Source of the DNA: Minisyncoccota bacterium
GTDB lineage: Bacteria; Patescibacteriota; Minisyncoccia; Phycocordibacterales; Phycocordibacteraceae
NCBI GenBank assembly: GCA_041664265.1
Contig: JBAYLD010000003.1
Location: 7,988-71,987, forward strand
Direction of reading: 5' to 3'
DNA length: 64,000 nucleotides
Shown here piece by piece: positions 1 to 64,000 of this stretch. The notes below the pieces were generated by a model, which saw only the letters and a program-made list of their open reading frames with translations, had not been told where the DNA came from and searched no databases. The number at the start of each line of letters is the position of its first letter. Position 1 is the stretch's first letter. The translations under genes were made by a program, and so were the position numbers.

Positions 1-1047
1 ATCAAGCTTCTCTCGGGTGTGAAGCTAAACGTCACGAATCGGGCACAAGATGGCCGCTTCAGCGTTGCACTCCAAAAGGCGACCCCGACGTCTGAAGTCG
101 GGGTCCCGACCGCAAGCGTCGGGATAGAAATGCGCGTCTCTTTCATCCCCGGGAACTTTGGAGAGTCTATTGTGCTGCGCATCCTTAATCCTGAAGCGAC
201 CAAAGTTTCGTACAAAGAGCTCGGCATCCAGCCCAAACTCCTCGCGCGCCTCGAGACGGAGATCCGGCGCCCCAACGGCATGCTACTTACCACCGGCCCT
301 ACCGGGAGCGGCAAGACGACGACGCTCTACTCATTCCTCCGCGAGATCCACACGCCCGATATAAAGATCATCACCATCGAAGATCCGGTCGAATATCACC
401 TTAAGGGTATCGTACAGACACAAGTCGAGGGGACGAAATACACATTTGCCGAGGGGCTCAAATCTATCGTTCGCCAAGATCCGGACATCATCATGGTCGG
501 CGAGATCCGCGACGGCGAGACCGCCGATATCGCGATACAGGCGGCACTCACGGGCCACTTCGTCTTCTCAACCCTCCACACCAACAATGCCGCCGGTACC
601 TTCCCCCGGCTGGCCGACCTTGGTGCGGATCCAAAATCCTTCGGCTCAGCGGTAACCGTCTCGATGGCGCAGCGCCTCTTGCGTAAGCTTGATCCGGAAA
701 AGAAAAAAGAACGCTCGCTCACTGATGAGGAGAAAGCGATGATTACAAAGGTGTTTGAGCCGCTCGCCGACAAGTCGCTCATCCCTGAAAAAATAGAGAC
801 CGTATGGGATCCGGCACCCGCCAGCGATGAAGAGACCGGTTACCACGGCCGCATCGGCCTCTATGAGGCGATCTTTATGGACGACGAGCTCGCGTCGTTC
901 CTGCGCGACAATCCGCCTGAAAACGAGATCGCCAAGCTCACCGCCAAGCAAGGCTACCTCACGATGGCGCAAGATGGCATCCTCAAAGCTCTCGCCGGCG
1001 TCACCTCCCTCACTGAAGTCGCCGACACCGTCGACCTTCCGAGATAG
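1..1047 (+). CDS. PilB/GspE-family secretion/pilus assembly ATPase (5' partial, gene continues upstream of window)
   Basis: Walker A GPTGSGKTTT, conserved GspE core (IEDPVEY, DIIMVGEIRD, TLHTN), C-terminal ~90 aa tail typical of PilB/GspE rather than PilT; paralog of the complete PilB at 28352-30100. Confidence 0.85.
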   Translation: MKLLSGVKLNVTNRAQDGRFSVALQKATPTSEVGVPTASVGIEMRVSFIPGNFGESIVLRILNPEATKVSYKELGIQPKLLARLETEIRRPNGMLLTTGPTGSGKTTTLYSFLREIHTPDIKIITIEDPVEYHLKGIVQTQVEGTKYTFAEGLKSIVRQDPDIIMVGEIRDGETADIAIQAALTGHFVFSTLHTNNAAGTFPRLADLGADPKSFGSAVTVSMAQRLLRKLDPEKKKERSLTDEEKAMITKVFEPLADKSLIPEKIETVWDPAPASDEETGYHGRIGLYEAIFMDDELASFLRDNPPENEIAKLTAKQGYLTMAQDGILKALAGVTSLTEVADTVDLPR

Positions 1048-1058
1048 CGATCTTTGTT

Positions 1059-1138
1059 GTGCATACTCAGTATGCACATGAGCGCGACTATCCGCGTGTA
1101 CCTTAATTTACGCTATAGCGTAAATTAAGGTACACGCG
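1059..1138. repeat. Composite palindromic repeat element copy A: 19-bp palindrome GTGCATACTCAGTATGCAC (1059-1077) followed by 46-bp perfect palindrome CGCGTGTACCTTAATTTACGCTATAGCGTAAATTAAGGTACACGCG (1093-1138)
   Basis: Read directly from sequence; reverse complement identical; related copies at 9814-9887 and 55107-55146. Confidence 0.85.
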
Positions 1139-1152
1139 ATCATGTATAAAAA

Positions 1153-1183
1153 AGAAATCGCCCAACTCTGTTGGGCGATTTCT
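1153..1183. other. Perfect 14-bp-stem hairpin AGAAATCGCCCAAC-tctg-GTTGGGCGATTTCT (A-run on + side, so T-run on the minus strand)
   Basis: Seen in sequence; could terminate a minus-strand transcript or act bidirectionally after pilB-like gene. Confidence 0.4.
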
Positions 1184-1435
1184 ACTCTCGTTCCCGTCCC
1201 TATGTAAGCATATAGACGGTCGTTCGGCGCAGAACGATATGAGATTACTCACATCGTTCTGACCTCTCTTCCCGTCCATAATCCTCAAGGCAAAACCCGC
1301 AGTAACGCGGGGAAGACATAACACCTGAGGAGATTCCCAGCGCCACGACCGAAGTTGTGGACCAGAAAGTCCTTGGGGAAACGCCCAAAGCCGTCAAGCC
1401 TTGCCTAGAGGAGTATGAACAGGAGCAACGAACTG

Positions 1436-1444
1436 TGCTAGAAT
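1436..1444 (+). promoter_or_regulatory. Extended -10 promoter element TGcTAGAAT upstream of ruvB (ATG 1465), no Shine-Dalgarno
   Basis: TGn + TAGAAT 20 nt upstream of start; identical architecture upstream of PBP gene at 3637-3645. Confidence 0.4.
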
Positions 1445-1464
1445 GTTAGCATCACAGTATTTTT

Positions 1465-2466
1465 ATGTCAACCCCCCCCAAAGCCCCTCCCTCGACTTCT
1501 TCATCGCTTGATGCGGTGCTTCGCCCCGGCCATTGGGACGAATATGTCGGCCAAAAACAGGTCAAAGCGAACGTGCGCATTTCGATTGATGCGGCGAAGA
1601 AGCGCGGCGGCATGCCGGAACACTTCCTCTTCTACGGCCCGCCAGGCGTCGGCAAGACGACCCTCGCGCACCTCGTCGCCGCGACGCTCGAATCACCACT
1701 AAAGAGCACGTCGGGAGTCGCTATCGAGCGCGCTGGAGATCTCGCGGCAATATTGACCAACCTTGAGCCGCACACAGTGTTGTTTATAGATGAAATCCAT
1801 CGGCTTTCGAGAAAAATAGAAGAGCTCCTCTATCCTGCTCTTGAGTCGGGACATCTTGATATCGTGCTGGGAAAAGGCCCCTCGGCACGCACGGTCGAGC
1901 TCGCGCTCCCTCCCTTCACACTCGTCGGCGCTACCACGCGCGTCGCCGAGCTCTCAGGGCCGCTGCGCTCGCGCTTCGGCGGCGGCGTCTATCAGCTCGA
2001 CTTCTATAATGATGAAGATTTACGCGATATTATCCGCCGTTCTGCCCGCCTGCTCGAGCTCAGGGCGCCCGATGAGGTGATCGAGCGCATCGCGGCGCGA
2101 AGCCGCGCGACGCCGCGCGTCGCGAATGCACTTCTAAAGCGTGTCCGCGACTTCTCTGAAGTCCACGAACGCAAGCTCTCTGGGTCTCTTTGCGACGAGG
2201 CATGCGAACTCTTCGGCATTGATGCGTTCGGCCTCACCAAAGATGATCGCCGCTACCTTGATACCCTTCTCCAGGGATTCCGCGGCGGCCCAGCGGGTGT
2301 TCGAGCGCTTGCCGCAGCTATACATGAAGAACCCGACACTCTCGAGAACGTCTATGAGCCCTATCTGCTCCGCCTCGGCTTTATCGAACGCTCCTCGCGC
2401 GGCCGCATCCTCACCCCCAAAGGCCGCGCTTATTTGAATGGTGAAAAACTTGATGCTATTTTTTGA
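1465..2466 (+). CDS. ruvB: Holliday junction branch migration helicase RuvB
   Basis: AAA+ Walker A GPPGVGKTT, Walker B LFIDEIHR, RuvB C-terminal winged helix region; full length 333 aa. Confidence 0.95.
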   Translation: MSTPPKAPPSTSSSLDAVLRPGHWDEYVGQKQVKANVRISIDAAKKRGGMPEHFLFYGPPGVGKTTLAHLVAATLESPLKSTSGVAIERAGDLAAILTNLEPHTVLFIDEIHRLSRKIEELLYPALESGHLDIVLGKGPSARTVELALPPFTLVGATTRVAELSGPLRSRFGGGVYQLDFYNDEDLRDIIRRSARLLELRAPDEVIERIAARSRATPRVANALLKRVRDFSEVHERKLSGSLCDEACELFGIDAFGLTKDDRRYLDTLLQGFRGGPAGVRALAAAIHEEPDTLENVYEPYLLRLGFIERSSRGRILTPKGRAYLNGEKLDAIF

Positions 2467-3023
2467 CCATGTCCGGACATAGCAAATGGTCGCAGATTAA
2501 AAGACAGAAGGCGACGACCGACGCGGCAAAGAGCCGCATCTTCGCACGCTATGCGCGCCTCATCACTATGGAGTCTAAGAAGGCAGGCGGCGTCCTCTCG
2601 GCACCCGGCCTTGCCGTCGCCATCTCGCGCGCCAAGGCCGCGAATATGCCCAAAGACAATATCGAGCGCGCGGTCGCGAAGGGCACGTCAAAAGATTCGG
2701 GGAATCTCGAGCGTGTGGTATACGAAGCATACGGCCCTGGCGGGGCGGCACTGATGGTTGACGCCCTCACTGATAATAAAAATCGCACGACTCAAGAGAT
2801 CAAACACCTCCTCTCGAAACAAGGTACTGAGATTGCCGCGCCGGGTGCCGCGAGCTGGGCATTCACTAAAGCAGGCGACGTGTACACCCCGAATGAGCCT
2901 TTGATTGAGGTGGGTGAAGTTGAGGGGAAACAGCTTGGCGATATGTTAGAAGCGCTTGATGAACATGGGGATGTGCAACAAGTGTTCACGAACGCGCGCG
3001 GCTATGAGAATATTGGCGATTGA
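2463..3023 (+). CDS. yebC: YebC/PmpR family probable transcriptional regulator
   Basis: N-terminal signature SGHSKWSQIKRQKA, size 186 aa (short form), classical position between ruvB and ruvC. Confidence 0.9.
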   Translation: MTMSGHSKWSQIKRQKATTDAAKSRIFARYARLITMESKKAGGVLSAPGLAVAISRAKAANMPKDNIERAVAKGTSKDSGNLERVVYEAYGPGGAALMVDALTDNKNRTTQEIKHLLSKQGTEIAAPGAASWAFTKAGDVYTPNEPLIEVGEVEGKQLGDMLEALDEHGDVQQVFTNARGYENIGD

Positions 3024-3480
3024 TCCGGGCTACGACCGACTCGGTATCGCCGTCATCGAGGGCGACCCTTCTCGGCCCACACTCATCTGGAGTGATTGCG
3101 TACTTCCCGATAAAGGTCCGCACGAACAACGTCTCGCACAAGTGTCGAGAGCGATCACTAGGGCAATTCTCGACTACACACCTGATATACTCGCGATCGA
3201 GACTCTTTTTTTTAGTATCAACAAGAAAACAGCGCTTGGCGTCGCCGAGGCGCGTGGCGCGATCCTTGCTGCTGCCGGCAACGCCTCTTTACCGGTCTGC
3301 GAATGCTCGCCACAACAAGTGAAGCTTGCGGTTACCGGCAATGGCGGTGCAGACAAGGCGGCTCTGGCAAACATGGTTCCCCAACTCCTCACACTCCCTA
3401 AAAAGAAGCGGTTTGACGATGAGTTGGACGCGATAGCGATTGGCATCACCGCACTTGCCCTCAACCCTTTGAAACACTAA
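3004..3480 (+). CDS. ruvC: Holliday junction resolvase RuvC (start taken at MRILAIDPG, inside ORF 2956-3480)
   Basis: ILAIDPGYDRLGIAV N-terminus, catalytic acidic residues, RNase H-like fold size. Confidence 0.9.
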   Translation: MRILAIDPGYDRLGIAVIEGDPSRPTLIWSDCVLPDKGPHEQRLAQVSRAITRAILDYTPDILAIETLFFSINKKTALGVAEARGAILAAAGNASLPVCECSPQQVKLAVTGNGGADKAALANMVPQLLTLPKKKRFDDELDAIAIGITALALNPLKH

Positions 3481-3541
3481 TCCACACCCCACGCCAGAGA
3501 CACTTGCATGAATAGTATTTTTTGTTACATATATACACCAT

Positions 3542-3631
3542 ATGATGGACGAAGATGAAGAGATTCGCGACGGATTCATTCCTGATGAGCTGGAGGAGTT
3601 CGTGAGCGAAGAAGAGGAAGAAAATTATTAA
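3542..3631 (+). other. Small ORF encoding 29-aa highly acidic peptide (MMDEDEEIRDGFIPDELEEFVSEEEEENY)
   Basis: ATG-initiated ORF in ruvC-PBP intergenic region; no homology assessable; may be non-functional. Confidence 0.2.
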
Positions 3632-3636
3632 AAACG

Positions 3637-3645
3637 TGTTAGAAT
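3637..3645 (+). promoter_or_regulatory. Extended -10 promoter TGtTAGAAT 6 nt upstream of PBP ATG (leaderless-type transcript predicted)
   Basis: Same TGnTAGAAT motif as upstream of ruvB; ATG at 3652 with no room for SD. Confidence 0.4.
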
Positions 3646-3651
3646 AGCAGT

Positions 3652-5805
3652 ATGTCTCCTCATCGCACACAGCGGCATACTGTTATAACTTCTCTCCTTG
3701 TCCTTTTTGGGCTTGGACTTATTTTTGCCGGCGGTATTCTTGTATTAGTAGCGATCACTCCTGTGCCCGATATTAGTTCCTTTGCGAGCCGACAGATCAA
3801 CCAGTCGACAAAAATATACGATCGTACTGGGCAGGTTCTCTTATACGATTATAATCGGGACGCGAAGCGAGAGATTGTTCCGCTCGTATCCATGTCTCCT
3901 CATGTCATACAATCGACCATAGCGATCGAGGATTCGAGTTTTTATACACATGGCGGCATCCGCCTCACCTCTATCGTTCGCGCGATGATTGCTGATGTTC
4001 TTGGGGGTTCGCTTTCCCAAGGAGGTTCAACCATCACCCAGCAGGTGGTGAAGAATACGCTCCTCACAAATAAAAAAAGTGTGGTGCGTAAAATACATGA
4101 GTGGGCGCTCGCACTTCGACTCGAACAAGCCTACTCAAAGGACCAGATACTCGAGACCTATCTTAACAATATCCCCTTCGGGGGTACGCTCTATGGCGTC
4201 GAGGCGGCATCAGAGGCTTATTTCGGGATACCTGCAAAGGATCTTTCTGTTGCGAAGTCGGCATATCTCTCAGCTATGATACAGGCTCCTTCATTTTATT
4301 CGCCGTATGGGGCGAATCGCGCAAAACTCGATATGCGCAAAAATCTTGTGCTTGACCGCATGCGCGCACTCGGCTTCTTAGATGACGCCGCATATGCGTC
4401 CGCAAAAACAGAAGAGGTTTTGTTTGCCCCTGCGGGCCAGAACGCAATCATCGCGCCGCATTTCGTTTTTTATATCCTCAACCAGCTCGAAGAAAAATAT
4501 GGGAAGAATGCTTTGATTGGGGGGTTAAAGGTGACCACCACGCTTGATGCTGATCTCGAGACAAAAGCAGAATCAATAGTGAACAGCTACGCGCTTAAAA
4601 ACCAGAAGGATTTTAACGCATCAAATGCCACTTTGGTCGCGATCGACCCCCCGACGGGGCAAATTCTCGCGATGGTGGGCTCGCGCGACTTCTTTGACAC
4701 GACTATCGACGGGCAATATAATGCCGCGCTTGCCCTACGGCAACCAGGTTCGACCATGAAGCCGTTTATCTATTCGCTCGCCTTGATGCGCGGCTATACG
4801 CGCAACACGGTCGTCTTTGATACACCGACGCAATTCTCAACAGCTTGCAGACCCTTTGATGTCACGAACAACACACCACCCTGCTACGCTCCTGAAGACT
4901 ACGATGGCGCCTTTCGCGGCCCAATGACCTTTGAGACAGCACTCGCCCAATCGATCAACATACCCGCTATTAAGGTTCTTTACTTGGTTGGCATACAAAA
5001 CGCCATACATTTTGCAAAATCATTCGGGCTCACCACCCTCGGCGACCCGAGCCAATACGGCCTCACGCTCGTGCTCGGCGGTGGCGAAGTGAGGCTTCTC
5101 GACCTCACAGGCGCCTATGCCGCCTTCGCGAATGATGGAGTACAGAACACGCCCACAGGCATCCTCGAGGTGAATGATGCACAAGGGAATGTGCTTGAGC
5201 GCTATACCGCATCACCAGTCGTTGTAGCACCTACAAATATCGCGCGTGATATTTCAGCCATGCTTTCTAACGCCCAGGCGCGCCTACCAGAATATCCACT
5301 GAATTCTCCTCTCTCCTTCTCTGGCTATGACGTAGCGGTTAAGACAGGTACGACCGATGACACCCGTGACGCATGGGTGATCGGCTACACCCCCTCTATC
5401 GCCATCGGCGTCTGGACGGGTAATAATGACAACTCGAAGATGGTCAAATCTGTCGCTGGATTTATCGCGGCACCGATGTGGCATGAGGTGATGGCGTATG
5501 CGCTTTCAAAATATCCCCAGACATATTTTGGTGAACCAAGCCCGCTCTATGCCTCAGTACCGCCGATGTTGCAGGGGAATTGGCGTATACCTGATGCACA
5601 AGGAAATATCGTCCCGCACAGCCTCTTATATTGGACCGATAAACAAAATCCACAAGGAGCGCCTCCTTCAAATCCTGCACAAGACCCTCAATTCGCGTAT
5701 TGGGAGTATGGTGTATCTGCTTGGTACAACTCCCACCCCAACCTCTTCTCTGGAGGCGTCATGCTCCCTGTCCCGCTTTCTAATAACACTACTGTCGCTC
5801 AATAA
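3652..5805 (+). CDS. Class A penicillin-binding protein (bifunctional glycosyltransferase GT51 / transpeptidase), N-terminal membrane anchor
   Basis: GT51 motifs EDSSFYTHGG, GGSTITQQ; transpeptidase STMKP (SxxK), SFN-like and KTGT motifs; TM helix residues 12-35. Confidence 0.9.
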   Translation: MSPHRTQRHTVITSLLVLFGLGLIFAGGILVLVAITPVPDISSFASRQINQSTKIYDRTGQVLLYDYNRDAKREIVPLVSMSPHVIQSTIAIEDSSFYTHGGIRLTSIVRAMIADVLGGSLSQGGSTITQQVVKNTLLTNKKSVVRKIHEWALALRLEQAYSKDQILETYLNNIPFGGTLYGVEAASEAYFGIPAKDLSVAKSAYLSAMIQAPSFYSPYGANRAKLDMRKNLVLDRMRALGFLDDAAYASAKTEEVLFAPAGQNAIIAPHFVFYILNQLEEKYGKNALIGGLKVTTTLDADLETKAESIVNSYALKNQKDFNASNATLVAIDPPTGQILAMVGSRDFFDTTIDGQYNAALALRQPGSTMKPFIYSLALMRGYTRNTVVFDTPTQFSTACRPFDVTNNTPPCYAPEDYDGAFRGPMTFETALAQSINIPAIKVLYLVGIQNAIHFAKSFGLTTLGDPSQYGLTLVLGGGEVRLLDLTGAYAAFANDGVQNTPTGILEVNDAQGNVLERYTASPVVVAPTNIARDISAMLSNAQARLPEYPLNSPLSFSGYDVAVKTGTTDDTRDAWVIGYTPSIAIGVWTGNNDNSKMVKSVAGFIAAPMWHEVMAYALSKYPQTYFGEPSPLYASVPPMLQGNWRIPDAQGNIVPHSLLYWTDKQNPQGAPPSNPAQDPQFAYWEYGVSAWYNSHPNLFSGGVMLPVPLSNNTTVAQ

Positions 5806-5843
5806 TCTTCTACTAACTAAGAAGGGAGTTTTACTTTATGATC

Positions 5844-6944
5844 CTATTGATTCATTGGGGAGACAAGATAGAGGAGTGAGGTATCCCCTACCCCTTTTAT
5901 AATCAGCGGGCGGCCGATGCCTGCAGCAGTGAGTGAGAGGCTCTCAGTGGTAGTAAGTGAGAGTGCTGCTAAAAGATAGCGATAATTAAAAGAAAGATCG
6001 AGTGCGCTCCCCGCTATGCGAGCAGAAAGCGTCTCTGACGCTTCGCCTACATCAGTATTCTTCGCGAATAAAGAGAGTGTATTCTTTTTTGGATCAAAAC
6101 TTAAGCGCACTTTCTGAAAAGAGTCTGAAAAGATGGTTGTTTGTTTTAACGCATGTTCAAAATCTTTTCTCAACACTATTGCCTCAACAATTGATTCTTT
6201 CGGGATTATCTGACGATAATCAGGATATACCGAATTCGTAAGCCGAGATACCAACATACCACTCGTGCTCACAAACGCGCATTGATGTTCATCAAACGAC
6301 ATTATAATGTCGTCATCTGGTAGCGCTTGTGCTATATCAAGGGCATTTTTTGCAGGAATGAGGAATTTCCCTTGTGTTCCTTTGTTTATAAGAGGTATTT
6401 TTTTCTCTGCAAGCCGAAATGAGTCTGTCGCAACCGCAGTTAAGATACCCCCTTCTATTGAGATATAGATACTCGCAAGTTCTGGGCGAACAGTTGAGGA
6501 TGAAGCACAAGGCGCAAGAGAAGAAAATAGAGCGCGCAGAAGAACTCCCGGGAGGACAATCCTATTTTTGGGGTTCTCGGGAAATGGGATTGAAGGAAAA
6601 TCCTCATACAGAACAGTCCGTATAGAACTTTTCCCCATGCCGCTTGTGAGCGATACGATATCTCCAGTGTGTTCTAGAGTAATAGTTCCTCCTGGAGTGA
6701 GTGTGTGTGCTATTTGTTGTAGTATCGTTGAGGGTAGGGCTACCACGCCGTGAGTTTTGCATTCTCCTTCAATTTTTAAATCTATTCCCGTTTCAAGATT
6801 TGTTGCACGCATCTTTATCCCATCATCCCCAGCAATAATAAGGATGGTAGAGAGTGCAGGGAGTGTCGTACTCTTACGTTCTGCGAATCGAGCAACAGTA
6901 GAGACTGCTTCAGAGAATATTTTTTTATCTATTGAAATATACAT
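5844..6944 (-). CDS. dnaN: DNA polymerase III beta sliding clamp
   Basis: 366 aa, three-domain clamp pattern, position immediately downstream of dnaA. Confidence 0.9.
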   Translation of the reverse strand: MYISIDKKIFSEAVSTVARFAERKSTTLPALSTILIIAGDDGIKMRATNLETGIDLKIEGECKTHGVVALPSTILQQIAHTLTPGGTITLEHTGDIVSLTSGMGKSSIRTVLYEDFPSIPFPENPKNRIVLPGVLLRALFSSLAPCASSSTVRPELASIYISIEGGILTAVATDSFRLAEKKIPLINKGTQGKFLIPAKNALDIAQALPDDDIIMSFDEHQCAFVSTSGMLVSRLTNSVYPDYRQIIPKESIVEAIVLRKDFEHALKQTTIFSDSFQKVRLSFDPKKNTLSLFAKNTDVGEASETLSARIAGSALDLSFNYRYLLAALSLTTTESLSLTAAGIGRPLIIKGVGDTSLLYLVSPMNQ

Positions 6945-7055
6945 ACGATGCTTATTAGGGCTGTTGATAAGTGGATAAATGAAAATAATGAGGCGCTTCT
7001 TGCATAAAAACCATATCCACTCCTGCGATTCCTGTTAATAAACGTAATGATATCT
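6945..7055. promoter_or_regulatory. dnaA-dnaN intergenic region with three DnaA-box-like 9-mers (TGTTGATAA/GTGGATAAA tandem on minus = TTATCAACA, TTATCCACT; ATATCCACT on plus) plus AT-rich stretch; candidate oriC / DnaA autoregulatory site
   Basis: Matches to TTATCCACA consensus with 1 mismatch each, seen in sequence at ~6961-6980 and ~7011-7020. Confidence 0.45.
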
Positions 7056-8441
7056 TCATACAAGAAGGGTACGGATATTTTGAATCTCAGTTGCGAGATC
7101 ACTATCCACAACAATTTCACGCTTTACCTTCTCACAAGAGTGGATAACAGTCGTATGATCTCTCCCTCCTAATTTTGTGCCGATAGCGGGATACGAGATA
7201 TTAAAATCTTCCCTCAAGAGGTACATAATAACTTGCCGCGGGCGCACCACTTCCCTCCTACGAGTCTTTTCGTAGATACTTTCTTCATCAATACCATAGA
7301 ATTCTGCCACTTTATCAACGACGTTTTTTACCGATATGCTTTTTTGAGGTCGGGTGAATGAGCGGAGTGACTGCCGCACTTCAGCTATATCAGGCGCACA
7401 CCCCTTCACCTGCGCGTGGCACACAATGCTATTTATCATTCCCTCCAGTTCACGTATTGATCCAGAAAGAGAGGTTGCGACATACTCGACCACTTCATCC
7501 GAGAGTATAAAACCATGTAGAGCAGCCTTTTTTCGTATAATAGCCATGCGCGATTCCGAATCAGGTTCGCTAATATCAACAGCCATACCACTTGATAAAC
7601 GGCTCTTTAAGCGCTCAGCAATATCAGGGATAGCTACAGGAGCGCGGTCGGAGGAAAAAATAATTTGTTTATTTGTGTCGTGGAGGGTATTAAAAAGGTG
7701 GAAAAGCTCCTCTTGCGTCTTATCCTTCTTAGAGAGGAATTGTACATCGTCCATGATCAAAAGATCGTATTGACGATATTTATCTTTAAAGCGATTTGCG
7801 GTTCCCGCTTGTAAGGAATCGCTGTAATCAACAGCGAATTTTTCTGAGGTGAGATAAAAGACTTTTCGCCCCTGATACAATTTTTTAAACTGGTTGCCTA
7901 TCGCTTGGATAAGGTGGGTCTTCCCTCTCCCGGTATCACCATAGATAAAAAGAGGGTTATAGGTAATACCAGGGCGTCCTAGAGCCGCTTGTGCCGCGGT
8001 ATACGCGAGTGTATTAAATGAGCCGATGACAAACGTATCAAATGTGTACCTCGGGTTCAAATTGTCACTTTTGTTGATATAAAAATCATCCAAAGGGAGC
8101 TCAAGCGCGCCGCTGGTGTTCTTAACCTCCTTCTGCACCTTTCGCCGGTCATCTTTTAAAATAAGGTATTCTATGTTCCTAAACTCGTACGAAACATCCC
8201 TCAGTATCTTTAAGAGTAATGTGTGGAATTTTTTTAAGTACCAATCTTTGAAAAACTGGCTTGGCACCCCGATATAGACAACACCATCTTCATCCACTTT
8301 TGCGATAAAACTGGTACAAAACCATGTGTTGAAATTTGCTGGTGATATAGAAAGCTCAACCTGCGTTAGCACATATTCCCAAAGTTCCTGGAGATTCCCT
8401 TTATTCATAATCGTATAGTCTGAGTATACTCTTGCCTCCAA
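7056..8441 (-). CDS. dnaA: Chromosomal replication initiator protein DnaA (TTG start)
   Basis: AAA+ Walker A GDTGRGKTHL, DnaA box-binding C-terminal domain (VIMYLLRE, HTTVIHS), 461 aa. Confidence 0.95.
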   Translation of the reverse strand: MEARVYSDYTIMNKGNLQELWEYVLTQVELSISPANFNTWFCTSFIAKVDEDGVVYIGVPSQFFKDWYLKKFHTLLLKILRDVSYEFRNIEYLILKDDRRKVQKEVKNTSGALELPLDDFYINKSDNLNPRYTFDTFVIGSFNTLAYTAAQAALGRPGITYNPLFIYGDTGRGKTHLIQAIGNQFKKLYQGRKVFYLTSEKFAVDYSDSLQAGTANRFKDKYRQYDLLIMDDVQFLSKKDKTQEELFHLFNTLHDTNKQIIFSSDRAPVAIPDIAERLKSRLSSGMAVDISEPDSESRMAIIRKKAALHGFILSDEVVEYVATSLSGSIRELEGMINSIVCHAQVKGCAPDIAEVRQSLRSFTRPQKSISVKNVVDKVAEFYGIDEESIYEKTRRREVVRPRQVIMYLLREDFNISYPAIGTKLGGRDHTTVIHSCEKVKREIVVDSDLATEIQNIRTLLV

Positions 8442-8508
8442 AAGTAAGAAACAGTAGTTTTTTGGGGAGAACCTGTTATTATCATGTGTATAACCTAATC
8501 TTCATAGT

Positions 8509-8646
8509 ATGCCGAAACAAACGTACCAACCCAAAAAGCGGAAGCGCGCAAAAACTCACGGATTCCTCTCGAGAGCAGAAACGAGCTCTGGCCGTAAGAT
8601 CGTACAAAAGCGACGTCGCGCCGGACGTACGCGTTTAACGGCTTAG
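8509..8646 (+). CDS. rpmH: 50S ribosomal protein L34
   Basis: Translation [45 protein letters not shown] (45 aa) missed by ORF track size cutoff; canonical rpmH-rnpA-yidC order. Confidence 0.9.
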
Positions 8647-8651
8647 ATACT

Positions 8652-8966
8652 GTGTTTCCGCGCAAAGAACGGTTTCCGCGCGCGCTCTTCCCCACCGCTT
8701 TAAAGACTGGCCGGCGACTCTCGTCAGCACATCTGACGATCCTCGTCCCAAGAGAAGGAAAGGGATATGCGGTGGTGGTGTCAAAAAAAGTGGCTCGTCT
8801 TTCAGTCAAGAGGAATCAAATAAGGCGCCGAATCCTCGCAGCGCTCCGCCGGGCACCCCTAGACGGAAAGACCCTCCCTCCGGCGCTTATTGTTTTTCCC
8901 CGTTCTTCTGTGAGTAGTGTAAGCTATAAAGATATTAAGGTAGAACTTATGCAACTTATTCCGTGA
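8652..8966 (+). CDS. rnpA: Ribonuclease P protein component (GTG start)
   Basis: Small basic protein directly after rpmH, RnpA-like RNR motif region (KRNQIRRRI), 104 aa. Confidence 0.85.
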   Translation: MFPRKERFPRALFPTALKTGRRLSSAHLTILVPREGKGYAVVVSKKVARLSVKRNQIRRRILAALRRAPLDGKTLPPALIVFPRSSVSSVSYKDIKVELMQLIP

Positions 8967-9694
8967 TATCAGCTTTTTTCCACACCGTCTTCTATAATCC
9001 GATCTACAATGCGCTCGTTGCGCTCGTTGCGCTCGTGCCTGGCTCTGATGTGGGTATTGCTGTCGTGTTGCTCACGATCGGTATTCGGCTTATCCTCCTC
9101 CCCTTCTCCCTCTCGGCGGCGCGTACCCAGCGCGCGATGAAGGCTTTAGAGCCAAAAATCAAGGAATTGAAGGATAAACATAAGGGCGATAAAGAAAAAG
9201 AGGCGCTTGAGACTCTCGCACTCTATCGCGAATCGCGTGTGAACCCATTTGCGAGCATTTTGACGGTTTTTATCCAGATACCGGTCCTTCTCGCGCTCTA
9301 TTGGGTGTTCTATTATGAGCCGTTTTCAACGATTAATACGGCTCTGTTGTACCCGTTTACCCCCACCCCCGGCACCGCGTCACTTGAATTCCTCGGGCTC
9401 ATCTCAGTCGCAGGTAAGAGCATTACGCTCGCGGTGCTCGCGGGGCTGACCCAATTCCTCCAAGCACACATGGCGCTCAGAGGGACCATGAGCCCAGCGC
9501 ACAGCAGTGCACAAGGGGATTTCCAGAAGATTATGGGCATGCAGCTCAAATATGTCTTCCCCTTCCTTATTGGCATTATTTCATATACAACTTCTGGAGC
9601 TGTGGCGCTTTATTTCATTACCACCAACCTCGCGGGCTCGCTCCAAGAATGGCACGTCCGGCGCAAACTCGACGCCGAAGCCCTACATACATAG
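8963..9694 (+). CDS. yidC: Membrane protein insertase YidC/Oxa1 family, short form (GTG start)
   Basis: 5 TM core with conserved YidC helices, 243 aa, follows rnpA. Confidence 0.9.
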   Translation: MISAFFHTVFYNPIYNALVALVALVPGSDVGIAVVLLTIGIRLILLPFSLSAARTQRAMKALEPKIKELKDKHKGDKEKEALETLALYRESRVNPFASILTVFIQIPVLLALYWVFYYEPFSTINTALLYPFTPTPGTASLEFLGLISVAGKSITLAVLAGLTQFLQAHMALRGTMSPAHSSAQGDFQKIMGMQLKYVFPFLIGIISYTTSGAVALYFITTNLAGSLQEWHVRRKLDAEALHT

Positions 9695-9712
9695 GGCTGC
9701 CCTATGTATGTA
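9684..9712. terminator. 13-bp-stem hairpin TACATACATAGGG-ctg-CCCTATGTATGTA overlapping the yidC stop codon; 23-nt core repeated at 31971-31993
   Basis: Perfect inverted repeat seen in sequence; weak T tract follows. Confidence 0.4.
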
Positions 9713-9736
9713 GGAGCAGTCTTTCTTCTGAGACAT

Positions 9737-9767
9737 CTCAATATCAAGGCGAAACCTTGATATTGAG
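9737..9767. other. Perfect hairpin CTCAATATCAAGG-cgaaa-CCTTGATATTGAG in yidC downstream spacer
   Basis: Seen in sequence. Confidence 0.5.
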
Positions 9768-9813
9768 GTATCCCCTATTTGTGCGGTCGTCGCATTTAGG
9801 GGTTAAACTGAAT

Positions 9814-9887
9814 GTACCTTCATTTACGCTATAGCGTGAAATATGGTACACACTCATCGTTCCAATCTGTGCATACCCAGTATGCAC
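9814..9887. repeat. Composite palindromic repeat element copy B (inverted order relative to copy A): degenerate GTACC-TTTACGCTATAGCGTGAAA-GGTAC palindrome (9814-9849) then GTGCATACCCAGTATGCAC (9869-9887)
   Basis: Shares CGCTATAGCG core and GTGCATAC..GTATGCAC palindrome with 1059-1138. Confidence 0.8.
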
Positions 9888-9917
9888 AACTTAAACCTTA
9901 CACCTTACCGCTTACGC

Positions 9918-11114
9918 CTAGAGCGAGTAGCTCCAGAGGGAGTCGTCGTTTTTGTTTAGAAACACGAGTGTTGTGGCATCTGGGTCGATCGCGAGCGCAG
10001 TGGCGTCGAGAGAATCCCCGGTTTCTTCTGGGAAATCGAGCACCAGCTGCGCATAGCGGCCCTCGACTTCGATCTTCCAAATCCGATCAGAGAACTGCAC
10101 AGCTCCCTGGTACCAATCATCCGGATACACAGAGTCAGTAGGAGGGTCGAGCGGGATACCGCAGTATACTGAAGAGTCGTCAGCGGCCCACACGCATTTA
10201 TCGACGATCGTAGTGACCGGGAGTGATGTGATGTCGCCCGTCTCGGTGTCAACAAGATCTAATTGCAGAGCGTTATCGAGGACGTAGCTCACCAGCGCCC
10301 ACTTCCCTGAGGGGCTCGCGAGGGCGACGAGACCGTTGAGCGGTCCGGCGATTCGGGAAAAGCGCCCAGCGTCATCGACAAGAAAGGCAGCCCCAGGGAG
10401 TGTGGCGGCTGGCTTGGTATACGCGAGATAGCGCGATTTGCCAGCAAATGAAACACGCAGCGCAGAGAGCGGGGTGCTAAACAGCTCTGCCGTACGCACA
10501 TCGTTTGTGGTACTAAGTGTCGCAACAGAACCAGTGACACCCGAGACGAGTGTGAGCACGCCCGCCGAAGAAACAGCGAGAGCAGAAATATTTTGCGGCA
10601 AAAAGAATCCTTCTGGTGGCGCCTCGGAGCGCGCCGGGAGTGCGTAGGTATTGATCGTAGAGAAATCTTCGCCGGAGAGGTACCGGACGAATGCCGTTTT
10701 TGCATCGGGGACCCACGCGGCAGATTGGATACCCGGGATCGTTTGATTATTCGTTCGGGTGACGGCTCCTGTGCGTGTGCTATAGGAGAAAACGTTTCCG
10801 CTCTGCCGTTCAATATAGTGCACCAGCGTCTCGGGAGAGGAACTTGCGTTTATCGCAGGGGCATTCACCACGGCCTCGCCCGGCACTACCGGTCCCACGC
10901 TTATCTTCACGAGCCGCGCGGATATGGGGGTCGGTTCGCCCGCGGGTGTCGTGGTGCCGGAGTCTGCAGGAAATATACCCTGCCCCGCTAGAGGGAGGTT
11001 TACGTTTGGCGCGACGGTGAGGCTCGCTTTGGGGGTGAAGAAATAGAAATAGACGAACGCACCTACTCCTATCAGGAGTATCAGAATCGCGGCGATGATC
11101 AAGATGCGTCGCAT
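9918..11114 (-). CDS. Membrane-anchored hypothetical protein (N-terminal TM, ~370 aa extracytoplasmic Ser/Thr-rich beta-rich domain); last gene of T4SS-like operon
   Basis: TM helix RRILIIAAILILLIGVGAFVYFYFF; no recognisable catalytic motif; start taken at second Met of ORF 9918-11144. Confidence 0.55.
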   Translation of the reverse strand: MRRILIIAAILILLIGVGAFVYFYFFTPKASLTVAPNVNLPLAGQGIFPADSGTTTPAGEPTPISARLVKISVGPVVPGEAVVNAPAINASSSPETLVHYIERQSGNVFSYSTRTGAVTRTNNQTIPGIQSAAWVPDAKTAFVRYLSGEDFSTINTYALPARSEAPPEGFFLPQNISALAVSSAGVLTLVSGVTGSVATLSTTNDVRTAELFSTPLSALRVSFAGKSRYLAYTKPAATLPGAAFLVDDAGRFSRIAGPLNGLVALASPSGKWALVSYVLDNALQLDLVDTETGDITSLPVTTIVDKCVWAADDSSVYCGIPLDPPTDSVYPDDWYQGAVQFSDRIWKIEVEGRYAQLVLDFPEETGDSLDATALAIDPDATTLVFLNKNDDSLWSYSL

Positions 11115-11118
11115 AGCA

Positions 11119-11895
11119 TTATGGCGTAGGTACGTTGCACCCAACCACGAGGCTTAAACTACCCGGACACGTAAGGGTATTCGTTTTTGGGTCGACGCTC
11201 GTGACTTGGGCGGTTTTCCCGTCTGGGCTTAGGCATTTAGGTTGCTGGGGCCTCCCAGGGATAGCAGAGCAGCTTTTTATGGTGTTCTTGCAATCAGGAT
11301 CATTGGTGCAGAACATCAGTCGCAGGCTGGGGTCGGTAGATACTATTGAGTTTAATCCTCCTGCAAGTGGCGGAGGTGTGGGTGCTATTGGCACTCTTGT
11401 TGATGTTGATGATTTGGTATCGAGTGCCGGAAGGTTCAACGAGAGATTTAGGATGTTCGGATTGATAATGGAGAAGACGATTGCCGGCGAGAGGACGAGG
11501 ATAAGGCCGTATATGGCGTTGTAGATTTTCCCCTTATCATCAGTGATGGTACTGACCGCGTCTTTATGGAAGTAAGCGATATCGAGTCCGGACCATATGA
11601 TCTGGATGATTGCGAGTATCGCGGCAAGCCCGATGAGATATTTATAGAGATTATTGAAGAAGGTGGCGAGCGAAGTTGAATTCACCACACTCGTCACACT
11701 AGCATCAGTAAGTCCGGGGATGGGCGCGAGTGCGACGAAGCTGACACATTTGTTTTCCGCACAAGAAAGCCCCGAAACACAGTCGTTATCGCTCGTACAA
11801 GCACTTCCATTCTGACCGGTACCCGCAGCGAGCACATACGGCGCAAGCCCAAAGAAAAGAGACAAGATTGCTGCAAAGAGGACTGTTTTTCTCAT
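11119..11895 (-). CDS. Secreted cysteine-rich protein with central double-TM hairpin; candidate VirB2/TrbC-like pilin subunit
   Basis: Signal peptide, two hydrophobic helices (LIGLAAILAIIQIIWSGL / IYGLILVLSPAIVFSII) resembling T4SS pilin fold, operonic with VirB4. Confidence 0.4.
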   Translation of the reverse strand: MRKTVLFAAILSLFFGLAPYVLAAGTGQNGSACTSDNDCVSGLSCAENKCVSFVALAPIPGLTDASVTSVVNSTSLATFFNNLYKYLIGLAAILAIIQIIWSGLDIAYFHKDAVSTITDDKGKIYNAIYGLILVLSPAIVFSIINPNILNLSLNLPALDTKSSTSTRVPIAPTPPPLAGGLNSIVSTDPSLRLMFCTNDPDCKNTIKSCSAIPGRPQQPKCLSPDGKTAQVTSVDPKTNTLTCPGSLSLVVGCNVPTP

Positions 11896-12878
11896 AGGCC
11901 AAAGAAGCTAAAGCCGCTCGATGAAGCGCCAAATATGAGAGAGAGCGCGGCGGTCGCTTGCGCAGATTCTCCAGCCGAGGCGACGAGCGAGAGTGAGGCG
12001 CTCCCCTGCCCGCTTCCTGTGGGTCGGAGCGTTATAGAGGTCCCGGTTTGCGCCTCAGACCCGTTCAAGAACCATTGGAGAAGCGGCGCGCCGCCGGTGA
12101 TCGGCAGAGAGAACGGTGCGGCATAGAGCGTATCCTCCGCGCCGTTGATGGTGTAGTTACCAGAGAGTGCGTGCCCGAAGCGAATACCAAGCAGCGGATC
12201 ATTCTCATACACGCGCAGCGAGGGCTCGCTTGGGGTGAGTGAGATCGTTGTGCCACCGACGAGGCTCCCGTCTGAGCTCGCGACTGAGACTGAGACCGAT
12301 CGTGAACGATATTGCAGCGGCGATGCAACGATGATGGTCTCCTTCCCGATGCCTGAGGCTCGCGCGACGTGTGCGCCATCGACGGTCCACGCATAAGCAT
12401 ATGAAGATGGATCGAGCGTCTTGCCTTTTGCATCGCTTAAGCGGGCCATCGCTACAACGCGCACATCTCCCTCAACCGGCACCAGGGGCTTCCCTAGGTA
12501 GAGCGGGGGCGCCGAAGCAATCGGCTCGGCGATGAGCACAACGTCTTGGGGTTGGATAGAAATCGTCTGGCTATGGTTTGCTCCATTCGAAATTATCGTT
12601 ACCACTGCACGCGTGACACTTCCTGTCCTGCCGAGCGGGAGAGCAGTCGGCTGGACGTTCCCGCGATACAGCTCTTTGCCCGCAACCGAGACGATCATGG
12701 TCGCGCTTGCGAGGTCAATTGTAGGAGAGACGACTGAGAGCACCGCCTGGCTGTGAGGAGCTGGATATTGAGGGCTTAGTGAAATAGAAAAAGTTCCTGC
12801 AGTGCCGAGGGTTTGCGCCAAAACGGCGAGGGGCAGTAAGAGGATGAGGACAAGAGCGGTGAAGAGAAAAGAACGCAT
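11892..12878 (-). CDS. Secreted hypothetical protein (signal peptide, Ser/Ala-rich, ~330 aa)
   Basis: Signal peptide MRSFLFTALVLILLLPLAVLA; no motif recognised; in T4SS-like operon. Confidence 0.55.
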   Translation of the reverse strand: MRSFLFTALVLILLLPLAVLAQTLGTAGTFSISLSPQYPAPHSQAVLSVVSPTIDLASATMIVSVAGKELYRGNVQPTALPLGRTGSVTRAVVTIISNGANHSQTISIQPQDVVLIAEPIASAPPLYLGKPLVPVEGDVRVVAMARLSDAKGKTLDPSSYAYAWTVDGAHVARASGIGKETIIVASPLQYRSRSVSVSVASSDGSLVGGTTISLTPSEPSLRVYENDPLLGIRFGHALSGNYTINGAEDTLYAAPFSLPITGGAPLLQWFLNGSEAQTGTSITLRPTGSGQGSASLSLVASAGESAQATAALSLIFGASSSGFSFFGL

Positions 12879-12882
12879 GTCT

Positions 12883-13383
12883 CTAGTATACCCCAGCGTT
12901 CGGCATCGTTTGTTGAGTTTGTTCATATTTTTTCAACACCTTTTTGTCGTTCTCTATCTGCGTTTTGTAGATGCCCCAAACCATAACAAGCACGCTTGCG
13001 CCGAGGCCCCCAAGCGACCAGAGGATGGAGAACGGATTGTCTTTAAACGCACGCCCGTTCGCCGCGAAGATAAAAAAGGTCACCGTGAGCCAACCGGCAA
13101 ACCCGACCGCCATCGCCATAATGGTGCCGAAGGCGATAAGCGCAGGTGCGCCGAGGTACCCGCCAGCGACGGCGCCAGCTCCACACACCAGCCCCCCTAC
13201 GGTTGTTCCAACGACACCACTGACTTTTGTCGTGCAATACAAGGCGGCTGCTGCCGGCCCGAAGAACCAAAAAAAGAGAAAAAAATAGCGCAGTGCGTCA
13301 AAGAGGGCGGCGGCAGCGAGGATCCATGATGCCCCCTTCCAGGTCATTATCTTGGGCGGCTTGCTATTTCTTTTCTGTAGCAT
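12883..13383 (-). CDS. Small polytopic membrane protein (4 predicted TM), T4SS-like operon component
   Basis: Hydropathy by eye; Gly-rich TM segments; overlaps VirB4 stop by 20 nt (translational coupling). Confidence 0.5.
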   Translation of the reverse strand: MLQKRNSKPPKIMTWKGASWILAAAALFDALRYFFLFFWFFGPAAAALYCTTKVSGVVGTTVGGLVCGAGAVAGGYLGAPALIAFGTIMAMAVGFAGWLTVTFFIFAANGRAFKDNPFSILWSLGGLGASVLVMVWGIYKTQIENDKKVLKKYEQTQQTMPNAGVY

Positions 13384-15181
13384 ACCGCGCTTTCTCTTCT
13401 TTTATCGCGAGAAGTTGCGAGGGATCAGAGGTGATGATCTGGTCCTCGGTATAACTGGCGACCACCTTAATCGCGACGTGCTTGAGGCCCGCGAAGAAGA
13501 GTCCCTCGCCCACGCCGGCCTCGAGGAGGAGATATTTCTCTTCGTCGGTGAGATTGAAAGTCTGTTGCAGCACCTCGATGGTTGTCGGGGACTGTTTTAA
13601 CAAGAGTTGCAGAGAAGAGTTGGTGAGAATGGGCCGTCCATAAGGGCTCTTCAAGAAGTCCTCGACGTCTTGGGTGATCGTGCAGACGCCCAGGTAATAT
13701 TTGCGCCCGCGTTTTGCGACTGAATAGAGGAATGACGCCGTATCCTCGCTCTTCATCATCCACCACGCTTCATCGATGATAAGCAGCCGCTTCTTCAGCT
13801 CGTGGCGCACGGCGTTCCAGATGTAATGGGTGATGATGTACATCGCCACTGGCTTGAGCTCATCCTCCATGTCACGCACCGAGAACACTTCAAATTGCTG
13901 CGTGAGATCGATGTTGGTTGGTTGGTTTAAGAATCCCGCCCACGAGCCGCGGGTATATTTAGAGAGCCGTTCGACCAGGGACTCGCTTCCCTCCATGCCC
14001 GAGAGCACTTGTTCGAAGTCAGAAAGGAGCGGCGACTCCGCCCCGGTGAAGTCGGCATCGCCGGTGATGTCCTTGAGCGCGTAGGTCTCGCTGATGGCGC
14101 GGTCAACGATAGCGTCTTCGGCGGGCGAGAGGCCGCCCAACATGATGCGGAAAAGTCCGACCAGCGAGATAATGTTAGAGCGCAGGATGTCCTTCGGGTC
14201 CTCGTCCTCTTTGACCGGCGGGAGGTCAAACGGGTTGATGTGGTGCTCGGAGGAGAGGGATATATGGAAGACGCGCCCGCCGGTCGCCTCGGCGAGCTGG
14301 TCGTATTCGCGCTCGGGGTCGATGACGATGATATCCGTCCCGAACATGAGCGAACGCAGGATCTCGAGTTTTGTGCAGTAGCTTTTACCGGAACCTGACT
14401 TCGCGAAAATAACCGAGTTGTAGTTCTCAAGCGAGAACCGGTCGAAGAGGATGAGTGAGGAATTGTGCCGATTGATGCCGTAAAGAATGCCGCGGTCGCT
14501 CGTGAGGTCGAACGACACGAAGGGGAAGATGGAAGAGAGCGGCGATGAGTTCAGTTTCGAATTGACCAAGAGTTCGTCGGTGCCGATCGGTAGGCACGAG
14601 CGGAATCCTTGCTCTTGTTGGAACAATGCGGGCTTTGTGTAGACCAGTTTAGCGTCAAGGATGCCACGGATGTCGCCCTCGGTCTTGTCTATCTCTTCCT
14701 TCGAGTTGCCGTAGAGCGCGAGGTACAACCCGACGTCGAACAGCTTTTCTTGGGCTTGTTGGAGATTGTTGCGCAGGCTCTCAAGGTCTTGATACGCTGT
14801 GTCCAAGAGTGGGTCGCGCACGAGCCCTTTTGACTCGCGTTCGTTGATCTGGCTCTGGACCTCGGCGACTTTTTTCTGGAAATCGCGCAATGCCCGTTCG
14901 GTCTCGACGGGGTGTATGAACAAAGAGACATCAAGTACCTTATCGAGATTGATGACGGGCGAGAACCAGCTGTCGGCAAGAAAGCGCGGGTAGGAAATGG
15001 TATAGAAGGCGCGGACGAACTTCTCTCCCAGCTCGATTTCGCGTGACCCTATCTTGAGGGCGGTTGGAGCGATGGTGTCGACGAGGTCGAGCGATCCTTG
15101 GGCGTAAATATCCTTGGGCAACACCGGCAGTACCGCGGGTGTCTCCTCCTTCTTCCGGCTGATAAAATCAAGTAGAGCCAT
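13364..15181 (-). CDS. VirB4/TrbE/CagE-family type IV secretion ATPase, C-terminal ATPase portion (605 aa)
   Basis: Walker A FAKSGSGKS, Walker B LLIIDEAWW, conserved VirB4 C-terminal region; lacks the N-terminal domain, which is encoded by the upstream ORF. Confidence 0.8.
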   Translation of the reverse strand: MALLDFISRKKEETPAVLPVLPKDIYAQGSLDLVDTIAPTALKIGSREIELGEKFVRAFYTISYPRFLADSWFSPVINLDKVLDVSLFIHPVETERALRDFQKKVAEVQSQINERESKGLVRDPLLDTAYQDLESLRNNLQQAQEKLFDVGLYLALYGNSKEEIDKTEGDIRGILDAKLVYTKPALFQQEQGFRSCLPIGTDELLVNSKLNSSPLSSIFPFVSFDLTSDRGILYGINRHNSSLILFDRFSLENYNSVIFAKSGSGKSYCTKLEILRSLMFGTDIIVIDPEREYDQLAEATGGRVFHISLSSEHHINPFDLPPVKEDEDPKDILRSNIISLVGLFRIMLGGLSPAEDAIVDRAISETYALKDITGDADFTGAESPLLSDFEQVLSGMEGSESLVERLSKYTRGSWAGFLNQPTNIDLTQQFEVFSVRDMEDELKPVAMYIITHYIWNAVRHELKKRLLIIDEAWWMMKSEDTASFLYSVAKRGRKYYLGVCTITQDVEDFLKSPYGRPILTNSSLQLLLKQSPTTIEVLQQTFNLTDEEKYLLLEAGVGEGLFFAGLKHVAIKVVASYTEDQIITSDPSQLLAIKEEKARYATEKK

Positions 15182-15214
15182 GGTGAAATATTTAAATATG
15201 TAAAAATTTAAATT

Positions 15215-15847
15215 TCATGCGAGGCGGATCGGATTCTCGAGTTCTCCCGGGTTAAATGAGCGATAGAGAAGCTCAATGACTTCTTCAGTGCCGAGCGAGA
15301 CCGCCCGCACCCCGGTACCCGCAAGGCCGCCGGCGACAAGCGAGAGCCTTTGGGAGAGTTGCGCGCGATTTTCTTCAAAGGAGGTTTGGGCAGCGGCACT
15401 TTTTGTCGAAGCGCTCTCGTTGCGTAAGAAGCCGATCGTATGTGCAGCGGAGACATGCGGGGCGTACGGGACGACGACATAAAATGACTTCGTCATGATG
15501 TTTGCCTGATCGGCAAAAGAACGGATGAACTCGATATATTCGCGCAATTGGATCCGCATGAGTTCGGTCTTCTGGGCAGCCTCTTTTGCTTCAAGGAGAT
15601 TTAGATAAGGGCGGAGATCCATCTTGCGGGAGTTGATGACGATTTGAATCGAGAAATCGAGCGTGTTGAGGAAATTCTGGAAGCCAAGCGTGATCGCGTG
15701 CTGTTCTTCAGCCGACTTAAGCCCGAAGTTGATGGAGGAGCAGATGAGGATCCCGCGATAGCCGCCGTCCTTAAGGGTGATGATCCCATCCCTGATTTCT
15801 TTGATCGGGACAAACTGTTGTGTAGCTCCTGCTGGTTTCTCCGCCAT
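15215..15847 (-). CDS. VirB4 N-terminal-domain-like protein (211 aa), separate ORF upstream of the ATPase ORF
   Basis: N-terminal motif FVPIKEIRDGIITLKDGGYRGILICSSINFGLKSAEEQ resembles conserved start of VirB4/TcpF/ConE family; start taken at MAEKP (upstream part of ORF 15215-16090 is basic low-complexity and overlaps next gene). Confidence 0.5.
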   Translation of the reverse strand: MAEKPAGATQQFVPIKEIRDGIITLKDGGYRGILICSSINFGLKSAEEQHAITLGFQNFLNTLDFSIQIVINSRKMDLRPYLNLLEAKEAAQKTELMRIQLREYIEFIRSFADQANIMTKSFYVVVPYAPHVSAAHTIGFLRNESASTKSAAAQTSFEENRAQLSQRLSLVAGGLAGTGVRAVSLGTEEVIELLYRSFNPGELENPIRLA

Positions 15848-15848
15848 A

Positions 15849-16286
15849 CTACTTTTGTGCCTCATCCGAGGGCGCGTCTTTGGCGGATACGTCCAACGAC
15901 CATGCAAGTTCCGAAAGCTTTCCCTGCGTGAGTTTTCTGCCAAGGGTGCGCCCCGCGGCGGGCGGCGTCGCCGCACTCGCCACCGCATTCTTCTCAGCTT
16001 CTTGTTGCCCCTGATGCTTCCAAAGGAGAAGCTTTGCGCCCGTATAATAATGCAACCCAGCCTCAAGAACCTCGATAAACGGCTTGCCATTTATCTTATA
16101 AAACGCGAGAGCTGCAGCGAGTGCGACCACGGGTATCGAGAGGAGGATCGCGAGGAGAATCGGCAGATAGGCGAAAAAGATGACGCAGAGCCCGCCGGCG
16201 CCGGCGATATAGATAAATTGTTTCAGGGTCAAAGGCCCTACGATCTTGTCTTCGACCTCAATGAACTGCGGCACTTGGTATTCCAT
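15849..16286 (-). CDS. Small membrane protein, VirB3/PrgI-like candidate (2-3 TM, 145 aa)
   Basis: Position immediately upstream of VirB4 N-domain with 1-nt spacer; hydrophobic core CVIFFAYLPILLAILLSIPVVALAAALAF. Confidence 0.4.
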   Translation of the reverse strand: MEYQVPQFIEVEDKIVGPLTLKQFIYIAGAGGLCVIFFAYLPILLAILLSIPVVALAAALAFYKINGKPFIEVLEAGLHYYTGAKLLLWKHQGQQEAEKNAVASAATPPAAGRTLGRKLTQGKLSELAWSLDVSAKDAPSDEAQK

Positions 16287-16301
16287 CTCCCATAGTATAC
16301 A

Positions 16302-16940
16302 TTACCCGCCGATGAGGAATCCGAAGATCCACACGACGAGGCTGAAGAATGGCCCAGCGAAGACAGATGAGAAGACGAGCAAAAAGAGGATGAGCGAAAA
16401 TATGCCTGCGCCGCGAATCTGGTGCTCAAAACGAGCAAGACCCGATGAGAGACGCCACGGGAGCAGGGAGCGCAGCACCGTGAAGCCGTCGAGCGGTGGG
16501 AACGGGACGAGGTTGAACAAGCCGAGGAAGAGATTGATGAACGCGATAGTTGCGGCGAGCGAGAGCGCCGTAGCGTCAAAGCCAATCGTCGAACCAAAAC
16601 GCACAATGAGCCCGAAAACGACCGCGAGGAGGATGTTCGTCGCGCTGCCAGCCACCGCGACGAGTCCATCGCCCCATCGCTGATTTTTGAGATTGTAGGG
16701 ATTGTAGGGTACCGGTTTCGCCCAGCCGAAGAGGATGGGAGAGCCGCTCAAGACCAGAAGTGTGGGGAGGATAACCGAGCCTATAAGATCGATATGTGGG
16801 AGCGGGTTCAAGGTGAGGCGACCGGCGAGACGCGCGGTCGGGTCGCCAAGCGAGTTGGCGGCGTAGCCGTGCGCCACTTCGTGGGCGATGACCGAAAAGA
16901 TGAGGATAACGAGGATAAGAACCGTGTTTGCTTCTGCCAT
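16302..16940 (-). CDS. Site-2 protease family (peptidase M50) zinc metalloprotease
   Basis: HEVAHG (HExxH) in first TM, downstream conserved LDG motif, polytopic. Confidence 0.8.
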   Translation of the reverse strand: MAEANTVLILVILIFSVIAHEVAHGYAANSLGDPTARLAGRLTLNPLPHIDLIGSVILPTLLVLSGSPILFGWAKPVPYNPYNLKNQRWGDGLVAVAGSATNILLAVVFGLIVRFGSTIGFDATALSLAATIAFINLFLGLFNLVPFPPLDGFTVLRSLLPWRLSSGLARFEHQIRGAGIFSLILFLLVFSSVFAGPFFSLVVWIFGFLIGG

Positions 16941-16965
16941 ATTCTAATGGTATCATGCCCGAACT

Positions 16966-17211
16966 ATGGCACGCAGCTGCGAGATCACCGGTAAAAGCAC
17001 GCAAATCGGCGGGCGGTACAGCAACCGCGTTCGTGCGACGCAGTTCAACCCCACCGGCAAGGTTCGCCGCAAGGCGAACCTCCAGAAGCGCCGCATCTAC
17101 GTCCCCGAACTCAAGAAGACGGTCATCGTGGACGTCTCGGTCAAGGGCCTCAAGACTATTAAAAAGAATGGCGCCTTCGCCGCGCTCAAGAAAGCCGGGG
17201 CTATTAAATAG
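16966..17211 (+). CDS. rpmB: 50S ribosomal protein L28
   Basis: MARSCEITGK N-terminus, 81 aa basic protein. Confidence 0.9.
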   Translation: MARSCEITGKSTQIGGRYSNRVRATQFNPTGKVRRKANLQKRRIYVPELKKTVIVDVSVKGLKTIKKNGAFAALKKAGAIK

Positions 17212-17238
17212 CTCCATTGTTTGAAAATATTTGGAAAA

Positions 17239-17262
17239 ACGCCCGCAAGGGCGTTTTTTTAT
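17239..17262 (+). terminator. Rho-independent terminator after rpmB (ACGCCCGCAAGGGCGT + T8)
   Basis: GC hairpin followed by TTTTTTTATT. Confidence 0.7.
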
Positions 17263-17309
17263 TGGTGAGTTCACGAAGTGTTCATGAAGGGGGTGATACT
17301 TTTATCGGC

Positions 17310-17846
17310 ATGACGTACACACCAAAAACGTTCAACCTCTCTGCCCTATCGGGGATCTCGGATAAGCAGATTAAAGTGCATCTCGCGCTGTATGAGGGCT
17401 ACGTGAAGCAGGTGAACGAGCTCATCGACACGCCGAATGCTCCCCGATTTGCTTTTGAGTTTAATGGTATGCGTCTGCACGAATATTATTTTGAGCAACT
17501 TGAGGGACGTCAGACGTCCCTCACTTCCGGAAGCGCACTTGAGGGGATTGAGGCGAAAGTCAAAGAAACTGCGGGGACACGCGGCCCTGGGTGGGTGGTT
17601 GTGTACTTCGATCCGGTCACGCAGGCATTTCATACCGCTTTTGTGCATGACCATGAGATCGGTCAGTTCGCGGGGCTGCCGATTATTCTCGTGCTCGATA
17701 TGTGGGAGCACGCCTATATGGTGGACTATCTGCCAGCGGAGAAGAAGAATTATATTGACGCCTTCTTCGCCAATGTTAATTGGGGCGTGATTGAGAGGCG
17801 TTTTGACTCCGCCAGTCGTCGGAGCGAGAAGATGAGTGCCGCATAA
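17310..17846 (+). CDS. Fe/Mn superoxide dismutase
   Basis: DMWEHAY motif, conserved His ligands; start taken at MTYTPKTF with AGGGGG RBS (ORF 17217-17846). Confidence 0.85.
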   Translation: MTYTPKTFNLSALSGISDKQIKVHLALYEGYVKQVNELIDTPNAPRFAFEFNGMRLHEYYFEQLEGRQTSLTSGSALEGIEAKVKETAGTRGPGWVVVYFDPVTQAFHTAFVHDHEIGQFAGLPIILVLDMWEHAYMVDYLPAEKKNYIDAFFANVNWGVIERRFDSASRRSEKMSAA

Positions 17847-19300
17847 GCAGCGACGACGAACAGGAACGGGAAACGTTCGATCATAAATGCAGAAAAAGGT
17901 AGTGCGGAGCTCTTTTCTGCGACAAAGATGAAATAACGCATAAGGACGAACACAGGAGCCCCCGCTATGGTGGCGATAATCGGGACGAGCGGTCCTATCG
18001 TCATCCCGACGACGCCAGCGATTGCCGCCGAAGCCATAGCGATTGGTACCAGAGGATTAACGAGAAGGTTCGCCGGCAGGGCGACGAGCGAGAAGAGCCC
18101 GATGTTGTAGAGGAGGAGCGGCAGCACTGAAATTTGTGCTGCGAGCGTTGTCGCTACCGCGTTTTTCAAAAAGCCATGTTTGGACTTCGTAACTTCATCT
18201 GATGAGTGATTTACGAAGTCCCAGAGTCTCTCAATGATCGGCGAGAGCCAGATGATGCCGGCCGTCGCGGCGACGGAGAGGCCGAAGCCGGGGTCAAAAA
18301 CGAGATAGAGAGGATTCCAAAGGAGCATGAGCAGGATCGCGAAGAGCAGCGCACGGCTGGCGTAATAAGAGCGGCCGGTCGCGCGCGCATAGAGCGCGAT
18401 CACCGCCATAATCGCGGCGCGCACGGCAGTCGCCGAGATGCCGGCGACTCCGACAAAGAGGAGGAGCGCCGCCCCGCCGGCGAAGAATTGGAGCCGCCGC
18501 GGCAGCCGGAGAAGCGCGAAGAAAATCATCACCCACTCGGCCACGATCATGACGTTGTATCCCGAGAGCACGATGATCTGCACGAGCCCCGAGCGCGTGA
18601 AGGCGTCGGTGAGCGTAGTGCCGAGTCCCGCCTTCCCTCCTATGACGATGCCGCCCGCCAGCGCACTGTCTGGCTTGGGCAATGCGCGATTGAGCCCGTC
18701 TAAAAAGGCGTGCTTCACACGCGTGAGCGCTGCGGGGATTGAATACCACGGCGCTGCCTCCTCGGTGTGTATCGATCCAAATTGGATGAGGAATCGGATG
18801 TTCCGAGCCTGCAGATATTTATCATAGCGGAAGGTGCGGCCGCCATCGGTCTCAAATGCTTCCGGCAGGGAGAGCGTCCCATACACCCGCACCCGATCGC
18901 CGACCTTCACGTCGGCCGAGAGCGGCATCACTGCTAACATGCCGGTCACATCTTCTCCATTCCGTATCTCCAATGCGATGCGCTGATTCTTCTCGCGCAC
19001 ATCGGGATCGCCGACCACAACTCCGGTGTAAGACACTCGGTGTTTGACATCACGCATGAACGCGTCAGGCGCGGGCGTGTCCACGATCGCTGCACGCAGC
19101 ATCCCGAACGCGATGAACAAACAAAAAGCCGCGCCGAGTGTGTACGCTCGGCGCGGCTTCAAAAAACTCGCGGCACCAAAGATCGCCGCGATGATAAGTA
19201 TAAAAATAATCGGAGACCAACCAAAAATAAAAAGCGAGCGGAGAAATACCCCACTCGCGAATCCCATGACAATTGCAATTAGGATTTCCATGCTGCTCAA
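17750..19300 (-). CDS. comEC: ComEC/Rec2 family DNA internalisation competence protein (no C-terminal metallo-beta-lactamase domain)
   Basis: N-terminal OB/DUF4131-like region then multi-TM competence domain; 516 aa; 3' end overlaps sod gene convergently. Confidence 0.85.
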   Translation of the reverse strand: MSSMEILIAIVMGFASGVFLRSLFIFGWSPIIFILIIAAIFGAASFLKPRRAYTLGAAFCLFIAFGMLRAAIVDTPAPDAFMRDVKHRVSYTGVVVGDPDVREKNQRIALEIRNGEDVTGMLAVMPLSADVKVGDRVRVYGTLSLPEAFETDGGRTFRYDKYLQARNIRFLIQFGSIHTEEAAPWYSIPAALTRVKHAFLDGLNRALPKPDSALAGGIVIGGKAGLGTTLTDAFTRSGLVQIIVLSGYNVMIVAEWVMIFFALLRLPRRLQFFAGGAALLLFVGVAGISATAVRAAIMAVIALYARATGRSYYASRALLFAILLMLLWNPLYLVFDPGFGLSVAATAGIIWLSPIIERLWDFVNHSSDEVTKSKHGFLKNAVATTLAAQISVLPLLLYNIGLFSLVALPANLLVNPLVPIAMASAAIAGVVGMTIGPLVPIIATIAGAPVFVLMRYFIFVAEKSSALPFSAFMIERFPFLFVVAAYAALIFSLRRLAESKRLSITPQLTLAKKASI

Positions 19301-19725
19301 GCAACGAGGCTAACCTTTTTAAGAAATGCCGGGAGGAACAGTTTGTGTCCGAAAAAGATATCGTCGGGCGGGGTTTCGAGATCAAACCATCGCCACTCCG
19401 CGAACGCTTCAGGTTCTGTTACTCTCGGCTCCCCTTCCCACTTCTTCGCCAAAAAATTGATGTGGATATAGTGGGAATCCTTTTCCGGTTCGGGCTCGTT
19501 GATGAGCTGGATGAATTCAAGATCCTCCTCCTTTACCTTGATGCCCGTTTCTTCTTCAAGTTCTCGAGCGGCTCCGCCGGTTAATGATTCGCCGAACTCG
19601 AACTTCCCGCCGGGTAGACACCATCCGCTCGTCTTGCCGATGCGGTTGCCCCACAAGAGCTTTCCGTTTTCGATAACAAAAACATTCACACCTATTCGCA
19701 CTATGTGTTCGTTCATGTCGCTCAT
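19297..19725 (-). CDS. NUDIX hydrolase
   Basis: Nudix box GGKFEFGESLTGGAARELEEETGI. Confidence 0.85.
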   Translation of the reverse strand: MSDMNEHIVRIGVNVFVIENGKLLWGNRIGKTSGWCLPGGKFEFGESLTGGAARELEEETGIKVKEEDLEFIQLINEPEPEKDSHYIHINFLAKKWEGEPRVTEPEAFAEWRWFDLETPPDDIFFGHKLFLPAFLKKVSLVA

Positions 19726-19869
19726 GATACCCTCCTCTATGATGAATTAACTAATCCGTGGCTGAATATAGAAGTTAATAGTCGCAAAGTCAAACTTGAT
19801 CTAAAAACACCCCACTCGCGAATTCAGAAACGATGGAGACAAGAACGTGCATTGTTTCTTGGATCTCAA

Positions 19870-20331
19870 TTATTTGGGCGTAGCATCAATCGAAAAGTGG
19901 AGGTATTTCCTAAAAAGCTTTCGAAGATCTTCATTTTGACTCGCTATCCATTCCTCAAGATCTGCAGCCTCTTGTGCGAGCCCCGCTAGTATTTTCTCAT
20001 CCGCCACTCCTCTTTTGAACTTATCATGAAGTTGCTTTAGCCGAACACATTTATCGATGACTTTCTGCCTATATTCAGAAACTTCTTTACCAAATAAAAA
20101 TTCAGCATCCGCTGTATTCCATATGAGTTTAGAGAGTTCGTCGCTCTTGATATCAGCCAGTAGTGAAAAGCTGGTGAAAAACGATCTGAATCCTTCGAAT
20201 ACCTTATAACGTCGGTCGAATAAATCTAAGCGCAATTTATCTTTGTTTATATAAAACCCAGCCTCGTTTATTCGATAATTCTGCCAAGCGATACAGGCCA
20301 AAAGTATCGCAATGATAATTTGTATATCCAT
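19870..20331 (-). CDS. Hypothetical membrane-anchored protein in AT-rich islet
   Basis: N-terminal TM, Lys/Asp/Phe-rich, local GC clearly below window average. Confidence 0.5.
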   Translation of the reverse strand: MDIQIIIAILLACIAWQNYRINEAGFYINKDKLRLDLFDRRYKVFEGFRSFFTSFSLLADIKSDELSKLIWNTADAEFLFGKEVSEYRQKVIDKCVRLKQLHDKFKRGVADEKILAGLAQEAADLEEWIASQNEDLRKLFRKYLHFSIDATPK

Positions 20332-20339
20332 GATTTAAA

Positions 20340-20759
20340 TCATACGTCGCGATCCATTGCCTCATTCGCGAGAGCATCGGCGTCGGAGTTCTGCTCGCGC
20401 GGGACGTGCGTAAACGAGACTTTGCCGAATGGCGCCATGGCGCCCTTGAGGCGCGCGCACTGCTCTTTGAGCGTCTCGTTCTTAACCTTATATTCGCCAC
20501 GCATCTGCTTGACCACCAGCTCGCTGTCCATCTTTACTACTACCTCTGTACTCCCCTGCTTTGAAGCCGGAACAAGTTTTTCTAGTTCGCCAAAAGCGAG
20601 AATCACCGCTTCATACTCCGCGAAGTTGTTGGTGCGGATACCGAGAAACCGCGAGACATTCGCGACCGAGTTGCCCAGCTCGTCGCGGATCATCGCGCCC
20701 GCGCCCGCAGGCCCCGGGTTCCCGCGCGATCCGCCGTCGGCATGGATAGTGAAATGCAT
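20340..20759 (-). CDS. rnhA: Ribonuclease HI
   Basis: MHFTIHADGGSRGNPGPAGAGA start, DEDD catalytic residues; start at second Met of ORF 20340-20843. Confidence 0.85.
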   Translation of the reverse strand: MHFTIHADGGSRGNPGPAGAGAMIRDELGNSVANVSRFLGIRTNNFAEYEAVILAFGELEKLVPASKQGSTEVVVKMDSELVVKQMRGEYKVKNETLKEQCARLKGAMAPFGKVSFTHVPREQNSDADALANEAMDRDV

Positions 20760-20884
20760 ACGAGCACTATAACGTATCAGCGATTGTGGAGCGAGGTGAC
20801 TCCTCACGGAGGGAGGTGTCTCCTCGCTCTGAGCGTGGAACATAAGGAGTCACCTTCCTCCGCTTCGCTCCGTAAGGAAACACC

Positions 20885-22612
20885 TTATGTCACTTTGATA
20901 TCCAAAAGTCGCAGGCGGACGGGAGCGCCGCGGCTGAACGTATCTCGCTCGAGGTGTACCAGTAGGCTCGCGCGACTAGGTGACCCAAGTTTCTCTACTG
21001 TGCGTGCGAGCGCGCCTTTTACAAAAAAAGTTACGGCATCAATACTCTCGTTTGAGTCAGGAGCATCTATCTTCAATTTCAAATGTTCGTGCGCCTTCCC
21101 GAAGCGTGAAATCTCCCGTACCGAGACATCACGCAACAAGAACACCGGCTTCGGGTTCTGCTGGCCGAAGGGAGAGAGTTGTTCGATCTTTTTTAAAAAT
21201 GATTCAGTCGCCTCTTCGGGTGTGATCACTGCGTCAGCGTGCATCTCGAGTGTGTCGACCGGTTCTGTCTCTGCAGCGATGCGTGCGAGGGTGTTCACGA
21301 GATTGTCCTCGAGAAAGAAGATCGCGTCATCTCGCACGGTGAAACCGCCCGCTGCCGCATGGCCACCGTATTGTGTGAAGGTCTCTTCAGTCGCGCGCAT
21401 GAGTTCAAGCGCGTGGACGCTGCCACCGCTTCGCACCGACCCCTTGATGCTCCCATTCCCTTCTCTCCCCCAGAGAAACACCGGACGCTCATATTCGTCG
21501 GCGATGCCACCGGCGACAAGCCCTAAGAGCGCGGGGCGCCACTGCGGGTCTCCGAGCGCGATTACGCTCCGCATCTCGCCGCGCTCTTTGATCCGCGCGT
21601 GCACTGCGCGCGTGAGCGCGCCCGCCTCCGCCTTCCGGCTTCGATTCGCTTTTTCTAATTTGTTCGCGAGCAACTCAGCTTCATTTTCATCGTTGGTGGT
21701 GAAGAGGCGGAGCGCGTCGCGCGCGTCGCCCATGCGGCTTGCGGCGTTGACACGCGGGGCGATCATAAAGCCGATGTCGTCTTCGGTGATTGTGCGTTGG
21801 TTCACGCGGATCACGCGGCACAATTTCTGCAGGCCGAGGCGCGGCGACTTGCGAAGCACCATGAGGCCGTAGGTTGCGAGTACGCGGTTCTCACCGACGA
21901 GCGGGACCATATCTGCGATGGTCGCGAGCCCCACCATATCAAGAAGCCACTTCTCCCACCCCAGCGGAACTTTTTCTCGGAGCATCGGTTCTGCAGCGAG
22001 TGTCGCGCAAACCAATTTCCACGCGACGCCCGCGCCGCAAAGCTCGTGGAATGGATATGACTCGTCGGCGCGCGCGTTCGGATTGACGATAGCGAATGCA
22101 TCGGGTAATTCTTCGCCGGGCATATGGTGATCGGTGACGATAACTTCCATCCCCAATTCTTTTGCACGCGCGATCGGCTCGGCATCGGTGATGCCGGAGT
22201 CCACGGTGACGACCAGTTTCACTTCGCTCTTTGCGAGAGCTTCAATGCCGCCGACATTCATCCCGAATCCTTCATCGTGCCGATGCGGAATATAATTTTC
22301 AAAATTCGCCCCGACTTTTTTTAAGAAGTCATGCAAGATTACGGCACCTGGGATACCATCGCAGTCATAGTCGCTCCATATCGCAATTTTTTCTCCCGAG
22401 AGAATCGCAGCAGCAAGTCGCCGTGCTGCCTTCTCCATACCAAGCATCAAGAGCGGATCATGCAAATGTAAATCATATGAGGGATTCAAGAAAATCTCGG
22501 CATCTTCTTTGGTCGTGACTCCGCGGCGCGCGAGGAGCGCGGCGGTGAGGTCGTCATAGGCGGCGAGCTCTTCGCGCACCGGATCAGCCAAAGGCTCATG
22601 GAGTGGAAACAT
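20885..22612 (-). CDS. recJ: Single-stranded-DNA-specific exonuclease RecJ
   Basis: DHH motifs (DYDCDG, VTDHH), DHHA1 region, 575 aa. Confidence 0.9.
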   Translation of the reverse strand: MFPLHEPLADPVREELAAYDDLTAALLARRGVTTKEDAEIFLNPSYDLHLHDPLLMLGMEKAARRLAAAILSGEKIAIWSDYDCDGIPGAVILHDFLKKVGANFENYIPHRHDEGFGMNVGGIEALAKSEVKLVVTVDSGITDAEPIARAKELGMEVIVTDHHMPGEELPDAFAIVNPNARADESYPFHELCGAGVAWKLVCATLAAEPMLREKVPLGWEKWLLDMVGLATIADMVPLVGENRVLATYGLMVLRKSPRLGLQKLCRVIRVNQRTITEDDIGFMIAPRVNAASRMGDARDALRLFTTNDENEAELLANKLEKANRSRKAEAGALTRAVHARIKERGEMRSVIALGDPQWRPALLGLVAGGIADEYERPVFLWGREGNGSIKGSVRSGGSVHALELMRATEETFTQYGGHAAAGGFTVRDDAIFFLEDNLVNTLARIAAETEPVDTLEMHADAVITPEEATESFLKKIEQLSPFGQQNPKPVFLLRDVSVREISRFGKAHEHLKLKIDAPDSNESIDAVTFFVKGALARTVEKLGSPSRASLLVHLERDTFSRGAPVRLRLLDIKVT

Positions 22613-22636
22613 AAAGACCTATTGTATACTGCCCTG

Positions 22637-22969
22637 ATGGAAGATTGTATTTTTTGCAAAATCGCCTCAGGAGAGATCCCCTCGCGGAAAGTGGATCACG
22701 AAGGCAATACCGTCGTCTCATTTCTGGATATCAACCAAAAGGTGCCCGGCCATACGCTCGTTATCCCGGTCGAGCATCACCGCTGGTTTGACGAATTGCC
22801 TGATGAACTCGCAACCAAGCTTTTTCGCGCTGCGCGACTGGTCGCGCAAGAGTTGAAAGAAAGAACGAACGCTGATTACATCCAGCTTACGATCCTTGGT
22901 ACCGATATTTCGCACGTACACCTGCACCTCCTCCCGCGCTTCTTTAAAGACAAACCGCCCAAGGTTTAA
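22637..22969 (+). CDS. HIT family (histidine triad) protein
   Basis: CIFCKI start, HVHLHLLPR triad motif. Confidence 0.85.
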   Translation: MEDCIFCKIASGEIPSRKVDHEGNTVVSFLDINQKVPGHTLVIPVEHHRWFDELPDELATKLFRAARLVAQELKERTNADYIQLTILGTDISHVHLHLLPRFFKDKPPKV

Positions 22970-24042
22970 CGCAACACCTCAATCCCCGGCAGGGTGCCGC
23001 GGGCGAGGAAGTCGAGCATCGCGCCGCCGCCGGTCGAGACAAACGAAAATTGCGAGAGAAGTCCGAGACTCTCGATCGCGGCGATGGTGTCTCCCCCGCC
23101 GATGATCGAATGAGCTCTTGAGGCGGCGACTGCGCGCGCGAAGGCGATCGTTGCGGCAGTAAATCCTTCTTCATATTTTCCCAACGGCCCGTTCCAGAGG
23201 ATCGTCTTTGCGTGTGTCGCGAGATCGGCGAGAAGCGCCGAGGTGCCCGAGCCGGCGTCAAGAATCACGTCATCTTTTATGACCGAATCAATCGGCAGCA
23301 CGAGTTTCGGACTGGCAAGAATTTTTTTGATCGCGTTGGGATCAGCACTTGAGAAAATCGACTTCCCCACGTCTCGCCCCGATGCCTTTAAAAAGTCGTT
23401 TGCGAGTGCCCCACCGACACATACATGATCGTATATTTCAAGAAGAGCGGTGAGCACCGGCTCCTTCGTACTAAACTTCGATCCGCCGATAACCGCGAGC
23501 GCAGGATGTCTGGGCGTGCGTGCCTGCGAGAGTTCCCGCACCTCCTCTTCAAGAAGCATACCCGCATACGAAGGCAGAAGTTTTGGGATGCCGACGATCG
23601 AAGCATGCGCGCGATGACAGGTGTCAAATGAATCTTCGACAAAGATGTCGGCAAGCGCAGCAAGCTCGCGCGCGAACGCAGGATCATTTTCTTGTTCGCC
23701 CTTGTTGCGGCGCAGATTTTCAAGAACGAGAATGTGGCCGGGAGCGAGTCCGCGGATCGCGGCGCGGACTCGCTCACCGACAGTCTCCGGGTAAAAGGAA
23801 ACACCCGGGAGCAGTTTCCCCAAAACGTCGGCAGCAGGGCGGAGAGTCTCAGTCCCCTTCTCTCCTGTGTGGCTGATAAGAATGACCCGTGCGCCACGCT
23901 CGGCGAGAAATCGAATAGTTGGCAAAGCTTGTTGCAAACGATATGCACTCGCCACTTCCCCGTTCTTGATGGGAACATTCAGCGCAGCGCGTACGAGTAT
24001 CGGGATATTCTCGAAGAGCCGTATGTCGCGGACGCTTCGCAT
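22966..24042 (-). CDS. pgk: Phosphoglycerate kinase
   Basis: Conserved PGK N- and C-domain motifs (NGPLGKYE, IIGGGDT), 358 aa. Confidence 0.95.
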   Translation of the reverse strand: MRSVRDIRLFENIPILVRAALNVPIKNGEVASAYRLQQALPTIRFLAERGARVILISHTGEKGTETLRPAADVLGKLLPGVSFYPETVGERVRAAIRGLAPGHILVLENLRRNKGEQENDPAFARELAALADIFVEDSFDTCHRAHASIVGIPKLLPSYAGMLLEEEVRELSQARTPRHPALAVIGGSKFSTKEPVLTALLEIYDHVCVGGALANDFLKASGRDVGKSIFSSADPNAIKKILASPKLVLPIDSVIKDDVILDAGSGTSALLADLATHAKTILWNGPLGKYEEGFTAATIAFARAVAASRAHSIIGGGDTIAAIESLGLLSQFSFVSTGGGAMLDFLARGTLPGIEVLR

Positions 24043-24043
24043 G

Positions 24044-24787
24044 CTACACGAGCTGCTTCACGAGCAGCGTGAATGTGTGCGGGTCGATTGACGCATGCCC
24101 GATTAGAAGGCCGTCGATACCACAGCTTGCTGCCAGATCACGCACGTTGCTCGGCTCAACCGACCCGCCATAGAGAACGAACGATTGGCGAGAACTTGTT
24201 CCGGGGAGCAGTTCTGCCAGTACCTTGCGGATGTAAAGCACCATCTCGGCGAGGTCGTTCGGTCCGATGGCAGCCGATGCGGTCTTACCGATCGCCCACA
24301 ATGGTTCGTAGGCTATGATGACCCTTGGCTTTTCCCGGGGAGTGAGCGACCCGATCGCGGCGGTGATCTGTTCGCGCACGATCGCGAGATAGCGGCCCTC
24401 GCTGTCGCGCTCACGCTCCCCGACACAAAGGATGGGAGTGATCCCGTGGGCGATTGTGTGGGATATTTTCTCAGCGATGATCGCGTCGGTATCGCCTGCG
24501 GCGCGGCGTTCAGAATGGCCGATAAGTGTGTAGGTTGCGCCCGCCGCCGCATACGTTTGCGCCGTTACTTCACCCGTATGCGCGCCGCCTGTGATGCGGG
24601 ATACGTCTTGTGCCGCAAAAGCAACTCGAGACTTATTCCGAAGCGCGAGCGCTCCCAAGAACGGTGCAGGTGGCGCAAGCACGATGTCGCATCCGGTAGT
24701 ACGCGCGAGTTTTTTACCGACCGCAAAAAGCTTCTTTGCTTTTGCAAGATCTTCTACATAGGCCTTCCAGTTCGCGACAATAAGCAT
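24044..24787 (-). CDS. tpiA: Triosephosphate isomerase
   Basis: ANWKAY start, GHSERR, IAYEPLWAIGTG motifs; start at MLIVANWK within ORF 24044-24862. Confidence 0.9.
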   Translation of the reverse strand: MLIVANWKAYVEDLAKAKKLFAVGKKLARTTGCDIVLAPPAPFLGALALRNKSRVAFAAQDVSRITGGAHTGEVTAQTYAAAGATYTLIGHSERRAAGDTDAIIAEKISHTIAHGITPILCVGERERDSEGRYLAIVREQITAAIGSLTPREKPRVIIAYEPLWAIGKTASAAIGPNDLAEMVLYIRKVLAELLPGTSSRQSFVLYGGSVEPSNVRDLAASCGIDGLLIGHASIDPHTFTLLVKQLV

Positions 24788-24822
24788 GTACCTAATGATA
24801 GCAGGTCGTACGCTCACTCGGG

Positions 24823-26094
24823 CTAATCCGAAATAGAGTAGGTGCGTGGCACCACTGCCCACGACCCCCCTGGTCCGCTCGAGAACGCTTGGTTCTGGAG
24901 ACCGCTCATGTAGGTAATGACCGCATTATTACTGAGCGAAAGTCCGTATGCGGTAATCTGATTCGCTCCGGCATTATTTGCGACAGTAATGGTGCCACGC
25001 GATGCATAGAGAATGATACTGTCGACGTTATTGCTCAATGTGATAGCTGTCGAGCCAGTACGCGTACTGATAATCATAGGGTAGCTCCCCGCGGTACCGT
25101 TACCTGAGGCGTCCATATTGTTCGCGAGCGTGACGATACCCTTCGTCGCTTCGCTACCCGGGGCGTCGGCGATAAGGATGGCGCCCCCATTGCCGGTAAT
25201 CGGAGAGACAGTAAGCTTCGCATTATTCCCGAACGTTATATTGCCTCTCACCCACACGATGCCGCTTAATAGCAGTGTGCCGTTTACGACAAGATCTCCT
25301 TGTATCTCTGCGGGACCAAATGTCTGAGAACCGTTCAAGGTGTAGTTTCCATTTATGACAGTTCCGGCGGCGGCGATTGCCTCCCAGGCATTAATTTGCG
25401 TATCTGAAATAGGCATCGCTTCTGAGGTGGAATCGGTGCTTCCCGGATGTTGTGTTCCGGCCACCGAACAATTCGAGATGGTCTGGTAATAGGCGTCCCC
25501 GCCGACGGTGCAGTTCGAGAGAGAGTGTGCGCGTGCCGTCCCTTGCACGGTGATGCCGCTGATTGTTGTGGTGCTACCGGCGGCGACTGCGTCTCCTGTG
25601 ATAACGCCGCTCCCGCTGATGGGGCCGTCCGTATAGAGATTGCCTTCTATGCGAGCGTTATTGCTCATGATGAGGCCACCCGCGCCGACTTGTGCGCCAT
25701 AGCGGAAAGAGACTACGGTGGTATTTATATTGGCGAGGACCGTTACAGTTTTAGTCGCGCGAGAGTTTTCTGCATCCGGAACGAAGCCGGTGGCCGTAAT
25801 CTGTTTGGTATTGGTATTTACGTTTGATACGACGACCGTGTAGGTTCCCGCGCCAAGCGGCGTATCCGCCTCTCCCGTATAATTCGCGCTGAGGTTCAAT
25901 TGGGATATCGCCGCATCGATTCCTGCTTCTGCGAGTGAGAGTGCCTGCACATTTTCTACATTATAACGCGTGCTTCGCGCCGAGCTCGTTACAAAGTTGA
26001 GGTATGCCGTGGCGATGGTGAATAAGATGCCGAGGAAGACGAGCGATAAGAGGAGTATGTATCCTCGGTGGAGTGTTGGAGTTGGGTGGCGCAT
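24823..26094 (-). CDS. PilX-like type IV pilus minor pilin / tip-associated protein
   Basis: N-terminal hydrophobic helix followed by PilX_N-like SLAEAGIDAAISQL motif; large Gly/Thr/Asn-rich beta-helical-looking C-terminus; last gene of pilus operon. Confidence 0.55.
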   Translation of the reverse strand: MRHPTPTLHRGYILLLSLVFLGILFTIATAYLNFVTSSARSTRYNVENVQALSLAEAGIDAAISQLNLSANYTGEADTPLGAGTYTVVVSNVNTNTKQITATGFVPDAENSRATKTVTVLANINTTVVSFRYGAQVGAGGLIMSNNARIEGNLYTDGPISGSGVITGDAVAAGSTTTISGITVQGTARAHSLSNCTVGGDAYYQTISNCSVAGTQHPGSTDSTSEAMPISDTQINAWEAIAAAGTVINGNYTLNGSQTFGPAEIQGDLVVNGTLLLSGIVWVRGNITFGNNAKLTVSPITGNGGAILIADAPGSEATKGIVTLANNMDASGNGTAGSYPMIISTRTGSTAITLSNNVDSIILYASRGTITVANNAGANQITAYGLSLSNNAVITYMSGLQNQAFSSGPGGSWAVVPRTYSISD

Positions 26095-26102
26095 ACGTTT
26101 GG

Positions 26103-26651
26103 TTAGTGATTGCGCAGTCGCAGCTGCTCTTGCCGATGGTCAGAGAGCGGATGCTGCTTCACCTGCGCTTGCGTTTGCAGATCAATAGTGACCGTGTCTA
26201 CTTGGGTAAAATCGGCGGCGTCATAACTGAATGTTAGCGCGCTCACGGTGGAACTGAGTAGTTTTGTACCAGAAACCCGTCGGCTCAAGGTGTTTGCTTC
26301 AAGAAGCCGGTAAGCATCGGGGCCCTCAGTATAGAACGTCGCGTAATCATACGTGTTTGCAATGACCATGCCGGAACTATCGATAGAAGGGATCTCGATG
26401 ACGAGCGTCGTCGATGATGAGGTGTGTGTCGAACTCGAGAAGGTGTGCGTTTGGAGCACGGCGTCGGCGGGAAGCACGAGCGACCCTGCTTCTCGCATGA
26501 GCATATCCGCCGAGCCGGATGATTGCGCGATGGCTTGCTGATACGACACTGATTCGTTGAAGCTGTAGACCAAAAAACCGAGAGTGAGCAGCATAACGAC
26601 ACTGAGAGCAACGACGATAACCGTTTCAACGAGGGAAAATCCACGAATCAT
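26103..26651 (-). CDS. Prepilin-type N-terminal cleavage/methylation domain protein (minor pilin/pseudopilin)
   Basis: MIRGFSLVETVIVVALSVVML: G-F-S-L-V-E with Glu at +5; start at MIRG inside ORF 26103-26726. Confidence 0.7.
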   Translation of the reverse strand: MIRGFSLVETVIVVALSVVMLLTLGFLVYSFNESVSYQQAIAQSSGSADMLMREAGSLVLPADAVLQTHTFSSSTHTSSSTTLVIEIPSIDSSGMVIANTYDYATFYTEGPDAYRLLEANTLSRRVSGTKLLSSTVSALTFSYDAADFTQVDTVTIDLQTQAQVKQHPLSDHRQEQLRLRNH

Positions 26652-27136
26652 GGGAGTCCGCCAGTCTGAGTGATAAGTGTCGAGAGCGAGACCGTACTTG
26701 ATGCGGCAGAACCCGGGTCTTGCCACACGATGCTCACGACCACTTGTTTTGTTTTGTCATTGAAAGGGCTCACGGTACGCGTCGTGGTCGCCAGGGGGAT
26801 CGTGCTCAAGAGCTCATTTGAAAATGAGCCGCTGGGCGGGAGCGCGTCATAGCCGCCCTCGCGTAAGACCTCAATCTCGTTACGGGCGATAGACAATGCG
26901 ATGCCCTGGCTCTTCGAAATCCTCGCTAGCACGCTGCTCTGCAGTACAGACTGCAACAAGAAGAGGATGACACCCACGATAAAGATTGAGATGACGACTT
27001 CGATGAGCGAGAACCCACGTTTCAGTTGTAAGCACGAAGCACGAAGCACGAAATTCGAAACAAATTTAAAATTTAAAATTTGGAATTTAGGATTTGTTTC
27101 GTGCTTCGGATTTCGGATTTCGGATTTCTGCTTCAT
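26648..27136 (-). CDS. Type IV prepilin-like protein (KRGFSLIEVVIS...) with an unusually long 40-aa repeat-encoded leader if translated from the annotated ATG
   Basis: Class III signal motif RGFSLIEV; ATG overlaps pilC stop (ATGA); alternative in-frame GTG start 30 codons downstream would give a 12-aa leader. Confidence 0.65.
   Translation of the reverse strand: MKQKSEIRNPKHETNPKFQILNFKFVSNFVLRASCLQLKRGFSLIEVVISIFIVGVILFLLQSVLQSSVLARISKSQGIALSIARNEIEVLREGGYDALPPSGSFSNELLSTIPLATTTRTVSPFNDKTKQVVVSIVWQDPGSAASSTVSLSTLITQTGGLP
27032..27128. repeat. Tandem heptanucleotide repeats (GTGCTTC x3 and GAAATCC x3 on coding strand) flanking an AT-rich palindromic core (AAATTTTAAATTTTAAATTT), forming a long imperfect hairpin at the pilC-pilin junction
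   Basis: Read directly: plus strand GCACGAA x3 at 27032-27052, CGGATTT x3 at 27107-27127. Confidence 0.8.
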
Positions 27137-28350
27137 ATCGCCGATGAAAGCTGGTAAATCGGCGCAATCATCGCGACGGCGAAGATGCCGACGAAGATGC
27201 CGATGAGGATCATAAGGATGGGCTCAATGATAGTCGAGAGGTCTTTTGTCTTCTGAGCCACGTCTTCTTCGTAAAACTCTGCGACCTGCTTCAGCATCTC
27301 GGCGACCTTGCCGGTCTCCTCGCCCACGTTGAGCATGTCGCTCATAAGGATCGGATACAGTCTCGTGTGCTCGGAGAACGCCAGAGAGAGCGGTTCTCCC
27401 TTTTTGACATGGACCTCTGCCTCCGCGACCACTGTCGCGAATGGTTCCGTGTGCACGACCTCTCGAGTGATAGAGAGGGCGCCGAGTACCGGCACGCCCG
27501 CCGAGAGGAGCGAGGAGAGCGTGCGCGAGGCGCGCGCTGTGTACGTCTCGCGCACAAGTTCGCCGATGACCGGCAGGTGGAGCGCTGTCGCAGTCACGAG
27601 CCTGCTCCCACTTCTGGATCGGACAAAGACGACGGCACCCGCGACGAGTGCGATGAGGGTTCCCACAGCGAGAGAAACATGAGACACCATGAAGTTCGAG
27701 AGGGCGACGATAACACGCGTCGCGAGCGGCACCTCTACTCCAAGCGCCGTGAAGGTGCTGGTCAGAGTCGGTACGACATAGATGAGCATGAGGATGCCGA
27801 CGATGACCACAGCGGTGATGACGATTATCGGATAGATCATCGCGCCTTTTATCTTCCGCACCAACTCTTCAGAGCGTTCCATTTGGAGTGCGACGACCGA
27901 GAGGGATTCGGCCAGAGATCCGGACTCTTCTCCTGCGCGCGCCATCGCGGCGAACAACTCGGGGAACACTCTCGGATACAGCGCCAAGGCCTCGTGGAAT
28001 GACGAGCCCTTCTTAACGGACTCAGAGAGTCCTGCGGCGATTGCCTTCAAATGTTTGTTGCTGGATTGCCGCTCGATAACCGACAGGGCTCGAGAGATCG
28101 AGAGGCCGGCGGAGAGCATCGCGGATAGATTTTTAGCGGTGCGGATTATCTCGATGCGCTTCACGCCGGTCCCGATCGATATGTTGAAGCGAGAAAACAC
28201 GTCAAGAACGCGTCCGCTCTGCTCCTCGATCGAGGCGACAAACCCGCCCTCGTTCCTCACCAGGTCGTATACCTCAAAGCGCGAGGGTGCTTCGACGATG
28301 CGTGTCTCATCGGGTACCCCATCCTTCCGTATCGTAACGCGGAATTTCAT
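27133..28350 (-). CDS. pilC: Type IV pilus assembly platform protein PilC (GspF family)
   Basis: Two GspF repeats, 3 TM, 405 aa. Confidence 0.9.
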   Translation of the reverse strand: MKFRVTIRKDGVPDETRIVEAPSRFEVYDLVRNEGGFVASIEEQSGRVLDVFSRFNISIGTGVKRIEIIRTAKNLSAMLSAGLSISRALSVIERQSSNKHLKAIAAGLSESVKKGSSFHEALALYPRVFPELFAAMARAGEESGSLAESLSVVALQMERSEELVRKIKGAMIYPIIVITAVVIVGILMLIYVVPTLTSTFTALGVEVPLATRVIVALSNFMVSHVSLAVGTLIALVAGAVVFVRSRSGSRLVTATALHLPVIGELVRETYTARASRTLSSLLSAGVPVLGALSITREVVHTEPFATVVAEAEVHVKKGEPLSLAFSEHTRLYPILMSDMLNVGEETGKVAEMLKQVAEFYEEDVAQKTKDLSTIIEPILMILIGIFVGIFAVAMIAPIYQLSSAI

Positions 28351-28351
28351 A

Positions 28352-30100
28352 TCATTCGGTTACGGCGCGGAGGACTTCTTCGAGGCTGGTGATGCCACGC
28401 GCGGCCTTATAGAGGCCGTCCTGAAGCATTGTGAGCATCCCCTCTTTCTTCGCCTGGGCCTCCAGCGCATCGCTCGTGCTCGCATGGAGCATGATCTCGC
28501 GGATGGCAGGCGAGACGGCCATAACCTCATGGATGCCGATGCGGCTCTTATATCCGCTCTCGCATTCGCTTGAGGGCAGCGGCCGATAAAAACGGAGGTC
28601 GTCGAGGCGGGATTCTCTCGTAATCAATTTTTCGTCTTGCAGGGCTTTGAACGCGACGGCGAAGTCGGCATCGCTTGCGATCTTCGCGCGCATTGCTGCG
28701 TCAAGCGCATATTCTTCCTTGCCCTCGACGAGCTTCCTTACCAGCCGCTGCCCGATGATGACGCGAACCGTTGAGGCCAAGAGGAACGGTTCGACGCCCA
28801 TGTCGATAAGGCGCGGGATCGCGCCAGCGGCGCTGTTGGTGTGGATGGTAGAGAGCACCAAGTGGCCGGTGAGGGCGGCATTGATCGCGAGCGAGGCGGT
28901 CTCGCCATCGCGGATCTCGCCGACCATGATGATGTCCGGGTCTTGACGCACGAGCGAGCGCAACCCGTTGGCAAAGGTAAATCCGATTTGGGGGTTCACC
29001 TGCGTCTGGTTGACGCGCTTCATCTGGTATTCGATCGGATCCTCGATCGTTGAGATGTTCACGTCCGGCTGGTTCAAGATGTCGAGCATTGTGTAGAGCG
29101 TGGTCGTCTTCCCTGACCCGGTCGGCCCCGAGATGAGGATAATACCGGTTGTCTGTTTGAGAGCGTTGTGGATGCGCTCCATGTTCTCGCCATGCAGGCC
29201 GAGCACCTCGAGCGTAAAGCCTTCGCCCGTCTCGCGCAGGAGGCGCATCACGGTCTTCTCGCCGAAGAACGTTGGGAGGATAGACACGCGGAACGAGACG
29301 CGATCAGCCTCGGTCTCCATCTTGAACCGGCCGTCCTGTGGGAGGCGCTTCTCGTCTAATTTCAGGTTTGAGAGTACCTTGATGCGCGCGACGATGCCTG
29401 CCGCTGTTGCCTTCGGTAGAGTCATCGCGTCGTGGAGGATGCCGTCGATGCGATAGCGGACGAGCACTTCAGCCTCCATAGGCTCAATATGGATGTCAGA
29501 AGCGCCTTGCACGATTGCATGCCGCAGGAGCGTGTCCACGATGCGCACGATCGGCAGATCCTCGGCCATCTTCTTCAAGTCCTCGTTTGAGAGATCCTTG
29601 TTGCCCTCTGCGATGACGCTAATTTTTCCCGCCTCAGCCGATATGATGTCGCCGAACTCGTCCTTGAGCGATTTCTGGTATTGCAGGAGCGTGTACTTAA
29701 TGCTCTCGGTGTCGGTGAGCCGCGGCAATATCTTGAGGCCCGTCTTCTTGCGCACCGAATCAATGGAGGCGAGATCTTCAACATCGAGCATCGCCACCTC
29801 AAGAGAGTCATCGGTCTTCTTAAACGCGATAATGTTGTGCGTGCGCGCGATCGGCTCCGGGATAAGCGCGAGAGCGTCAATGGGGACGCGATGCTCCTTC
29901 AGATTTACGAACGGGATGCCGAGTACATAGGCCTGGATGCGCCGCAATGCATCCTCGGTAATCGAGCCGCGCGAGACGAGAATGTCGCCGAGCGGTTGTT
30001 CCTTTACCCGCGCCTCTTCTACGGCGTCATCAATCTCCTTCTTGGCGACAAGGCCGGAGTCAATAATGAACTCTTTCAGCTCACCATCCGAAACGTGCAT
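28352..30100 (-). CDS. pilB: Type IV pilus assembly ATPase PilB (GspE family)
   Basis: N-terminal GspII_E domain, Walker A GPTGSGKTTT, Asp box, His box, tetracysteine-like CxxC...; start at MHVSDGEL inside ORF 28352-30226. Confidence 0.9.
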   Translation of the reverse strand: MHVSDGELKEFIIDSGLVAKKEIDDAVEEARVKEQPLGDILVSRGSITEDALRRIQAYVLGIPFVNLKEHRVPIDALALIPEPIARTHNIIAFKKTDDSLEVAMLDVEDLASIDSVRKKTGLKILPRLTDTESIKYTLLQYQKSLKDEFGDIISAEAGKISVIAEGNKDLSNEDLKKMAEDLPIVRIVDTLLRHAIVQGASDIHIEPMEAEVLVRYRIDGILHDAMTLPKATAAGIVARIKVLSNLKLDEKRLPQDGRFKMETEADRVSFRVSILPTFFGEKTVMRLLRETGEGFTLEVLGLHGENMERIHNALKQTTGIILISGPTGSGKTTTLYTMLDILNQPDVNISTIEDPIEYQMKRVNQTQVNPQIGFTFANGLRSLVRQDPDIIMVGEIRDGETASLAINAALTGHLVLSTIHTNSAAGAIPRLIDMGVEPFLLASTVRVIIGQRLVRKLVEGKEEYALDAAMRAKIASDADFAVAFKALQDEKLITRESRLDDLRFYRPLPSSECESGYKSRIGIHEVMAVSPAIREIMLHASTSDALEAQAKKEGMLTMLQDGLYKAARGITSLEEVLRAVTE

Positions 30101-30108
30101 ATAGATAA

Positions 30109-30141
30109 AGTATAGCGCGCCGTTGCCTCGGCAATGCGCGC
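30109..30141 (-). promoter_or_regulatory. Predicted pilB promoter -10 TATACT (8 nt before ATG) immediately followed upstream by GC-rich inverted repeat GCGCGCCGTTGCC-tc-GGCAATGCGCGC (possible operator)
   Basis: Seen in sequence; -10 hexamer identical to other predicted promoters in window. Confidence 0.35.
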
Positions 30142-30253
30142 AGTACACATATAATAATAGATAGACGCGGTAATTTTGAAAAAAAGATACTGAGGTGTAC
30201 GATGGCGGTGGATCGTACAAATTCATCGAGTCAACAAGAGAAAGGAGGCTGGC

Positions 30254-30748
30254 ATGATAAAGGTAGCGGAGATTCCCGTCGCAAGGGTTCCGGTATTCAA
30301 CGTCCGGGACAAGTTTCGGGAGGGTGAGGAGGTTGACGGTGTAAGGATTGCGCGAATCGGACCCATCTTTAAACTACGCTTCCTGGGCAAACAGGAGAGG
30401 AGGATTGCCCCGAGCAGGTTGTGGGTGCAGATGCTGCTCGCCGAAGAATCGTCAAGCGTCTCTATTGTCGAAAGACTGGGCAATGTGGAAACACCGATGG
30501 CTCAGTCTTGGGAGGCATTGGCGCTGCAAGGAAAAGGTCAACGAGGGTATCTTCGTGTTGATCTTCCCACCGTCACTTTTTCTTTCGACACAAAGGGGGA
30601 CCTTTGTTCCTGGTATGTCCGGTGGCTTCCAGAAGCGAAGGGGTGGTATGTTGGGGCCACACCCATCGATAGCCCAAATTCTTTGTGGGAAAGGGGAGCT
30701 CAAGTCTTGTCGCGCCCTCCTTCTTTCCAAATGTTGCTTAACAACTGA
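30254..30748 (+). CDS. Hypothetical protein (164 aa), divergent from pilB
   Basis: Strong SD AAAGGAGG 6 nt upstream of ATG; no recognisable motif. Confidence 0.6.
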   Translation: MIKVAEIPVARVPVFNVRDKFREGEEVDGVRIARIGPIFKLRFLGKQERRIAPSRLWVQMLLAEESSSVSIVERLGNVETPMAQSWEALALQGKGQRGYLRVDLPTVTFSFDTKGDLCSWYVRWLPEAKGWYVGATPIDSPNSLWERGAQVLSRPPSFQMLLNN

Positions 30749-30756
30749 TCCCCGAA

Positions 30757-30807
30757 CCCTCCGTCCCCGTGCCACCTCGGCACCGGAACGGAGGGTTTTG
30801 TCTTTTT
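30757..30807 (+). terminator. Rho-independent terminator (CCCTCCGTCCCCGTGCC-acctc-GGCACCGGAACGGAGGG + TTTTGTCTTTTTT)
   Basis: Long GC stem and T-run directly after stop of 30254-30748. Confidence 0.75.
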
Positions 30808-30822
30808 TACAGGCTATCCACA

Positions 30823-30896
30823 ACTTGTCGCTATAGCGACAAGTCTTGGATACCTACCTCGCATGAGCTTGACAAAATAGCCGAGTCGTGTATACT
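30823..30896 (+). promoter_or_regulatory. Promoter module 1: 20-bp palindrome CTTGTCGCTATAGCGACAAG, shared 17-mer GACAAGTCTTGGATACC (30837-30853), -35 TTGACA (30868-30873), 16-nt spacer, -10 TATACT (30890-30895)
   Basis: Consensus sigma70-like hexamers with optimal spacing; near-identical module at 31998-32062. Confidence 0.6.
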
Positions 30897-31068
30897 GGTG
30901 GTAGTTAGGTCTTTGACAGGTTCAACTACCGTTTGCCGTAGCAGAAAGTGGCTTATTTACTAGCTTTTAGGCCAAAAATAAGCAATTGTCTGCTATGGCA
31001 AACCCGCCAAGCCCCCACAATCTCGGGCAGAGGGATACTTTCGGCAATCAGCCGAGAAGGAGAGCACA

Positions 31069-31650
31069 ATGAAATACGGAGAATTGAATTTAGGTCAAAT
31101 CGAGGCAATCGTGAACAAACTGGGCGGCATGGAAGGCGTTCAGCGCTTTCTCGCTGGTAATTCCGAAGTAGTTGAGAAGAATCTCGCCATTTCTGAAGTA
31201 TTCCGCCTCACGGTCGACTACGGCAAATCGTTTGAGCAGATGATTGCCGCAGGTGACTATGACTGGAAGAACGACGACATCACCGCGAAGCGATTCCCTA
31301 TCGAGGGAGAAGGCATTGCCGAATTCGAGGCACGCTATTTCCACTCCAACCGCAATATTTCCTCGGAAGACGCGGTGAAGGAGATCGAGTCGGCAGATGC
31401 GGAAAATCCGTGGATGCCCGCCAAGATCGAACACGTGCTTTCGCACGGGGCTACATTCCCCGAAGAACAGCGCAAGTTCCCGATCATCGGCCTTGGCTCG
31501 GTCGCGGGGGTCGTTGGCAGCCGCAGCGTGCCGTGCCTCTTCGGGGACGGTTCCGAGCGGCGCCTCGACCTGGGTTGGTGGCGCAGCGGCTGCGGCGTCT
31601 GGGGTTCGCGCTTTCGGTCCCTCGCCGTTCGCAAGGTCTCTGTACCTTAG
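31069..31650 (+). CDS. Hypothetical protein (193 aa by ORF track; C-terminal ~70 aa lie in a GC-rich region open in all three frames, so true 3' end uncertain)
   Basis: SD AAGGAG 8 nt upstream of ATG; ~170-nt 5' leader from promoter module 1; no recognisable motif. Confidence 0.5.
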   Translation: MKYGELNLGQIEAIVNKLGGMEGVQRFLAGNSEVVEKNLAISEVFRLTVDYGKSFEQMIAAGDYDWKNDDITAKRFPIEGEGIAEFEARYFHSNRNISSEDAVKEIESADAENPWMPAKIEHVLSHGATFPEEQRKFPIIGLGSVAGVVGSRSVPCLFGDGSERRLDLGWWRSGCGVWGSRFRSLAVRKVSVP

Positions 31651-31703
31651 GCTTCGGAAATTGTCCCTTGGACCCTTGGATCCTTTGAACCTTTTAACTA
31701 AAA

Positions 31704-31733
31704 CCCTCGCACTTCACGGTGCGGGGGTTTTCT
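31704..31733 (+). terminator. Rho-independent terminator (CCCTCGCAC-ttcacg-GTGCGGGGG + TTTTC)
   Basis: Seen in sequence downstream of 31069-31650. Confidence 0.65.
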
Positions 31734-31970
31734 CATACACTAATGAACGACAAACGAAAAATCCGCGGTTACGGCTTCGGGTAGTTTGTCCGCAAGCCCG
31801 AGGGTGAGAATTCAAATGGTTACGGCTGTCTGGAGAGTGTCTTCGGGTCCGTCTCAAAAAACAGAGACAGTTGGTGAGAGGCGCTGGCGACACATAAGGT
31901 CGCAAATACGATTCAACCCGGAGAATATTCAATGGGTGGTGGTACGGATGGCGCTTCTCACAAAGCTTGC

Positions 31971-31993
31971 CATACATAGGGCTGCCCTATGTA
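31971..31993. repeat. 23-nt hairpin CATACATAGGGCTGCCCTATGTA, identical to 9686-9708
   Basis: Exact repeat seen in sequence. Confidence 0.8.
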
Positions 31994-31997
31994 GTGG

Positions 31998-32062
31998 GAC
32001 AAGTCTTGGATACCCTATGTCCAGGGCTTTTTTGTTGACACACATGGCTCGTTTGGTATACT
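31998..32062 (+). promoter_or_regulatory. Promoter module 2: 17-mer GACAAGTCTTGGATACC (31998-32014), -35 TTGACA (32035-32040), 16-nt spacer, -10 TATACT (32057-32062), upstream of nusA
   Basis: Identical hexamers, spacing and upstream 17-mer as module 1. Confidence 0.6.
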
Positions 32063-32078
32063 TGCCGGTATCAGAAAT

Positions 32079-32100
32079 GCCCCATAGGGGCTTTCTTTTT
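32079..32100 (+). promoter_or_regulatory. Terminator-like hairpin GCCCCATAGGGGC + TTTCTTTTT located between predicted promoter and nusA ATG (possible leader attenuator)
   Basis: Seen in sequence 17 nt after -10 and 28 nt before nusA start. Confidence 0.4.
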
Positions 32101-32127
32101 AACAAAGTGCGAACATACATATTCCAT

Positions 32128-33519
32128 ATGATTGACCTAAAAACCATCAATGCAGTGCTCGGAGAGTTCGAGGATCGGGGCATCAGCCGCGAGACGATGA
32201 TCGAGGCTATCGAGAGCGCTATGGCGACCGCCTACAAGCGCGAATACGGCAAGCGCGGGCAGGTCGTGCGCGCCAAGCTCGACCTCAACACGGGCACGAT
32301 GCAGTTTGAACAGGTGAAGACGGTGGTGGACGACACCACGGTGCGCTTCCCTGCCCCCGATGAAGAGCTTCTCGATGAACACACACATACGCACTCATTT
32401 CATAGTGAAGAAGAACAGGTGGCTGAGGGCGAGTTGCCTCGCTTTGACTCTGAGAAGCATATCCTCCTTGCCGACGCGAAGCTGATCAAGCGCGGCACCA
32501 TGGTTGGTGAAGAGATCATCTTCCCTCTTGAGCCGCAGGACGACTTCGGCCGCATCGCGGCGCAAACCGCCAAGCAGGTGGTGATCCAAAAGGTGCGCGA
32601 GGCAGAGAAGCTCTCGATGATGGAGGAGTTTAGCGAGAAGAAGGGCCAGATCGTGAGCGGCATCGTGCAGCGCATGGAGCGCGGCGCGATCTTTGTCGAT
32701 CTCGGCCGTACGACCGGCATCATCCCCTACGAGGAGCAGATCCCCGGCGAGCGGTACCGCATGGGCGAGCGCATTCGCGCCTACCTCTATGCGGTGGATG
32801 AAGGCTTCCGTGGCGTCTACTTGCGCCTCTCTCGTGCGCATCCGAAGTTCGTCGTGAAGCTCTTTGAGCTCGAGGCGCCCGAGCTCGCAAGTGGCGCGAT
32901 TGAGGTCAGGGCGCTCGCGCGGGAGCCCGGCAGCCGTACCAAAATCGCCCTTGCTTCGCGCGAAGCGCATGTGGATCCTGTCGGCTCTCTTGTCGGTCAG
33001 CGAGGTGTGCGCGTCTCGACCGTGATGAGCGAGCTCGGCGGTGAGCGCATCGACATCATCGAGTGGAACGACGACCCGAAGGAGTTTGTGAAGGAAGCGC
33101 TCTCTCCCGCGACACCGCTTGAGGTGGTGCTTGATGAGGCGGATCATCGCGCGACCGTGACGGTCGCTGAAGATGAACAATCGCTCGCGATCGGCCGTGG
33201 CGGCCAGAACGTCCGCCTCGCGGCGAAGCTCACCGGTTGGAACATCGACATCATCTCTGCCGGCGGTAATGAGATCGCAGAGTCGGACGGCGACTCGGTC
33301 GTTGTCGCGACTGACGGCGACTCAGTTCTCGTTGAGGCTGGCACCGAGAACCCTGCAGAGACGATGGGTGTGATGCCAACCGAGAGCTTCACGGCTGTTG
33401 TCGAGAACGATCCGGAAACGTCTGAACTCCCTGCGGAGGAAGAGCTCGCGACACTCCCTGCAAGCGACGAGACGGTCGCTGACGCAGAAGAAGATCGCGA
33501 TCCAGCAAAAGACGAATAA
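32128..33519 (+). CDS. nusA: Transcription termination/antitermination factor NusA with acidic C-terminal tail
   Basis: MIDLKTINAVL start, S1 and two KH domains (GxxG), start at internal Met of ORF 31786-33519. Confidence 0.95.
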   Translation: MIDLKTINAVLGEFEDRGISRETMIEAIESAMATAYKREYGKRGQVVRAKLDLNTGTMQFEQVKTVVDDTTVRFPAPDEELLDEHTHTHSFHSEEEQVAEGELPRFDSEKHILLADAKLIKRGTMVGEEIIFPLEPQDDFGRIAAQTAKQVVIQKVREAEKLSMMEEFSEKKGQIVSGIVQRMERGAIFVDLGRTTGIIPYEEQIPGERYRMGERIRAYLYAVDEGFRGVYLRLSRAHPKFVVKLFELEAPELASGAIEVRALAREPGSRTKIALASREAHVDPVGSLVGQRGVRVSTVMSELGGERIDIIEWNDDPKEFVKEALSPATPLEVVLDEADHRATVTVAEDEQSLAIGRGGQNVRLAAKLTGWNIDIISAGGNEIAESDGDSVVVATDGDSVLVEAGTENPAETMGVMPTESFTAVVENDPETSELPAEEELATLPASDETVADAEEDRDPAKDE

Positions 33520-33546
33520 AATACTGGTAAGGTATACTACACGCAT

Positions 33547-34065
33547 ATGAACTTACTGCATGATGTAAACGCGGGCACGAAGGAGTGCATGAACGTTATT
33601 GTTGAAATCAACAAGGGTTCGAAGAATAAATATGAAATAGATAAAGAGACCGGCCTTATCGCGCTTGATCGGGTTGCGCACACCTCCCAAGACTTCCCCT
33701 TTGACTACGGCTTTGTCCCGCAGACACTCTGGGACGATGGTGATGCACTCGATGTCATCATGCTCACTACCTATCCGCTCTTGTCCGGCATCTTAGTCCG
33801 GGTGCGTCCAGTCGCACTGATGAAAATGATCGATAGTGGCGACTGTGATGATAAGGTCATCGCTGTTCCTTGTGACGATCCGCGCTGGAAGGGGGTGCAA
33901 GATTTGAAGGATATTAACCCCCACACGCTGAAGGAAATAGAACATTTCTACTCGACGTACAAAAAATTGCAAGACAAAGAGGTTAGCGTAACCGGTTTTG
34001 AAGAAAAGTCCGCAGCCGAGGCCGCGTTCGAGAAGGGCCGCACGATGTATCGCGAAAAGAAGTAA
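33547..34065 (+). CDS. ppa: Inorganic pyrophosphatase (family I)
   Basis: DFPFDYGFVPQTLWDDGDALDV active-site region. Confidence 0.9.
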   Translation: MNLLHDVNAGTKECMNVIVEINKGSKNKYEIDKETGLIALDRVAHTSQDFPFDYGFVPQTLWDDGDALDVIMLTTYPLLSGILVRVRPVALMKMIDSGDCDDKVIAVPCDDPRWKGVQDLKDINPHTLKEIEHFYSTYKKLQDKEVSVTGFEEKSAAEAAFEKGRTMYREKK

Positions 34066-34067
34066 CT

Positions 34068-34262
34068 ATGGAAAACGAACCGACTATCCCTCCCGCACCG
34101 CCGCCCGCCATTCCCGCAGCAGTCCCCTCGCGAAAGGCGCAGTCCTGGGGCGCATTCATCTCGATTATCGTCATCGTGCTCATGATCATCATCGGCGCGT
34201 TCTATGCGTGGGGACAGCGAATTTCGGAGAGTAATTTACCAATTGAATCAACTATTCCATAA
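34068..34262 (+). CDS. Small Pro-rich membrane protein (64 aa, one TM)
   Basis: ORF with TM helix [20 protein letters not shown]; tightly packed between ppa and clpP. Confidence 0.4.
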
Positions 34263-34264
34263 CT

Positions 34265-34840
34265 ATGAACCTTATTCCGATGGTCGTTGAGAAGAGCCAG
34301 TTCGGCGAGCGTGCCTATGACATCTACTCGCGCCTGCTCAAAGACCGTATCGTCTTCTTGGGCGGGCCGATTGATGACGACACGGCGAATCTCGTCATCG
34401 CCCAGCTCCTCTTCCTTGAGGCGGAGGACCCAAAGAAGGACATTCTGCTCTACATCAATTCACCCGGTGGCTCGGTCACCGCGACCTTGGCGATGGTCGA
34501 CACGATGAACCACGTGAAGCCGGCCGTCTCGACGGTCTGTGTGGGCATGGCGGCGTCGGGCGGAGCGATCCTTCTCTCTGCAGGTGAGAAGGGTAAGCGC
34601 TACGCGCTCCCGAACTCTGAGATCATGATCCACCAGCCCCACGGCGGCGCTGAGGGCCAGGCGACCGATATCGAGATCACCGCGAAGCAGATCTTAAAGC
34701 TCCGCGAACGCCTCAACAAGATGCTCGCCAAGAACACCGACCAACCGCTCGAGAAGATCGAGAAGGATGTCGAGCGCGACTTCTTCATGACCGCTGATGA
34801 AGCCAAAAAATACGGCATTATCGATCAGGTGTATAAATAG
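34265..34840 (+). CDS. clpP: ATP-dependent Clp protease proteolytic subunit
   Basis: Ser-His-Asp triad context [14 protein letters not shown]; 191 aa. Confidence 0.95.
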
Positions 34841-34841
34841 T

Positions 34842-34896
34842 GGACAAGTCAGACTTGTCCAAACAAAAACCCGCCCTCAGGCGGGGTTTTGTGTTT
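34842..34896 (+). terminator. Palindrome GGACAAGTCAGACTTGTCC followed by rho-independent terminator (CCCGCC-ctcag-GCGGGG + TTTTGTGTTT)
   Basis: Seen in sequence directly after clpP stop. Confidence 0.7.
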
Positions 34897-34985
34897 CGTG
34901 ATAGAGTTCGCCCATACTGATTCGCTGATTGACTGATACGAAAGTTGCGCTGTTTTGACTCTTTACTTTTAACTACTGGGCGCTT

Positions 34986-36515
34986 ATGTCACTTAAAATC
35001 ATATTGATTATGCTGGCGCTCTCGGGCGTCGGCGGTATCGCACTCGGCTATGTGCTGCGCGTCTTGATCGGGCTTGCTCAGCGCGGCTCGGTTGAGCTCG
35101 ATATCAAACAAAAGTTGCTTCACGCCAAGGAGCAGGCCGCGAAGATATTGGCTGAAGCGGAATATCGAAGCGACGTCATCGAGACGGAGCGCCTCGCGCC
35201 GATCGAAGAGCGCGAGGAAAAACTTATTTCTAGAGAAGAACGCCTTGCGACGCGGGAAGAGTTTCTTGATTCGCGGCAGCGCGATCTTGATGAAAAAGAA
35301 GATGAAGTGCGCGCCCGCGAACAAGAGGCGGCACGCGCGCGGAGTGAGGCGGAGCATCTCACGGCCGCACGCACCAAAGAGCTCGCGAAGGTGGCGAACC
35401 TCTCTGAGGGTAAGGCGCGCGAAGAACTTTTTTCTGAAATCGAGCGCGCGTATGAAGAGGCGATTCTCTTGCGCCTGCAGAAGCTTGAAGCGCACGGCCG
35501 CGAGCGGCTCGAGGACAAGGCGCGCGCTATCCTCACCTCCGCCATTCATCGTTTGGGGAGTGCGGTGAACGCCGAGGTCATGTCGCTCTCGATCGCCCTC
35601 CCCTCTGAAGAGATGAAGGGCAAGATTATCGGTAAGGAGGGGCGCAATATCAAGGCCTTTGAGCGTGCGACCGGCGTTGACGTCCTTATCGACGATGTAC
35701 CCGACCGGATAACGATCTCCTCCTTCGACCCGCTGCGCCGGCATATCGCCAAGATTGCGCTCGAGAAACTGATTGTCGACGGGCGTATCCAGCCCGTGAA
35801 GATAGAAGAGACTGTTGAGAAGTCTCGCATCGAAGTCGCGGACATCACGCGGCAGAAGGGCGAGGCGGCGGCGTATGAGGCCGGCGTTATCGGGCTTGAC
35901 CCGAAGCTCACAGCGCTTCTCGGGCGGCTCTATTTCCGCTCCAGCTACGGTCAGAACATGCTCCAACACTCTATCGAGGCGGCACACATCGCCGGTATGC
36001 TCGCCGAGGAGCTCGGCATCGACCCGACCGTTGCTCGCACCGGCGCTCTCCTCCACGACATCGGCAAGGCAGTTGATCACGAGGTCCAAGGTACGCACGT
36101 CGAGATCGGCCGCCGCATCCTCGAGAAATTTAACGTGGACAAGCGCGTGATCCAGGCGATGCAGTCGCATCACGATGAGCACCCCTATGAGACGCCCGAA
36201 GCGGTCGTCGTCCAGGTTGCGGATGCGATTTCAGGGAGTCGTCCGGGTGCGCGCAGGGACACCGTTGACCGCTATCTCGAGCGTCTGGGCGACCTCGAGC
36301 GCCTCGCGGGCACTTTTGAGGGTGTCGAAAAGGTCTATGCCATCGCGGCGGGCCGCGAGATACGCATCTTTGTGAACCCGGGCAAGGTCTCTGACCTGGC
36401 GATGCACAAGCTCGCACGCGATATCGCGACACGCATCCAGGCAGAGCTGAAGTATCCGGGCGAGATTAAGGTAAATATAATTAGAGAGAACAGAGTAGTT
36501 GAATTCGCTCGTTGA
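34986..36515 (+). CDS. rny: Ribonuclease Y
   Basis: N-terminal TM, coiled coil, KH domain (GKEGRNIK), HD domain (LLHDIGKA); 509 aa. Confidence 0.9.
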   Translation: MSLKIILIMLALSGVGGIALGYVLRVLIGLAQRGSVELDIKQKLLHAKEQAAKILAEAEYRSDVIETERLAPIEEREEKLISREERLATREEFLDSRQRDLDEKEDEVRAREQEAARARSEAEHLTAARTKELAKVANLSEGKAREELFSEIERAYEEAILLRLQKLEAHGRERLEDKARAILTSAIHRLGSAVNAEVMSLSIALPSEEMKGKIIGKEGRNIKAFERATGVDVLIDDVPDRITISSFDPLRRHIAKIALEKLIVDGRIQPVKIEETVEKSRIEVADITRQKGEAAAYEAGVIGLDPKLTALLGRLYFRSSYGQNMLQHSIEAAHIAGMLAEELGIDPTVARTGALLHDIGKAVDHEVQGTHVEIGRRILEKFNVDKRVIQAMQSHHDEHPYETPEAVVVQVADAISGSRPGARRDTVDRYLERLGDLERLAGTFEGVEKVYAIAAGREIRIFVNPGKVSDLAMHKLARDIATRIQAELKYPGEIKVNIIRENRVVEFAR

Positions 36516-36615
36516 CAAACTATACAGAGTGTCCTAGCATATCGGCTGGGTAGATACTGGTCTTTGTAAGACAAGAATCGCAACGCCGGAGCGAATCCGG
36601 CACAAAAAAGAAAGG

Positions 36616-37506
36616 ATGGCTCCGATGAAAAAAACATTGGCTCCGCAAAAAAGTATTGTTACCGTTCGTGATCCAAAAGGCCTCAAGTTCATCTCAGTTG
36701 TTGAGGCCGCGTACAACAAGGCTGGATTGTCAGAGGAAGAGGCTCAGCGTATCAACGAAGCCCCTGGGCTCTCCGAGCTCGTTCACAACTTCATCGCCGA
36801 GAATCGTCTCACTGACAAATTCAAGGACGAAGAGGTGAAGTCCAACTACGGCTATCTCTCCGGTTACAAACCGAAGAGCATCACCGAGCAGACCAACATC
36901 CTGCGCCAACTCTTCCCTGGTATCGGCTTCGCTGATGAAAAAATCGCGCAAGGTGAGCCCCCGCAACACGCCGAAGGATGGTTCGCTATCCCGAAGTGGC
37001 AGACGATGGCGCCGACGTATGGTGAAGCTGTGCAAAGGGTTCTGGACATGATCAAAAAAACCCGAGGTGGTAAGTTCATAAACTTCCGCGAGGGTCAGCT
37101 CGGTCCCGAACGTTTGCGCCAAATGACCAAAACAGCGTCATTGTTCAAGAAGCTCTGTGATGAGCAGAAGAATCACGACATTCTCGTCGTGGCGGCGCAG
37201 TTCGGCATCCGCCATCGCGGCCGTTCCGTTCGCCGCGCTCGCGAGGTCTTCTCGGCCAATGAGTGTGGGCTTGGCGCATTCGCGAATGGCATCATGCTTC
37301 TGACTCATCCGGAACGTCTTCAGTATTACGACGATCTCTGGATTGACTGTGCAGGAGACGAATTTGACGATCCGGGCGCCGATGTCCGCTTCGTTCATGC
37401 ACCGTTCTTCAGGTTCCACGACGACGAGGTCGAGTTCGGCACGGACTTTGTCGGCGATGCGAGCGGCGGCTATGGGTCTTCCTCGGCGTTCGTTCCGCAG
37501 GAGTGA
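36616..37506 (+). CDS. Hypothetical protein (296 aa), no recognisable domain
   Basis: RBS AAAGGATGG; soluble; acidic C-terminus; see findings. Confidence 0.55.
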   Translation: MAPMKKTLAPQKSIVTVRDPKGLKFISVVEAAYNKAGLSEEEAQRINEAPGLSELVHNFIAENRLTDKFKDEEVKSNYGYLSGYKPKSITEQTNILRQLFPGIGFADEKIAQGEPPQHAEGWFAIPKWQTMAPTYGEAVQRVLDMIKKTRGGKFINFREGQLGPERLRQMTKTASLFKKLCDEQKNHDILVVAAQFGIRHRGRSVRRAREVFSANECGLGAFANGIMLLTHPERLQYYDDLWIDCAGDEFDDPGADVRFVHAPFFRFHDDEVEFGTDFVGDASGGYGSSSAFVPQE

Positions 37507-37573
37507 TGCTTGAATCTCGAATGCTCGGGTCTTTTGAGTTCTTTACTTTTGATTCTTGTATTCGAAATTTTCG

Positions 37574-37613
37574 GGGTCGCCTATCTACTAGGCGACCCCG
37601 ATTTTCGTTATTT
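37574..37613 (+). terminator. Rho-independent terminator (GGGGTCGCC-tatctacta-GGCGACCCC + TTTTCGTTATTT)
   Basis: Seen in sequence after 36616-37506. Confidence 0.7.
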
Positions 37614-37644
37614 CGCGCTATCCACGCGAGGTTGGCAAGCCCTA

Positions 37645-37672
37645 TTGCGCAATGTGGCGCATTTCCTATACT
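37645..37672 (+). promoter_or_regulatory. Predicted hup promoter (-35 TTGCGC, 16-nt spacer, -10 TATACT) giving ~180-nt leader
   Basis: Hexamers seen in sequence; -10 identical to other predicted promoters. Confidence 0.35.
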
Positions 37673-37851
37673 TTCCTCGTGCCCGCCCTTAGACACCAAG
37701 AGTGCATGGACGAACAGATTTGGTGCGATTCAAGGCGCGGGTGATTCGGCGACGGAGACGTACTCCGTTGTACGGCGGAGGAGCCGAATGGGCCCCGCAA
37801 CGCAGAAGCGCTCCGAATCTGTTCGTCCCGTTATAAGCTCATCACCTCTTT

Positions 37852-38124
37852 ATGAACAAAGCAGACATTGTCGACAAGGTGCATGGCGTTCTCGGCTCGA
37901 CCAAGGCCGATGCAGAGCGCGCCGTCGAGACTATGATCGATTCTATCGTTTCCGCCCTTAAGGCCGGCGACGAGGTGTCAGTCGCGGGTCTCGGCATCTT
38001 CGCGACGAAGGCCAGGCCCGCGCGCGAGGGCCGCAATCCGCGCACCGGCGAGACTATCCACATCGCGGCTTCTCGCACGGCGAAATTCCGCCCCGCAAAG
38101 GCGCTCAAGGACGCGGTCAAGTAG
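37852..38124 (+). CDS. hup: DNA-binding protein HU
   Basis: MNKADIV..., conserved arm RNPRTGE.I.I, 90 aa. Confidence 0.9.
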   Translation: MNKADIVDKVHGVLGSTKADAERAVETMIDSIVSALKAGDEVSVAGLGIFATKARPAREGRNPRTGETIHIAASRTAKFRPAKALKDAVK

Positions 38125-38136
38125 TATGGAAGGCGA

Positions 38137-39306
38137 CTAGAGCAGATATTTCTTTTTCTTTAGTTTGTCCGGAAAATACGACCCTTGGTCGTATTTTTCG
38201 TATCCCTCGCCATACTCCAGCTCCTTCATTAGTTTGGTGACCGGATTGCGGAGCTTCTTTGGGATCGGGAGATTACCGAAGGCGCGCACGTCTGCTTGCG
38301 CAGAGCGGAGTGCGTCATACGCCGAGCGATCTTTCTTCGCGCTCGCGAGATACGCGACGCCATGAGCGAGGTTGATAGCACATTCGGGGTAGCCGATCGT
38401 CTCGCAGGCGCTGAAGACGGCATTAGCGACCACGAGCGCAGTGGGCTGGGCGAGGCCGATATCTTCTGAAGCGAATATCACCATCCTCCGGGCGATAAAG
38501 AGCGGATCTTCGCCCGCCTCGACCATCCGCGCGAGATAATAGAGCGCTGCGTCGGCTTGCGAAGCACGCATGCTTTTAATAAAGGCAGAGATAGTGTCAT
38601 AGTGCTCATCGCCCTTTTTGTCGTAGCGCAGGTGCGGCGATTCAAGCGCTTTACTTAACGTTTCTACCGTTACTGCCCCATAGAGGCTCTGTGCCCCCTC
38701 GAGCATCCCCAAGGCCCTGCGTGCATCGCCGCCCGCGTAGCCCAGGAGCCACTCGAACGCATCTTTGTTTACCTTGATCTTGGTTCGCTTAACGATAGCG
38801 CGGAGCGCCTCTTCAGAGAGCGGTTCGAGGACGAACACGCGCATCCGCGAGAGCAAGGGCGCGATAACCTCAAACGACGGATTCTCGGTCGTCGCACCGA
38901 TCAGCGTCAGCTCCCCGCTCTCGACATGGGGCAGAAGGAAGTCTTGTTGGGCCTTATTAAAGCGGTGAATTTCATCCAAGAAAAGCACGACCGGCCGTAT
39001 CTTCAATTGTTCACGACCGTTAGATTTTGGGTATATGATTTTGCGGATGTCGTCCTTGCCTGCCGAGACTGCTGAGAGTTCGAAGAGCTCCGCATCCAGC
39101 GCCCGCGCATAGATGCGTGCGATGGTCGTCTTACCCGTCCCGGGCGGGCCCCAGAGGATAAAGGAGAAGAGATGCTTCTTCTCGACAGCAACCCGCAAGG
39201 GCTTCCCTTCGCCAACAAGGTGTTCTTGTCCGACCACATCATCCAATTTTTGTGGCCGTATTTTTGCAGCTAGAGGTTTACCCTGAGCGCTGTCGAAGGG
39301 TTCCAT
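38137..39306 (-). CDS. rarA: Replication-associated recombination protein A (RarA/MgsA, AAA+ ATPase)
   Basis: Walker [10 protein letters not shown], Walker [12 protein letters not shown], MgsA C-terminal domain. Confidence 0.9.
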
Positions 39307-39307
39307 G

Positions 39308-39378
39308 TGCGGGACGGGAGAATCGAACTCCCGCTAAGAGATTGGAAATCTCCTGTTCTGCCACTAAACTAGTCCCGC
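39308..39378 (-). tRNA. tRNA-Gly (anticodon TCC), CCA not encoded
   Basis: Hand-folded cloverleaf: acceptor GCGGGAC/GTCCCGC, anticodon loop TTTCCAA, T-loop GGGAGTTCGATTCTCCC. Confidence 0.8.
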
Positions 39379-39427
39379 CTCAGAAACGAGAATAGCAGAA
39401 AATGCGATTATGCGTTAGCGTTATCGT

Positions 39428-40519
39428 ATGCGCTTCACGCCCTATCTCGGCATCGTCGTCGGCCTTATGCTGGGGGTGTTGTTTGGCACGTTCTTGGGCG
39501 GCACAAGCGTTGTTGTACCCGACGCATCGTCAACCTTCTCTCTACTCACTCCCCTCCCTGAACCAACTACTTCGACCACCTCGACAAGCTCGGGGCAAGC
39601 AAGCTCGCCGCAGGCGACTGAAACTGTCGTCCCGCCCGCGCCATCAACACCTGCGCCAGCCCCTATTGTCTCGTTACCGCCGCCAAAGAGCGTATCGCTC
39701 GATGTCTCTGCATCTGTATTGCGAGCGGCGCTGGTGAACATCATCTGCCAGGCTCCTGCCGGCAGCAAACTACGCTCCATGAGCGGCAGTGGCGTTATCG
39801 TTGACCCGAAGGGCGTTATCCTCACTAATGCGCATATTGCACAATACTTCCTTCTCAAAGATCGCGGCGTCTCCTGCAGTATTCGCTCGGGGAGTCCTGC
39901 TGTGGATCGCTACGATGCCAAGCTCGCCTACATTTCGCCCCTCTGGTTGCGTAAAAATCCAGAAGTGCTGACCAAGACAGCGCCGAGCGGGAACGGCGAA
40001 TATGATTTTGCATTTCTCGCAATCTCTCAGAGTGCGACATCTGAACCGCTTCCCGCCGTGTTTCCCTTTGTGCCGCTTGCGACGGTGCCGCCTTTCCCTG
40101 GTGCACCGGTCGTTATTGCTTCATATGGCGCGCAGTTCCTCGCGCCAGGACAGATAGCTTCTGGTCTCTCCCCTACAATCGTTTTCGGCTCGGTAAAGGA
40201 CGTGCTCACCTTCAAGTCGAACACGATCGATGTGCTCGCGCTTGGCGGCTCGGCTGCCGCACAAGAAGGATCCTCTGGTGGCGGCCTCGTTGACCCATCA
40301 GGCGATCTGGTGGGGACCATTACGACCAGCACCATCACCGGCACCACCGATACGCGCTCGTTAAACGCGATTACCGCCTCCTATATCCGTGCCGAATATG
40401 CGAGCGAGACGGGAGAGGCGCTCGACCTCCTCCTCGCCAAACCTGTTGCAGATGCTATCAGTGATTTTGCATCCCAGATCCCCGCGCTTGAAGCGATCAT
40501 TACTGCCCACCTGCCATAA
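39428..40519 (+). CDS. Membrane-anchored trypsin-like serine protease (S1 family) with Pro/Thr/Ser-rich linker
   Basis: Catalytic His context TNAHI, Ser context GSSGGGL; N-terminal TM. Confidence 0.8.
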   Translation: MRFTPYLGIVVGLMLGVLFGTFLGGTSVVVPDASSTFSLLTPLPEPTTSTTSTSSGQASSPQATETVVPPAPSTPAPAPIVSLPPPKSVSLDVSASVLRAALVNIICQAPAGSKLRSMSGSGVIVDPKGVILTNAHIAQYFLLKDRGVSCSIRSGSPAVDRYDAKLAYISPLWLRKNPEVLTKTAPSGNGEYDFAFLAISQSATSEPLPAVFPFVPLATVPPFPGAPVVIASYGAQFLAPGQIASGLSPTIVFGSVKDVLTFKSNTIDVLALGGSAAAQEGSSGGGLVDPSGDLVGTITTSTITGTTDTRSLNAITASYIRAEYASETGEALDLLLAKPVADAISDFASQIPALEAIITAHLP

Positions 40520-40546
40520 AACGGATAATCCTGCTAAGATACAAGA

Positions 40547-40626
40547 AACGGGGCGTAAGCGGAGCTTGCGCCCACGTTATTCCGGAGAGAATGCTATAAG
40601 GATACTTACAGCATTCTTCCTCCATA
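40547..40626 (+). other. Upstream region of tRNA-Pro containing a 12-nt direct duplication of the tRNA 5' end (AACGGGGCGTAA at 40547-40558 vs AACGGGGCGTAG at 40625-40636) and a 12-bp-stem hairpin (40584-40623)
   Basis: Seen in sequence. Confidence 0.5.
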
Positions 40627-40697
40627 ACGGGGCGTAGTATACCGGTAGTACGCTTGCTTTGGGAGCAAATAGACCGAGTTCGATTCTCGGCGCCCCG
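40627..40697 (+). tRNA. tRNA-Pro (anticodon TGG), CCA not encoded
   Basis: Acceptor CGGGGCG/CGCCCCG, anticodon loop TTTGGGA, T-arm CCGAGTTCGATTCTCGG. Confidence 0.8.
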
Positions 40698-40703
40698 ACT
40701 AAC

Positions 40704-41099
40704 TTAGACGATTTGCGGCAGGTAGGAGACGCGGGCCATGCCGTCACGGCGGCGCAGCCACACGAGGCATCCGTCCACCTGCCCCTCCCCTCCCCACTTT
40801 TTCTCAAGGACATACCACTCCCCCGTTCGCGCGACCTTACGCACCTTCGCTGCATGCAAGTTGAGCGAAGGATCATACTCATCTTTTCCATCTTCCTGAC
40901 GTGGGAAATTATCGGTGAGCACTGTCTTAACTTCAACAAAATGGAGCGTATCTTCTTTTTCTGCAATCACATCGAGCTCACCGGTTTTTTTAGAAATGTT
41001 GCGGTCGCGGATGGTGAATCCGTGCCGCCGGAGGTACTCGCAGGCGACACTCTCCCCCAAGCTCCCCACCTCCTTACGGGTCTTAGAGGATAAATCCAC
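40704..41099 (-). CDS. yraN: YraN/UPF0102 family endonuclease (GTG start)
   Basis: GE(L)D(V)IA...FVEVK motif characteristic of UPF0102. Confidence 0.8.
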   Translation of the reverse strand: MDLSSKTRKEVGSLGESVACEYLRRHGFTIRDRNISKKTGELDVIAEKEDTLHFVEVKTVLTDNFPRQEDGKDEYDPSLNLHAAKVRKVARTGEWYVLEKKWGGEGQVDGCLVWLRRRDGMARVSYLPQIV

Positions 41100-41324
41100 G
41101 GCTTTTAGAAATATGGCTCATTTGCTCATTATTTCACGGACTCTCCAAAAAGTCTCCCGTCCTTTATCCCCAGTGTGAACACCTTTATACACAGTTGCAA
41201 AGTCGTTTTGAAATCACATTTTTAGCCGTTTTGCTTTGTACGGGTATCGAAATGCCGATACCTACACCTCGTTCGACGCAAAATGCACACAAGAAGACCC
41301 ATGTGCTCTTTTGACCTCACTCGG

Positions 41325-41395
41325 TGCGGGTAGGGAGAATCGAACTCCCATCTTCTGATTGGCAACCAGGCGTTCTACCATTGAACCATACCCGC
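41325..41395 (-). tRNA. tRNA-Gly (anticodon GCC), CCA not encoded
   Basis: Acceptor GCGGGTA/TACCCGC, anticodon loop TTGCCAA, T-arm GGGAGTTCGATTCTCCC. Confidence 0.8.
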
Positions 41396-41402
41396 AACTG
41401 GC

Positions 41403-42083
41403 TTATATACTCTCATAGTATGCCTTATTCATCAATTCCCCGGGCAGGAGCCTCAACCACTCCAACATTTTCACCTTGAAATAAGTGCTTGAGATGCAGA
41501 TCATACACACGCCATAGGCTATCCGTCGCGTCTTATGGCGCCCCTGCATAGTACTACTTTTTGTGAAGCTCTTTAGATCGAGACCCGATTCTCGAGCCCA
41601 GTATTCCCTGCAATCCTTCTCGTTAAGATCTGGATAGACAAGCACTTGCGCCTTTATCTTGTCTTCTGGAATCCCGCAGACACGTTTAAGAAAGAACACG
41701 TACAAACGGATCAAATTTGGGTCGGTGTTGGTTAGCTTAACTGCCTGTTTTGTCAGCTTATCCCCCTCTCCCCAGTAGAGCATCAAGCCAGCGATAAAAA
41801 GCGGATTGTACTTCAATTCTTCGAAATCTCTTTTTGCTTCCTCTCGCGCCTCTGTGTACACATTTTCCAAATGATGGCCGCGTACCTTGTTTAGTTCGAT
41901 GATTCTCGTTGTGTGTTGCTTTTGCATCTCCGAGGCGAGATGCTTTTTAATTTGTTTCGACCAATCGACCTTGCTAAACCAATCAGAAAGAGTAGAAACT
42001 GGAATTTTAAGTGCATCACGAATTTCCGTATAGCTCTTACCGCTTCGGCGCAGATCAAAAGCAATTTCCTTATCTTTTCGCAT
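41403..42083 (-). CDS. Hypothetical HTH-domain protein in low-GC islet between two tRNA genes (possible LAGLIDADG-like motif LFIAGLMLYWGEGDK)
   Basis: N-terminal HTH (SYTEIRDALKIPVSTLSDWF); local GC ~45% vs ~58% flanks. Confidence 0.5.
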   Translation of the reverse strand: MRKDKEIAFDLRRSGKSYTEIRDALKIPVSTLSDWFSKVDWSKQIKKHLASEMQKQHTTRIIELNKVRGHHLENVYTEAREEAKRDFEELKYNPLFIAGLMLYWGEGDKLTKQAVKLTNTDPNLIRLYVFFLKRVCGIPEDKIKAQVLVYPDLNEKDCREYWARESGLDLKSFTKSSTMQGRHKTRRIAYGVCMICISSTYFKVKMLEWLRLLPGELMNKAYYESI

Positions 42084-42149
42084 CCTATAATTATATACGA
42101 CGGGAGTTCGGTTATTTTTTAAACGCTTAAAAACTGTGGAAAACTTTTG

Positions 42150-42222
42150 TGCGCCCGGTAGGACTCGAACCTACAACCCCTTGCTTCGAAGGCAAGTGCT
42201 CTATCCGTTGAGCTACGGGCGC
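42150..42222 (-). tRNA. tRNA-Arg (anticodon TCG), CCA not encoded
   Basis: Acceptor GCGCCCG/CGGGCGC, anticodon stem-loop CTTGC-CTTCGAA-GCAAG, T-arm GTAGGTTCGAGTCCTAC. Confidence 0.8.
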
Positions 42223-42260
42223 AAAATGTCTATCTGCATACTACGTTACTGTGCTACGAT

Positions 42261-43730
42261 TTGGAAATGCTACGGCGCATCCCCTCTGAAGTCACCACCG
42301 TCTCGACGAAGCTACGTGAGGCGGGCTTCGAGTCCTATCTAGTGGGCGGATGCGTCCGCGACCTTATCATGGACCGGGAGCCCAAGGATTGGGACATCAC
42401 TACCAACGCGGCGCCAGAGCAGATCCAAGGCCTATTTCCTGATTCTTTTTATGAAAACGACTTTGGCACAGTCGGCGTGAAAACAAATTCAGAGGATCCG
42501 CGCCTCGCCATAGTGGAGATAACTCCGTATCGCACCGAATCAGGATATTCTGACAAGCGCCGGCCCGATAAGGTAGAGTTCGGCACTTCTCTCCTTGAAG
42601 ATCTTGCCCGACGCGACTTCACCATAAACGCAATCGCACTCGATGATTCTCAAGGACACATTGTTGATCCGTACGAAGGACAAAAGGACATAAAGGACAA
42701 GATGCTGCGTGCCGTCGGGACGCCTTCAGAACGTTTTAACGAAGATGCTCTGCGCATGTTGCGTGCAGTTCGATTGGTCGCTGAACTCGATTTTGGCATA
42801 GACGGCAACACCGCGATGGCAATAAGCGAAAATAGCAAGCATCTAAGCCATGTTTCATGTGAAAGGATCCGGGACGAACTCGTGAGAATCCTCATGTCGA
42901 GCCAGCCCATGAATGCGCTTATTCTCGCAGAAAAGCTCGGCATCCTTGAGTTTGTCGCTCCAGAACTCGCCAAAGCTATTGGTGTTGAGCAGAATCAGGC
43001 GCACAGTTACGATGTCTTTGAACATCTGATGAGGACAGTCCAGCATGCCGCAGACAAAGACCTCAGTCTTGAGGTACGCCTCGCTGCCCTGCTCCACGAC
43101 ATAGCAAAGACGGAGACGCGTCGCCGTTCAGATGAAAAGGGCGATTGGAGCTTCCATGGCCACGAGGTGGTTGGTTCACGTGTAACAAAGAGGATTCTCG
43201 AGAATTTGCGCTTTCCACGCGAAACAATTGATAAAGTCCTCAAACTCGTCCGTTGGCACATGTTCTTCTCTGACCCAGAACAAATTACCCTCTCTGCAGT
43301 GCGCCGCATGATAACGAACGTCGGTAAAGAAAATATATGGGATTTACTCAACCTCCGGATGTGCGATCGGATCGGCACCGGTCGGCCTAAAGAACAGCCC
43401 TTTCGGCTCCGTAAGTACACGGCGATGGTCGAACAGGCGCTCCGTGACCCTATATCGGTAGTTATGCTTAAGACCGACGGGAACCGAATTATGGAGAAGT
43501 TCCACGCGAAACCAGGACCCAACATAGGCTATGTATTGAATGCTCTTCTTGAGGACGTGCTTGAGGATCCTGATCTAAATAATGAGGAATACCTTGATAG
43601 AAAGACTGAAGAGCTCCTAAAAATGCCTGAAGAAGATCTCAGAAATCTTGGGGAATCAGGGAAGAAACGGAAAGAGGCGGAAGAAAGCAAGGAAATAGGC
43701 GAAATAATGGGGAAGTACCACGTCTCCTGA
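42261..43730 (+). CDS. cca: CCA-adding tRNA nucleotidyltransferase with HD domain (TTG start)
   Basis: PolyA_pol head motif GGCVRD...DWDI, HD motif (LLHDIAK), 489 aa; consistent with tRNA genes lacking CCA. Confidence 0.9.
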   Translation: MEMLRRIPSEVTTVSTKLREAGFESYLVGGCVRDLIMDREPKDWDITTNAAPEQIQGLFPDSFYENDFGTVGVKTNSEDPRLAIVEITPYRTESGYSDKRRPDKVEFGTSLLEDLARRDFTINAIALDDSQGHIVDPYEGQKDIKDKMLRAVGTPSERFNEDALRMLRAVRLVAELDFGIDGNTAMAISENSKHLSHVSCERIRDELVRILMSSQPMNALILAEKLGILEFVAPELAKAIGVEQNQAHSYDVFEHLMRTVQHAADKDLSLEVRLAALLHDIAKTETRRRSDEKGDWSFHGHEVVGSRVTKRILENLRFPRETIDKVLKLVRWHMFFSDPEQITLSAVRRMITNVGKENIWDLLNLRMCDRIGTGRPKEQPFRLRKYTAMVEQALRDPISVVMLKTDGNRIMEKFHAKPGPNIGYVLNALLEDVLEDPDLNNEEYLDRKTEELLKMPEEDLRNLGESGKKRKEAEESKEIGEIMGKYHVS

Positions 43731-44117
43731 ATAAGTTATGTGTGAAATATGTTCCGCGCGAAACAAAAAACCGCCTAACCCAAAAATGGTGGCCAGAAGC
43801 AAAAAGTGAGAAAGGGGCGTTGATGGTGCTTCCAGCCGAGAGGGGGGTCGGCGGCTTTTTATAGTGCTACCCGTATGTTCCATATGGAACGTCATGTCCT
43901 GTTGGCTTGTAGAGCGGATCGCCGCTAGCGCAGACAGACACCGCAAGAAATACGGAAAGCGAAAGATCAATCAAAGAACTACCAACAGGAGACGGGACCT
44001 CACCGAAGTAACGAGCCATCTCCTCCTTAGTGAAGAGTAGCGGGTGTAAAGGACAGTGTAAAGGACACCACTGTGGATAACATGTCCTTTATCTGGCACT
44101 ACCTGGTAGTACTGGGC

Positions 44118-44885
44118 TTATGAGAGCGTTATTGAGATAGGGCAGTGGTCGGAGCCATAAATGTCGGAGTGGATCTCGGCTCTCTTGATTTGCTTCATAA
44201 GCTCGCTCGCAACAAAAAAATAATCCAAGCGCCAGCCGACATTCCGGTCGCGCGCCCGACTCTTCAAATCCCAATAAGAATAGGCCTCTTTCGTTTGCGG
44301 ATGGAAATGGCGGAAGGAGTCAACGTATCCCGCATCTATTACCTCATCAATCCACGCGCGTTCTTGGGGGAGAAAGCCAGTATTCTCCTCATTTTCTTTC
44401 GGCCGTGCCAAGTCTATTTCTTCATGGGCGGTGTTCACATCGCCGCAGAATATGACCGGCTTCTGCTTTCGTAATTTTTTGGCAAAGGCGAGAAAAGCGT
44501 CATAAAATCGCATCTTATAATCAAGACGCTCGGGGCCCATCCCGCCGTTCGGGAAGTAAGCGTTCAGGAGCCAGAAATCCTCATATTCTGCGCCGACAAG
44601 GCGTCCTTCTTGGTCGAATTCTTGTATCCCCATGCCATACATCACCTGCAAAGGCTCGATTTTGGAGTAGAGCGCCACGCCGCTGTAACCCTTCTTGACC
44701 TGCGAAGAGGAGAAGAAAGATGAGAAGCCCGCCACCTCGCGCAGCCCATCTGGCAGCTGCTCCGGGCTCGCTTTGGTCTCTTGGAGGCAGAAAATGTCGG
44801 GCTTTGTGCCTCTCAAAAACTCCTCCCAGTAGCCATTCTTTGAGAGCGAGCGGAGCCCGTTCACGTTCCACGAGACGATCTTCAT
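44118..44885 (-). CDS. xthA: Exodeoxyribonuclease III / AP endonuclease
   Basis: MKIVSWNVNGLR start, catalytic DxN/H motifs (GDVNTAHEEID, SDHCP). Confidence 0.9.
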   Translation of the reverse strand: MKIVSWNVNGLRSLSKNGYWEEFLRGTKPDIFCLQETKASPEQLPDGLREVAGFSSFFSSSQVKKGYSGVALYSKIEPLQVMYGMGIQEFDQEGRLVGAEYEDFWLLNAYFPNGGMGPERLDYKMRFYDAFLAFAKKLRKQKPVIFCGDVNTAHEEIDLARPKENEENTGFLPQERAWIDEVIDAGYVDSFRHFHPQTKEAYSYWDLKSRARDRNVGWRLDYFFVASELMKQIKRAEIHSDIYGSDHCPISITLS

Positions 44886-44922
44886 GTAATCTTAGTATAC
44901 CGCGTGGTGATATGATGAATAC

Positions 44923-45396
44923 ATGACATTTATTATTTTAGGGAAACCATTGCTGTTTTGGTTTGGGCTCCTGGCGATCGTGAGTCTCATCTTTCAGTTC
45001 TATTTAGGATACAAGATAACGCACGGCCGCTCTGATTGGTTCAAATACCACAAGCTAAACGCGGGCATTCTCGGGCTTCTTGTTGGCGTGCATGTACTAT
45101 TCGGTCTCTCGCTCTATCTTTTTCCTCCCGCTCCTTCTTCTTTGGTGCCGCAAGGCACGGCGTCAGTGTCTATCGGTAGCTACGCCTTTGATCCAGAGAC
45201 GATAACTATCAAGAGGGGAGAGAGCGTGGTGTGGATTAATAACGATCCAATTTCGCACCAAATCTCGGGCGGGAGCATGAGTAGCCCCTTGTTTGGTAAG
45301 GGCGAGACATATACGTATGCCTTCGATACCGCCGGAACGTTCGAATATACCTGCAACATCCACCCATTCATGAAAGGGACGGTCGTAGTGAAATAG
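44923..45396 (+). CDS. Membrane-anchored cupredoxin-domain (blue copper) protein
   Basis: Two N-terminal TM helices then C-terminal ligand motif YTCNIHPFMKG (Cys-x2-His-x2-Met). Confidence 0.6.
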   Translation: MTFIILGKPLLFWFGLLAIVSLIFQFYLGYKITHGRSDWFKYHKLNAGILGLLVGVHVLFGLSLYLFPPAPSSLVPQGTASVSIGSYAFDPETITIKRGESVVWINNDPISHQISGGSMSSPLFGKGETYTYAFDTAGTFEYTCNIHPFMKGTVVVK

Positions 45397-45399
45397 TTT

Positions 45400-46305
45400 T
45401 TACGAGCCGCTACGGGAGTGATACTTCTTATGTATTTCACGCAGGTGCGCGTCGGTGATGTGCGTGTAGATCTGGGTGGTGTTGATCGAGGCGTGGCCGA
45501 GGAGCTGTTGCACTGAGCGGATATCGGCGCCGTTGTTGAGGAGGTCGGTCGCGAAGACGTGGCGGAGGACATGCGGCGTCATCTTCTTGGTGATGCCAGC
45601 CTTCATCGCATACTTCTTGATGATGCGTTCGACCGAGCGGGGCGTGAGGCGCGAGGGGATATTCTTCCCGACAGGGATGTTCACAAAAAGCGCCTCTGCC
45701 ATATCCTTGCGTGCTTTGAGATACACTGCGACGGCGCTCTTGGCAGCGGGGGAGAGGAAAACAACACGGACTTTCTCGCCCTTGCCGCGCACCGAGAACG
45801 AGTCTTGGGAGAGATCGAGGTCGTTATCGAGTGAACAGAGCTCAGAGACGCGGAGCCCGGTCGAGAAAAAGAGCTCTAAGATAGCTTTGTCGCGTACCTC
45901 GCAAAGCTCGGTGCCGTCGGTCGCTTCGAGAAGGCGCTTCAGCTCGGTGGGGGAGATAAGATCGAGCTCGCGCTCGGGGAGCTTGGCGAGCTCGATCTTC
46001 TCGGGCGAGATGGCACTGATGTCGCGCTTCCTTAAGAACTTCAAGAATGCGCGGAGGGCGATCATATAGTAGTTCTGGGTGCGACGCTTCATGGAGCCGC
46101 TGCCTGTGCCGGATTGGCGATTGAGCCAGAGGCGAAATTCGCGAATATTCTGCTCGGTGATGTCGCTGACGCTCTTTATCCCTATTTGGACGAAATAACG
46201 GGTGAGGTAGTGATCATAATTCTCAATAGTCTTTACCGCGCGCCCGCGCTCGATCTCAATATATTCAAGAAATTGCCGCTTTGCCGCTTCTGCTTCCATA
46301 GACAT
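45400..46305 (-). CDS. Tyrosine recombinase XerC/XerD
   Basis: Catalytic R..HxxR..Y pattern (RHVFAT, LGHASINTTQIYTH), SAM-like N-domain. Confidence 0.9.
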   Translation of the reverse strand: MSMEAEAAKRQFLEYIEIERGRAVKTIENYDHYLTRYFVQIGIKSVSDITEQNIREFRLWLNRQSGTGSGSMKRRTQNYYMIALRAFLKFLRKRDISAISPEKIELAKLPERELDLISPTELKRLLEATDGTELCEVRDKAILELFFSTGLRVSELCSLDNDLDLSQDSFSVRGKGEKVRVVFLSPAAKSAVAVYLKARKDMAEALFVNIPVGKNIPSRLTPRSVERIIKKYAMKAGITKKMTPHVLRHVFATDLLNNGADIRSVQQLLGHASINTTQIYTHITDAHLREIHKKYHSRSGS

Positions 46306-46382
46306 ATGATAACACTACGTCGCACAATATGTGATTACGCAAAACTTGCACATTTAGGCAAGGCGTGGTAAGGTGACGGGAC

Positions 46383-46649
46383 ATGCTTACCACGAAGAAA
46401 AAGACGGCGGTTATAAGCGGTATTGCCCGCCACGACACCGACACCGGCTCACCGGATGTGCAGGTCGCGCTCCTCTCGAAGCAGATTGATGAGCTCGCCA
46501 AGCACTTGAAGAAGAATCCGAAGGATATCCACTCGCGCCGCGGCCTCTTGCAGATGGTCGCCAACCGCCGGTCGCATCTCCGCTATCTTGAGGCCAACGA
46601 CAAGCGCCGCTACAATGCGGTGATCAAAAAGCTCGGTTTGAAGAAATAA
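46383..46649 (+). CDS. rpsO: 30S ribosomal protein S15
   Basis: GSPDVQVALLSKQI...HSRRGLLQMV signature. Confidence 0.9.
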   Translation: MLTTKKKTAVISGIARHDTDTGSPDVQVALLSKQIDELAKHLKKNPKDIHSRRGLLQMVANRRSHLRYLEANDKRRYNAVIKKLGLKK

Positions 46650-46736
46650 GTTTTTCTAAGTGGTATCATACGGATAGCTCCGCCAGCTGGCGGAGGGACA
46701 CGTTTTATTATTTTATTTACATAAGCATTTATTTAT

Positions 46737-47252
46737 ATGGCAGTTATCAAACATCCGGCTCAGCGTGTGGGCGTATTCATCGACACGCAAAATCTCTATC
46801 ACAGTGCCAAACATCTCTACAAGGCGCGCGTCAACTTCGGTAAGATTCTCGAAGAGGCCGTCGGTGGTCGTATCCTTGTGCGCGCGATCGCCTATGTGAT
46901 CTCGACCGAGAGCGGCGAAGAAAAGAACTTCTTTGAAGCGCTCACCAAGATGGGCATCGAGACCAAAGTGAAGGATCTCCAGATCTTCGCCGACGGCGCT
47001 AAGAAGGCCGACTGGGACGTTGGTTTGGCTATCGACGCGGTCAAGCTCGCCCCCAAGCTCGACACGGTCATCCTTGTTACGGGCGACGGTGATTTCGTCC
47101 CTTTGATCCAATATCTTGATATGAATGAAGGGTGCCAGGTTGAGGTTATCTCTTTCGGCAAATCTTCTTCAAGCAAGTTAAAAGAGGCGGCGCACGCCTT
47201 CACCGATATGTGCGACGACCCAAAGAAATTCACCATCTCCTCGCGCGGATAA
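46737..47252 (+). CDS. NYN domain (LabA-like, PIN-like) protein
   Basis: VGVFIDTQNL...VTGDGDF acidic motifs typical of NYN/LabA. Confidence 0.8.
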   Translation: MAVIKHPAQRVGVFIDTQNLYHSAKHLYKARVNFGKILEEAVGGRILVRAIAYVISTESGEEKNFFEALTKMGIETKVKDLQIFADGAKKADWDVGLAIDAVKLAPKLDTVILVTGDGDFVPLIQYLDMNEGCQVEVISFGKSSSSKLKEAAHAFTDMCDDPKKFTISSRG

Positions 47253-47292
47253 CGCACATTACGCTGTGCGGATGCGTTACTATAGAGAGTGA

Positions 47293-48375
47293 ATGGACAC
47301 TGAGGAAACCAAACTGAAAAAATATATCCGCACATTCGCGGGCGATATTGAGGCGGTGCAGAAGGGTAGTACACCCGATCTCGTCCCTCTTGCCGAGTCG
47401 AGACCACCCTCGCTAGAAACTCCACCGCTTCCGCCACCTCCACCACCCACAACGTCGGAGCCATCTCTTGTGCCGACACCAATCCCCGTATCGAATGTGG
47501 GACACGTGTCGATTTCTCCTTTATCTATCCCGATAGCGAAGGTTGAACCGCCTTCGTCGAAGCCTGACGTGTCTCCGCTTGAGACCTATGCGGGCGATTT
47601 TGCCGATCGGATGGAGAGCACGAACGCCTCGTCGGCGACCGTACTCGCCGCTGAACAAGATGCGGCGCCAAAAGTTCCCCAGCCTGTACAAAAATCTTCC
47701 CACGGCATTCTCTATGTTTGTGCGGGGATCGCGCTTCTTGTCGTCGGCGGATGGGGCATGTATGCCGCGTATACGCGCGATCTAGACATCGCTCCGTCCG
47801 CTCTGCTTGAGCCAGATGTCTCGCCAATATTCGTTGACGAGCGAGAGCGGATTTCAGGTACGGGTTCCGTGCTTCTGCGCGCAATCGAACAGTCGGCAAG
47901 CCGCCCGCTTGCTCCTGGTGCCGTTCGGCTCCTCTCTCTTGCCGACACAGTCGACACCAGCATCTTCTCTGCGCTCCAGTTCCCGGCGCCCGATAAGCTC
48001 CTGCGCAATGTCGATGATGCAGGAAGCATAGCTGGGGTGTTAGATATCGGTGACAAACAAAATCCGTTTTTTATACTTGCCGTCGTTTCGTATGGCGAAA
48101 CTTTTTCTGGCATGCTCTCGTGGGAGCCAGTGATGCCGCGCGATCTCGCACAACTATTTCCTTTGTACTCTGTGGCATCAACGACAGCGACGACGACTAC
48201 GGCCGGATTCCGGGATGAGGCCGTCCAGAATCATGATATACGCGTCTATCGCGATGCGACCGGCCGAAGCATTATCGCCTATGGCTACCGCGACCAGAGG
48301 ACACTCGTCATCGCGCGCGACCCGGCGGCATGGGGCGAGATAGCAGACCGACTTGCCTCCTCACGAACACGCTGA
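47293..48375 (+). CDS. Hypothetical membrane protein with Pro-rich N-terminal region and one TM
   Basis: PPLPPPPPPT stretch, TM GILYVCAGIALLVVGGWGMYAAY. Confidence 0.5.
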   Translation: MDTEETKLKKYIRTFAGDIEAVQKGSTPDLVPLAESRPPSLETPPLPPPPPPTTSEPSLVPTPIPVSNVGHVSISPLSIPIAKVEPPSSKPDVSPLETYAGDFADRMESTNASSATVLAAEQDAAPKVPQPVQKSSHGILYVCAGIALLVVGGWGMYAAYTRDLDIAPSALLEPDVSPIFVDERERISGTGSVLLRAIEQSASRPLAPGAVRLLSLADTVDTSIFSALQFPAPDKLLRNVDDAGSIAGVLDIGDKQNPFFILAVVSYGETFSGMLSWEPVMPRDLAQLFPLYSVASTTATTTTAGFRDEAVQNHDIRVYRDATGRSIIAYGYRDQRTLVIARDPAAWGEIADRLASSRTR

Positions 48376-48399
48376 CAACTATCTGCTATCATCCAAACC

Positions 48400-48750
48400 A
48401 TGCAAACAACTTATTTCAAAGCAAAACTTGAAGCGGAGAAGACGAAGTTAGAATCAGAGATGGGAAGCGTCGGACGCAAGAATACGGCGGTTCCGAACGA
48501 TTGGGAGCCGGTACCCTCCGAGATTGGCACCGAGGCGGATCTTATCGATCAGGCCGATGTCATCGTGAGTCATGAAGGCAATGCCGCTATCCTCGCCGAT
48601 CTCGAGGCGCGCTATGACACGGTTCTCGCCGCTCTTTCGAGAATTGAGGGACATACCTATGGAATGTGCGAAGTGTGCGGCGGGATGATAGAAGATGTAC
48701 GTCTTGAGGCTGATCCCGCTGCCGAGACCTGCATCGCGCACGTATCCTAG
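48400..48750 (+). CDS. DksA/TraR-family C4-type zinc finger protein
   Basis: C-terminal CxxC-x17-CxxH-like finger [25 protein letters not shown], coiled-coil N-terminus. Confidence 0.75.
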
Positions 48751-48869
48751 CAATGCCCGCTCCTTCACCCAAAGCTTCGAAGGGCACCGTGCCCCCTCTT
48801 CAGAAAAAGAAGATACCGAAGCTCGGGTACGCAAAGACGCTTGCTGCGCAGCCGGTCGGGTCGGGTGCA

Positions 48870-50333
48870 GAAATGGTCGTCGTCGAGGCCGATCTCACGC
48901 GCGGTCTGCACAACTTCTCGGTAGTCGGCCTCGCTGACAAGGCGGTTGAAGAGGCTCGCGATAGGGTGAGCGCCGCGATCCGCCATTCCGGCTACAAGCC
49001 GCCCAAGCAACAGAACAAGCGTATCGTCCTCTCGCTCTCGCCGGCCGATTTGAAAAAAGAGGGTTCGCATTATGATCTCGCACTCGCGCTTGCGTATCTT
49101 ATTGCCGCGGGCGATTTAAAACCGCTCATCGAAGATATGCTCTTTATTGGTGAACTCGCTCTCGATGGGGGAGTGCGAGCGGTGCGCGGTGTGCTCCCAC
49201 AAGTGTTAGTGGCAAAGCGCAAAGGGGTCAAAACTATTTTTGTACCGACAGGAAACGCGCGCGAGGCGCTTCTTGCTGAGGACGTCGCGATTTATGCACC
49301 AGCAACACTCTCAGAGCTTCTCGAGCACTTGAATGGAGAAAAGAAGTTACCGCGCCTCACGCGCGATCGACAGGTGCCAGCTCCGCCGCCCGCCCTCGAC
49401 CTCGCTGATGTGAAGGGGCAGGAGAGTGCTAAACGCGCGCTTGAGATAGCCGCCGCCGGTCGTCACAATATCGTCTTTTACGGTCCGCCTGGGACGGGTA
49501 AAACAATGCTTGCCCGCGCGCTCGCGGGCATCCTCCCGCCTCTCTCTGACGACGACATGCTTGAGGTAACGGCGATCCACTCAACGGCAGGGTTGCTTGC
49601 TGACGGTGAAGCAGTGCATTGGCCGCCGTTTCGCGCGCCTCACCACTCGATATCGCACGTCGCGATCGTGGGCGGCGGCACCTTCCCGAAGGCGGGCGAG
49701 GTGACGCTCGCACACAAGGGCGTCCTTTTCTTAGACGAATTCCCCGAGTTCGATTCGCGCACGCTCGAGGCGCTCCGGCAACCGCTCGAGGACCGTATCG
49801 TTACGGTCTCGCGCGCCCGGGCGACCATCACCTTCCCGGCCGACTGCATGATTGTCGCGGCGATGAATCCGGCGAACACGCTCTCTGAAGATTCTCGCGC
49901 CACCTTTCGCGCGGCGGTGAAGCAGGCGCGCCGCATCAGCCGGCCCATCGTTGACCGCTTGGATCTCTGGATCGAGGTGCCGCTCGTCCCGCACGACACT
50001 CTCGCGAAACTTTCAACCGGCGAATCATCTGCAAAAGTGCGTGAACGCGTAGTCGCCGCCCGCACGCGGGCTGAAAAAAGGACAGGCAAACAGGGTATGA
50101 CGAACGCGGCACTCTCGGGCCGCCAGCTCGACGAGAAAAGCGGTTTTAGCGTCGTGGCGAAAGAGGCACTGACGAACGCCGCCGCACGCCTGCATCTCTC
50201 GCCGCGCAGCTATCACCGCACGATGCGCGTTGCGCGCACGATCGCCGACCTTGCCGGCGCCGACACGGTTACCCCCGCCTTTGTTCACGAAGCGCTCCAG
50301 TATCGCCCCCGTGGCCTCTTCGGGTTTGAATGA
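48870..50333 (+). CDS. comM: YifB/ComM family Mg-chelatase-like AAA+ ATPase
   Basis: ChlI-type Walker [10 protein letters not shown], Walker [11 protein letters not shown]-terminal Mg_chelatase_C; start at MVVVEAD inside ORF 48753-50333. Confidence 0.85.
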
Positions 50334-50359
50334 AATCTAGACGTTTAAATCTTTGAATA

Positions 50360-51390
50360 TCACTGAGGAGAGCAGACTCTGCCGACGGTGCAGGTGCGCA
50401 GCGGATTCGTCGCACCGCGCACTTCGAAGTGGAGGTGGGTGCCGGTCGATCGGCCGGTCGATCCGACATAGCCGATGACCTGTCCTTGTACCACAGATTG
50501 CCCGACGCTCACCGAATTTTTGTTGTTGTGGGAATAGAGCGTTTGCGTTCCGTTGGAGTGCTGGATCACGATGTAGTTCCCATATCCGCCGTTCCAACCG
50601 CCACCTCCGCGTACGACAATGACGGTGCCGTTTGCTGCCGCATATATCGGCGTGCCGCGCGGTGCGCCAAGATCGATACCATTCCACCCGTGGATACCTT
50701 GAGTGAGAATGGCGCCCGGCAGAGGATTGATGAAGAAGCCCGGCAAGAACTTCCCGCTCCCTCCTTGATACGAGGGGGTGAACGAATCACGGCCGATCGA
50801 AGTTTTTCCGGCGGGGACAGTGGCGGAAAGCTCTCCGCCCGGGATGATGATCGTCGAGCCGATAGCGAGGGGCTTCCCGGAGTCAAGGCCGTTAAAGGTC
50901 GCGATCTCGTCAGCGTCAGCGCCATATTTTTTTGCGAGCGACTTCAAGGTATCGCCCTTTACTACCGTGCGCTCGACGCCGGAGACCGGTAGGATAATGA
51001 GCGTATCGCCCGAATGCACGTCGCGTGCGCTCTTGAGGTTATTTGCCCATAAAACGGTATTCATCGAAACGCCGAACATGTCCGCGATGTCAGAGAGCGT
51101 ATCGCCCGGGCGTACGACATATACTGAGATGCGGTCAGACGGTGCCGCGCCTGCGACATCGGCGATCGTGCCGGACGGGCCAGTATAGGCGAGGAGGGCG
51201 ACGTCTCCGCTCGTTTGGAGATGGTCGCTTAGTCCCTTGTTCGGGTTCGGATCAAGGTTTGTTGCGGCCTTCAGGTAGTAGGGCGGAGCCGACGAATCAG
51301 GGGTATGTGCTGCCGATGTAGCGCCGGCCGATTGTGAAAACGGCCAGAACGCGTCAACGTGGCTCGGTATACTCAGTATGGCGGACGCGA
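50360..51390 (-). CDS. LysM-domain M23 family peptidoglycan endopeptidase; ORF continues upstream of track start (51079) through a second LysM and a TM/signal segment, with no in-frame ATG (non-canonical start or indel)
   Basis: M23 motifs HxxxD / HLHFEV, LysM repeats (GDTLSDIA, GDTLKSLA); upstream frame open to ~51390 by manual translation. Confidence 0.7.
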
Positions 51391-51652
51391 TAATCGCGAT
51401 CCCCGGTATAAAAATCTGTTGGTAGGATTTGATAGGTAAACAAGGGGAAACGGTGGATCAGCGCATACAAAAATGGCTTACATACAAGATATAAGCCATT
51501 TCTTTCATACAACCTTAATCAGCGATACCACGAGTATAGCCGAAGAGGGGTGGGAGTCAACCGCCTCTCCGGATGCCTGTGGAGAGTGATTTATAAGGTA
51601 TACCCAGCACTCACGGTGAGAAATTTTACCGTTATCCTTTGTGTGAGGGTGA

Positions 51653-53587
51653 GTGCTCGGGTATATTTGGGTAGTGAAATACCTTGAAGGATTAAACGAA
51701 GCGCAAAAACGCGCGGTGCTCGAGACAAGCGGCCCTATTTCAGTCTTAGCTGGCGCCGGGAGCGGCAAGACGCGCGTCTTGACGACGCGGATCTATCATC
51801 TTATCCGCGAAGGAGTGCCCGCGGAGCAGATTCTCGCGGTCACGTTTACCAACAAGGCGGCCCGCGAGATGCGTGCTCGTGTGCGCGCGATGTTGGGAGA
51901 GGGAGGGGTGGTTCCTTTCATTGCGACCTTCCACGGTCTTGGGCGCGAGCTTCTTGAGAGTTATGGGAGCACTATCGGCATCTCACGTTTTTTCAACATC
52001 TATGATCGTGCTGATTCAGAAAAAGTGATTGCAGCGGCGCTGAAGAGCCTTGATGTCGAGACGAAAGAGCTCTCACCGCGCGCAGTGATGGCGCGTATCT
52101 CGCGCCAGAAGGGTGAGGGCATGCGCGCGCCAGAGTTTTATGAGAAGCAGAGCCGCGGCAGTTTTGGTGCGCGCATCGTTGCCGAAGTGTGGCTGCGGTA
52201 TGAGAAGGCTCTCAAAGAAGAGAAATCACTTGATTTTGATGATCTCATTGCGCTCCCGGTGCGATTGCTCGAGGAGCATGCCGACATCCGGGCGCTCGCG
52301 CAGGCGCGCTGGAACTATATCCATATTGACGAATACCAGGATACGAACAGTTTGCAGGAGCAGTTAGCAGGAATCCTCGCGGAGAAACACCAGAATCTCT
52401 TTGTCGTGGGAGATGGCGACCAAGCGATCTACGGGTGGCGCGGTGCGAAGATGGAAAATATCTTGAACTTCGAGAAGAAATATCCCCAGGCGCAGACGAT
52501 TATCCTTGAGCGCAATTATCGCTCGACGAAGAATCTGGTGGACGCGGCAAATGCGGTCATCGAGAAGAATAAGAACCGTAAGGAAAAACGTTCAACGACC
52601 GAACAAGCGGCAGGCGAACCGATTATCGTGCATATGTCGGTAAACGCTGAAGATGAGGCACGCTGGATCGCGCGACGAGTACAGCACTTGATGTCAGAAG
52701 GGCAGAAACCTGAAGATATGGCGATACTCTTCCGCACGAACTTCCAATCGCGCGCGCTCGAAGAAGGGTTGCTGAACGCTGGTGTGCCGTACCGGCTGCT
52801 CGGTACGCACTTCTTCGCGCGCAAGGAGGTGAAGGACGCGCTCAGCTGGATGCGGCTCGCGCTCGACCCTTCGCGTGAGGCGGACAAGATGCGCGCGGCC
52901 TCTTCGCCACCGCGCGGCATCGGCAAGGTAACGCTCGGCAAGCTCGTCGAGGGACAGCGCGCCCTATTGCGCGCAGGCGAGCTTGGTAAAGTCGAACAGT
53001 TTGAACGCGTTATAACAGAGCTCGCGAATGCCGTGGAGACACTCGTGCCTTCTGAATTCGTAAAATTAGTGATCGAGAAGAGCGGTATGCGCCGGGCCCT
53101 TCTTGACGAGGGGAGCGAAGAAGATCGGGAGCGATTTGAGAATATTGAGGAGCTCGCCTCGGTCGCCGTGCGGCATGACGGCGCAGTAGGGAAGGAGGGT
53201 ATTGCAGCGTTTCTCGCTGAAGCGGTACTGGCGGGCGACCAAGACGAGATGGATCGCCCCCAAAGCCCACAAGGAGTCACCTTGATGACCGTTCATGCGG
53301 CGAAAGGGCTCGAGTTCGACACGGTCTTTGTGAGCGGGATGGAGGAGGGGCTCTTCCCGCACCAAGGTATGGGTGACAGTAATCGCGACGATGAAGAGGA
53401 GCGCCGGCTCTTCTATGTCGCGATGACGCGCGCCAAGGTGCGCCTCATTCTCACTCTCGCGCATATCCGCAAGATCTACGGGAGTGACACGTATGCGGCC
53501 CCTTCTTCCTTCCTTGCCGACATCGATCCGGCACTGATGGTCTATGACGAGACGGACGGAGAGAATGTTATCGACATGTGCGCCTAA
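51653..53587 (+). CDS. UvrD/PcrA/Rep-family ATP-dependent DNA helicase
   Basis: Walker A AGAGSGKT, helicase motifs (DEYQDTN, VGDGDQAIYGWRGA, VHAAKGLEFD). Confidence 0.9.
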   Translation: MLGYIWVVKYLEGLNEAQKRAVLETSGPISVLAGAGSGKTRVLTTRIYHLIREGVPAEQILAVTFTNKAAREMRARVRAMLGEGGVVPFIATFHGLGRELLESYGSTIGISRFFNIYDRADSEKVIAAALKSLDVETKELSPRAVMARISRQKGEGMRAPEFYEKQSRGSFGARIVAEVWLRYEKALKEEKSLDFDDLIALPVRLLEEHADIRALAQARWNYIHIDEYQDTNSLQEQLAGILAEKHQNLFVVGDGDQAIYGWRGAKMENILNFEKKYPQAQTIILERNYRSTKNLVDAANAVIEKNKNRKEKRSTTEQAAGEPIIVHMSVNAEDEARWIARRVQHLMSEGQKPEDMAILFRTNFQSRALEEGLLNAGVPYRLLGTHFFARKEVKDALSWMRLALDPSREADKMRAASSPPRGIGKVTLGKLVEGQRALLRAGELGKVEQFERVITELANAVETLVPSEFVKLVIEKSGMRRALLDEGSEEDRERFENIEELASVAVRHDGAVGKEGIAAFLAEAVLAGDQDEMDRPQSPQGVTLMTVHAAKGLEFDTVFVSGMEEGLFPHQGMGDSNRDDEEERRLFYVAMTRAKVRLILTLAHIRKIYGSDTYAAPSSFLADIDPALMVYDETDGENVIDMCA

Positions 53588-53591
53588 TGTC

Positions 53592-54251
53592 TTACGGCAA
53601 CACGAATGTCGCCGTGCGAATTTTTTCTCTACGTTCGCCTCCTCTCGTCGCTTTGTAAATCTCCGCCGAGATTGTCTTTGTTGAAGCGTCGAACGAAACA
53701 GTGAAATTTCCGCCGCCAAGGCCCGCGCTTTCCTGATAGGTTTCTACGCTCGAGAGCTTCGAGTTCGGGACGCTTTTGATCGAAGATTTTCCGACTTCGT
53801 AATAAAATATCTCGTTGAGATTGGTCGAGATGGCATACGTGTCTGATTCAATATATCCGTCATCTAACCTCAAATTAGCGCCCTCTCCGATCTTTCTCCA
53901 GTTTTCTCTGTCTACCAAGAGGAAAGTGGTTCCCTTTGGGGTACCGCAACCGATAAGCGCTCTGAACGGATCGTAATATTTCAGCACACAACTAGAGATC
54001 GGCTGAGTAAGAAGTCCGATCGTGTCGTTTCCGAGCGTGTCGTAATACGCGCCCACGAGCTTTTTCTCCTCGGAGGAGAGATTCTCATAGAAGGCCTTTT
54101 CGCCAAGCAGGATCTCGCTTTGGGTTGCTGGACTGTATCCGGAATTTTTCCGTGTCTCCTGCGCATACATCCATACCCCGATACCGACGAGAACGACAAC
54201 AACAAACATAAGTACAAATACAGAGACAGAACTTTTTCTGGAATTTTCCAT
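53592..54251 (-). CDS. Hypothetical membrane-anchored protein (one N-terminal TM)
   Basis: TM VFVLMFVVVVLVGIGVWMY; no motif. Confidence 0.5.
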   Translation of the reverse strand: MENSRKSSVSVFVLMFVVVVLVGIGVWMYAQETRKNSGYSPATQSEILLGEKAFYENLSSEEKKLVGAYYDTLGNDTIGLLTQPISSCVLKYYDPFRALIGCGTPKGTTFLLVDRENWRKIGEGANLRLDDGYIESDTYAISTNLNEIFYYEVGKSSIKSVPNSKLSSVETYQESAGLGGGNFTVSFDASTKTISAEIYKATRGGERREKIRTATFVLP

Positions 54252-54329
54252 GTCAGAAGTGTACTCCTGGAATATTAATTCTCAATGAGATCATTGCATC
54301 TTAATCCGCAGGTGATACACTTTTGATAT

Positions 54330-54575
54330 ATGGCTACAACAAAGGAACGGATTTTGGTGACCCTTACGCCCGAGATGTCTCGGGAATTAAAGGCACGTGC
54401 TAAACGTGAAAAAAGTCCTCGAGCAACAATTGCAACACGTCTGCTTCGAGATGCGATAGAAGATATTTCTGACGAAGAAGACCGTTACCTCTCAGTAGTC
54501 GGTGACCGGATACTTGCAACAACGAAACGTTGGTATTCGCACGAAGAAGTTTGGGGGAAGAATTGTGGGAAATAA
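54330..54575 (+). CDS. Type II antitoxin (ribbon-helix-helix/RelB-DinJ-like)
   Basis: Small acidic protein with N-terminal RHH-like region, immediately upstream of RelE/ParE-like ORF. Confidence 0.6.
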   Translation: MATTKERILVTLTPEMSRELKARAKREKSPRATIATRLLRDAIEDISDEEDRYLSVVGDRILATTKRWYSHEEVWGKNCGK

Positions 54576-54580
54576 AACCC

Positions 54581-54844
54581 ATGTACCAAATCCAATACTC
54601 GGGTCATGTACGATCTGTAGAAATTCCTAAGCTGGATCCTGCGATAAGGATGGTCATCCTGCAGGCAATTGAACTCAAGCTCATGACCGCACCTGAAGTG
54701 TTTGGAAAACCTCTTCGACATACGCTACGTTTGTTGCGAGCGCTTCGTGTTGGTGATTGGCGGGTAGTCTATCAGCTCTCGGGCGAGGTTGTGTACGTGG
54801 TGACCATCCGACACCGCAGACAAGGCTATGACGATCTTTCATAA
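54581..54844 (+). CDS. RelE/ParE family type II toxin
   Basis: C-terminal RVGDWRVVYQLSGEVVYVVTIRHRRQGY signature; start at MYQIQYS inside ORF 54530-54844. Confidence 0.7.
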   Translation: MYQIQYSGHVRSVEIPKLDPAIRMVILQAIELKLMTAPEVFGKPLRHTLRLLRALRVGDWRVVYQLSGEVVYVVTIRHRRQGYDDLS

Positions 54845-55667
54845 AACAAAGAAATCACTCGGGCAGAATTTTTTGATGCATACGCGCATCGCAGAGCGAA
54901 TTGCTGATGCGGCCAAGCTCGCATCGGATGCGACTGTGCTCGAGATCGGTCCGGGGACGGGGATGCTCACGCGAGAACTTTTGAAAAAAGCGAAAAAAGT
55001 AATCGCAGTTGAGGCCGACCAAGAACTTTTTGAAAAACTACAGGCTGATTTTGCAAGTGAAATCGCCTCTGGTCAGCTCGAGCTCATCTACGGCGACATC
55101 CGCAACGTGTACCTTAATTTACGCTATAGCGTAAAAGATGGTACATCTGAAAAGTATGAAATAGTGGCGAATATTCCGTATTATCTGACCGGGGAGATTT
55201 TCAGAATGTTCCTCACGGCCGAGCATCAGCCAAGCTCGATGACGCTCTTGGTGCAGAAAGAGGTTGCGGAGAGAATAGCGCGGAGCAACCCCGACGCGAA
55301 GCGGTCGGGGCCCCGACCAAAGCGTCGGGGGAAAGAATCAATTCTCTCGCTCTCGGTTAAGGCGTTTGGGATGCCAAAGTATGAATTCACGGTCCCGCGC
55401 GGCGCCTTCATGCCCGCACCCAAGGTAGATTCTGCAGTGCTCGCTATCCGCGACATCTCGCGCAAGAATTTTGCCTCGCACGCCCAAGAGGAACAATTTT
55501 TCAAACTTTTGCACGCCGGATTCGCTCATAAGCGCAAATTTGTCCGCAAAAATCTCTTGGAGGCTTCGCTTCCGCAAGGCGAGATCCCAGAGAAGGCTCG
55601 TGCCGAGGATGTACCGCTTGAAACATGGCTTGCTTTGAGCAAGGTCGAGGGGCTCGCAACTCTGTAG
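54828..55667 (+). CDS. rsmA: 16S rRNA (adenine1518/1519-N6)-dimethyltransferase RsmA/KsgA, with a palindromic repeat element copy embedded in-frame
   Basis: GQNFL, EIGPGTG SAM motif, ANIPY motif. Confidence 0.9.
   Translation: MTIFHKTKKSLGQNFLMHTRIAERIADAAKLASDATVLEIGPGTGMLTRELLKKAKKVIAVEADQELFEKLQADFASEIASGQLELIYGDIRNVYLNLRYSVKDGTSEKYEIVANIPYYLTGEIFRMFLTAEHQPSSMTLLVQKEVAERIARSNPDAKRSGPRPKRRGKESILSLSVKAFGMPKYEFTVPRGAFMPAPKVDSAVLAIRDISRKNFASHAQEEQFFKLLHAGFAHKRKFVRKNLLEASLPQGEIPEKARAEDVPLETWLALSKVEGLATL
55107..55146. repeat. Palindromic repeat element copy C (GTGTACCTTAATTTACGCTATAGCGTAAAAGATGGTACAT), degenerate right arm, inside rsmA coding sequence (encodes ...VYLNLRYSVKDGT...)
   Basis: Left arm and core identical to copy A at 1097-1125. 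Confidence 0.8.
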
Positions 55668-55716
55668 ACAACCGCTTCTTTCCAGTAAGGAGACTGCTAT
55701 ACTTTAAAGCGATACT

Positions 55717-56754
55717 ATGGGGAGGATTCTCGAACATTGGCGTATACCTGCCGCGGTGCTTTTTTCGGCGATGCTGATTGTGGGCGCATACCTGTTTGCG
55801 CGCGGTATCGGGTCGCCTTCTACCGCAGAGGCTTCAGCCGAATCGGCGCTCCTAAAGGCGATCGCGACGAAGGATTCAGATGCCGACGGTCTCCCTGATT
55901 GGGAGGAGGCGCTGTATGGCTCTGATCCGCGCACTATTGATTCTTTCAACCTCGGAATGACTGATGGCGAAGCAGTTGCGAGAGGTCTGGTTGTGCCAAA
56001 GGCTATTGCTAATATAAAAGTCGCGACCTCAACCGCGTCAGGTGCGTTTATTGCGGACGATTCGCTTCCGCCCGCTCCCGCAGAAGGAACTATCACCGCC
56101 GCATTCGCAAAAAATTTCTTCACGCTCTACCTTGCTGCAAAGCAGGCAAACGGCGGCGCGGATCTCTCTGAAGCGGAGATAACCGATATTTCTGATCGGG
56201 CGCTGAGTTCGCTCTCGTCGTCGGTCACCGCCACGCCCGATTTCAAGTCAACGAGTGACCTCAAAATTTCAGGATCTGGCGCGGATGCCCTACGGGCCTT
56301 TGCGGTGAGCGCAGAGGCGATCCTTCTGAAGAACACCAGCAGCGCGACGACTAGCGAGATCAATTATCTTCGGTACGCGGTTGAAGGCGATGATGCAGTA
56401 GCGCTGTCACACATCATCTCGATAGCGAAGGCATACCGGAACTCTGCAGCCGGGCTCTCGGTGCTCTCGGTGCCTGCCGAGCTTGCGGCAGACGATCTCG
56501 CACTCATCAATGCGATGGCGCGGGTGAGCGAGATAACGACCGACTTCGCGCGCGTGGAGACCGACCCGATGGCAACCATGCTCGCACTCCAGCAGTATCC
56601 GCAGGCGGTGCTCGCACTTGGTACTGCCTTTATCAACATCGGCAGGATATACGCGACCGCCAGCATCACCTTGCCCGCCGGTTCGCCGGGTGCCTCTTTC
56701 GCCAATCTCATGGTAGATGTTGCGAACCAGCAGGCCGTTGCTAAAAAGCCATGA
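55717..56754 (+). CDS. Membrane-anchored hypothetical protein (N-terminal TM + ~310-aa extracytoplasmic Ala/Ser-rich domain); VirB8-like topology
   Basis: TM AAVLFSAMLIVGAYLFA; topology only. Confidence 0.45.
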   Translation: MGRILEHWRIPAAVLFSAMLIVGAYLFARGIGSPSTAEASAESALLKAIATKDSDADGLPDWEEALYGSDPRTIDSFNLGMTDGEAVARGLVVPKAIANIKVATSTASGAFIADDSLPPAPAEGTITAAFAKNFFTLYLAAKQANGGADLSEAEITDISDRALSSLSSSVTATPDFKSTSDLKISGSGADALRAFAVSAEAILLKNTSSATTSEINYLRYAVEGDDAVALSHIISIAKAYRNSAAGLSVLSVPAELAADDLALINAMARVSEITTDFARVETDPMATMLALQQYPQAVLALGTAFINIGRIYATASITLPAGSPGASFANLMVDVANQQAVAKKP

Positions 56755-58508
56755 AATCGCGCCCTCTCGCCACCACGTTCGCGATATTCCTCGCCCTTAC
56801 GCTCCTAGCTCCTTCTGTTTTCCTCATAGCACCGCAGAGAGCGCGAGCACAATGGACGGTAAACGTGAATTCCGATATATCCATCCCCAGTATCAAAACA
56901 ATGGTGGAGAGCACTATCAGCGCCATTAAAAATAGCATTACGGCCGTTGCAACAGTGACGAGTGCGGCCGCGAATACGGCGATGCAGATCAATGACTATG
57001 TACTCCAACCGCTCGCGTTCGCGGTGTCGGGAGATTTGTTGAGAGCTATAACTTCAGGTGTTATCGCGTTTGTTATCGGTAAGGCAAACAGTACTGGCTT
57101 GCCGCAGTTTATCACCGACCTGCAAGCCTCTATGCAGACGGTGGGCGATTCGCAGGCGCTGGCATTCTTCACCCAATGGGAGAGGAATTCAAAATCGCCC
57201 TTTGCTTCATCAATTGCTTCGTCACTTCGCGCAAACTATCTCCAGAATACGAGCATGGCGGGATTCTGGGCCGCCAACATGGACACGCTCTCGAGATCGT
57301 CAAAAGACGCGAATAGGTTCCTCGCGGGCGACTGGTCGCAAGGAGGCGCGGGAGCCTGGTTCGCGCTCACGACCCAAGACCAAAACAATCCCTATGCTCT
57401 TTATAGGAGAGCACAAGGCCAGCTTGGTTCGCTCGTAAGCAGTGCCCAAACGACTCGCACCACCGAGCTTAATTGGGGGCAGGGAATGATGTCGTGGTGC
57501 GGGGGCGACACAGGTGCCTCTAATGTCTCTTTGTTGGCGAAGGGTGTCAGTTCGGGAGATCCTTGCACCAACGCTGACGGCACGCCGGGCACGATTAGAA
57601 CCCCTGGTTCGGTCATCTTGGCATCGCTCAACAAGGCGCTTGGGGCCGATCAGGATCAGGTGGCTCGCTTAGGTAATGTTGGCCCGGAGATCAACGGCAT
57701 ATTGAGGAATATCGCGACAGTGGCACAAACAGTCCAGTTTGGATCGCAATTACTCGGTGGTTCCGGATCGGGGGGTCTCTTTGGTGTCGGACAATCTTCT
57801 GGGGCGAATCAGACCTCCCGACTCGCTCAGTATCAGAGCGCGTCAGGAAGTATGGGCGTCACCGGATCCCAAGTCATCCAAAACTCGTCAACGTATCTGC
57901 CTTCTAGTGCCGATATGTCGAGCCGGCTCGCAGAATATCAGACATCGTGGGATACGATCAGGGTCGCGACGAGTGCAGCATCAGACGGTGTTATCGCACT
58001 CGCGGGGTACTGCACTGATCAGGCGAAAGCCGCGCAAGACCTTATGGAAGGGAGGTACGCAGGTGACCCTTATGCGATAGAGATTCTCGACCAATTCATC
58101 ACGACGGCGAGCAGTACGCGGGTAAGTGCGCATGTGGCTCTCTCAAGCCAAGTCGCATCGGCGTTTGATCAAATAGCCAAGGCAGATGCGATTAGGGCGG
58201 CTGCGGCCGCTATGGTGGAGCGCGTGAAAGATGAAGCGAATAACACGAATACCAATCCGGATGCATACACTGCCGATGTACAGGCGCTCCAAACAATGGC
58301 ACCAACCGCCGGAGACGCCGGCAACGCGTTACAAGATGCTCAAGCCTTCGGGTCAGCAGCAGCGAATCCTGCAGGGTCGCTTACTGTGTCGGGCGGCTCA
58401 CTGATCGACCGGATGAACCTCATTACGCAAAATGCCCTTGCGCTTAAGAGTGCGTGCGATCTACCATCGGGGACTGCTTTACTTGCTCCGCCTACTAATT
58501 TCGACTAG
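56751..58508 (+). CDS. Secreted hypothetical protein (signal peptide, 585 aa, Ser/Ala/Gly-rich)
   Basis: Signal peptide ending ...PQRARAQ; no motif. Confidence 0.5.
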   Translation: MKSRPLATTFAIFLALTLLAPSVFLIAPQRARAQWTVNVNSDISIPSIKTMVESTISAIKNSITAVATVTSAAANTAMQINDYVLQPLAFAVSGDLLRAITSGVIAFVIGKANSTGLPQFITDLQASMQTVGDSQALAFFTQWERNSKSPFASSIASSLRANYLQNTSMAGFWAANMDTLSRSSKDANRFLAGDWSQGGAGAWFALTTQDQNNPYALYRRAQGQLGSLVSSAQTTRTTELNWGQGMMSWCGGDTGASNVSLLAKGVSSGDPCTNADGTPGTIRTPGSVILASLNKALGADQDQVARLGNVGPEINGILRNIATVAQTVQFGSQLLGGSGSGGLFGVGQSSGANQTSRLAQYQSASGSMGVTGSQVIQNSSTYLPSSADMSSRLAEYQTSWDTIRVATSAASDGVIALAGYCTDQAKAAQDLMEGRYAGDPYAIEILDQFITTASSTRVSAHVALSSQVASAFDQIAKADAIRAAAAAMVERVKDEANNTNTNPDAYTADVQALQTMAPTAGDAGNALQDAQAFGSAAANPAGSLTVSGGSLIDRMNLITQNALALKSACDLPSGTALLAPPTNFD

Positions 58509-58509
58509 C

Positions 58510-60588
58510 ATGCCGCGCGCGCTCATCACCTCGTTTGCCATCCTGACGCTCGCGCTCGGCTCTATGGGCGCGTACGCCCCTGTTGTGAATGCCGCTCCCG
58601 CAGCGCAGGCCGATGCCAAAACGGTCGATGGCACAAATAAGCCGAAAGTAGAAACACCACAACAACAACAGGACGATGCCTACAACAGTGTCATGATCAA
58701 AATCATGGGTCTTTTCGCGTGGCTCCTGGGCGTCGCGGTGATTACGCTCGATTATGCGGTGTACTACACCGTCGTGAAGATGGGCTCCTATATAAACAGT
58801 CTCTCCGCCATCGGCGTCGCCTGGCGGATCCTGCGCGACCTGGGCAATATCGCGCTCATATTCGGCTTCCTCGCGATCGGCATCAACACCATTCTCGGAG
58901 AAAATTATTACGGCTGGGGCCAGAAGCTGCTCCCGAAATTGCTCATAGTCGCGGTGTTTATCAACTTCTCGCTCTTTATATCCGAGGCGGTGATCGACAC
59001 AGGGAATCTCTTTGCGACGCAATTTTACACGCAGATCAACGGTGGGGTATTACCGACGGCGGATTCTTTGTCCGGGAAGACTCTCCAGAATATCCAAAAT
59101 GAAGGCATCTCGAACAAGATAATGGCCCAGTTGGGAATGCAGAATATTTATAGCGATGCACTCGTCAATAAAGCTGTGTTTCAAGGTCCGAATCCATGGT
59201 TCATCGGCTTCATGGGCATTTTGCTTTTCATCGTTGCGGCGTTCGTGATGTTCTCGCTCGCGTTCATTCTCATCGCACGTTTTGTCGCGCTCGTGTTTGT
59301 CATCATCCTCTCTCCCCTCGGTCTCGCCGGTCTCGCGATACCCAATCTCTCGGGTGTAGCAAGTCAATGGTGGGATACGCTCGTGAAGCAAACCATCACT
59401 GCGCCCGTCTTGCTCCTCATGCTCTATATCGCGCTCGCGGTTATCACTGACGTGCAGTTCCTCACCGGTCTTGGGGTGGAGGGTGCCAGCGCCGGAGCGG
59501 CGACGGGGTTCATTAATGGTGCCAATCTGGCCGGCTTCGCCGGTTTCATCCTCTCCTTCTTGGTGGCGATGGGGCTCCTGCTCGTGGTGACGATATATGC
59601 GAAAAAACTATCCGCCTTCGGCGCTGGCTGGGCGACAAAGGCCGCCGGTACTGTCGTGGGTGGGGCGGTCGGCTACGGTCTCGTCGGCGGCGCGTCGCTC
59701 GTTGGTCGTGGAACGTTTGGCCTTGCTGGTCGTGCACTCAACAACAAGGGCGTTCAGGCGCGTGCCGCAGGCGGCGGATTCGGCGGTGCCCTAGCGAAGG
59801 GGTTTGCATTCACCGGTCGGAAACTTGAAAATCGAACCTATGACCTGCGCAATGTGAAGACCGTCGGCAGGGTGGGCGGCGCGATCTCGGGTGCGCTCAG
59901 CTCTGGCCAGCTCGGCGGGTCCGGATTCGAAGCGGTCGGCGGCGGGATGGGGAAGGGTGCCACGGTTACTGCCAAGCAGGCGGTTGACAAGACGATCGAA
60001 GGGTACAAGTACATCAAGCCGTTCTCGGGTGACTGGTGGCGCGACCAGCAGAAAGAATATGAAAAATCGGCTGCTGAACGAGATCGCAAGAAAGTCGTGG
60101 CGGATTCGAGCAGTCCGGAATTCGTAAAAACCATCAAGAAGATGTCTGCCGATGAGCTCTCTGAACTCAAGGGCATTCGAGGAGCTTTGGACAAGTATGT
60201 TACTGCTCTTTCTCCAGCAAAATATTCTGAGTTGCAGAAGAGCGATAAGTTATTAAAGAGCGAAAAGGGGAATCTGAAAACTGCTTGGAACGAGCGTTTC
60301 AGCTCGACAAACGCGGCGTCAACACTTAGTACGTTCACTCCAGAAGAGATCGCTTCACTCGATGCAGATATTCTCAAGAGACCGGAGGTTGCTTCGAACC
60401 TTGGAGTACGCGAAATGGAAGCCATTCGTAACAAAAAGACACTCGATATGGATCAGCGCCGTGCGGTCCACGCAACTATTCAGGCTCAGGCGGCAAGTGA
60501 TCCCGCGTATAAAGCCACAATCGATGCCTACTTTGCTGATCCTAAGAACAACATAGGCAGCAAGAGAAAAGAATATTGGGACGTATAA
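58510..60588 (+). CDS. Polytopic membrane protein (signal peptide + ~6-7 TM + Gly-rich segment + ~250-aa soluble C-terminus); VirB6/TrbL-like candidate
   Basis: Hydropathy by eye; architecture matches VirB6/TcpH-like T4SS channel components; start at MPRALITS inside ORF 58432-60588. Confidence 0.4.
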   Translation: MPRALITSFAILTLALGSMGAYAPVVNAAPAAQADAKTVDGTNKPKVETPQQQQDDAYNSVMIKIMGLFAWLLGVAVITLDYAVYYTVVKMGSYINSLSAIGVAWRILRDLGNIALIFGFLAIGINTILGENYYGWGQKLLPKLLIVAVFINFSLFISEAVIDTGNLFATQFYTQINGGVLPTADSLSGKTLQNIQNEGISNKIMAQLGMQNIYSDALVNKAVFQGPNPWFIGFMGILLFIVAAFVMFSLAFILIARFVALVFVIILSPLGLAGLAIPNLSGVASQWWDTLVKQTITAPVLLLMLYIALAVITDVQFLTGLGVEGASAGAATGFINGANLAGFAGFILSFLVAMGLLLVVTIYAKKLSAFGAGWATKAAGTVVGGAVGYGLVGGASLVGRGTFGLAGRALNNKGVQARAAGGGFGGALAKGFAFTGRKLENRTYDLRNVKTVGRVGGAISGALSSGQLGGSGFEAVGGGMGKGATVTAKQAVDKTIEGYKYIKPFSGDWWRDQQKEYEKSAAERDRKKVVADSSSPEFVKTIKKMSADELSELKGIRGALDKYVTALSPAKYSELQKSDKLLKSEKGNLKTAWNERFSSTNAASTLSTFTPEEIASLDADILKRPEVASNLGVREMEAIRNKKTLDMDQRRAVHATIQAQAASDPAYKATIDAYFADPKNNIGSKRKEYWDV

Positions 60589-60595
60589 TTGAATT

Positions 60596-61198
60596 ATGAA
60601 AGACCTTACTCCAGAAGAAGCAGGGCGGTGGATGACGGCAGTGCCGCTCTTGGTACAAGAAGCGGTTACGAGCCCCTCGACCCAGCAGGTTCTTGAACAG
60701 ATAGGCAGGCAGTATGCGCTGCATGTTGATGTGCTTGATACTCTCGTGAAGCTTACGAGCTACATGCTCCTTGGCTATGTGGGGCCGGAAGAATTTTTGC
60801 AAGAAATGCGCGCGGCGCGCGTCGCAGATCAGCAGGCGCGGCAGATCATCGGCGACATAAACCAGAAGATATTTATGCCGCTTCGCCTGAAAATGATGCA
60901 AGCGACCGTAGCGCCAGCTTCGCCGAAGCCAGTGATCCCTCAGCCGCGGCCGGTGCAGACGAGTGTTCCGATGCCAAAGTATGCTCCGCCGGTAGCCCAG
61001 AGGCCGATGATTGCCGCCGCGCCCGCAAATGATGAGAAGCTGCTTGAAGATCACGAGGAGCCTCATATTGATATTAAAAAAGAGGTGCCGGCTAATCTTC
61101 CCGGAGTCATCCACATCGAACCTCAAAAGCCGGTTGCCCCAATTCCTGAACGGCCCTACTCTATCGATCCCTATCGCGAGCCGATTGATAGAAAATAG
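60596..61198 (+). CDS. Hypothetical protein with Pro-rich C-terminal half
   Basis: ORF with PKPVIPQPRPVQ... region; no motif. Confidence 0.45.
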   Translation: MKDLTPEEAGRWMTAVPLLVQEAVTSPSTQQVLEQIGRQYALHVDVLDTLVKLTSYMLLGYVGPEEFLQEMRAARVADQQARQIIGDINQKIFMPLRLKMMQATVAPASPKPVIPQPRPVQTSVPMPKYAPPVAQRPMIAAAPANDEKLLEDHEEPHIDIKKEVPANLPGVIHIEPQKPVAPIPERPYSIDPYREPIDRK

Positions 61199-61299
61199 CC
61201 TCGACGGCGGGGGCCAAGGCCCCAACCGCAAGACTCGGAGTTGCATTTCCGCGTGCCCTTATATATAGTGCTTATATCCCGCGTTCGCGGGCTTTCTAA

Positions 61300-61710
61300 A
61301 TGGCTACCATCAATCAACTCTCGAAGAGAGGCCGTAAGAACAAAGCGTCAAAGACGAGCGTGCTTGCGCTCGCCCGTGGCTTTAACGCGCTCAAGAACCG
61401 CCCGACCTACTACCCCTCGCCCTTCAAGCGCGGCGTCTGCACCAAGGTGACCACCAAGACCCCGAGGAAGCCGAACTCAGCCATCCGCAAGATTGCTCGA
61501 GTGAAGCTCACCAACGGCATGGAGGTTACCGCCTATATCCCCGGTATGGGACACAACCTCCAAGAGCACTCGGTCGTGATGCTCCGTGGCGGTCGCGTGA
61601 AGGACATCGGCGTGCAGTACACAATCGTGCGTGGCAAGCTTGACGCAAGCGGCGTCGACAAGCGCCGCCGCGGCCGCTCGCGCTATGGCGCGAAGCGTCC
61701 GAAGGCGTAA
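61300..61710 (+). CDS. rpsL: 30S ribosomal protein S12
   Basis: ATINQL..., [21 protein letters not shown] signatures. Confidence 0.95.
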
Positions 61711-61750
61711 CATTTCAATATTTAAACTTTTAAACATTTAAATTTTCCCT

Positions 61751-62215
61751 ATGCGCCGACCCCTTAAACATAAAAGAACGTGGCGTCCCGACCTCAAATA
61801 CGGTTCGGAGACACTCTCCCGCTTTATTAATGCCGTCATGTGGAATGGTAAGAAGGACACGGCGCGTACGATTGTGTATGACGCCTTGGCGGTTATAGAG
61901 AAGGATGGTGCAAGTCCGCTCGAGACTTTTGAGTCAGCGTTGCGCAACGTATCGCCCTTGATGGAGGTGCGTTCGCGTCGCGTCGGCGGTGCGAACTATC
62001 AGGTGCCGCGCGAGGTCCCGCAGGCGCGCCGTCTCGCGCTCTCATTCCGTTGGCTCATCAACGCCGCCCGCGCTAAGAAGGGTAAGCCGATGGCGGAGAA
62101 GCTTGCGACCGAGCTCCTCTTGGCCGCCAAGAACGAGGGTGATGCAATCAAGAAGAAGGACGAGATGCATCGCATGGCAGAAGCCAACAAGGCCTTTGCT
62201 CACTTCGCGTGGTAA
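61751..62215 (+). CDS. rpsG: 30S ribosomal protein S7
   Basis: Conserved S7 core (RRVGGANYQVP), follows rpsL. Confidence 0.95.
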   Translation: MRRPLKHKRTWRPDLKYGSETLSRFINAVMWNGKKDTARTIVYDALAVIEKDGASPLETFESALRNVSPLMEVRSRRVGGANYQVPREVPQARRLALSFRWLINAARAKKGKPMAEKLATELLLAAKNEGDAIKKKDEMHRMAEANKAFAHFAW

Positions 62216-62328
62216 ACTTTGAAGACAAAGTTTCCTCCCTGCGCTCGCTCGGAAAAATGAAATAAGAATTTCATTTTCTCCTCGCTCGCTTGGTAGTAAG
62301 CAGAATTATTATTTCAGTAATTATTTTT

Positions 62329-64000
62329 ATGAATCGCGACTATCCTCTAGAAAAAGTCCGTAACTTCGGCATCATCGCTCACATTGATGCGGGGAAGACG
62401 ACCGTCTCCGAGCGCATACTTTTTTATACCGGCAGCCAGCACAAGATCGGTGAGGTGCACGAGGGCGAGACCACGACCGACTGGATGGAGCAGGAGCGCG
62501 AGCGCGGCATCACGATTACCTCTGCCGCCATAACCTGTTTCTGGACGAAAACGAGCGAGAAGGACAAAAAAGATACCGCGAAGAAGCACCGTTTCAATAT
62601 TATCGACACTCCCGGACACATCGACTTTACCGCCGAGGTGCAGCGCTCCATGCGTGTCTTGGACGGCGCTATCGTCGTTTTCGACGGCGTGTCGGGTGTC
62701 GAGCCGCAGTCAGAGACTAACTGGCGCTATGCCGACGACGCGAGTGTGCCGCGCCTCTGTTTCATCAACAAGCTCGATCGCACGGGTGCATCCTTTGAAC
62801 GCTCCTACGCGAGCATTCTCGACCGGCTCTCGCCCAAGGCTATCCGCATGCAGATCCCGATCGGCGAAGAGGGTCAGCACGAGGGCTCGGTCGATCTCTT
62901 GACCATGAAGGCGTACACCTTCACCGGGAACATGGGCGAAGAGGTGATCGAGGGCGAGATCCCCGAAAATTTGCTCGAAGACGCGAAGAAGTATCGCGCT
63001 GAGCTTATCGAGCGCATCGTCGAGCAGGATGACGCGGCTATGGGTGCGTATCTGGACGGCAAAGAGCCGTCGCTTGAGGAGCTGAAGGCTATTCTCCGCA
63101 AAGCAGTCATCAACAACGATATTTTCCCTGTTTTCACCGGTTCTGCGCTCAAAAATAAAGGTGTCCAGCTCGTGCTCGACGCAGTGGTGGACTACCTCCC
63201 GTCCCCTCTGGATCTTAAGCCCGTTACCGGTATTAACCCGAAGACAGGGGAGCCAGTCGAGCGCCACGCCTCTGACGATGAGCCGTTCTGCGCGCTCGCC
63301 TTCAAGCTCCAGACTGACCCGTTTGTCGGGGCGTTGACCTTCTTCCGCGTCTATTCTGGTACGCTCGCGGCTGGTTCGTATGTCTACAACTCAACCACGG
63401 GGACGAAAGAGCGCGTGGGCCGCATTGTGCGCCTGCAGGCTGATAAGCGCGAAGAGGTCGCGCAGGTTTTTACCGGTGAAATCGCCGCCGCGGTGGGCTT
63501 GAAAGATACCAAGACCTCGCACACGCTCTGCGATGAGGCGAATCCGATCATTCTTGAGCAGATCAAGTTCCCGGAGCCGGTGGTGTCACTTCGCATCGAG
63601 CCGAAGACGAAAGCCGACCAGGAGAAGATGGGTATCGCGCTCCGCAAACTCTCTGATGAGGATCCGACCTTCCGCATAAAGACTGATGAAGAGACTGGCG
63701 AGACTATCATCTCCGGCATGGGCGAGCTGCACTTGGAAATTCTCGTCGAACGCATGCGGCGTGAATTCAATGTCGTTGCTGATGTGGGTAAGCCGCAAGT
63801 GGCATATCGCGAAACGATTCTTGGCTCAGCCGAGGCTGAGGGCAAATATATCAAGCAGACGGGTGGTCGCGGCCAATATGGTCATGTGAAGATCAAGATG
63901 AAGAAGATGGAGCCGATCGAGGAGGGGGCGAAGATTTCAAAAAATATCACTCGCGAAGACCACTTCGAGTTCATCAACAACATCAAGGGCGGTGTCGTCC
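62329..64000 (+). CDS. fusA: Elongation factor G (3' partial, continues beyond window; not in ORF track because no stop in window)
   Basis: [26 protein letters not shown]1 motif, DTPGH, NKLD; str operon order rpsL-rpsG-fusA. Confidence 0.9.

Follow-up and report, generated by a model that had tools for sequence, protein, structure and literature searches.

A family of 38-bp palindromes in Paceibacteria and its linkage to genes for a small PaaX-like protein

What are the palindromes that lie just beyond a pilB-like gene near the start of this DNA, and how are they related to the similar sequences found further along it? An earlier note on the window (the whole stretch of DNA that was analysed, 64 kb in length) had offered two possibilities: a MITE/REP-like mobile palindromic element, or a family of operators for a dimeric regulator. 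Both can be weighed from the layout of the palindromes, their distribution across genomes, and the genes that accompany them.

Four palindromes in the window

The window contains exactly four 38-bp palindromes centred on CGCTATAGCG, at 1097-1134, 9813-9850, 30815-30852 and 55108-55145 (sites 1 to 4). The core 10-mer starts at 1111, 9827, 30829 and 55122; the third of these positions had previously been misplaced to 30827. Its excess over chance, also claimed before, holds up well, with 0.06 occurrences expected against the four observed and none of 100 shuffles reaching four. When every C[TG]ATAG centre in the whole window was scanned over 19 flanking pairs, the outcome was cleanly bimodal: four centres were paired at 15-19 of the 19 positions and the rest at 10 or fewer. 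CTATAG itself occurs six times in the window, four of them at the palindrome sites. Judged by sequence, all four represent a single 38-bp inverted-repeat element, which consists of a 6-bp outer arm, a 4-bp spacer, an 18-bp core (TTYACGC-TATA-GCGTRAA), a second 4-bp spacer and the opposite 6-bp outer arm. The arms come in two types, TGTACC-N26-GGTACA at sites 1, 2 and 4 (type 1) and TATCCA-N26-TGGATA at site 3 (type 2), so that the core copies, once taken for a single family, belong to two arm families. The same centre scan, which counts four copies in 64 kb here, found five in the 20.6 kb of locus L200, one in L117 and none in L118.

Site 1 (1093-1138, with the 38-bp unit at 1097-1134) is a type 1 copy with 19 of 19 pairs and, as originally reported, 46 nt of perfect symmetry; as a DNA hairpin it has a folding energy of -25.2 kcal/mol (z -10.7). 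On one side lies the stop codon of the pilB-like gene (1047) and on the other the terminator of a minus-strand transcript (1183->1153). Its placement past the end of the plus-strand pilB gene had been recognised correctly, but the site is not simply upstream of ruvB, since the minus-strand terminator intervenes; ruvB has its own TGAACA-17-TAGAAT promoter, 30 nt from the ATG. Site 2 (9813-9850; type 1, 15 of 19 pairs) occupies the convergent spacer between yidC (8963-9694, plus strand) and an ORF at 9918-11144 on the minus strand, and a scan of the region 9650-9950 found no promoter-like or terminator-like site. Site 3 (30815-30852; type 2, core CTTGTCGCTATAGCGACAAG, 17 of 19 pairs) is flanked by a hairpin and T-run that follow the ORF at 30254-30748, and by a TTGACA-16-TATACT promoter-like site at 30869-30896. 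Site 4 (55108-55145) had been noticed as a further occurrence of the large module, and it is indeed a type 1 copy with 16 of 19 pairs; however, it is not extragenic. It lies in frame in the ksgA/rsmA ORF (54828-55667, plus strand), where its peptide forms the loop VYLNLRYSVKDGT between the GDIR and ANIPYY motifs of KsgA. Homologues of this KsgA identify the organism as one of the Candidatus Kaiserbacteria (CPR).

A 19-bp palindrome, GTGCATACNNNGTATGCAC, occurs in the window only at 1059-1077 (GTGCATACTCAGTATGCAC) and 9869-9887 (GTGCATACCCAGTATGCAC), with a large palindrome beside it both times. It stands 19 nt from the 38-bp unit of site 1 and 18 nt from that of site 2, in mirrored order, as the earlier note had seen, and the spacers are unrelated in sequence. 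At up to one mismatch the 19-bp module was absent from all 198 loci compared. By this comparison it is specific to this genome and stands outside the conserved family, of which it had been considered a part.

Several generic identities were considered for the four sites and rejected. An intrinsic terminator was set aside, there being no T-run asymmetry and no terminator called at any of the four sites by the scan, and no generic sigma-70 promoter was called at the palindromes. Only four tRNAs pass the gathering score for Rfam 15 families in the window. A parS identity was likewise set aside; the TTCACG half-site resembles parS over 6 nt only.

A class-wide family of palindromes

The CPR bacteria, or Patescibacteria, are a large and almost uncultured group about whose gene regulation next to nothing has been learnt. 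Scanning 185,579 species genomes for the 18-bp TTYACGCTATAGCGTRAA yielded at least 116 loci, nearly all in the class Paceibacteria/Parcubacteria and ranging in GC content from 31 to 58%. Among the core matches listed, the main lineages are Kaiser-, Taylor-, Lloyd-, Nomura-, Giovannoni-, Wolfe- and Portnoybacteria, and two loci are from Chloroflexi. At the CPR and Chloroflexi loci, the flanks lengthen the palindrome by 8-21 bp, and the sequence of this extension is lineage-specific yet complementary. Eight chance core matches in non-CPR genomes (e.g. Prevotella and Arthrobacter) show no such extension and therefore provide an internal control for the flank symmetry. The search of related genomes that the earlier note had advised thus shows a class-wide family, and the extended symmetry of the flanks is not what background matches look like.

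The symmetry of the element is maintained while its sequence changes. In 112 ungapped aligned copies, 83.7% of cells pair, and at ten positions of the stem every one of the four pair types is represented. These copies have a covariation score of 0.553, compared with 0.164 after shuffling (none of 500 shuffles reaches the observed value) and at most 0.19 in slid controls. Perfect symmetry reaches 46-60 bp in some copies. Between copies of one genome we counted 22 mirrored, or compensated, arm changes, 21 of them outside comparisons of the Kaiserbacteria type 1 (TGTACC) copies; changes of this kind favour selected or generated intrastrand pairing over base-specific reading of the arms. As a whole, the symmetry data fit both a symmetric dimer bound to duplex DNA and a hairpin mechanism, and cannot separate the two. 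Eighty intergenic copies could be placed relative to their neighbours, with 26 between convergent genes, 45 between tandem genes and 9 between divergent genes. Coding copies were seen only in ksgA; the others are intergenic, with a preference for gene 3' ends.

The two Chloroflexi loci, L014 (Ktedonobacter racemifer, 4945-5004) and L076 (Chloroflexales), carry the same 18-bp core with perfect extensions of 12-21 bp, and no PaaX_M gene (see below) was found within 8 kb of either copy. These copies point to a wider distribution of the element or to horizontal transfer. At L108 (1-226), the palindrome is perfect for 104 bp up to the contig end, which we take, with near certainty, for an artefact of assembly in which the element seeded a fold-back. 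In practical terms, the palindromes can cause artefacts of assembly as well as spurious peptides in annotations.

Linkage to a mini-PaaX gene

Does any gene travel with the palindromes? At eight loci, two copies lie 0.4-1 kb apart, and at seven of these a PaaX_M (PF20803) gene sits between the copies; at the eighth, L009, no PaaX_M gene lies between them. Among the matches listed, a PaaX_M gene is found within 10-60 bp of the palindrome at 32 of 116 loci, most of which have a second palindrome on the other side of the gene, often with a slightly diverged core. Altogether, about 30 genomes have a gene for a small winged-helix and Cas2-like (PaaX_M) protein bracketed by two palindromes. PaaX_M was also the sole enriched family in a Pfam census of 154 neighbour genes (14 of 61 and 19 of 93). 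The neighbours matching CRISPR_Cas2 (5 and 4) are the same proteins, no other family was found more than twice, and the remaining neighbours are unrelated, diverse housekeeping genes. The reverse test gave the same association: at loci picked by the protein alone, a palindrome was present upstream of all six genes and also downstream of five.

Kaiserbacteria have two paralogues of this gene, each with its own palindromes. The type 1 gene lies between TGYACC arms and the type 2 gene between TATCC arms, and both paralogues with their own arm types occur together in L200. The arms of site 3 in the window are those that bracket the type 2 gene in L022, L028 and L200. The 64-kb window encodes no PaaX_M gene of either paralogue, and thus its four palindromes are solo sites, three of type 1 and one of type 2. 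The type 1 protein (P0121 family) has more than 100 Kaiserbacteria homologues, 73-91% identical, and its gene occupies a fixed position in the order efp, ECF sigma factor, anti-sigma factor, type 1 gene and convergent recA. Short-form proteins of 120-160 aa, lacking a recognisable winged helix, accompany shorter palindromes.

What kind of protein do these genes encode? PF20803 matched the products of all seven bracketed genes with E-values of 1e-12 to 1e-22. In the AlphaFold model, a low-confidence stretch of 69 N-terminal residues is followed by a winged helix (67-115) and a Cas2-like fold (131-208). The best Foldseek match in the PDB is E. coli PaaX (8a39), with an E-value of only 1.6e-3, followed by Cas2 proteins and VapD. 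The bracketed proteins have no match to the PaaX_C ligand domain and end after the Cas2-like domain, and the NCBIfam PaaX model TIGR02277 gives 38 bits, far below its cutoff of 264.55. D137 and E140, in an FD(V/I)PE motif, are invariant. No His or Tyr is found among the invariant columns, and hence there is no HUH or catalytic-Tyr motif. PADLOC defence-system models returned only weak Cas2 matches. We refer to this protein as mini-PaaX.

The operator of E. coli PaaX is TGATTC(N27)GAATCA, and the Cas2-like domain of PaaX has been described as a dimerisation motif (PMC9493321). Mini-PaaX resembles PaaX in its order of domains, a winged helix and then a Cas2-like domain (PF20803; best fold match 8a39). 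The palindrome likewise resembles the operator, with two 6-bp inverted arms separated by N26 here and by N27 in E. coli, and, as in E. coli, the site at the regulator's own gene overlaps its promoter, here an apparent one. In all six type 1 genes, the upstream copy has TA(G/A)(A/G)AT in its right half, at a distance of exactly 7 nt from the ATG, and the left arm of that copy lies 18 nt upstream of the hexamer. From these positions, the upstream copy coincides with the apparent leaderless promoter of the type 1 gene. However, mini-PaaX also differs from PaaX in several respects. It lacks PaaX_C and is 190-240 aa long (or 120-160 aa), compared with about 316 aa for PaaX; its gene is bracketed by two sites, and solo sites lie at gene ends and in frame in ksgA; and the mini-PaaX system includes no phenylacetate genes. 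In contrast to the PaaX operator, the palindrome has, within the 26 bp that separate its arms, an 18-bp core conserved across a bacterial class.

Further sequence features surround the regulator genes. A conserved TTATCCACA lies about 25 nt upstream of the type 1 gene's palindrome in L008, L080, L104, L111, L112 and L200. It is identical to the DnaA-box consensus and also matches the type 2 arm (TATCCAC); we rejected the DnaA-box reading in favour of the match to the type 2 arm, and this match suggests possible cross-regulation between the two paralogues. On one Paceibacteria contig (L202, 4175-6226), a LexA gene and a DinB-like (IMS) gene adjoin the mini-PaaX gene, and the LexA gene indicates that these bacteria have a conventional SOS repressor. 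A regulon with an SOS theme, which the proximity of site 1 to ruvB and of the regulator to recA might bring to mind, was also rejected, as the palindromes' neighbours are diverse housekeeping genes, ruvB has its own promoter, and LexA exists.

Mini-PaaX and the palindromes may be worth attention as a candidate class-wide protein-DNA pair, with a defined 38-bp site, a near-invariant 18-bp core and a small protein that should be easy to express. Two pairs of paralogue and arm type in one genome would provide a built-in control for specificity. Our searches of the literature on the core sequence, on PaaX-like proteins, and on palindromes or REPs in CPR returned no description of the element or of the protein, and we thus found both the element family and the PaaX-like protein of CPR undescribed in the searchable literature.

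Solo copies and their possible origin and function

How did the solo copies arrive at their present places? For site 1 we examined 80 relatives with RuvB 82-94% identical, about 55 of which keep the pilB-ruvB synteny. None of these roughly 55 syntenic relatives, the closest relative L119 included, has a type 1 palindrome between pilB and ruvB, and the spacer of most of them contains nothing but a conserved block of about 175 nt. Site 1 was found at the syntenic spot in L006 only. The KsgA loop varies in a similar way among 120 close homologues, 35 of which have the type 1 peptide (..SRYSVK..), about 27 a type 2-like peptide (YPxN..AIA..GY) and about 52 the canonical TFDISSLPKGYA. The DNA of L117 confirms the type 2-like loop, TATCCAATAAATCCTGCTATAGCGGGAAATAGTGGATA, in a different reading frame, and some type 1 loops retain both halves of the canonical loop. 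A rough neighbour-joining tree of the loop states, itself poorly resolved, needs at least 33 changes, compared with a mean of 51 when the labels are shuffled, which suggests that the loop may have undergone repeated gain, loss or switching. The solo copies look inserted, given that about 55 syntenic relatives lack site 1 and that the loop in ksgA is canonical in about half of the close homologues. Palindromes would thereby have entered an essential gene, ksgA, in frame and repeatedly, in streamlined genomes.

Dispersed palindromes with a linked gene are familiar from other systems. REPs are extragenic palindromes present in tens to hundreds of copies per genome. Like REP/RAYT systems, the present family comprises short, lineage-specific palindromes with compensated stems, dispersed mostly at gene 3' ends, and includes a single vertically inherited gene between two copies of its own palindrome. 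Unlike in REP/RAYT systems, the bracketed gene encodes a Cas2-fold, winged-helix protein rather than an HUH Y1 transposase; the copy number appears low; the apex of the hairpin is conserved and not its foot; and the feet, which are lineage-specific in the 112 aligned copies, have no GTAG/GGAG tetranucleotide. Rickettsia palindromic elements (RPE) offer a parallel for site 4, in that a palindrome lies in frame in a conserved housekeeping gene (here ksgA) and adds a peptide loop. RPE are about 100-150 bp long, are found in Rickettsia and have no known cognate protein, whereas the element here is 38 bp long and was seen in one coding host gene.

We lean, with slightly better than even confidence, towards a reading in which the palindromes would be the dispersed cognate sites of an autoregulated mini-PaaX dimer, in a REP/RAYT-like architecture that has no HUH transposase. 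Mini-PaaX, conserved across Paceibacteria, would form a small dimer that combines a winged helix with a Cas2-like dimerisation domain and dispenses with the ligand domain of PaaX. Its two winged helices would read the outer arms, 26 bp apart, as PaaX reads TGATTC-N27-GAATCA, and the Cas2-like dimer would lie over the conserved, bendable, TATA-centred core. At the regulator's own promoter, the left arm would act as a weak -35 and TA(G/A)(A/G)AT in the right half as the -10; a -10 placed exactly 7 nt before the ATG implies a leaderless mRNA. A dimer on the upstream copy would then repress its own gene, and the second copy, just after the stop codon, could possibly support looping or act as a roadblock. 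The solo sites would be lineage-specific insertions at tolerated places, such as a convergent spacer, the gap between a terminator and a promoter, or a surface loop of KsgA. The operator half of the earlier proposal gains from these observations a candidate cognate gene bracketed in about 30 genomes, paralogue-specific arms and a PaaX-like geometry, with binding predicted from sequence.

Several observations run counter to operators. Many solo copies are not at promoters (sites 1 and 2 are convergent, site 4 is coding, and of 80 intergenic copies 26 are convergent and 9 divergent), the window encodes neither regulator, the Chloroflexi copies lack a PaaX_M gene within 8 kb, the mirrored arm changes speak for pairing, perfect symmetry of 46-60 bp exceeds the footprint of a dimer, the short-form proteins lack a winged helix, and the scores for the PaaX fold and TIGR02277 are weak. 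Alternatively, the functional form might be a hairpin of single-stranded DNA or RNA, with the Cas2-like domain recognising, and perhaps cutting, its conserved apex; the bracketed gene would then be a domesticated autonomous unit that mobilises the solo copies in trans. We consider this possible but rather unlikely. A gene between two complete hairpins, with solo copies at gene 3' ends, is an architecture of the IS200/IS605 and REP/RAYT type, and the mirrored arm changes within genomes, the strong covariation, the insertion polymorphism of site 1 and the in-frame ksgA copies would all follow. The Cas2-like domain is, moreover, the sole part common to the long and short proteins, just as the core is the sole part common to all elements; D137 and E140 are invariant, and the nucleases Cas2 and VapD are the next-best fold matches. 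Yet the 4-nt spacers are often non-complementary in Kaiserbacteria, whose type 1 comparisons contribute one of the 22 mirrored changes, and the seven apical base pairs are invariant in sequence, as is typical of duplex reading. Mismatches of the G.U and A.C types on the sense strand number 15 and 11, showing no strand bias. The copy number looks low, with about one third of exact-core copies adjoining the gene among the matches listed; the gene is inherited vertically in fixed synteny; and the corresponding domain of PaaX is regarded as a dimerisation motif (PMC9493321). A bolder version by analogy, a class-wide REP/RAYT-like system built on a Cas2-fold protein that recognises the apex, spreads the palindromes and inserts them in frame into essential genes such as ksgA, seems to us quite unlikely. 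If true, such a system would represent a novel type of mobile or domesticated element, with a free-living relative of Cas2, the CRISPR adaptation protein, acting on palindromic DNA. Any action of the Cas2-like domain on DNA beyond dimerisation would bear on how Cas2-fold proteins came to act on palindromic repeats.

Could the palindromes instead act in RNA, as terminators or mRNA stabilisers at 3' ends for either strand, and as leaders that sequester the Shine-Dalgarno sequence at the regulator gene? The bias towards 3' ends and convergent spacers, the stable stems, the identical hairpin that a palindrome yields on both strands, and a right arm (AAGGTR) that abuts the regulator's ATG would fit such a role. 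However, T-runs are about as frequent before the stem (28% of copies) as after it (only 26%; background about 14%), and sites 1 and 3 each come after a canonical terminator that is separate from the palindrome. The sense strand shows no G.U bias, with ksgA copies carrying C.A on it, and Rfam gave no match beyond spurious, sub-threshold miRNA-hairpin matches. An ATG 7 nt after a -10-like hexamer also makes the arm look like part of a promoter rather than of a leader, and we consider a role in RNA very unlikely. A classical MITE, or a REP mobilised by a RAYT/IS200-type transposase, deserves hardly any credence. Short, dispersed, palindromic elements with presence/absence polymorphism are what such a system would produce, and one of the 154 neighbours is a Y1_Tnp gene; but that IS200 copy (L078) ends in hairpins of its own, which differ from the palindrome, and the palindrome lies 140 nt outside it. 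No direct repeats were found flanking the copies, and target-site duplications, a GTAG/GGAG head and transposase enrichment are all lacking. The mobile half of the earlier proposal is accordingly left with insertion-like solo copies and a 3'-end bias, and loses the terminal inverted repeats with target duplication, the GTAG head and the RAYT or other transposase. The 2.9 million viral contigs of IMG/VR contain one match, which speaks against a MITE or REP; a phage origin was rejected on the same count.

Other small elements lie close to the solo copies. Within ksgA, a second in-frame insert (55289-55330) consists of two tandem G+C-rich hairpins, CCCCGACgcgaagcgGTCGGGG and then CCCCGACcaaagcGTCGGGG, and encodes NPDAKRSGPRPKRRG. 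This peptide, or alternatives to it (GNPERSRGA, KKPLDSARG), is patchy among KsgA homologues that are otherwise 70% identical. The pilB-ruvB spacer holds a candidate ncRNA on the minus strand (1190-1443), with a promoter-like TTGACA-17-TAACAT (1471->1443) and a strong terminator (1183->1153). Its block of about 175 nt (~1265-1435) is the one conserved in about 55 relatives and has compensated helices and a CUUCGG loop on the minus strand; it matched no Rfam family at E<=1. Within 1191-1277, direct repeats TTCCCGTCC (1191-1199 and 1269-1277) flank the sequence 1200-1268, which together with one repeat measures about 78 nt. This segment is shared with L119, and most relatives lack it and have a single TCCCGTCC instead. 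Its appearance is that of a small insertion within the candidate ncRNA, carrying a hairpin and accompanied by a target-site duplication.

Two further kinds of palindrome occur in the window. TACATAGGGC-T-GCCCTATGTA is present at 9682-9714 and 31973-31993, one copy overlapping the yidC stop codon. The other kind, 21-25 bp long, has a conserved ..GTC-A-GAC.. centre between arms that vary. It lies at 17501-17523 and 34841-34861, as well as at 10779-10801 and 17457-17481 of L117, and may constitute a further family of sites; the copy at 34841 has the arm sequence GACAAGT in common with the core of site 3.

Follow-up and report, generated by a model that had tools for sequence, protein, structure and literature searches.

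What kind of apparatus is encoded by a cluster of T4SS-like genes beside a replication origin, and whether it conjugates, is the question that this locus raises. The 64 kb window (the whole stretch of DNA analysed) is from a Kaiserbacteria-like Paceibacteria genome of the ultra-small Patescibacteria. A sequence-only reading had proposed a chromosomal, possibly non-conjugative T4SS-like apparatus, and this was supported by the family matches, the synteny and the finding of no mobility genes. The cluster is likely a vertically inherited chromosomal T4SS that belongs to the Patescibacteria clade and has the layout seen in Paceibacteria, and it would serve episymbiosis without conjugating. Such a reading is not novel: the system is already known from papers of 2023 and 2025 that describe such clusters, and the reading agrees with how Patescibacteria T4SSs are seen in the literature (PMC12102498, PMC10633639, PMC12857230).

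Organization of the cluster and its origin context

ORF calling placed seven genes in the interval 9918-16286, all intact, all on the minus strand and at the positions that had been proposed (Table 1). The successive gaps of +1, +33, -20, -44, -4 and -26 nt showed tight packing, in agreement with the description of the genes as co-directional and tightly coupled. Eight genes had been counted in the interval, but the eighth co-directional gene, coding for an M50 peptidase (16302-16940), lies 15 nt upstream and outside it. The position beside the origin was confirmed: the end of the cluster is 1.5 kb from dnaA with yidC and rnpA in between, and dnaN, DnaA-box-like sites and the minimum of the cumulative GC skew (~8-10 kb) are all nearby. 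Proximity to the origin may increase gene dosage, as has been suggested in the literature.

Table 1 Coordinates of the cluster genes and of the neighbouring origin features in the window
Feature	Position	Strand	Basis or remark
PrgI/VirB3-like small membrane protein, 145 aa	15849-16286	-	PF12666; cluster's first gene
TrsD-like free-standing homologue of the VirB4 N-terminal domain, 210 aa, soluble	15215-15847	-	VirB4/TrsD models
VirB4-family ATPase, 605 aa	13364-15181	-	NF045971; corresponds to the VirB4 model beyond the N-terminal domain
Small polytopic membrane protein, 166 aa, ~4 TM helices	12883-13383	-	Hydropathy; no family
Secreted protein, 328 aa from annotated start 12878	11892-12926	-	Signal peptide; no family
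VirB2-type T4SS pilin, 258 aa	11119-11895	-	PF18895 T4SS_pilin
Membrane-anchored extracellular beta-propeller protein, 398 aa from annotated start (predicted fold)	9918-11114	-	AlphaFold2
yidC	8963-9694	+	YidC PF02096; context, outside the machine
rnpA	8652-8966	+	ORF call; context, outside the machine
dnaA	7056-8441	-	ORF call; context, outside the machine
DnaA-box-like site cluster	6962-7147		DnaA-box matching
dnaN	5844-6944	-	ORF call; context, outside the machine

For comparison, 80 loci were kept from 578 related stretches, representing 80 Paceibacteria species genomes of several lineages; 47 of these, with at least 9 kb downstream, were informative for the downstream genes.

The ATPase and its partners

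The VirB3-like membrane partner adjoining virB4 was found to be PrgI, which matched PF12666 above the gathering score (E 5e-11, 43.4 bits; gathering score 27), carries two TM helices (~21-39 and ~43-61) and is encoded upstream of virB4 in 74/80 related loci. The TrsD-like protein aligned to positions 1-164 of the NCBIfam CD1110-type VirB4 model NF045971 (E 2.3e-7) and to the Mbov_0397 VirB4 model (1.5e-8), while its match to TrsD NF041427 was weak and under the cut-off (1.5e-3). Its ORF stops at a TGA; the 33 nt from there to virB4 are AT-rich and keep the virB4 frame. In 79 of the 80 loci a TrsD-like match lay 0.7 kb upstream of virB4, and it was a separate ORF in 4/4 loci inspected, so that a separate TrsD-like protein adjacent to virB4, as in the Patescibacteria-clade T4SS, is found here.

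The VirB4 protein exceeded the cut-off of NF045971 (9.2e-112, 374.7 bits; cut-off 325) and also matched PF19044, PF12846 and PF01935, which places a VirB4 ATPase in the cluster. Walker A (GSGKS, residue 263) and Walker B (IIDEAW, residue 468) motifs were intact, and the nearest solved structure was the VirB4 ATPase domain of PDB 4AG5 (3.2e-43). Its probable clade affinity was read from a best model of the Gram-positive VirB4 family, from identities of 70-93% to Paceibacteria homologues and from identities of at most 35% to the best plasmid-borne relatives, which came from Firmicutes and Actinobacteria and mostly from conjugative plasmids. The three family calls made earlier for these genes (VirB3-like, VirB4 N-domain and VirB4 ATPase) thus held, including the VirB4-family match on which the whole reading depended.

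The pilin and the family-less envelope proteins

A VirB2-like pilin was found near virB4, as in the Patescibacteria clade. It matched PF18895 above the gathering score (1.1e-6, 29.1 bits; gathering score 26.6) and PF04956 TrbC under the cut-off (5e-4), which upheld the earlier VirB2/TrbC-like call. Besides its signal peptide the protein contains two TM helices and 10 Cys, laid out as an N-terminal 4-Cys module, a two-TM core (~73-143), and a C-terminal Pro-rich linker with a 6-Cys domain. A homologue was found in 47 of the 80 loci. Orthologues ranged from 106 to 582 aa and had only the core in common (query residues ~52-155), the Cys-rich extensions being variable.

Hydropathy, signal peptide and structure model agreed with the description of the other three products as a 4-TM, a secreted and a membrane-anchored beta-rich protein, and none of the three matched a Pfam or NCBIfam family, in line with the remark that several components are family-less. 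The polytopic protein is encoded directly after virB4 and is shorter than a typical VirB6. An ORF with 2-4 TM helices occupies the same position in 47/72 related loci, with sequence similarity detectable in only 9, and TrbL/VirB6 was matched by 0/45 ORFs scanned (this protein and 44 same-position ORFs of relatives). By its position, it is possibly a VirB6-like channel subunit.

The secreted protein was modelled as three tandem Ig-like beta-sandwich domains with moderate confidence (pLDDT 68). The ORF of the last gene extends to 11144 with a TTG start, and the AlphaFold2 model of its product (pLDDT 84, pTM 0.77) has a TM helix (2-26), a disordered linker (27-65) and then an all-beta domain, for which Foldseek returned only generic propellers (WD40, tricorn and oligogalacturonate lyase type; TM ~0.5). 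This propeller protein is the only bitopic protein of the cluster, and a VirB8-like bitopic protein with an NTF2-like domain was not found, Pfam and NCBIfam searches giving no VirB8/PrgL match. The suggested likeness of these two proteins to VirB8 or VirB9 was therefore not borne out by their models. With VirB6 undetected and VirB8 absent from the cluster, a complete translocation channel is not established; the three family-less proteins are assigned as putative machine parts on synteny alone.

Search for mobility genes and conservation of the locus

Pfam scans of the whole 64 kb window and of flanks of ~8 and ~18 kb found neither a relaxase nor a coupling protein (T4CP). One flank contained RuvA, Mur ligase, PolA and TsaE, the other EF-G, EF-Tu and ribosomal proteins; an ordinary conjugative element just outside the window was thus not seen. 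An element integrase was equally absent from the window and flanks, and there was no sign of integration at a tRNA or an attachment site, nor of the patchy distribution of an ICE or plasmid. The tRNAs lie at 39-42 kb (the nearest to the cluster at 39.3 kb) and none flanks the cluster. The only recombinase in the window is a tyrosine recombinase (45400-46305), 29 kb from the cluster and of the Xer type (NF040815, 244.9 bits; cut-off 220). The earlier statement that VirD4, relaxase and integrase are missing was accordingly correct for relaxase, coupling protein and element integrase, with this one Xer-type recombinase to be added. The lack of relaxase and coupling protein genes near virB4 with origin genes close by is the Paceibacteria layout. 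The gene for a coupling protein could lie in another part of the genome; VirD4-like genes occur in most Patescibacteria genomes, mostly far from virB4 (PMC12102498).

Synteny in the 578 stretches and 80 loci showed the recurring order prgI-trsD-virB4-(TM protein)-Ig protein-pilin-propeller-yidC-rnpA-dnaA-dnaN. Among the 47 informative loci, the propeller gene was present in 46, yidC in 45 and dnaA in 44. Median identity in the more distant loci was 72.5% for VirB4, above that of DnaA (54.7%) and DnaN (35.8%), which indicates strong purifying selection on the ATPase.

Proposed working and alternative explanations

The apparatus probably goes back to the conjugation systems of monoderms (MPF-FATA type), but it is no longer part of a mobile element. 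PrgI and TrsD would dock VirB4 at the membrane. In studied T4SSs VirB4 acts in pilin extraction and polymerisation, and here it would pull the pilin out of the membrane and polymerise it into a filament or conduit of the VirB2 type that spans the monoderm envelope. Contact with the host would be made by the two beta-rich proteins and by the Cys-rich extensions of the pilin, all exposed on the outside of the cell. Because a linked coupling protein and relaxase are absent, we infer that the machine does not conjugate; its service would instead be episymbiotic, bringing host-derived macromolecules in or proteins out. Import is a possible function, and protein export is another; adhesion or a pilus only is unlikely. 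It is a rather doubtful proposal that the three family-less proteins and the pilin with its extensions form an undescribed Paceibacteria-specific extracellular T4SS module, replacing VirB6, VirB8 and an adhesin at the host-contact end of an uptake conduit; if it were true, the reduced cells would take up host macromolecules through that conduit.

An integrated conjugative element of the ordinary kind, or what is left of one in decay, that had come to lie near the origin by chance would fit the definition of the VirB4, PrgI and TrsD families on Gram-positive conjugative plasmids and transposons and the conjugative plasmids among the best VirB4 matches. It is nonetheless very improbable, being largely refuted by the missing mobility genes (no relaxase, T4CP, element integrase or flanking tRNA, and the recombinase at 45.4 kb of Xer type), by a composition like that of the surroundings (GC 0.551 in the cluster block and 0.541 in the window) and by a position and order that recur across the 80 species-level genomes. 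Conservation of VirB4 beyond that of DnaA also speaks against such an element, as does the intactness of seven of seven ORFs against decay. The synteny with dnaA across the class favours a vertically inherited chromosomal apparatus.

A dedicated DNA-uptake machine feeding ComEC, analogous to Helicobacter ComB or archaeal Ced, is quite improbable as well. ComEC (17750-19300) and RecJ (20885-22612) are encoded within 5 kb of the cluster on the same strand, VirB4 weakly matched CedB (2e-8) and CedD (2.8e-5), and import of DNA or other macromolecules has been proposed (PMC12102498). However, the ComEC/RecJ adjacency was found in only 8/80 related loci, so the linkage is not conserved, and the Ced matches scored 33.3 bits against a cut-off of 700 (CedB) and 23 bits against 600 (CedD), so that the ATPase is not of CedB/CedD type at family level. 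In Southlakia, deletion of comEC ends competence with viability kept, while the T4SS is essential (PMC12857230), and the essential role is thus not exerted via ComEC. Moreover, the window encodes type IV pili, the usual partner in competence, as a system of their own. Type IV pili for adhesion, already present in the genome, also weigh against a pilus-only organelle, in which the VirB4 module would solely assemble an adhesive VirB2-type filament with no translocation. The gene set is near the minimum for pilus biogenesis (VirB3-like, VirB4 and pilin), a linked coupling protein is absent, the variable Cys-rich pilin extensions are of surface type and the accessory proteins have adhesion-type predicted folds, but an organelle for adhesion alone would not usually have so extremely conserved an ATPase, and at least one related locus (L022) has no pilin gene between the Ig and propeller genes. 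This explanation is unlikely next to an episymbiotic Patescibacteria-clade T4SS.

Comparison with known systems

The cluster shares the VirB3-VirB4-VirB2 logic of pilus biogenesis with the Agrobacterium VirB/VirD4 and R388 Trw systems (MPF-T), and VirB4 weakly matched TrwK (1.6e-7). Those systems are diderm, with a VirB7/9/10 outer-membrane core, VirB5, VirB6, VirB8, VirB11 and VirD4, none of which was found here in the window searches. The VirB4 family, PrgI, TrsD and a monoderm architecture without VirB7, VirB9 and VirB10 are shared with the Gram-positive MPF-FATA T4SSs (pCF10 Prg, pGO1 Trs and Clostridium CD1110-type VirB4 elements). In contrast to these, the cluster is chromosomal and syntenic with dnaA, its VirB4 is at most 35% identical to those of plasmids, it has no relaxase, T4CP, VirB1-like hydrolase, PrgL/VirB8-like protein or PrgB-type adhesin, and it has a VirB2-type pilin, which Gram-positive MPF-FATA systems lack (PMC12857230).

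Epibiotic growth of Saccharimonadia requires the T4SS and its pilins, and neither a coupling protein nor a relaxase is recognisable in that system (Wang et al. 2023, Cell; PMC10633639). The Southlakia epibionticum T4SS (SEML1_0006-0019) resembles the present cluster in its origin-proximal chromosomal location, make-up resembling that of a Gram-positive T4SS, in-cluster pilins and lack of a recognisable coupling protein and relaxase. It belongs to another class (Saccharimonadia) and has six divergent pilins with VirB1-, VirB6- and VirB8-like components, whereas the present cluster has one pilin, undetected VirB6/VirB8 and no hydrolase; essentiality has been shown for the Southlakia T4SS only.

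The closest counterpart is the Patescibacteria-clade T4SS, for which the clade, TrsD, PrgI, VirB2-like pilins, the lack of a relaxase and the proximity of dnaA have been described (Quinonero-Coronel et al. 2025, Microb Genom; PMC12102498). A VirB4 of probable MPF-FATA affinity with a separate TrsD-like protein and adjoining PrgI/VirB3, a PF18895 pilin nearby, no relaxase or T4CP near virB4, and dnaA, dnaN and rnpA within 20 genes in Paceibacteria are common to both, and there is no substantive difference. The main text of that paper makes no mention of the folds of the family-less neighbours (the words 'propeller' and 'hypothetical' are absent); the additions made here are the predicted folds of two of them, one with three Ig-like domains and the other a TM-anchored beta-propeller, together with the variable Cys-rich extensions of the pilin.

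Gene content of the T4SS cluster

The T4SS cluster at 9918-16286 contained seven co-directional genes on the minus strand, and not eight as counted in the sequence-only reading, with junctions of +1, +33, -20, -44, -4 and -26 nt in transcription order. The coordinates and family matches of these genes and of the other features of the window are listed in the table below.

Features of the window (window positions)
Feature	Position	Strand	Description	Match
Gene 1, PrgI-like	15849-16286	-	145 aa, two TM helices	PF12666 5e-11, above gathering score
Gene 2, VirB4 N-domain/TrsD-like	15215-15847	-	210 aa, soluble	CD1110-type VirB4 model (NCBIfam) positions 1-164, 2.3e-7
trsD-virB4 spacer	15182-15214		33 nt, AT-rich	
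Gene 3, VirB4 ATPase	13364-15181	-	605 aa	NF045971 9.2e-112, 374.7 bits (cut-off 325)
Gene 4, 4-TM protein	12883-13383	-	166 aa, ~4 TM helices	no family
Gene 5, predicted Ig-like protein	11892-12926	-	secreted	no family
Gene 6, pilin	11119-11895	-	258 aa	PF18895 T4SS_pilin, 29.1 bits (gathering score 26.6), residues 73-143
Gene 7, predicted propeller protein	9918-11114	-	N-terminally anchored	no family
yidC	8963-9694		converges on cluster	
rnpA	8652-8966		converges on cluster	
dnaA	7056-8441		beyond yidC/rnpA	
DnaA-box-like sites	6962-7147		four, clustered	
dnaN	5844-6944		beyond dnaA	
M50-family intramembrane metalloprotease	16302-16940	-	ends 15 nt before prgI	
ComEC	17750-19300	-	just upstream of T4SS block	
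RecJ	20885-22612	-	just upstream of T4SS block	
PilT	19-1047		PilT-like ATPase	
PilC	27133-28350			T2SSF
PilB	28352-30226			T2SSE + MshEN
tRNA genes (four)	39307-42222		Gly-TCC, Pro-TGG, Gly-GCC, Arg-TCG	
Tyrosine recombinase	45400-46305		301 aa	XerA, XerC, XerD
LysM + M23 peptidase	50360-51079			
Three envelope proteins	55717-60588		consecutive, after ksgA	no significant Pfam/NCBIfam family

The VirB4 assignment made from the sequence alone was upheld, with the NF045971 match lying above the model cut-off and covering model positions 183-733. Further matches were obtained to PF19044, PF12846 and PF01935, and the protein carried a Walker A motif (GSGKS) at residue 263 and a Walker B motif (IIDEAW) at residue 468. 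Its closest solved structure was the VirB4 ATPase domain 4AG5 (3.2e-43), followed by R388 TrwK (1.6e-7). PrgI, the family of the first gene product, is the VirB3 equivalent in Gram-positive systems. The product of the second gene also matched the Mbov_0397 VirB4 model (1.5e-8) and, weakly, TrsD (1.5e-3), while the search of solved structures by sequence with this protein gave no match. The pilin had a signal peptide, two TM helices and ten Cys, with a TrbC/VirB2 match below cut-off; its matches to Dickkopf among solved structures were rejected as chance Cys-rich similarity.

The trsD-like gene stops at a TGA, and the spacer that follows is in frame with virB4, an arrangement that could be read as a pseudogene or a recoding event. 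Both readings were rejected because the spacer is AT-rich and non-coding, 79 of 80 related Paceibacteria loci have a TrsD-like match 0.7 kb upstream of virB4, the two genes were separate ORFs in all four loci whose ORFs were read out, and table 11 reads the other genes normally. In Patescibacteria T4SS, TrsD is normally free-standing (PMC12102498).

The M50 metalloprotease gene may be co-transcribed with the cluster, which it adjoins in only 9 of the 80 related loci. In a scan of 8400-17400, promoter-like sites were rarer than in shuffled sequence and terminator-like ones about as frequent as expected by chance, so that the scan says nothing on operon boundaries. Rfam and tRNA scans found nothing within or beside the cluster.

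Genomic location and mobile-element hallmarks

The cluster was origin-proximal, as supported by the neighbouring dnaA and dnaN, the cluster of DnaA-box-like sites and a cumulative GC skew minimum at about 8-10 kb. The dnaA/dnaN region (5844-8441) had a GC content of 0.43 against 0.54 for the rest of the window, and GC3 was 0.44 for dnaA and 0.35 for dnaN, against 0.54-0.74 in the neighbouring genes.

A Pfam scan of the plausible genes of the whole 64 kb window showed housekeeping genes (including RuvB, RuvC, PBP, ComEC, RecJ, PGK, TIM, NusA, RNase Y, ClpP, UvrD, KsgA, S12 and S7) and a type IV pilus system (PilT, PilC, PilB and pseudopilins). The contig continued with RuvA, Mur ligase, PolA, TsaE and a second T2SSE ATPase beyond one window end, and with EF-G, EF-Tu and a ribosomal protein operon beyond the other. 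The type IV pilus system (19-1047 and 24823-30226) is separate from the T4SS; in its region two or three proteins resemble prepilins and carry N-methylation motifs, one with weak similarity to ComGE. The LysM and M23 peptidase gene lies 34 kb from virB4, unlinked to the cluster; cell-wall hydrolases of this type are listed among VirB1-like candidates (PMC12102498). The three envelope proteins after ksgA were a TM-anchored protein of 345 aa with a weak TSP3-repeat match, a secreted protein of 585 aa, and a 7-TM protein of 718 aa as ORF (692 aa annotated).

The possibility of an integrated conjugative element was weighed against these contents. The Pfam scan of the window found neither a relaxase nor a coupling protein of VirD4 or TcpA type, as the sequence-only reading had noted, and the same was true of the contig flanks just outside both ends. 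The sole recombinase of the window lies 29 kb from the cluster, aligned over its whole length with the models of XerA, XerC and XerD, and is probably a chromosome-dimer resolvase. The tRNA genes of the window are at 39-42 kb. The GC content of the block (0.551) matched that of the window (0.541), and the nearest plasmid-borne VirB4s, from Firmicutes and Actinobacteria, were at most 35% identical. The cluster thus does not look like an integrated element; its synteny and VirB4 conservation among relatives, the matching GC content and the distance of the plasmid VirB4s point to an old, vertically inherited chromosomal system.

The tRNA genes occupy a lower-GC stretch (about 0.50) with small ORFs between them, and one 226-aa protein there had a weak transposase-type HTH match.

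Conservation among related loci

VirB4 homologues numbered in the thousands; the best 120 were 89-100% identical and, where named, came from Kaiserbacteria, Paceibacterota or Minisyncoccota. Scanning a single genome for each GTDB species gave 578 confirmed stretches, from which 80 loci were kept. Gene order and orientation were the same throughout the 80 loci in tblastn searches with the window proteins. Many of these loci were short contigs, and counts were also made for the 47 that extend 9 kb or more downstream of virB4.

Matches to the window proteins in related loci
Protein	Loci with match (of 80)	Loci with match (of 47 with at least 9 kb downstream of virB4)	Median identity, 59 more distant loci (%)
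PrgI	74		44.1
TrsD	79		52.6
VirB4			72.5
Ig-like protein	73	45	28.0
Pilin	47		33.6
Propeller protein	60	46	28.7
YidC	56	45	40.7
DnaA	49	44	54.7
DnaN			35.8

The VirB4 ATPase was therefore more conserved than the replication initiator DnaA. Upstream of the block, the genes for the M50 peptidase, L28, SOD-like protein, ComEC and RecJ recurred only in the closest 8-9 loci. A functional link suggested by ComEC adjacency was rejected as a conserved feature, the arrangement occurring in only 8 of the 80 loci. One related locus (L022, 11827-14019) had the propeller gene directly after the Ig-like gene, without a pilin gene between them.

Components without a family and pilin extensions

The AlphaFold2 model of the propeller protein (398 aa), built from a 77-homologue alignment, had a pLDDT of 84 and a pTM of 0.77 and predicted a TM helix (2-26), a disordered linker (27-65) and then an all-beta domain. 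Foldseek returned only generic beta-propellers (WD40 proteins, tricorn and oligogalacturonate lyase) at a TM of about 0.5.

The 4-TM protein is fast-evolving, with sequence similarity detectable in only 9 loci, although an ORF with 2-4 TM helices stood at its position in 47 of 72 loci. These same-position ORFs were barely alignable (mean column identity 11%). The Pfam scan, run to test the 4-TM protein as VirB6, gave no TrbL/VirB6 match in any of 45 ORFs (the protein itself and 44 same-position ORFs of relatives); a VirB6-like role, from position and topology, is only a guess.

The pilin orthologues ranged from 106 to 582 aa and shared only a core (query residues ~52-155). Among loci L001-L078 this conserved two-TM core lay between lineage-specific, mostly Cys-rich N- and C-terminal extensions; the extensions were variable, and 36 of 45 orthologues had four or more Cys. 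The pilin of the window had 4 + 6 Cys and a Pro-rich linker. The membrane topology of VirB2, taken as an analogy, would place both termini on the outer side, and the extensions would therefore decorate the filament surface.

Proposed mechanism and comparison with known systems

The genes present, how well they are conserved and the absence of conjugation genes nearby were observed; the mechanism proposed here is modelled on what VirB3, VirB4 and VirB2 do in studied systems. PrgI and TrsD would dock a VirB4 hexamer at the membrane, and VirB4 would dislocate the pilin and drive its assembly into a VirB2-type filament or conduit. The beta-rich proteins and the pilin extensions may mediate host-cell contact, roles suggested by synteny only.

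A large part of bacterial diversity belongs to the Patescibacteria, whose members seem to live on other cells. Their T4SS is one of a small number of machines with demonstrated essentiality for this lifestyle, in Saccharimonadia, where the system and its pilins are essential and protein export or an alternative role was suggested (Wang et al. 2023, PMC10633639). Uptake of DNA or of other macromolecules has also been suggested (Quinonero-Coronel et al. 2025, PMC12102498). The Southlakia comEC result argues against an essential T4SS role through ComEC-dependent transformation (PMC12857230). Testable leads on what the machine transports are an ATPase conserved above DnaA, the folds predicted for the conserved neighbours (Ig-like and beta-propeller), and a conserved pilin core decorated with hypervariable Cys-rich extensions.

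The sequence-only reading was correct in its observation, apart from the gene count, and sound in its interpretation, and the system was already known. A survey of 3,035 Patescibacteria genomes (Quinonero-Coronel et al. 2025, PMC12102498) showed a monophyletic VirB4 clade nested in MPF-FATA, with TrsD, PrgI/VirB3 and VirB2-like pilins abundant next to virB4, relaxases nearly absent, T4CP genes seldom linked to virB4, and Paceibacteria virB4 often near dnaA, dnaN and rnpA. In a 2025 review, the Patescibacteria systems are counted as an established recent addition to the T4SS superfamily (PMC12857230). What is new here is limited to the predicted folds of the two conserved hypothetical neighbours and the variable pilin extensions. 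The locus is a typical, clean Paceibacteria member of the published T4SS and therefore brings no new concept by itself.

Follow-up and report, generated by a model that had tools for sequence, protein, structure and literature searches.

A T4SS operon was predicted on the reverse strand of the window, the 64,000-nt stretch of Minisyncoccota bacterium DNA analysed in this study. The locus is chromosomal and adjoins dnaA, dnaN, and yidC. The first of the genes considered here (15849..16286) encodes a PrgI/VirB3-like small membrane protein of 145 aa, which was assigned to the Pfam family PrgI (PF12666; E 5e-11, 43.4 bits, cutoff 27). A gap of 1 nt separates its stop from the start codon of ORF-A (15847..15215), which encodes a stand-alone TrsD-like protein of 210 aa, not 211 aa as in the initial annotation, and ends with a TGA codon at 15217-15215. 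The peptide FVPIKEIRDGIITLKDGGYRGIL...INFGLKSAEEQ corresponds to ORF-A residues 12-49. ORF-B (15181..13364; ATG start, TAG stop) encodes a VirB4-like ATPase of 605 aa, comprising the second N-terminal subdomain and the P-loop ATPase domain. Numbered from the translation and the alignment with a fused homologue (P0233, see below), its Walker A motif AKSGSGKS is formed by residues A260-S267 (14381..14404) and its Walker B motif LLIIDE by residues L466-E471 (13769..13786). The two ORFs are separated by a 33-nt AT-rich spacer (15214-15182; AATTTAAATTTTTACATATTTAAATATTTCACC) consisting of approximately four 8-nt units, (TTTAAAnn). The sequence confirmed the real stop, spacer, and fresh ATG described in the initial annotation. 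ORF-A and ORF-B share a reading frame, and the spacer is in frame without a further stop.

The next gene in the operon encodes a hydrophobic protein of 166 aa (12883..13383) and shares 20 nt with the end of ORF-B. Pfam and NCBIfam scans assigned no family to this protein, and it shows no significant similarity to the 163-aa protein encoded at the corresponding position in relative L082. A T4SS pilin-like protein of 258 aa (11119..11895) matches the Pfam family T4SS_pilin (PF18895; E 1.1e-6, 29.1 bits, cutoff 26.6), with TrbC/VirB2 as a weak Pfam match. The pilin gene is flanked by ORFs of 344 aa and 408 aa without family assignment, whose ends overlap their neighbours; together they make up the remaining packed operon (9918..12926). 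The examined part of the window (~1-19 kb) revealed neither a relaxase nor a coupling protein.

ORF-B shares clear homology with the NCBIfam CD1110 family (NF045971; 374.7 bits, E 9e-112, above the curated cutoff of 325) and has Pfam matches to P-loop_TraG, AAA_10, and DUF87. This score and the two Walker motifs bear out the earlier assignment of the VirB4 core to the 605-aa ORF. On the CD1110 profile (752 positions), ORF-A occupies positions 1-164 (E 2e-7, below the curated cutoff) and ORF-B positions 183-733. The N-terminal subdomain of CD1110 proteins (positions 1 to ~165) is thus absent from the ORF-B chain and is supplied by the separate ORF-A. The earlier statement that the ATPase lacks the N-terminal domain has to be narrowed, as only the first subdomain (~165-215 aa) is missing, whereas ~250 residues N-terminal to Walker A are kept. 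The neighbourhood is also that of a CD1110-family T4SS, with PrgI (PF12666) directly upstream of the pair and a T4SS_pilin gene downstream.

The same relationship was found with single-chain homologues. Residues 6-204 of ORF-A align with residues 5-213 of the fused patescibacterial protein P0233 (797 aa) with 41% identity, and residues 29-597 of ORF-B align with its residues 226-795 with 56% identity, so that the alignment to full-length VirB4 proposed in the initial annotation places both ORFs collinearly. Fused relatives contain the parts in the same order, joined by a linker of only ~12 residues. The single-chain VirB4-like ATPases of the CD1110 family (MPF-FATA), such as that of Anaerococcus pAPRE01 (807 aa), are likewise collinear with ORF-A plus ORF-B and, as with P0233, have a PrgI gene directly upstream; these proteins are one polypeptide, whereas here two genes are present, each with its own stop and start. 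The PrgI gene also precedes VirB4, split or fused, in L082, L084, and L085. Because ORF-A and ORF-B tile one VirB4 profile and one fused homologue collinearly, their complementarity is not due to chance. These results show that ORF-A is the counterpart of the first N-terminal subdomain in single-chain VirB4 and ORF-B that of the entire remainder. The PrgI-like ORF, ORF-A, and ORF-B also match successive parts of the SCO6880 model, weakly (14-19 bits, cutoff 60).

ORF-A further matches the NCBIfam model Mbov_0397 (positions 101-235, E 1.5e-8) and the TrsD/TraD model (NF041427; 18.3 bits, E 1.5e-3, positions 19-142 of 201, cutoff 200). Its scores lie far below the TrsD/TraD and CD1110 cutoffs, which makes it only a remote homologue of the plasmid proteins. 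The resemblance to the N-terminus of monoderm-type VirB4 proteins suggested earlier stands for the CD1110, Mbov_0397, and TrsD/TraD matches and falls for TcpF, whose model gave no match. Comparison of a 46-sequence ORF-A profile with pSK41 TrsD by hhalign gave an E value of 6e-4 over 168 columns with a probability of only 28%, and pairwise BLASTP gave an E value of 0.045. In size (210 aa) and position ORF-A agrees with the TrsD/TraD family, as a VirB3-like gene precedes it and the gene of an N-terminally short VirB4 ATPase follows. The Pfam family PF26593 ('TraC-like') is the precomputed annotation of P0001, which is 100% identical to ORF-A, and of all best 120 homologues; it also covers the N-terminus of P0233. 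A local Pfam scan assigned no family to ORF-A (even at E 10) or to the P0233 N-terminus, as the local copy apparently does not contain PF26593. The order of secondary structures is similar in ORF-A and the N-terminal region of ORF-B, but an internal duplication was rejected since hhalign detected no signal between them (E 0.41).

The gene order PrgI, ORF-A, ORF-B corresponds to that of the staphylococcal plasmids pSK41 and pGO1, in which trsC (VirB3-like), trsD (227 aa), and trsE (672 aa) follow each other with a 14-nt spacer. TraD/TraE of pIP501 are grouped with TrsD/TrsE of these plasmids in the TrsD/TraD family. ORF-B aligns with pSK41 TrsE from residue 32/33 to the end with 24% identity, which shows that the breakpoint is shared with pSK41. 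These plasmid systems are conjugative, with a relaxase and VirD4, whereas the locus described here is a chromosomal core locus. Bacillota megaplasmids share this breakpoint as well, and the order PrgI, N-domain protein, ATPase was observed on those of Pontibacillus and B. thuringiensis. That the VirB3 / VirB4-NTD / ATPase domain boundaries are plastic in evolution is likewise illustrated by VirB3-VirB4 fusions and by the SCO6880 family of actinobacteria, although these rearrangements go in the opposite direction or are of a different kind.

The ORF-A family profile matched no PDB sequence, and only the fold comparison was successful. The AF2 model of ORF-A (pLDDT 89) was compared with the PDB using Foldseek. 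The only matches were TrwK/VirB4 chains of R388 (E 1.5e-4 to 5e-3; next match E 0.2), and TrwK/VirB4 (PDB 7O41, 7O42, 7O43, 8RTB, 8RTD) is the sole PDB structural match for both the ORF-A model and a concatenated model of ORF-A and ORF-B(1-260). TrwK belongs to a diderm system and consists of one chain, with 14-18% identity and a TM-score of ~0.5 for ORF-A alone. The concatenated model is collinear with TrwK over 432-491 columns (E 3e-10). In this model, both halves are predicted to fold confidently while their packing is not fixed (pTM 0.44, rmsd 17-18 A to TrwK); it thus supports collinearity with TrwK, not docking of the halves. The proposed division of VirB4 between two genes, one for the N-domain and one for the ATPase, consequently holds at the profile, fused-homologue, and fold levels.

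The conservation of the two-gene state was investigated in 78 analysable species-level relatives. The split sought in related genomes is present in 78/78, with the ORF-A stop at the same aligned position followed by a separate ORF-B ATG. The ORF-A stop codons of these relatives are TAA (44), TGA (25), or TAG (9). Their stop-to-start spacers range from -14 to 885 nt, and the relative frames 0/1/2 are represented by 24/30/24 genomes, the two ORFs being out of frame in 54/78. In five species, ORF-A and ORF-B are both intact although unrelated 23S_rRNA_IVP and DUF5680 genes have been inserted between them. The dN/dS values are 0.06-0.12 for ORF-A and 0.04-0.05 for ORF-B, with saturated synonymous sites, and both ORFs are under strong purifying selection. 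The 210-aa protein is identical on two independent contigs.

The initial annotation had left the choice between a genuine gene fission and a pseudogenising nonsense mutation. A single-chain virB4 gene could have been interrupted by a nonsense mutation or by an error in sequencing or assembly, with the downstream ATG being fortuitous, and such an origin would suit the shared frame of the two ORFs in this genome, the single TGA with an otherwise stop-free spacer, and the existence of fused single-chain relatives (P0233; pAPRE01). The comparative data speak against it, since the split occurs in every relative with three different stop codons, with spacers of very different lengths, and in all frames, the 210-aa protein recurs on independent contigs, and inserted genes have not led to the loss of either ORF. 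Nor is there any relaxed selection, given dN/dS values of ~0.1 and ~0.04. A pseudogene or artefact is thereby refuted, and we assign it practically no probability. The two-gene state is genuine and does not stem from a recent fission.

A total of 6881 homologues of ORF-A were retrieved, the best 120 of which are all 209-225 aa in length. Clustering at 50% identity gave 2512 clusters; among the top 150, almost all are stand-alone proteins and one is fused. A search with the junction region of P0233 mostly returned gene fragments, with only one further junction-spanning match (P0271). Fused VirB4 forms appear to be rare in Patescibacteria and Bacillota. The two-gene state is an old, lineage-wide arrangement, common to pSK41 TrsD/TrsE and the Bacillota megaplasmids, and no recent fission occurred here.

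The (TTTAAAnn)n element was found in the spacer of 13/78 relatives (24-39 nt), with a patchy distribution on the ORF-B tree; in the window it has only one other site, the rpsL-rpsG junction. The spacer can form a weak AU hairpin (-9.1 kcal/mol, z -2.6). A promoter scan of the spacer found no sigma-70-like site, and an Rfam search found nothing relevant. TGA is the leakiest stop codon, and read-through or decoding of this codon, as in code-25 Patescibacteria, would produce an 827-aa single-chain VirB4, possibly beside the 210-aa product. Such recoding would fit the spacers of this genome, L041, and L048, all of 33 nt, in frame, and stop-free, as well as the use of TGA in 13/13 relatives with a long AT-rich spacer, 11/13 of which have spacers that are multiples of 3. 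On the other hand, in-frame TAA or TGA codons occur in 9/12 long spacers examined, and the frame is not kept in two. In most relatives the codon at this position is TAA or TAG and the spacer is an out-of-frame one of 1-2 nt, which excludes a fused product as the conserved outcome. In addition, the spacer is AT-rich and non-coding-like in a genome of 55% GC, and no suppressor tRNA was found in a search of the window. Programmed read-through or code-25 decoding was rejected because a conserved in-frame stop-free downstream sequence is absent and 54/78 relatives are out of frame; we regard recoding as highly improbable.

Another possibility is that ORF-A, while homologous to the VirB4 N-terminus, acts as an independent T4SS protein, such as an assembly factor, a substrate adaptor, or an inhibitor competing for VirB3. 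TrsD homologues located away from virB4 have been reported in Gracilibacteria (PMC12102498), which would agree with an independent role. Many ORF-A homologues have long disordered P/Q/A/T-rich tails, suggesting extra interactions, and AF2 docks the two halves without confidence. Against this, the order VirB3-like, TrsD-like, ATPase is strict and most species show 1-6-nt coupling, and the fused relatives join the parts in that same order with the ~12-residue linker. The ATPase partner, moreover, starts at the same homologous residue as pSK41 TrsE, meaning that ORF-B specifically lacks what ORF-A supplies. We therefore consider an independent accessory function unlikely.

We consider it very probable that the locus is a chromosomal, origin-proximal T4SS operon of a Paceibacteria-type Patescibacterium whose VirB4 motor normally consists of two polypeptides, and that the full proposal set out here applies. 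ORF-A and ORF-B would assemble non-covalently and thereby restore the N-terminal domain (NTD) of VirB4. The R388 structure shows the VirB4 NTD binding VirB3 and VirB8, anchoring the ATPase hexamer to the membrane, and linking VirB4 protomers (PMC12857230). Given this role of the NTD in membrane anchoring via VirB3/VirB8, ORF-A may serve as an adaptor between the PrgI/VirB3-like protein and the ATPase. Translational coupling probably ensures co-expression in the normal case, because the stop of ORF-A and the start of ORF-B are 1-6 nt apart in 56/78 relatives. The minimal spacer would be replaced by (TTTAAAnn)n in this genome and in 13 of the relatives; the element may be an unstructured, Shine-Dalgarno-independent ribosome landing site from which ORF-B could initiate independently.

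A more speculative reading, which we find doubtful, is that the split may not be just a neutral variant of gene structure. As a free subunit, the TrsD-like subdomain could be dosed separately, with the monoderm or patescibacterial VirB4 assembling differently from the single-chain R388 hexamer-of-dimers, and (TTTAAAnn)n could be an undescribed Paceibacteria intra-operon cis-element (an enhancer or a protein- or RNase-binding site) setting the translation ratio of the downstream cistron.

The two-polypeptide VirB4 motor agrees with the published record. TrsD homologues were identified beside virB4 in >2,200 Patescibacteria assemblies (Quinonero-Coronel et al., 2025; PMC12102498). HMM and profile-profile searches in that study classed these patescibacterial proteins as TrsD homologues. 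They are remotely homologous to the VirB4 N-terminus, and one TrsD homologue is essential in Ca. Southlakia epibionticum ML1 (PMC12102498). The locus described here, with PrgI-like, TrsD-like, VirB4, and VirB2-like pilin genes, is an instance of this system without essential difference. Compared with that study, our analysis adds the exact complementarity of the two proteins (profile tiling, the TrsE breakpoint, and the fused relatives), and this genome carries the less common variant with a 33-nt AT-rich spacer. The two-gene VirB4 is a real, functional, normal, and strongly conserved form, namely the already published TrsD-plus-VirB4 arrangement (PMC12102498) of Patescibacteria, which some Gram-positive plasmids have as well, and our contribution is the confirmation and detailing of a published fact, not a discovery.

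For genome annotation, the 210-aa 'hypothetical protein' beside virB4 in Patescibacteria should be labelled as a detached VirB4 N-terminal subdomain (TrsD-like), and the same relabelling applies to its equivalents, which are carried by hundreds of plasmids from Bacillus, Paenibacillus, and Clostridium. Neither a truncation nor a pseudogene flag is appropriate for the short VirB4. The T4SS of Patescibacteria is essential for their epibiotic lifestyle, and a two-chain motor with a defined breakpoint provides a handle for structural and genetic work on it.

A tightly packed T4SS operon lies on the minus strand of the window (9918-16286). It comprises, in order, a PrgI/VirB3-like gene (16286..15849), the TrsD-like ORF-A (15847..15215; 210 aa), the VirB4-like ATPase ORF-B (15181..13364; 605 aa), a 166-aa hydrophobic ORF overlapping ORF-B by 20 nt, a 344-aa ORF, a T4SS pilin-like gene (11895..11119), and a 408-aa ORF. 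The PrgI/VirB3-like gene stops 1 nt ahead of the ORF-A ATG, and the sole real intergenic gap of the operon is the 33-nt spacer between ORF-A and ORF-B (15214-15182; AATTTAAATTTTTACATATTTAAATATTTCACC). The initial annotation had described a VirB4 split into an N-domain ORF and an ATPase ORF by a stop, an AT-rich spacer, and a fresh ATG. All three elements were located, as the TGA of ORF-A, the spacer, and the ATG of ORF-B at 15181; ORF-B ends with TAG. The N-terminal peptide quoted in that annotation was recovered in the ORF-A translation, and the Walker A (AKSGSGKS, residues 260-267) and Walker B (LLIIDE, residues 466-471) motifs in ORF-B, which matches the Pfam families P-loop_TraG, AAA_10, and DUF87. 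The two ORFs share a reading frame and the spacer contains no additional stop in this window; therefore, one TGA alone parts them here.

Three independent lines, namely profiles, a fused relative, and the predicted fold, support the reading that the two ORFs sum to one VirB4. The possibility that ORF-A bears no likeness to VirB4 N-domains did not hold up, since ORF-A covers positions 1-164 of the 752-position NCBIfam VirB4-like CD1110 model (E 2e-7). ORF-B covers positions 183-733 of this model with 374.7 bits, exceeding the curated cutoff of 325 bits. [quoted passage not shown] Both ORFs align collinearly with P0233, a 797-aa single-chain VirB4 from Patescibacteria MAG GCA_964615945.1 (L082 544-2937), in which a TraC-like N-domain is followed by the ATPase. 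ORF-A residues 6-204 share 41% identity with P0233 residues 5-213, and ORF-B residues 29-597 share 56% identity with residues 226-795, leaving a linker of only about 12 residues between both parts in the fused protein. The P0233 gene directly follows a PrgI gene and has rnpA, yidC, dnaA, and dnaN as neighbors. Among PDB structures, the AF2 model of ORF-A (pLDDT 89.2) matched only TrwK/VirB4 chains of the R388 T4SS (14 matches; E 1.5e-4 to 5e-3, TM about 0.5), with the next match at E 0.2. A concatenated model of ORF-A and ORF-B(1-260), in which the mutual orientation of the halves is unreliable (pTM 0.44), is collinear with TrwK over 432-491 columns (E 3e-10). The proposal that ORF-B lacks the N-terminal domain is correct for the first subdomain, but approximately 250 residues upstream of Walker A are kept.

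ORF-A (15215-15847) and N-terminal ORF-B (14600-15100; residues about 40-200) resemble each other in the order of secondary-structure elements in their AF2 models, which in ORF-A is beta-beta-beta, alpha, beta, alpha-alpha, beta, alpha, beta, alpha. This likeness is a hint of an old duplication within the VirB4 NTD; no sequence signal between the two regions was detected by hhalign (E 0.41).

A total of 6881 ORF-A homologues were retrieved from a 90%-identity-clustered database (E<=1e-3). The best 120 of these are all 209-225 aa in length, 80-92% identical, and annotated with PF26593 ('TraC-like') in Pfam, and originate from Paceibacteria, Kaiserbacteria, and other Patescibacteria MAGs. Among 50%-identity representatives, ORF-A matched 2512 clusters, and the top 150 are nearly all stand-alone proteins of about 195-260 aa, with one fused. 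Some of these 150 representatives carry low-complexity P/Q/A/T-rich tails. Such tails reach 100-230 residues, N- or C-terminal, in P0132, P0177, P0178, P0196, P0218, and P0251, where no extra domain was apparent by eye.

The same split was found in relatives. One genome per species was scanned, giving 80 loci, 78 of them analyzable. In all 78, ORF-A stops at one aligned position (...RLDx*) and ORF-B has its own ATG start (M[A/S]LLD). The ORF-A stop codon is TAA in 44 loci, TGA in 25, and TAG in 9. Spacers measure 1 nt (20 loci), 2 nt (17), 3-8 nt (20), 14 nt (1), 24-39 nt (13), 113 nt (1), or 552-885 nt (5), and the ORFs overlap by 14 nt in the remaining locus; relative frames 0/1/2 occur in 24/30/24 loci. 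Synonymous divergence approaches saturation (pS 0.56-0.73), with pN of 0.12 for ORF-A and 0.05 for ORF-B, and dN/dS in the least-diverged pairs is 0.06-0.12 and 0.04-0.05, respectively. Judged from these comparisons, ORF-A and ORF-B are real genes. The initial annotation had left open a pseudogenising nonsense mutation instead of a genuine fission. Neither such a mutation nor an assembly error can yield a split conserved in 78/78 loci with three stop codons, varied spacers, all frames, and dN/dS of 0.04-0.12, and both were rejected. Read-through is likewise not the conserved outcome, because the two ORFs are in different frames in most relatives and in-frame stops interrupt 9 of the 12 long spacers examined. 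ORF-B orthologues retain 88-95% amino acid identity across species-level representatives (L001-L080) despite the near-saturated synonymous sites, an unusually high conservation for a T4SS gene.

Beyond P0233, the only other junction-spanning match found is a fragment, P0271, and fused VirB4 forms therefore look rare in this clade. In five species, unrelated small genes lie between a TrsD-like gene and virB4 that are both intact (L007 3478-4362; L014 4628-5346; L045 4631-5435; L060 613-1164; L062 4628-5506). These inserts of 552-885 nt have lower GC, sit exactly at the junction, and carry a 23S_rRNA_IVP four-helix-bundle gene. A second gene, DUF5680, is present in L007 and L062; the second ORF of L045 has no Pfam match, and the insert of L014 lacks a second ORF. 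In L060, a family-less ORF continues into the C-terminal half of an IVP-like sequence as a single 164-aa ORF. The inserts look like a small selfish cassette targeting the junction. The trsD-virB4 junction also occurs on a contig of 2 kb (L077; DAHXMN010000149.1) whose bin is labeled 'Candidatus Woesearchaeota archaeon'. Over the roughly 70 nt compared, its stop, 39-nt spacer, and flanks match those of bacterial L078 and L079 exactly, and mis-binning of a Patescibacteria contig is the probable explanation.

The 33-nt spacer is built of about four 8-nt units (TTTAAATT, TTTACATA, TTTAAATA, and TTTCACC) of a (TTTAAAnn)n element. The element occurs at the junction in 13 of the 78 relatives (L030, L039, L041, L046-L048, L052, L055, L069, and L076-L079), always behind a TGA stop, with the consensus AAACTTTTAmATATTTAAATATyTCAyC, and its distribution is patchy on a neighbor-joining tree of ORF-B. 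The only other site with at least three units in the 64-kb window is the 40-nt spacer (61711-61750, plus strand) between rpsL (61300-61710) and rpsG (61751-62215), both identified from translation; 50 shuffles of the window yielded no such site. Both window sites, with 3-4 repeats, lie between a stop and the next ATG within an operon. The element can fold into a weak AU hairpin (-9.1 kcal/mol, z -2.6), has no Rfam match, and gave no sigma-70-like promoter call. It resembles a recurring element placed within operons just ahead of start codons and, speculatively, may act as an AU-rich standby site for ribosomes or enhance translation.

The operon sits at the cumulative GC skew minimum, some 1.5 kb away from the yidC (8963-9694), dnaA (7056-8441), and dnaN (5844-6944) genes, which places it next to the chromosomal origin. 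The operon is chromosomal and origin-proximal, without a mobile-element setting, in agreement with origin-adjacent T4SS loci already published for Patescibacteria. No relaxase or coupling protein was seen in the inspected portion of the window (about 1-19 kb). A ComEC competence channel gene (17750-19300, minus strand), on the side of the operon opposite yidC, dnaA, and dnaN, and a T2SSE/PilB-type ATPase gene (19-1047, plus strand) both lie no more than a few kb from the operon.

In R388, the VirB4 NTDs are membrane-embedded, link the protomers within each dimer, and contact VirB3 in the inner ring and VirB8 in the outer ring (PMC12857230). In the most parsimonious model, ORF-A would bind the PrgI/VirB3-like protein and pack on N-terminal ORF-B, rebuilding the NTD non-covalently. 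Translational coupling, which fits the prevailing 1-6-nt spacers and overlaps, would supply matched amounts of both chains.

Plasmid pSK41 encodes trsC (VirB3-like), trsD (227 aa), and trsE (672 aa), with a 14-nt separation. The alignment of ORF-B with pSK41 TrsE starts at residue 32/33 and continues to the end (24% identity, E 2e-39), and the breakpoint is therefore common to TrsD/TrsE and the window. A profile of 46 ORF-A family sequences aligned with pSK41 TrsD end to end over 168 columns (hhalign E 6e-4), with a probability of only 28%. A tblastn search of plasmids with ORF-A matched 349 records, chiefly megaplasmids of Bacillus, Paenibacillus, Geobacillus, and Clostridium, and in most of them the match lies under 'hypothetical protein'. 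Gene order was read in two of the 349, the Pontibacillus and B. thuringiensis Bt407 megaplasmids (L083 4884-7563; L085 4866-7824). Both encode PrgI, a stand-alone N-domain 'hypothetical protein' (274-328 aa), and a short VirB4 ATPase (621-661 aa) with overlapping ends. Going by these two megaplasmids and the labels, split VirB4 is widespread and under-annotated outside Patescibacteria. In contrast, Anaerococcus pAPRE01 encodes a fused 807-aa form.

Quinonero-Coronel et al. reported 2,272 TrsD homologues in 2,221 assemblies, 1,664 of which adjoin virB4 (PMC12102498). According to that study, these proteins are remote homologues of the VirB4 N-terminus, and the one in Ca. Southlakia epibionticum ML1 is essential. 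The locus in the window is therefore an instance of the already known TrsD + VirB4 arrangement of Patescibacteria and pGO1/pSK41-type systems. What is added here is detail only: how exactly the two ORFs tile the profile, a breakpoint in common with TrsE, rare fused forms in Patescibacteria, and comparative proof of independent translation.

Follow-up and report, generated by a model that had tools for sequence, protein, structure and literature searches.

A 17-bp repeat before two promoters of a Minisyncoccota bacterium is one half of palA, a candidate operator found across Patescibacteria

The window analysed here is a 64-kb stretch of DNA from a Minisyncoccota bacterium, in which about 1.9 kb separate the genes pilB and nusA. 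In two relatives, L092 and L094 (L numbers denote loci in other genomes), this distance is only ~150 nt, so that the 1.9 kb in the window represent inserted DNA; ORF164, an unannotated frame, belongs to this material. The gap between pilB and nusA is an insertion hotspot. The features of the region, together with one palindrome further downstream, are as follows.

30254 to 30748, + strand: ORF164, 164 aa, unannotated, with a strong ribosome-binding site, AAAGGAGG-N6-ATG
30754 to 30806, + strand: intrinsic terminator after ORF164, a long G+C-rich stem and a T-run (dG -31.9 kcal/mol, z -5.7)
30813 to 30854, no strand assigned: palA, a complete 42-bp quasi-palindrome with about 36 unique sites on other Patescibacteria contigs
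30813 to 30824: A arm of palA, GCTATCCACAAC, DnaA-box-like
30825 to 30842: core of palA, TTGTCGCTATAGCGACAA, a perfect 18-bp dyad
30843 to 30854: B arm of palA, GTCTTGGATACC
30838 to 30854, + strand: copy 1 of the 17-mer, made up of the final 5 bp of the palA core and the B arm
30869 to 30896, + strand: predicted promoter of the DGR target gene, TTGACA-N16-TATACT, kept as TTGACAAAATAnnnnnnTCGTGTATACT in L002 and L004
30897 to 31068, + strand: structured, conserved 5' leader of the target gene (44 predicted pairs, 8 compensatory, three sequences)
31069 to 31650, + strand: orphan DGR variable-protein gene, 193 aa, with a VR-homologous segment at about 31494-31592
31704 to 31733, + strand: terminator of the target gene, kept in L002 and L004
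31735 to 31966, + strand: remnant, ~90% identical, of the conserved non-coding segment that separates the target gene from TR in intact DGRs
31974 to 31992, no strand assigned: palB, ACATAGGGC-T-GCCCTATGT, with a second copy at 9689
31998 to 32014, + strand: copy 2 of the 17-mer, a lone half-site without the left core half and without the A arm
32001 to 32035, + strand: terminator-like hairpin AAGTCTTGGATA/TATGTCCAGGGCTT followed by TTTTTTG, with the 17-mer as its 5' arm, abutting the nusA -35 hexamer
32035 to 32062, + strand: predicted nusA promoter, TTGACA-N16-(TGG)TATACT, conserved in L091, L092, L095 and L073
32079 to 32100, + strand: nusA leader hairpin and U-run, conserved in position in relatives
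32128 to 33519, + strand: nusA
34841 to 34861, no strand assigned: palindrome TGGACAAGTCAGACTTGTCCA downstream of clpP, TGGACAAGTC-A-GACTTGTCCA

The first-pass annotation had described the gene at 31069 as a hypothetical gene within an unknown module. It is an ortholog of the variable-protein genes of DGRs, which come with adenine-specific VR/TR differences and an RT, and in L004 also with Avd. In the homologous systems of L002 and L004, all VR/TR mismatches (23/23 and 16/16) fall on TR adenines, and an RT is present. What the window has in common with these systems is the promoter, the 5' leader and the non-coding segment that precedes TR, in which homology stops at ...CTTCTCACAA. Unlike in an intact DGR, however, TR, avd and RT are all missing from the window, where only the VR homolog was found. 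The locus is thus a remnant rather than a working DGR, and its orphan target gene is no longer diversified from its present locus. For the other parts of the insertion, database searches gave little: ORF164 has no match in Pfam or NCBIfam and the non-coding remnant none in Rfam, while Rfam searches returned only tRNAs at gathering thresholds for the whole window and nothing credible by E-value for 30200-32200.

The 17-mer, GACAAGTCTTGGATACC, occurs exactly twice in the window, on the + strand in both cases, and each copy lies 5' of a TTGACA-N16-TATACT sequence, of which the window contains just the two listed above. The two copies agree at 17/17 positions, their flanks share no similarity, and a third match, on the - strand at 30813-30829, has three mismatches; three such matches were reached in 0 of 100 shuffles. 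To this extent the first-pass annotation holds. It had described a repeated 17-mer before two promoters, at 14-20 nt from TTGACA, and we measure 14 nt for copy 1 and 20 nt for copy 2; both modules exist, although the first had been placed one base off. Likewise, the palindrome said to precede the first module, CTTGTCGCTATAGCGACAAG, is present and extends to the 42-bp imperfect palindrome palA, in which 18/21 arm positions match. Its core had been assigned to a repeat family, in agreement with the presence of CGCTATAGCG in three 40-bp palindromes at 1095, 9811 and 55106. The 17-mer is the gene-facing half of palA, consisting of 5 bp of core and the 12-bp B arm, rather than a promoter module.

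Searches beyond the window point in the same direction. An unbiased scan of 185,579 genomes with the 17-mer gave 32 matches, the majority of which are chance matches or lie inside a conserved Acidobacteriaceae gene; in all four matches from Patescibacteria, by contrast, the 17-mer is the right arm of the palindrome. A metagenome scan with the 18-bp core as query yielded 54 loci, including 36 unique palA-type sites with conserved arms, kinship being ignored in these counts. Their consensus is [GC]TATCCACAAC-TTGTCGCTATAGCGACAA-GTCTT[GT]GATA[CG][CT], with ~34 constrained positions. Seven further palindromes from this search ('class 2') have the core of palA but unrelated arms; we rejected them as relatives, since a palindromic core of this length carries just 9 nt of information, and their hosts and contexts are unrelated. 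At the sequence level, palA is shared among Paceibacteria and related Patescibacteria (candidate phyla radiation). Literature searches turned up no description of it from these organisms.

The two arms of palA are not equivalent. One is DnaA-box-like, whereas the other, GTCTTKGATA, mostly points toward the downstream, co-directional gene. An A arm is paired with a B arm in 26/32 classifiable sites, compared to an expectation of 50% (kinship ignored). This excess of heterotypic arms makes the element directional. Selection for a hairpin would have the contrary effect, and we have consequently rejected it for palA. It also bears on the idea that palA is a selfish or structural repeat, i.e. a REP- or MITE-like hairpin without a specific binder. 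Such a repeat could explain why palA folds into a strong hairpin (dG -25.3 kcal/mol, z -7) and why several palindrome families populate the intergenic DNA. REP and MITE elements, however, are marked by high copy number and compensatory stem changes, and palA shows neither: there are just two exact-core sites in a 693-kb contig, the arms of 26/32 sites are non-complementary, so that stem pairing is not a conserved feature, and distant lineages keep the sequence at orthologous sites next to one particular gene. We therefore consider this explanation very improbable.

The gene in question is highly conserved and encodes a protein of 194 aa with a winged-helix and a PaaX_M (Cas2-like) domain. The protein is predicted to be membrane-anchored and, by our own reading of the sequence, begins with a hydrophobic N-terminal helix. 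It is currently named Cas2 at NCBI, and its score against the PaaX equivalog model is 44.9 bits, compared to a cut-off of 264.55. A sequence search of the PDB revealed no solved relative, nor did we find a description of the protein from Patescibacteria in the literature. By our own count, which ignores kinship, about half of the 36 unique palA sites flank this gene. In seven loci found by the core scan, two palA sites ~670 bp apart bracket it, and the same bracketing recurs in three loci that were fetched via the protein rather than the palindrome (L096, L097 and L098); every genome examined that has the gene shows it. The core varies in L096 and L097, yet the two sites around each gene have one common form. 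One site is oppositely oriented relative to the gene in L046, and the site-gene-site layout is kept in L097 although the downstream gene is convergent there. In the promoter of the gene itself, the -35 position is overlapped by the upstream palA, whose B arm is followed by 8-9 nt and TA[GAC]AAT. Other neighbors of palA sites include rnhB, dnaE, a LexA-like gene and a PD-(D/E)XK nuclease gene; the crude ORF calling around the sites gave too much noise for a regulon to be drawn from it. The majority of the sites fall in intergenic DNA, a short distance 5' of -10-like hexamers, with the B arm 8-42 nt from the -10 and no helical phasing (own count). In the window itself, tblastn detected no gene for PaaX_M, LexA-like, PD-(D/E)XK or RT proteins.

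These observations suggest that palA most likely acts as a protein-binding operator, and the best candidate for its binder is probably the membrane-anchored winged-helix/PaaX_M protein. Like the PaaX operator of Escherichia coli and the LexA SOS boxes, palA is a dyad in the promoter of a winged-helix gene, overlapping the -35 position. As in other autoregulated systems, further copies stand 5' of other genes, so that the element recurs upstream of the regulator's own gene as well as elsewhere (36 unique sites and the three protein-fetched loci), and the core differs among distant genomes while each gene's site pair keeps one form. There are also clear differences. With 42 bp and ~34 constrained positions, palA far exceeds the usual dimer site, its arms are asymmetric, and copies of it stand on either side of the regulator gene; the protein, for its part, has a membrane helix at its N-terminus and lacks the C-terminal domain of PaaX. 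Given that 42 bp is long for a single dimer, that the A arm resembles a DnaA box and that DnaA boxes lie near some sites, more than one protein may bind. We infer the binder from the pairing of site and gene, and it may act as a repressor or as an activator.

The resemblance to DnaA boxes and the membrane helix raise the question whether palA is a chromosome-level site, such as a composite element based on DnaA boxes or a centromere-like tether for the PaaX_M protein, with its closeness to promoters being incidental. The distal part of the A arm, [CG]TATCCACAA, matches the DnaA box TTATCCACA at 8/9 positions, additional boxes flank palA in some genomes (L035/L043 and L067/L072), and the window is origin-proximal, with dnaA at 7062-8396. 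The layout around the convergent gene in L097 and the presence of palC, a related palindrome, inside the ksgA coding sequence of two genomes would fit as well. The 17-mer, however, carries the B arm, which on the other strand (TATCCAAGA) matches the DnaA box at only 6/9 positions, and the palA of the window lies 22 kb from dnaA without a surrounding box cluster. Since the sites are moreover mainly intergenic, shortly 5' of -10-like hexamers, and the one preceding the PaaX_M gene overlaps the -35 position there, we regard a purely chromosomal role as improbable.

Other palindromes are present in the window as well, and the families palA, palB, palC and palD co-occur in intergenic DNA. The palindrome downstream of clpP, which had been linked to the same half-site, exists, but it has only the 8-mer GACAAGTC in common with the 17-mer, a weakly significant match, and is absent in relatives; we rejected it as a part of the palA system.

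In the window, the complete palA containing copy 1 stands upstream of the promoter of the orphan DGR target gene. It is centered at about -70 of this promoter, and copy 1 spans approximately -65 to -49 relative to the predicted transcript start; copy 2 spans approximately -71 to -55 relative to that of nusA. The two promoters had been described as twins with identical hexamers and spacer. The hexamers and the spacer length of 16 nt are indeed equal, but the spacer sequences agree at only 6/16 positions, and each promoter is conserved separately. TATACT at N16 is the usual form of a strong promoter here, as seen in 4/5 of the best promoter-like sites of the window. The nusA promoter is kept in five relatives, whose NusA proteins are 86-89% identical, while L002 and L004 share the target-gene promoter, which thus travels with the DGR cassette; a related TTGACA promoter is found upstream of the homolog in L099. 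By this comparison, the two promoters have separate ancestries, and the twin appearance reflects two independent near-consensus promoters.

What remains of the idea of a shared regulatory element is that the 17-mer belongs to a conserved cis-element and faces the gene in the same way at both promoters; at nusA, however, it is a half-site, and it is not conserved with either promoter. It is absent 5' of nusA in five close relatives, L002 and L004 have neither the 17-mer nor palA 5' of the target gene, and there is none near the L099 homolog. The more specific proposal, that a common activator or an UP-like site at the 17-mer co-regulates nusA and the upstream gene, has several points in its favor. 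The sequence is the same at both promoters, and its B arm points toward the promoter, as it does in genuine sites; like an UP element or a class I activator site, it is placed 5' of the -35, between roughly -50 and -70; the half contains an inner 9-bp dyad of its own, CAAGTCTTG; and L095 has an equally spaced inner dyad, TTGTC-N8-GACAA, just 5' of the nusA -35. Furthermore, the end of copy 2 coincides with the functional edge of the element. On the other hand, the offsets of 14 and 20 nt from the -35 place the two copies on roughly opposite faces of the helix, the distances to the -10 across genomes are unphased, and the other half of the site is missing at copy 2. With 8/17 G+C (47%) and no A or T tracts, the 17-mer is no UP element, and at other genes palA overlaps or abuts the -35. 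Since the equal hexamers and spacing are simply the consensus promoter form of this genome, we find shared activation of both promoters poorly supported and this proposal unlikely; for nusA we see an ancestral promoter of its own and no demonstrable co-regulation with the neighboring gene.

Copy 2 instead appears to be part of a terminator. Together with the following sequence it is predicted to form a hairpin of 12 pairs (dG -14.4 kcal/mol, z -2.5; z -4.0 together with the palB hairpin), and this hairpin and its U-run have the features of an intrinsic terminator directly 5' of the nusA -35. Terminators are found at the equivalent spot in L073 and L095. The stem differs from a typical terminator in being G-U-rich, with just four G-C pairs, and in that its 5' arm copies half of an operator. 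Further downstream, the leader hairpin of nusA is possibly an attenuator.

Copy 2 lacks the dyad symmetry seen at copy 1, but it ends exactly at the outer edge of palA and is oriented to the nusA promoter like real sites; an exact 17/17 copy with this precise edge and facing hints at either function or site-specific recombination. The 17-mers could be recombination scars, i.e. direct repeats that arose when the DGR cassette integrated beside a palA which originally lay 20 nt 5' of the nusA -35, be it through one crossover inside the 17-mer or through target duplication; copy 2 would then have no regulatory role of its own. The dissimilar flanks of the exact repeat agree with this, as does the fact that the 1,143 bp bracketed by the two copies are clearly an insertion, missing from L092 and L094. 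The cassette, which lies in differing contexts in L004, L099 and L101, is mobile, and the lone half is unique among the ~50 half-sites examined. Circularizing the segment would moreover put palB 36 nt from the target-gene -35, compared to 35 nt in L002, but this agreement is a single, coincidence-prone number. Neither an integrase nor a transposase lies close by, a target duplication of 17 bp would be long, and L002 has no comparable flanking repeat. Such an origin is possible, though we lean against it as a full account; it is compatible with the explanation that we prefer and would supply the origin of copy 2 within it.

According to this preferred explanation, to which we assign a probability of roughly 60%, copy 1 is an operator, while copy 2 is left over from a rearrangement and now serves as a terminator arm. 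We infer that copy 2 probably arose or stayed behind when a rearrangement brought the DGR cassette in between pilB and nusA, or else when the cassette later decayed. Its current role, if it has one, would be that of a hairpin arm shielding the ancestral nusA promoter from upstream transcription.

A more far-reaching possibility is that palA and the PaaX_M protein paired with it by bracketing form an undescribed, Patescibacteria-wide system, in which the half-site at nusA is active rather than a scar. We consider this a long shot. If true, the composite site, with its DnaA-box arm, its 18-bp core and its promoter-facing arm, would act as one system and tie the replication or DNA-damage status of the cell, or the tethering of its chromosome to the membrane, to a few genes of DNA metabolism. 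Transcription control in the candidate phyla radiation is nearly undescribed, as these organisms are rarely cultured. In palA and a ubiquitous small protein predicted to bind DNA, they would offer a concrete candidate regulon that can be tested in vitro.

Two exact copies of the 17-mer GACAAGTCTTGGATACC lie on the forward strand, at 30838-30854 and 31998-32014 (copy 1 and copy 2 in the following), while a match with three mismatches lies on the reverse strand at 30813-30829; three such matches were obtained in 0 of 100 shuffles of the sequence. As the first-pass annotation had it, the exact copies are found upstream of two TTGACA-N16-TATACT promoters, at gaps of 14 nt (copy 1) and 20 nt (copy 2), and these are the only two instances of this motif in the window. 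The first of these modules exists, with coordinates one base off, and the palindrome CTTGTCGCTATAGCGACAAG, the CGCTATAGCG core in common with the repeat family and the palindrome 3' of clpP were likewise found as described. The two promoters had also been called twins. They do have the same hexamers and a 16-nt spacer each, but the spacer sequences are identical at just 6 of 16 positions. Moreover, TTGACA-like/N16/TATACT is the usual form among strong promoter-like sites of this genome.

The window is nearly identical to contig JBAZXS010000003.1 of GCA_041659725.1, a Candidatus Paceibacterota MAG (one mismatch in 8,567 bp). In two loci fetched from other genomes or metagenomes (such loci carry L-numbers), L092 and L094, the gap between pilB (reverse strand) and nusA (forward strand) is only about 150 nt, and the 1.9 kb found here (30227-32127) is therefore inserted material.

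Features of the pilB-nusA insertion in the window
30254-30748: ORF164, with a strong ribosome-binding site and its own terminator
30897-31068: leader of the target gene, 170 nt, conserved in L002 and L004
31069-31650: target gene of a diversity-generating retroelement (DGR)
31494-31592: retained homolog of the variable repeat (VR)
31735-31966: non-coding segment that precedes the template repeat (TR) in intact elements, about 230 nt, about 90% identical

A search for a family match to ORF164 found none. Sequence comparison identifies the gene at 31069-31650, previously a 'hypothetical gene', as an orphan DGR variable-protein gene. The homologs of this gene in L002 (4426-5000) and L004 (4429-5011) have VR/TR pairs and are followed by a TR and an RVT_1 reverse transcriptase, in L004 also by bAvd; all VR/TR mismatches fall on TR adenines (23/23 in L002, 16/16 in L004). 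TR, avd and reverse transcriptase are missing from the window, where the DGR homology ends at ...CTTCTCACAA. The non-coding segment, which matches L002 at about 4630-4870 and L004 at about 4640-4880, is better conserved across genomes than the target proteins (just about 73% identical); it has no match in Rfam and may be a structured 5' portion of the DGR RNA. The cassette occupies differing chromosomal contexts in L004, L099 and L101, and therefore moves together with its own promoter. The 170-nt leader folds as a long hairpin, GCCGTAGCAGA...TCTGCTATGGC, with some compensatory pairs, and could be a riboswitch-like or regulatory leader.

Each of the two promoters is conserved among its own relatives without the 17-mer, and therefore each has its own ancestry. 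The nusA promoter, TTGACr-N16-tggTATACT, is kept with its leader hairpin and U-run in L091, L092, L095 and L073, whose NusA proteins are 86-89% identical to that of the window; none of the four carries the 17-mer upstream of nusA. The target-gene promoter is kept as TTGACAAAATAnnnnnnTCGTGTATACT in L002 and L004, along with the structured leader, and the DNA 5' of its -35 is unrelated to the window there: a tRNA-His gene occupies this place in L004, and another palindrome does so in L002. A TTGACA promoter also precedes a more distant target-gene homolog, in L099, again with no 17-mer in its neighbourhood. Judged by these comparisons, the likeness of the two promoters is likeness to the consensus, and they are not twins. 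In the nusA leader (32063-32127), the hairpin and U-run lie between the -10 and the start codon; their position is kept in L091, L092, L095, L073 and L002, while the stem sequence varies, and the stretch immediately 5' of the ATG, GTGCGAACATACAnATTCCATATG, is also conserved. This hairpin is a possible attenuator under autoregulation by NusA.

When one genome per species (185,579 species) was scanned for exact matches to the 17-mer, 32 were returned. In all four from Patescibacteria (L014, L016, L031, L035), it is the right arm of the palindrome seen at 30813-30854, a 42-bp quasi-palindrome of an A arm, an 18-bp core and a B arm, which we call palA; the 17-mer is composed of the B arm and the 5 bp of the core that adjoin it. 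Scanning metagenomes for the core TTGTCGCTATAGCGACAA yielded 54 loci, or 36 unique palA sites once duplicates and palindromes with unrelated arms were removed. The latter were rejected as relatives, and are probably due to chance, since a palindromic 18-mer holds only 9 nt of information and their hosts are unrelated. The arm 3' of the core reads G-T-[TC]-[GT]-T-[GT]-G-A-T-A-[GC]-[CT] across the 36 sites and comes in two types: A, GTTGTGGATA, whose opposite strand TATCCACAAC agrees with a DnaA box in 8 of 9 bases, and B, GTCTT[GT]GATA. An A arm is paired with a B arm in 26 of 32 classifiable sites, against 50% expected (binomial p ~3e-4, ignoring shared ancestry). Were a hairpin under selection, the arms should tend to be complementary, and the excess thus argues for recognition by a protein instead; the pairing also gives palA a direction. 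Half-sites were seen only within full palindromes, with copy 2 in the window as the sole exception, and a 693-kb contig has no more than two copies of the exact core.

In L014, L016, L031, L047, L076, L077 and L086, a gene for a 194-aa protein lies between two palA sites spaced by about 670 bp, and one flanking site is visible beside it in L042, L050, L061 and L089.

Positions of the 194-aa PaaX_M gene
L014: 335-925
L096, L097, L098: 1501-2085

The protein, often named Cas2 at NCBI, combines a winged helix (wHTH) with a Cas2-like PaaX_M domain and a putative N-terminal hydrophobic (membrane) helix; 2,622 homologs are found for it at E <= 1e-20, the best 120 of which are 73-100% identical. In all three loci obtained through the protein and not through the palindrome (L096, L097, L098), a palA-type site lies on either side of the gene. 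The core departs from the canonical one in L096 and L097, with both sites of one gene carrying the same form of their own, and in L097 the site-gene-site layout is kept although the downstream gene is convergent. At the upstream site, TA[GAC]AAT lies 8-9 nt past the B arm, which places the site centre at about -42, overlapping the -35 position. Together, the bracketing of the gene, the private core forms, the -35 overlap and the low copy number are a much better fit to a putative autoregulated operator, with a small regulon, than to a REP/MITE-type repeat. Other palA neighbours are rnhB, a PD-(D/E)XK nuclease, a LexA-S24::methyltransferase fusion and, divergently, dnaE, which suggests, without proving it, a link to DNA metabolism. 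The apparent fusion is a 487-aa ORF (L079 222-1682) of LexA (DNA-binding domain and S24 peptidase) and a DNA methyltransferase (SPPY motif); a palA site has its A arm 74 nt from the start of this ORF.

In the window, copy 1 lies within a complete palA, with the A arm distal and the B arm towards the promoter; this site is centred at about -70 of the DGR-target promoter and follows the ORF164 terminator by 12 nt. Copy 2 is without the left core half and the A arm. It is preceded by palB (31974-31992), another palindrome, and supplies the 5' arm of a hairpin with 12 pairs; TTTTTTG comes next, and the whole adjoins the nusA -35. L073 and L095 have terminators at exactly this position. The first-pass annotation had read the 17-mer as an activator or UP-like site through which nusA and its neighbour are co-regulated. 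A common element of a kind found upstream of genes is indeed present, but co-regulation is weakened as an explanation: the 17-mer lies 14 nt from one -35 and 20 nt from the other, just half of the site is present at nusA, relatives have the 17-mer at neither promoter, its composition is not A/T-rich, and the distance from element to -10 across genomes (8, 11, 21-26, 34, 36 and 42 nt) is without helical phasing. Copy 2 may still be a functional half-site. L095 has TTGTC-N8-GACAA just 5' of the nusA -35, with the inner dyad and spacing of palA. The terminator there (L095 2950-2990) reads CACTTGTC-N8-GACAAGTG.

As for its origin, copy 2 is exact, its flanks are unrelated to those of copy 1, and its outer end falls at the edge of the palA element; circularising the 1,160-bp unit between the copies would put palB 36 nt from the target-gene -35, compared with 35 nt in L002. 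These features would be consistent with a DGR cassette that integrated through a crossover inside the 17-mer, beside a former palA at 20 nt upstream of the nusA -35; we offer this scenario as a lead only.

Further palindromes accompany palA. palB, ACATAGGGC-T-GCCCTATGT, is kept between genomes (window 9689-9707 and 31974-31992; L002 3757-3775); in L002 it lies 5' of the target-gene -35, where the window has palA. The 40-bp palC, GTGTACCTTAATTTACGCTATAGCGTAAATTAAGGTACAC, has the same 10-bp core as palA.

Positions of palC
Window: 1095-1134, 9811-9850, 55106-55145
L064: about 11040-11080
L059: about 1365-1400
L062: about 385-425

The copy at 55106 falls within the ksgA/rsmA ORF, which is no longer for it; L064 has the same palC in an apparent ksgA, with the ...VVANIP motif after the palindrome. 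In L059 and L062, palC adjoins a palA. palD, TGTGCATACyCAGTATGCACA, adjoins palC twice in the window (1058-1078, 9868-9888) and palA in L069 (about 1539), and the intergenic regions concerned hold clusters of distinct conserved palindromes. By its gene order, with dnaA (7062-8396, reverse strand) followed by rpmH, rnpA and yidC-like ORFs, the window is origin-proximal; the short dnaA-rpmH gap has no obvious DnaA-box cluster.

The literature searched holds no description of palA, nor of a role of the 194-aa protein. Compared with known operator/regulator pairs, palA stands out: it is unusually long and asymmetric, has one arm resembling a DnaA box and brackets the regulator gene. The original claim shrinks, but it yields a testable regulatory element that is conserved across Patescibacteria.
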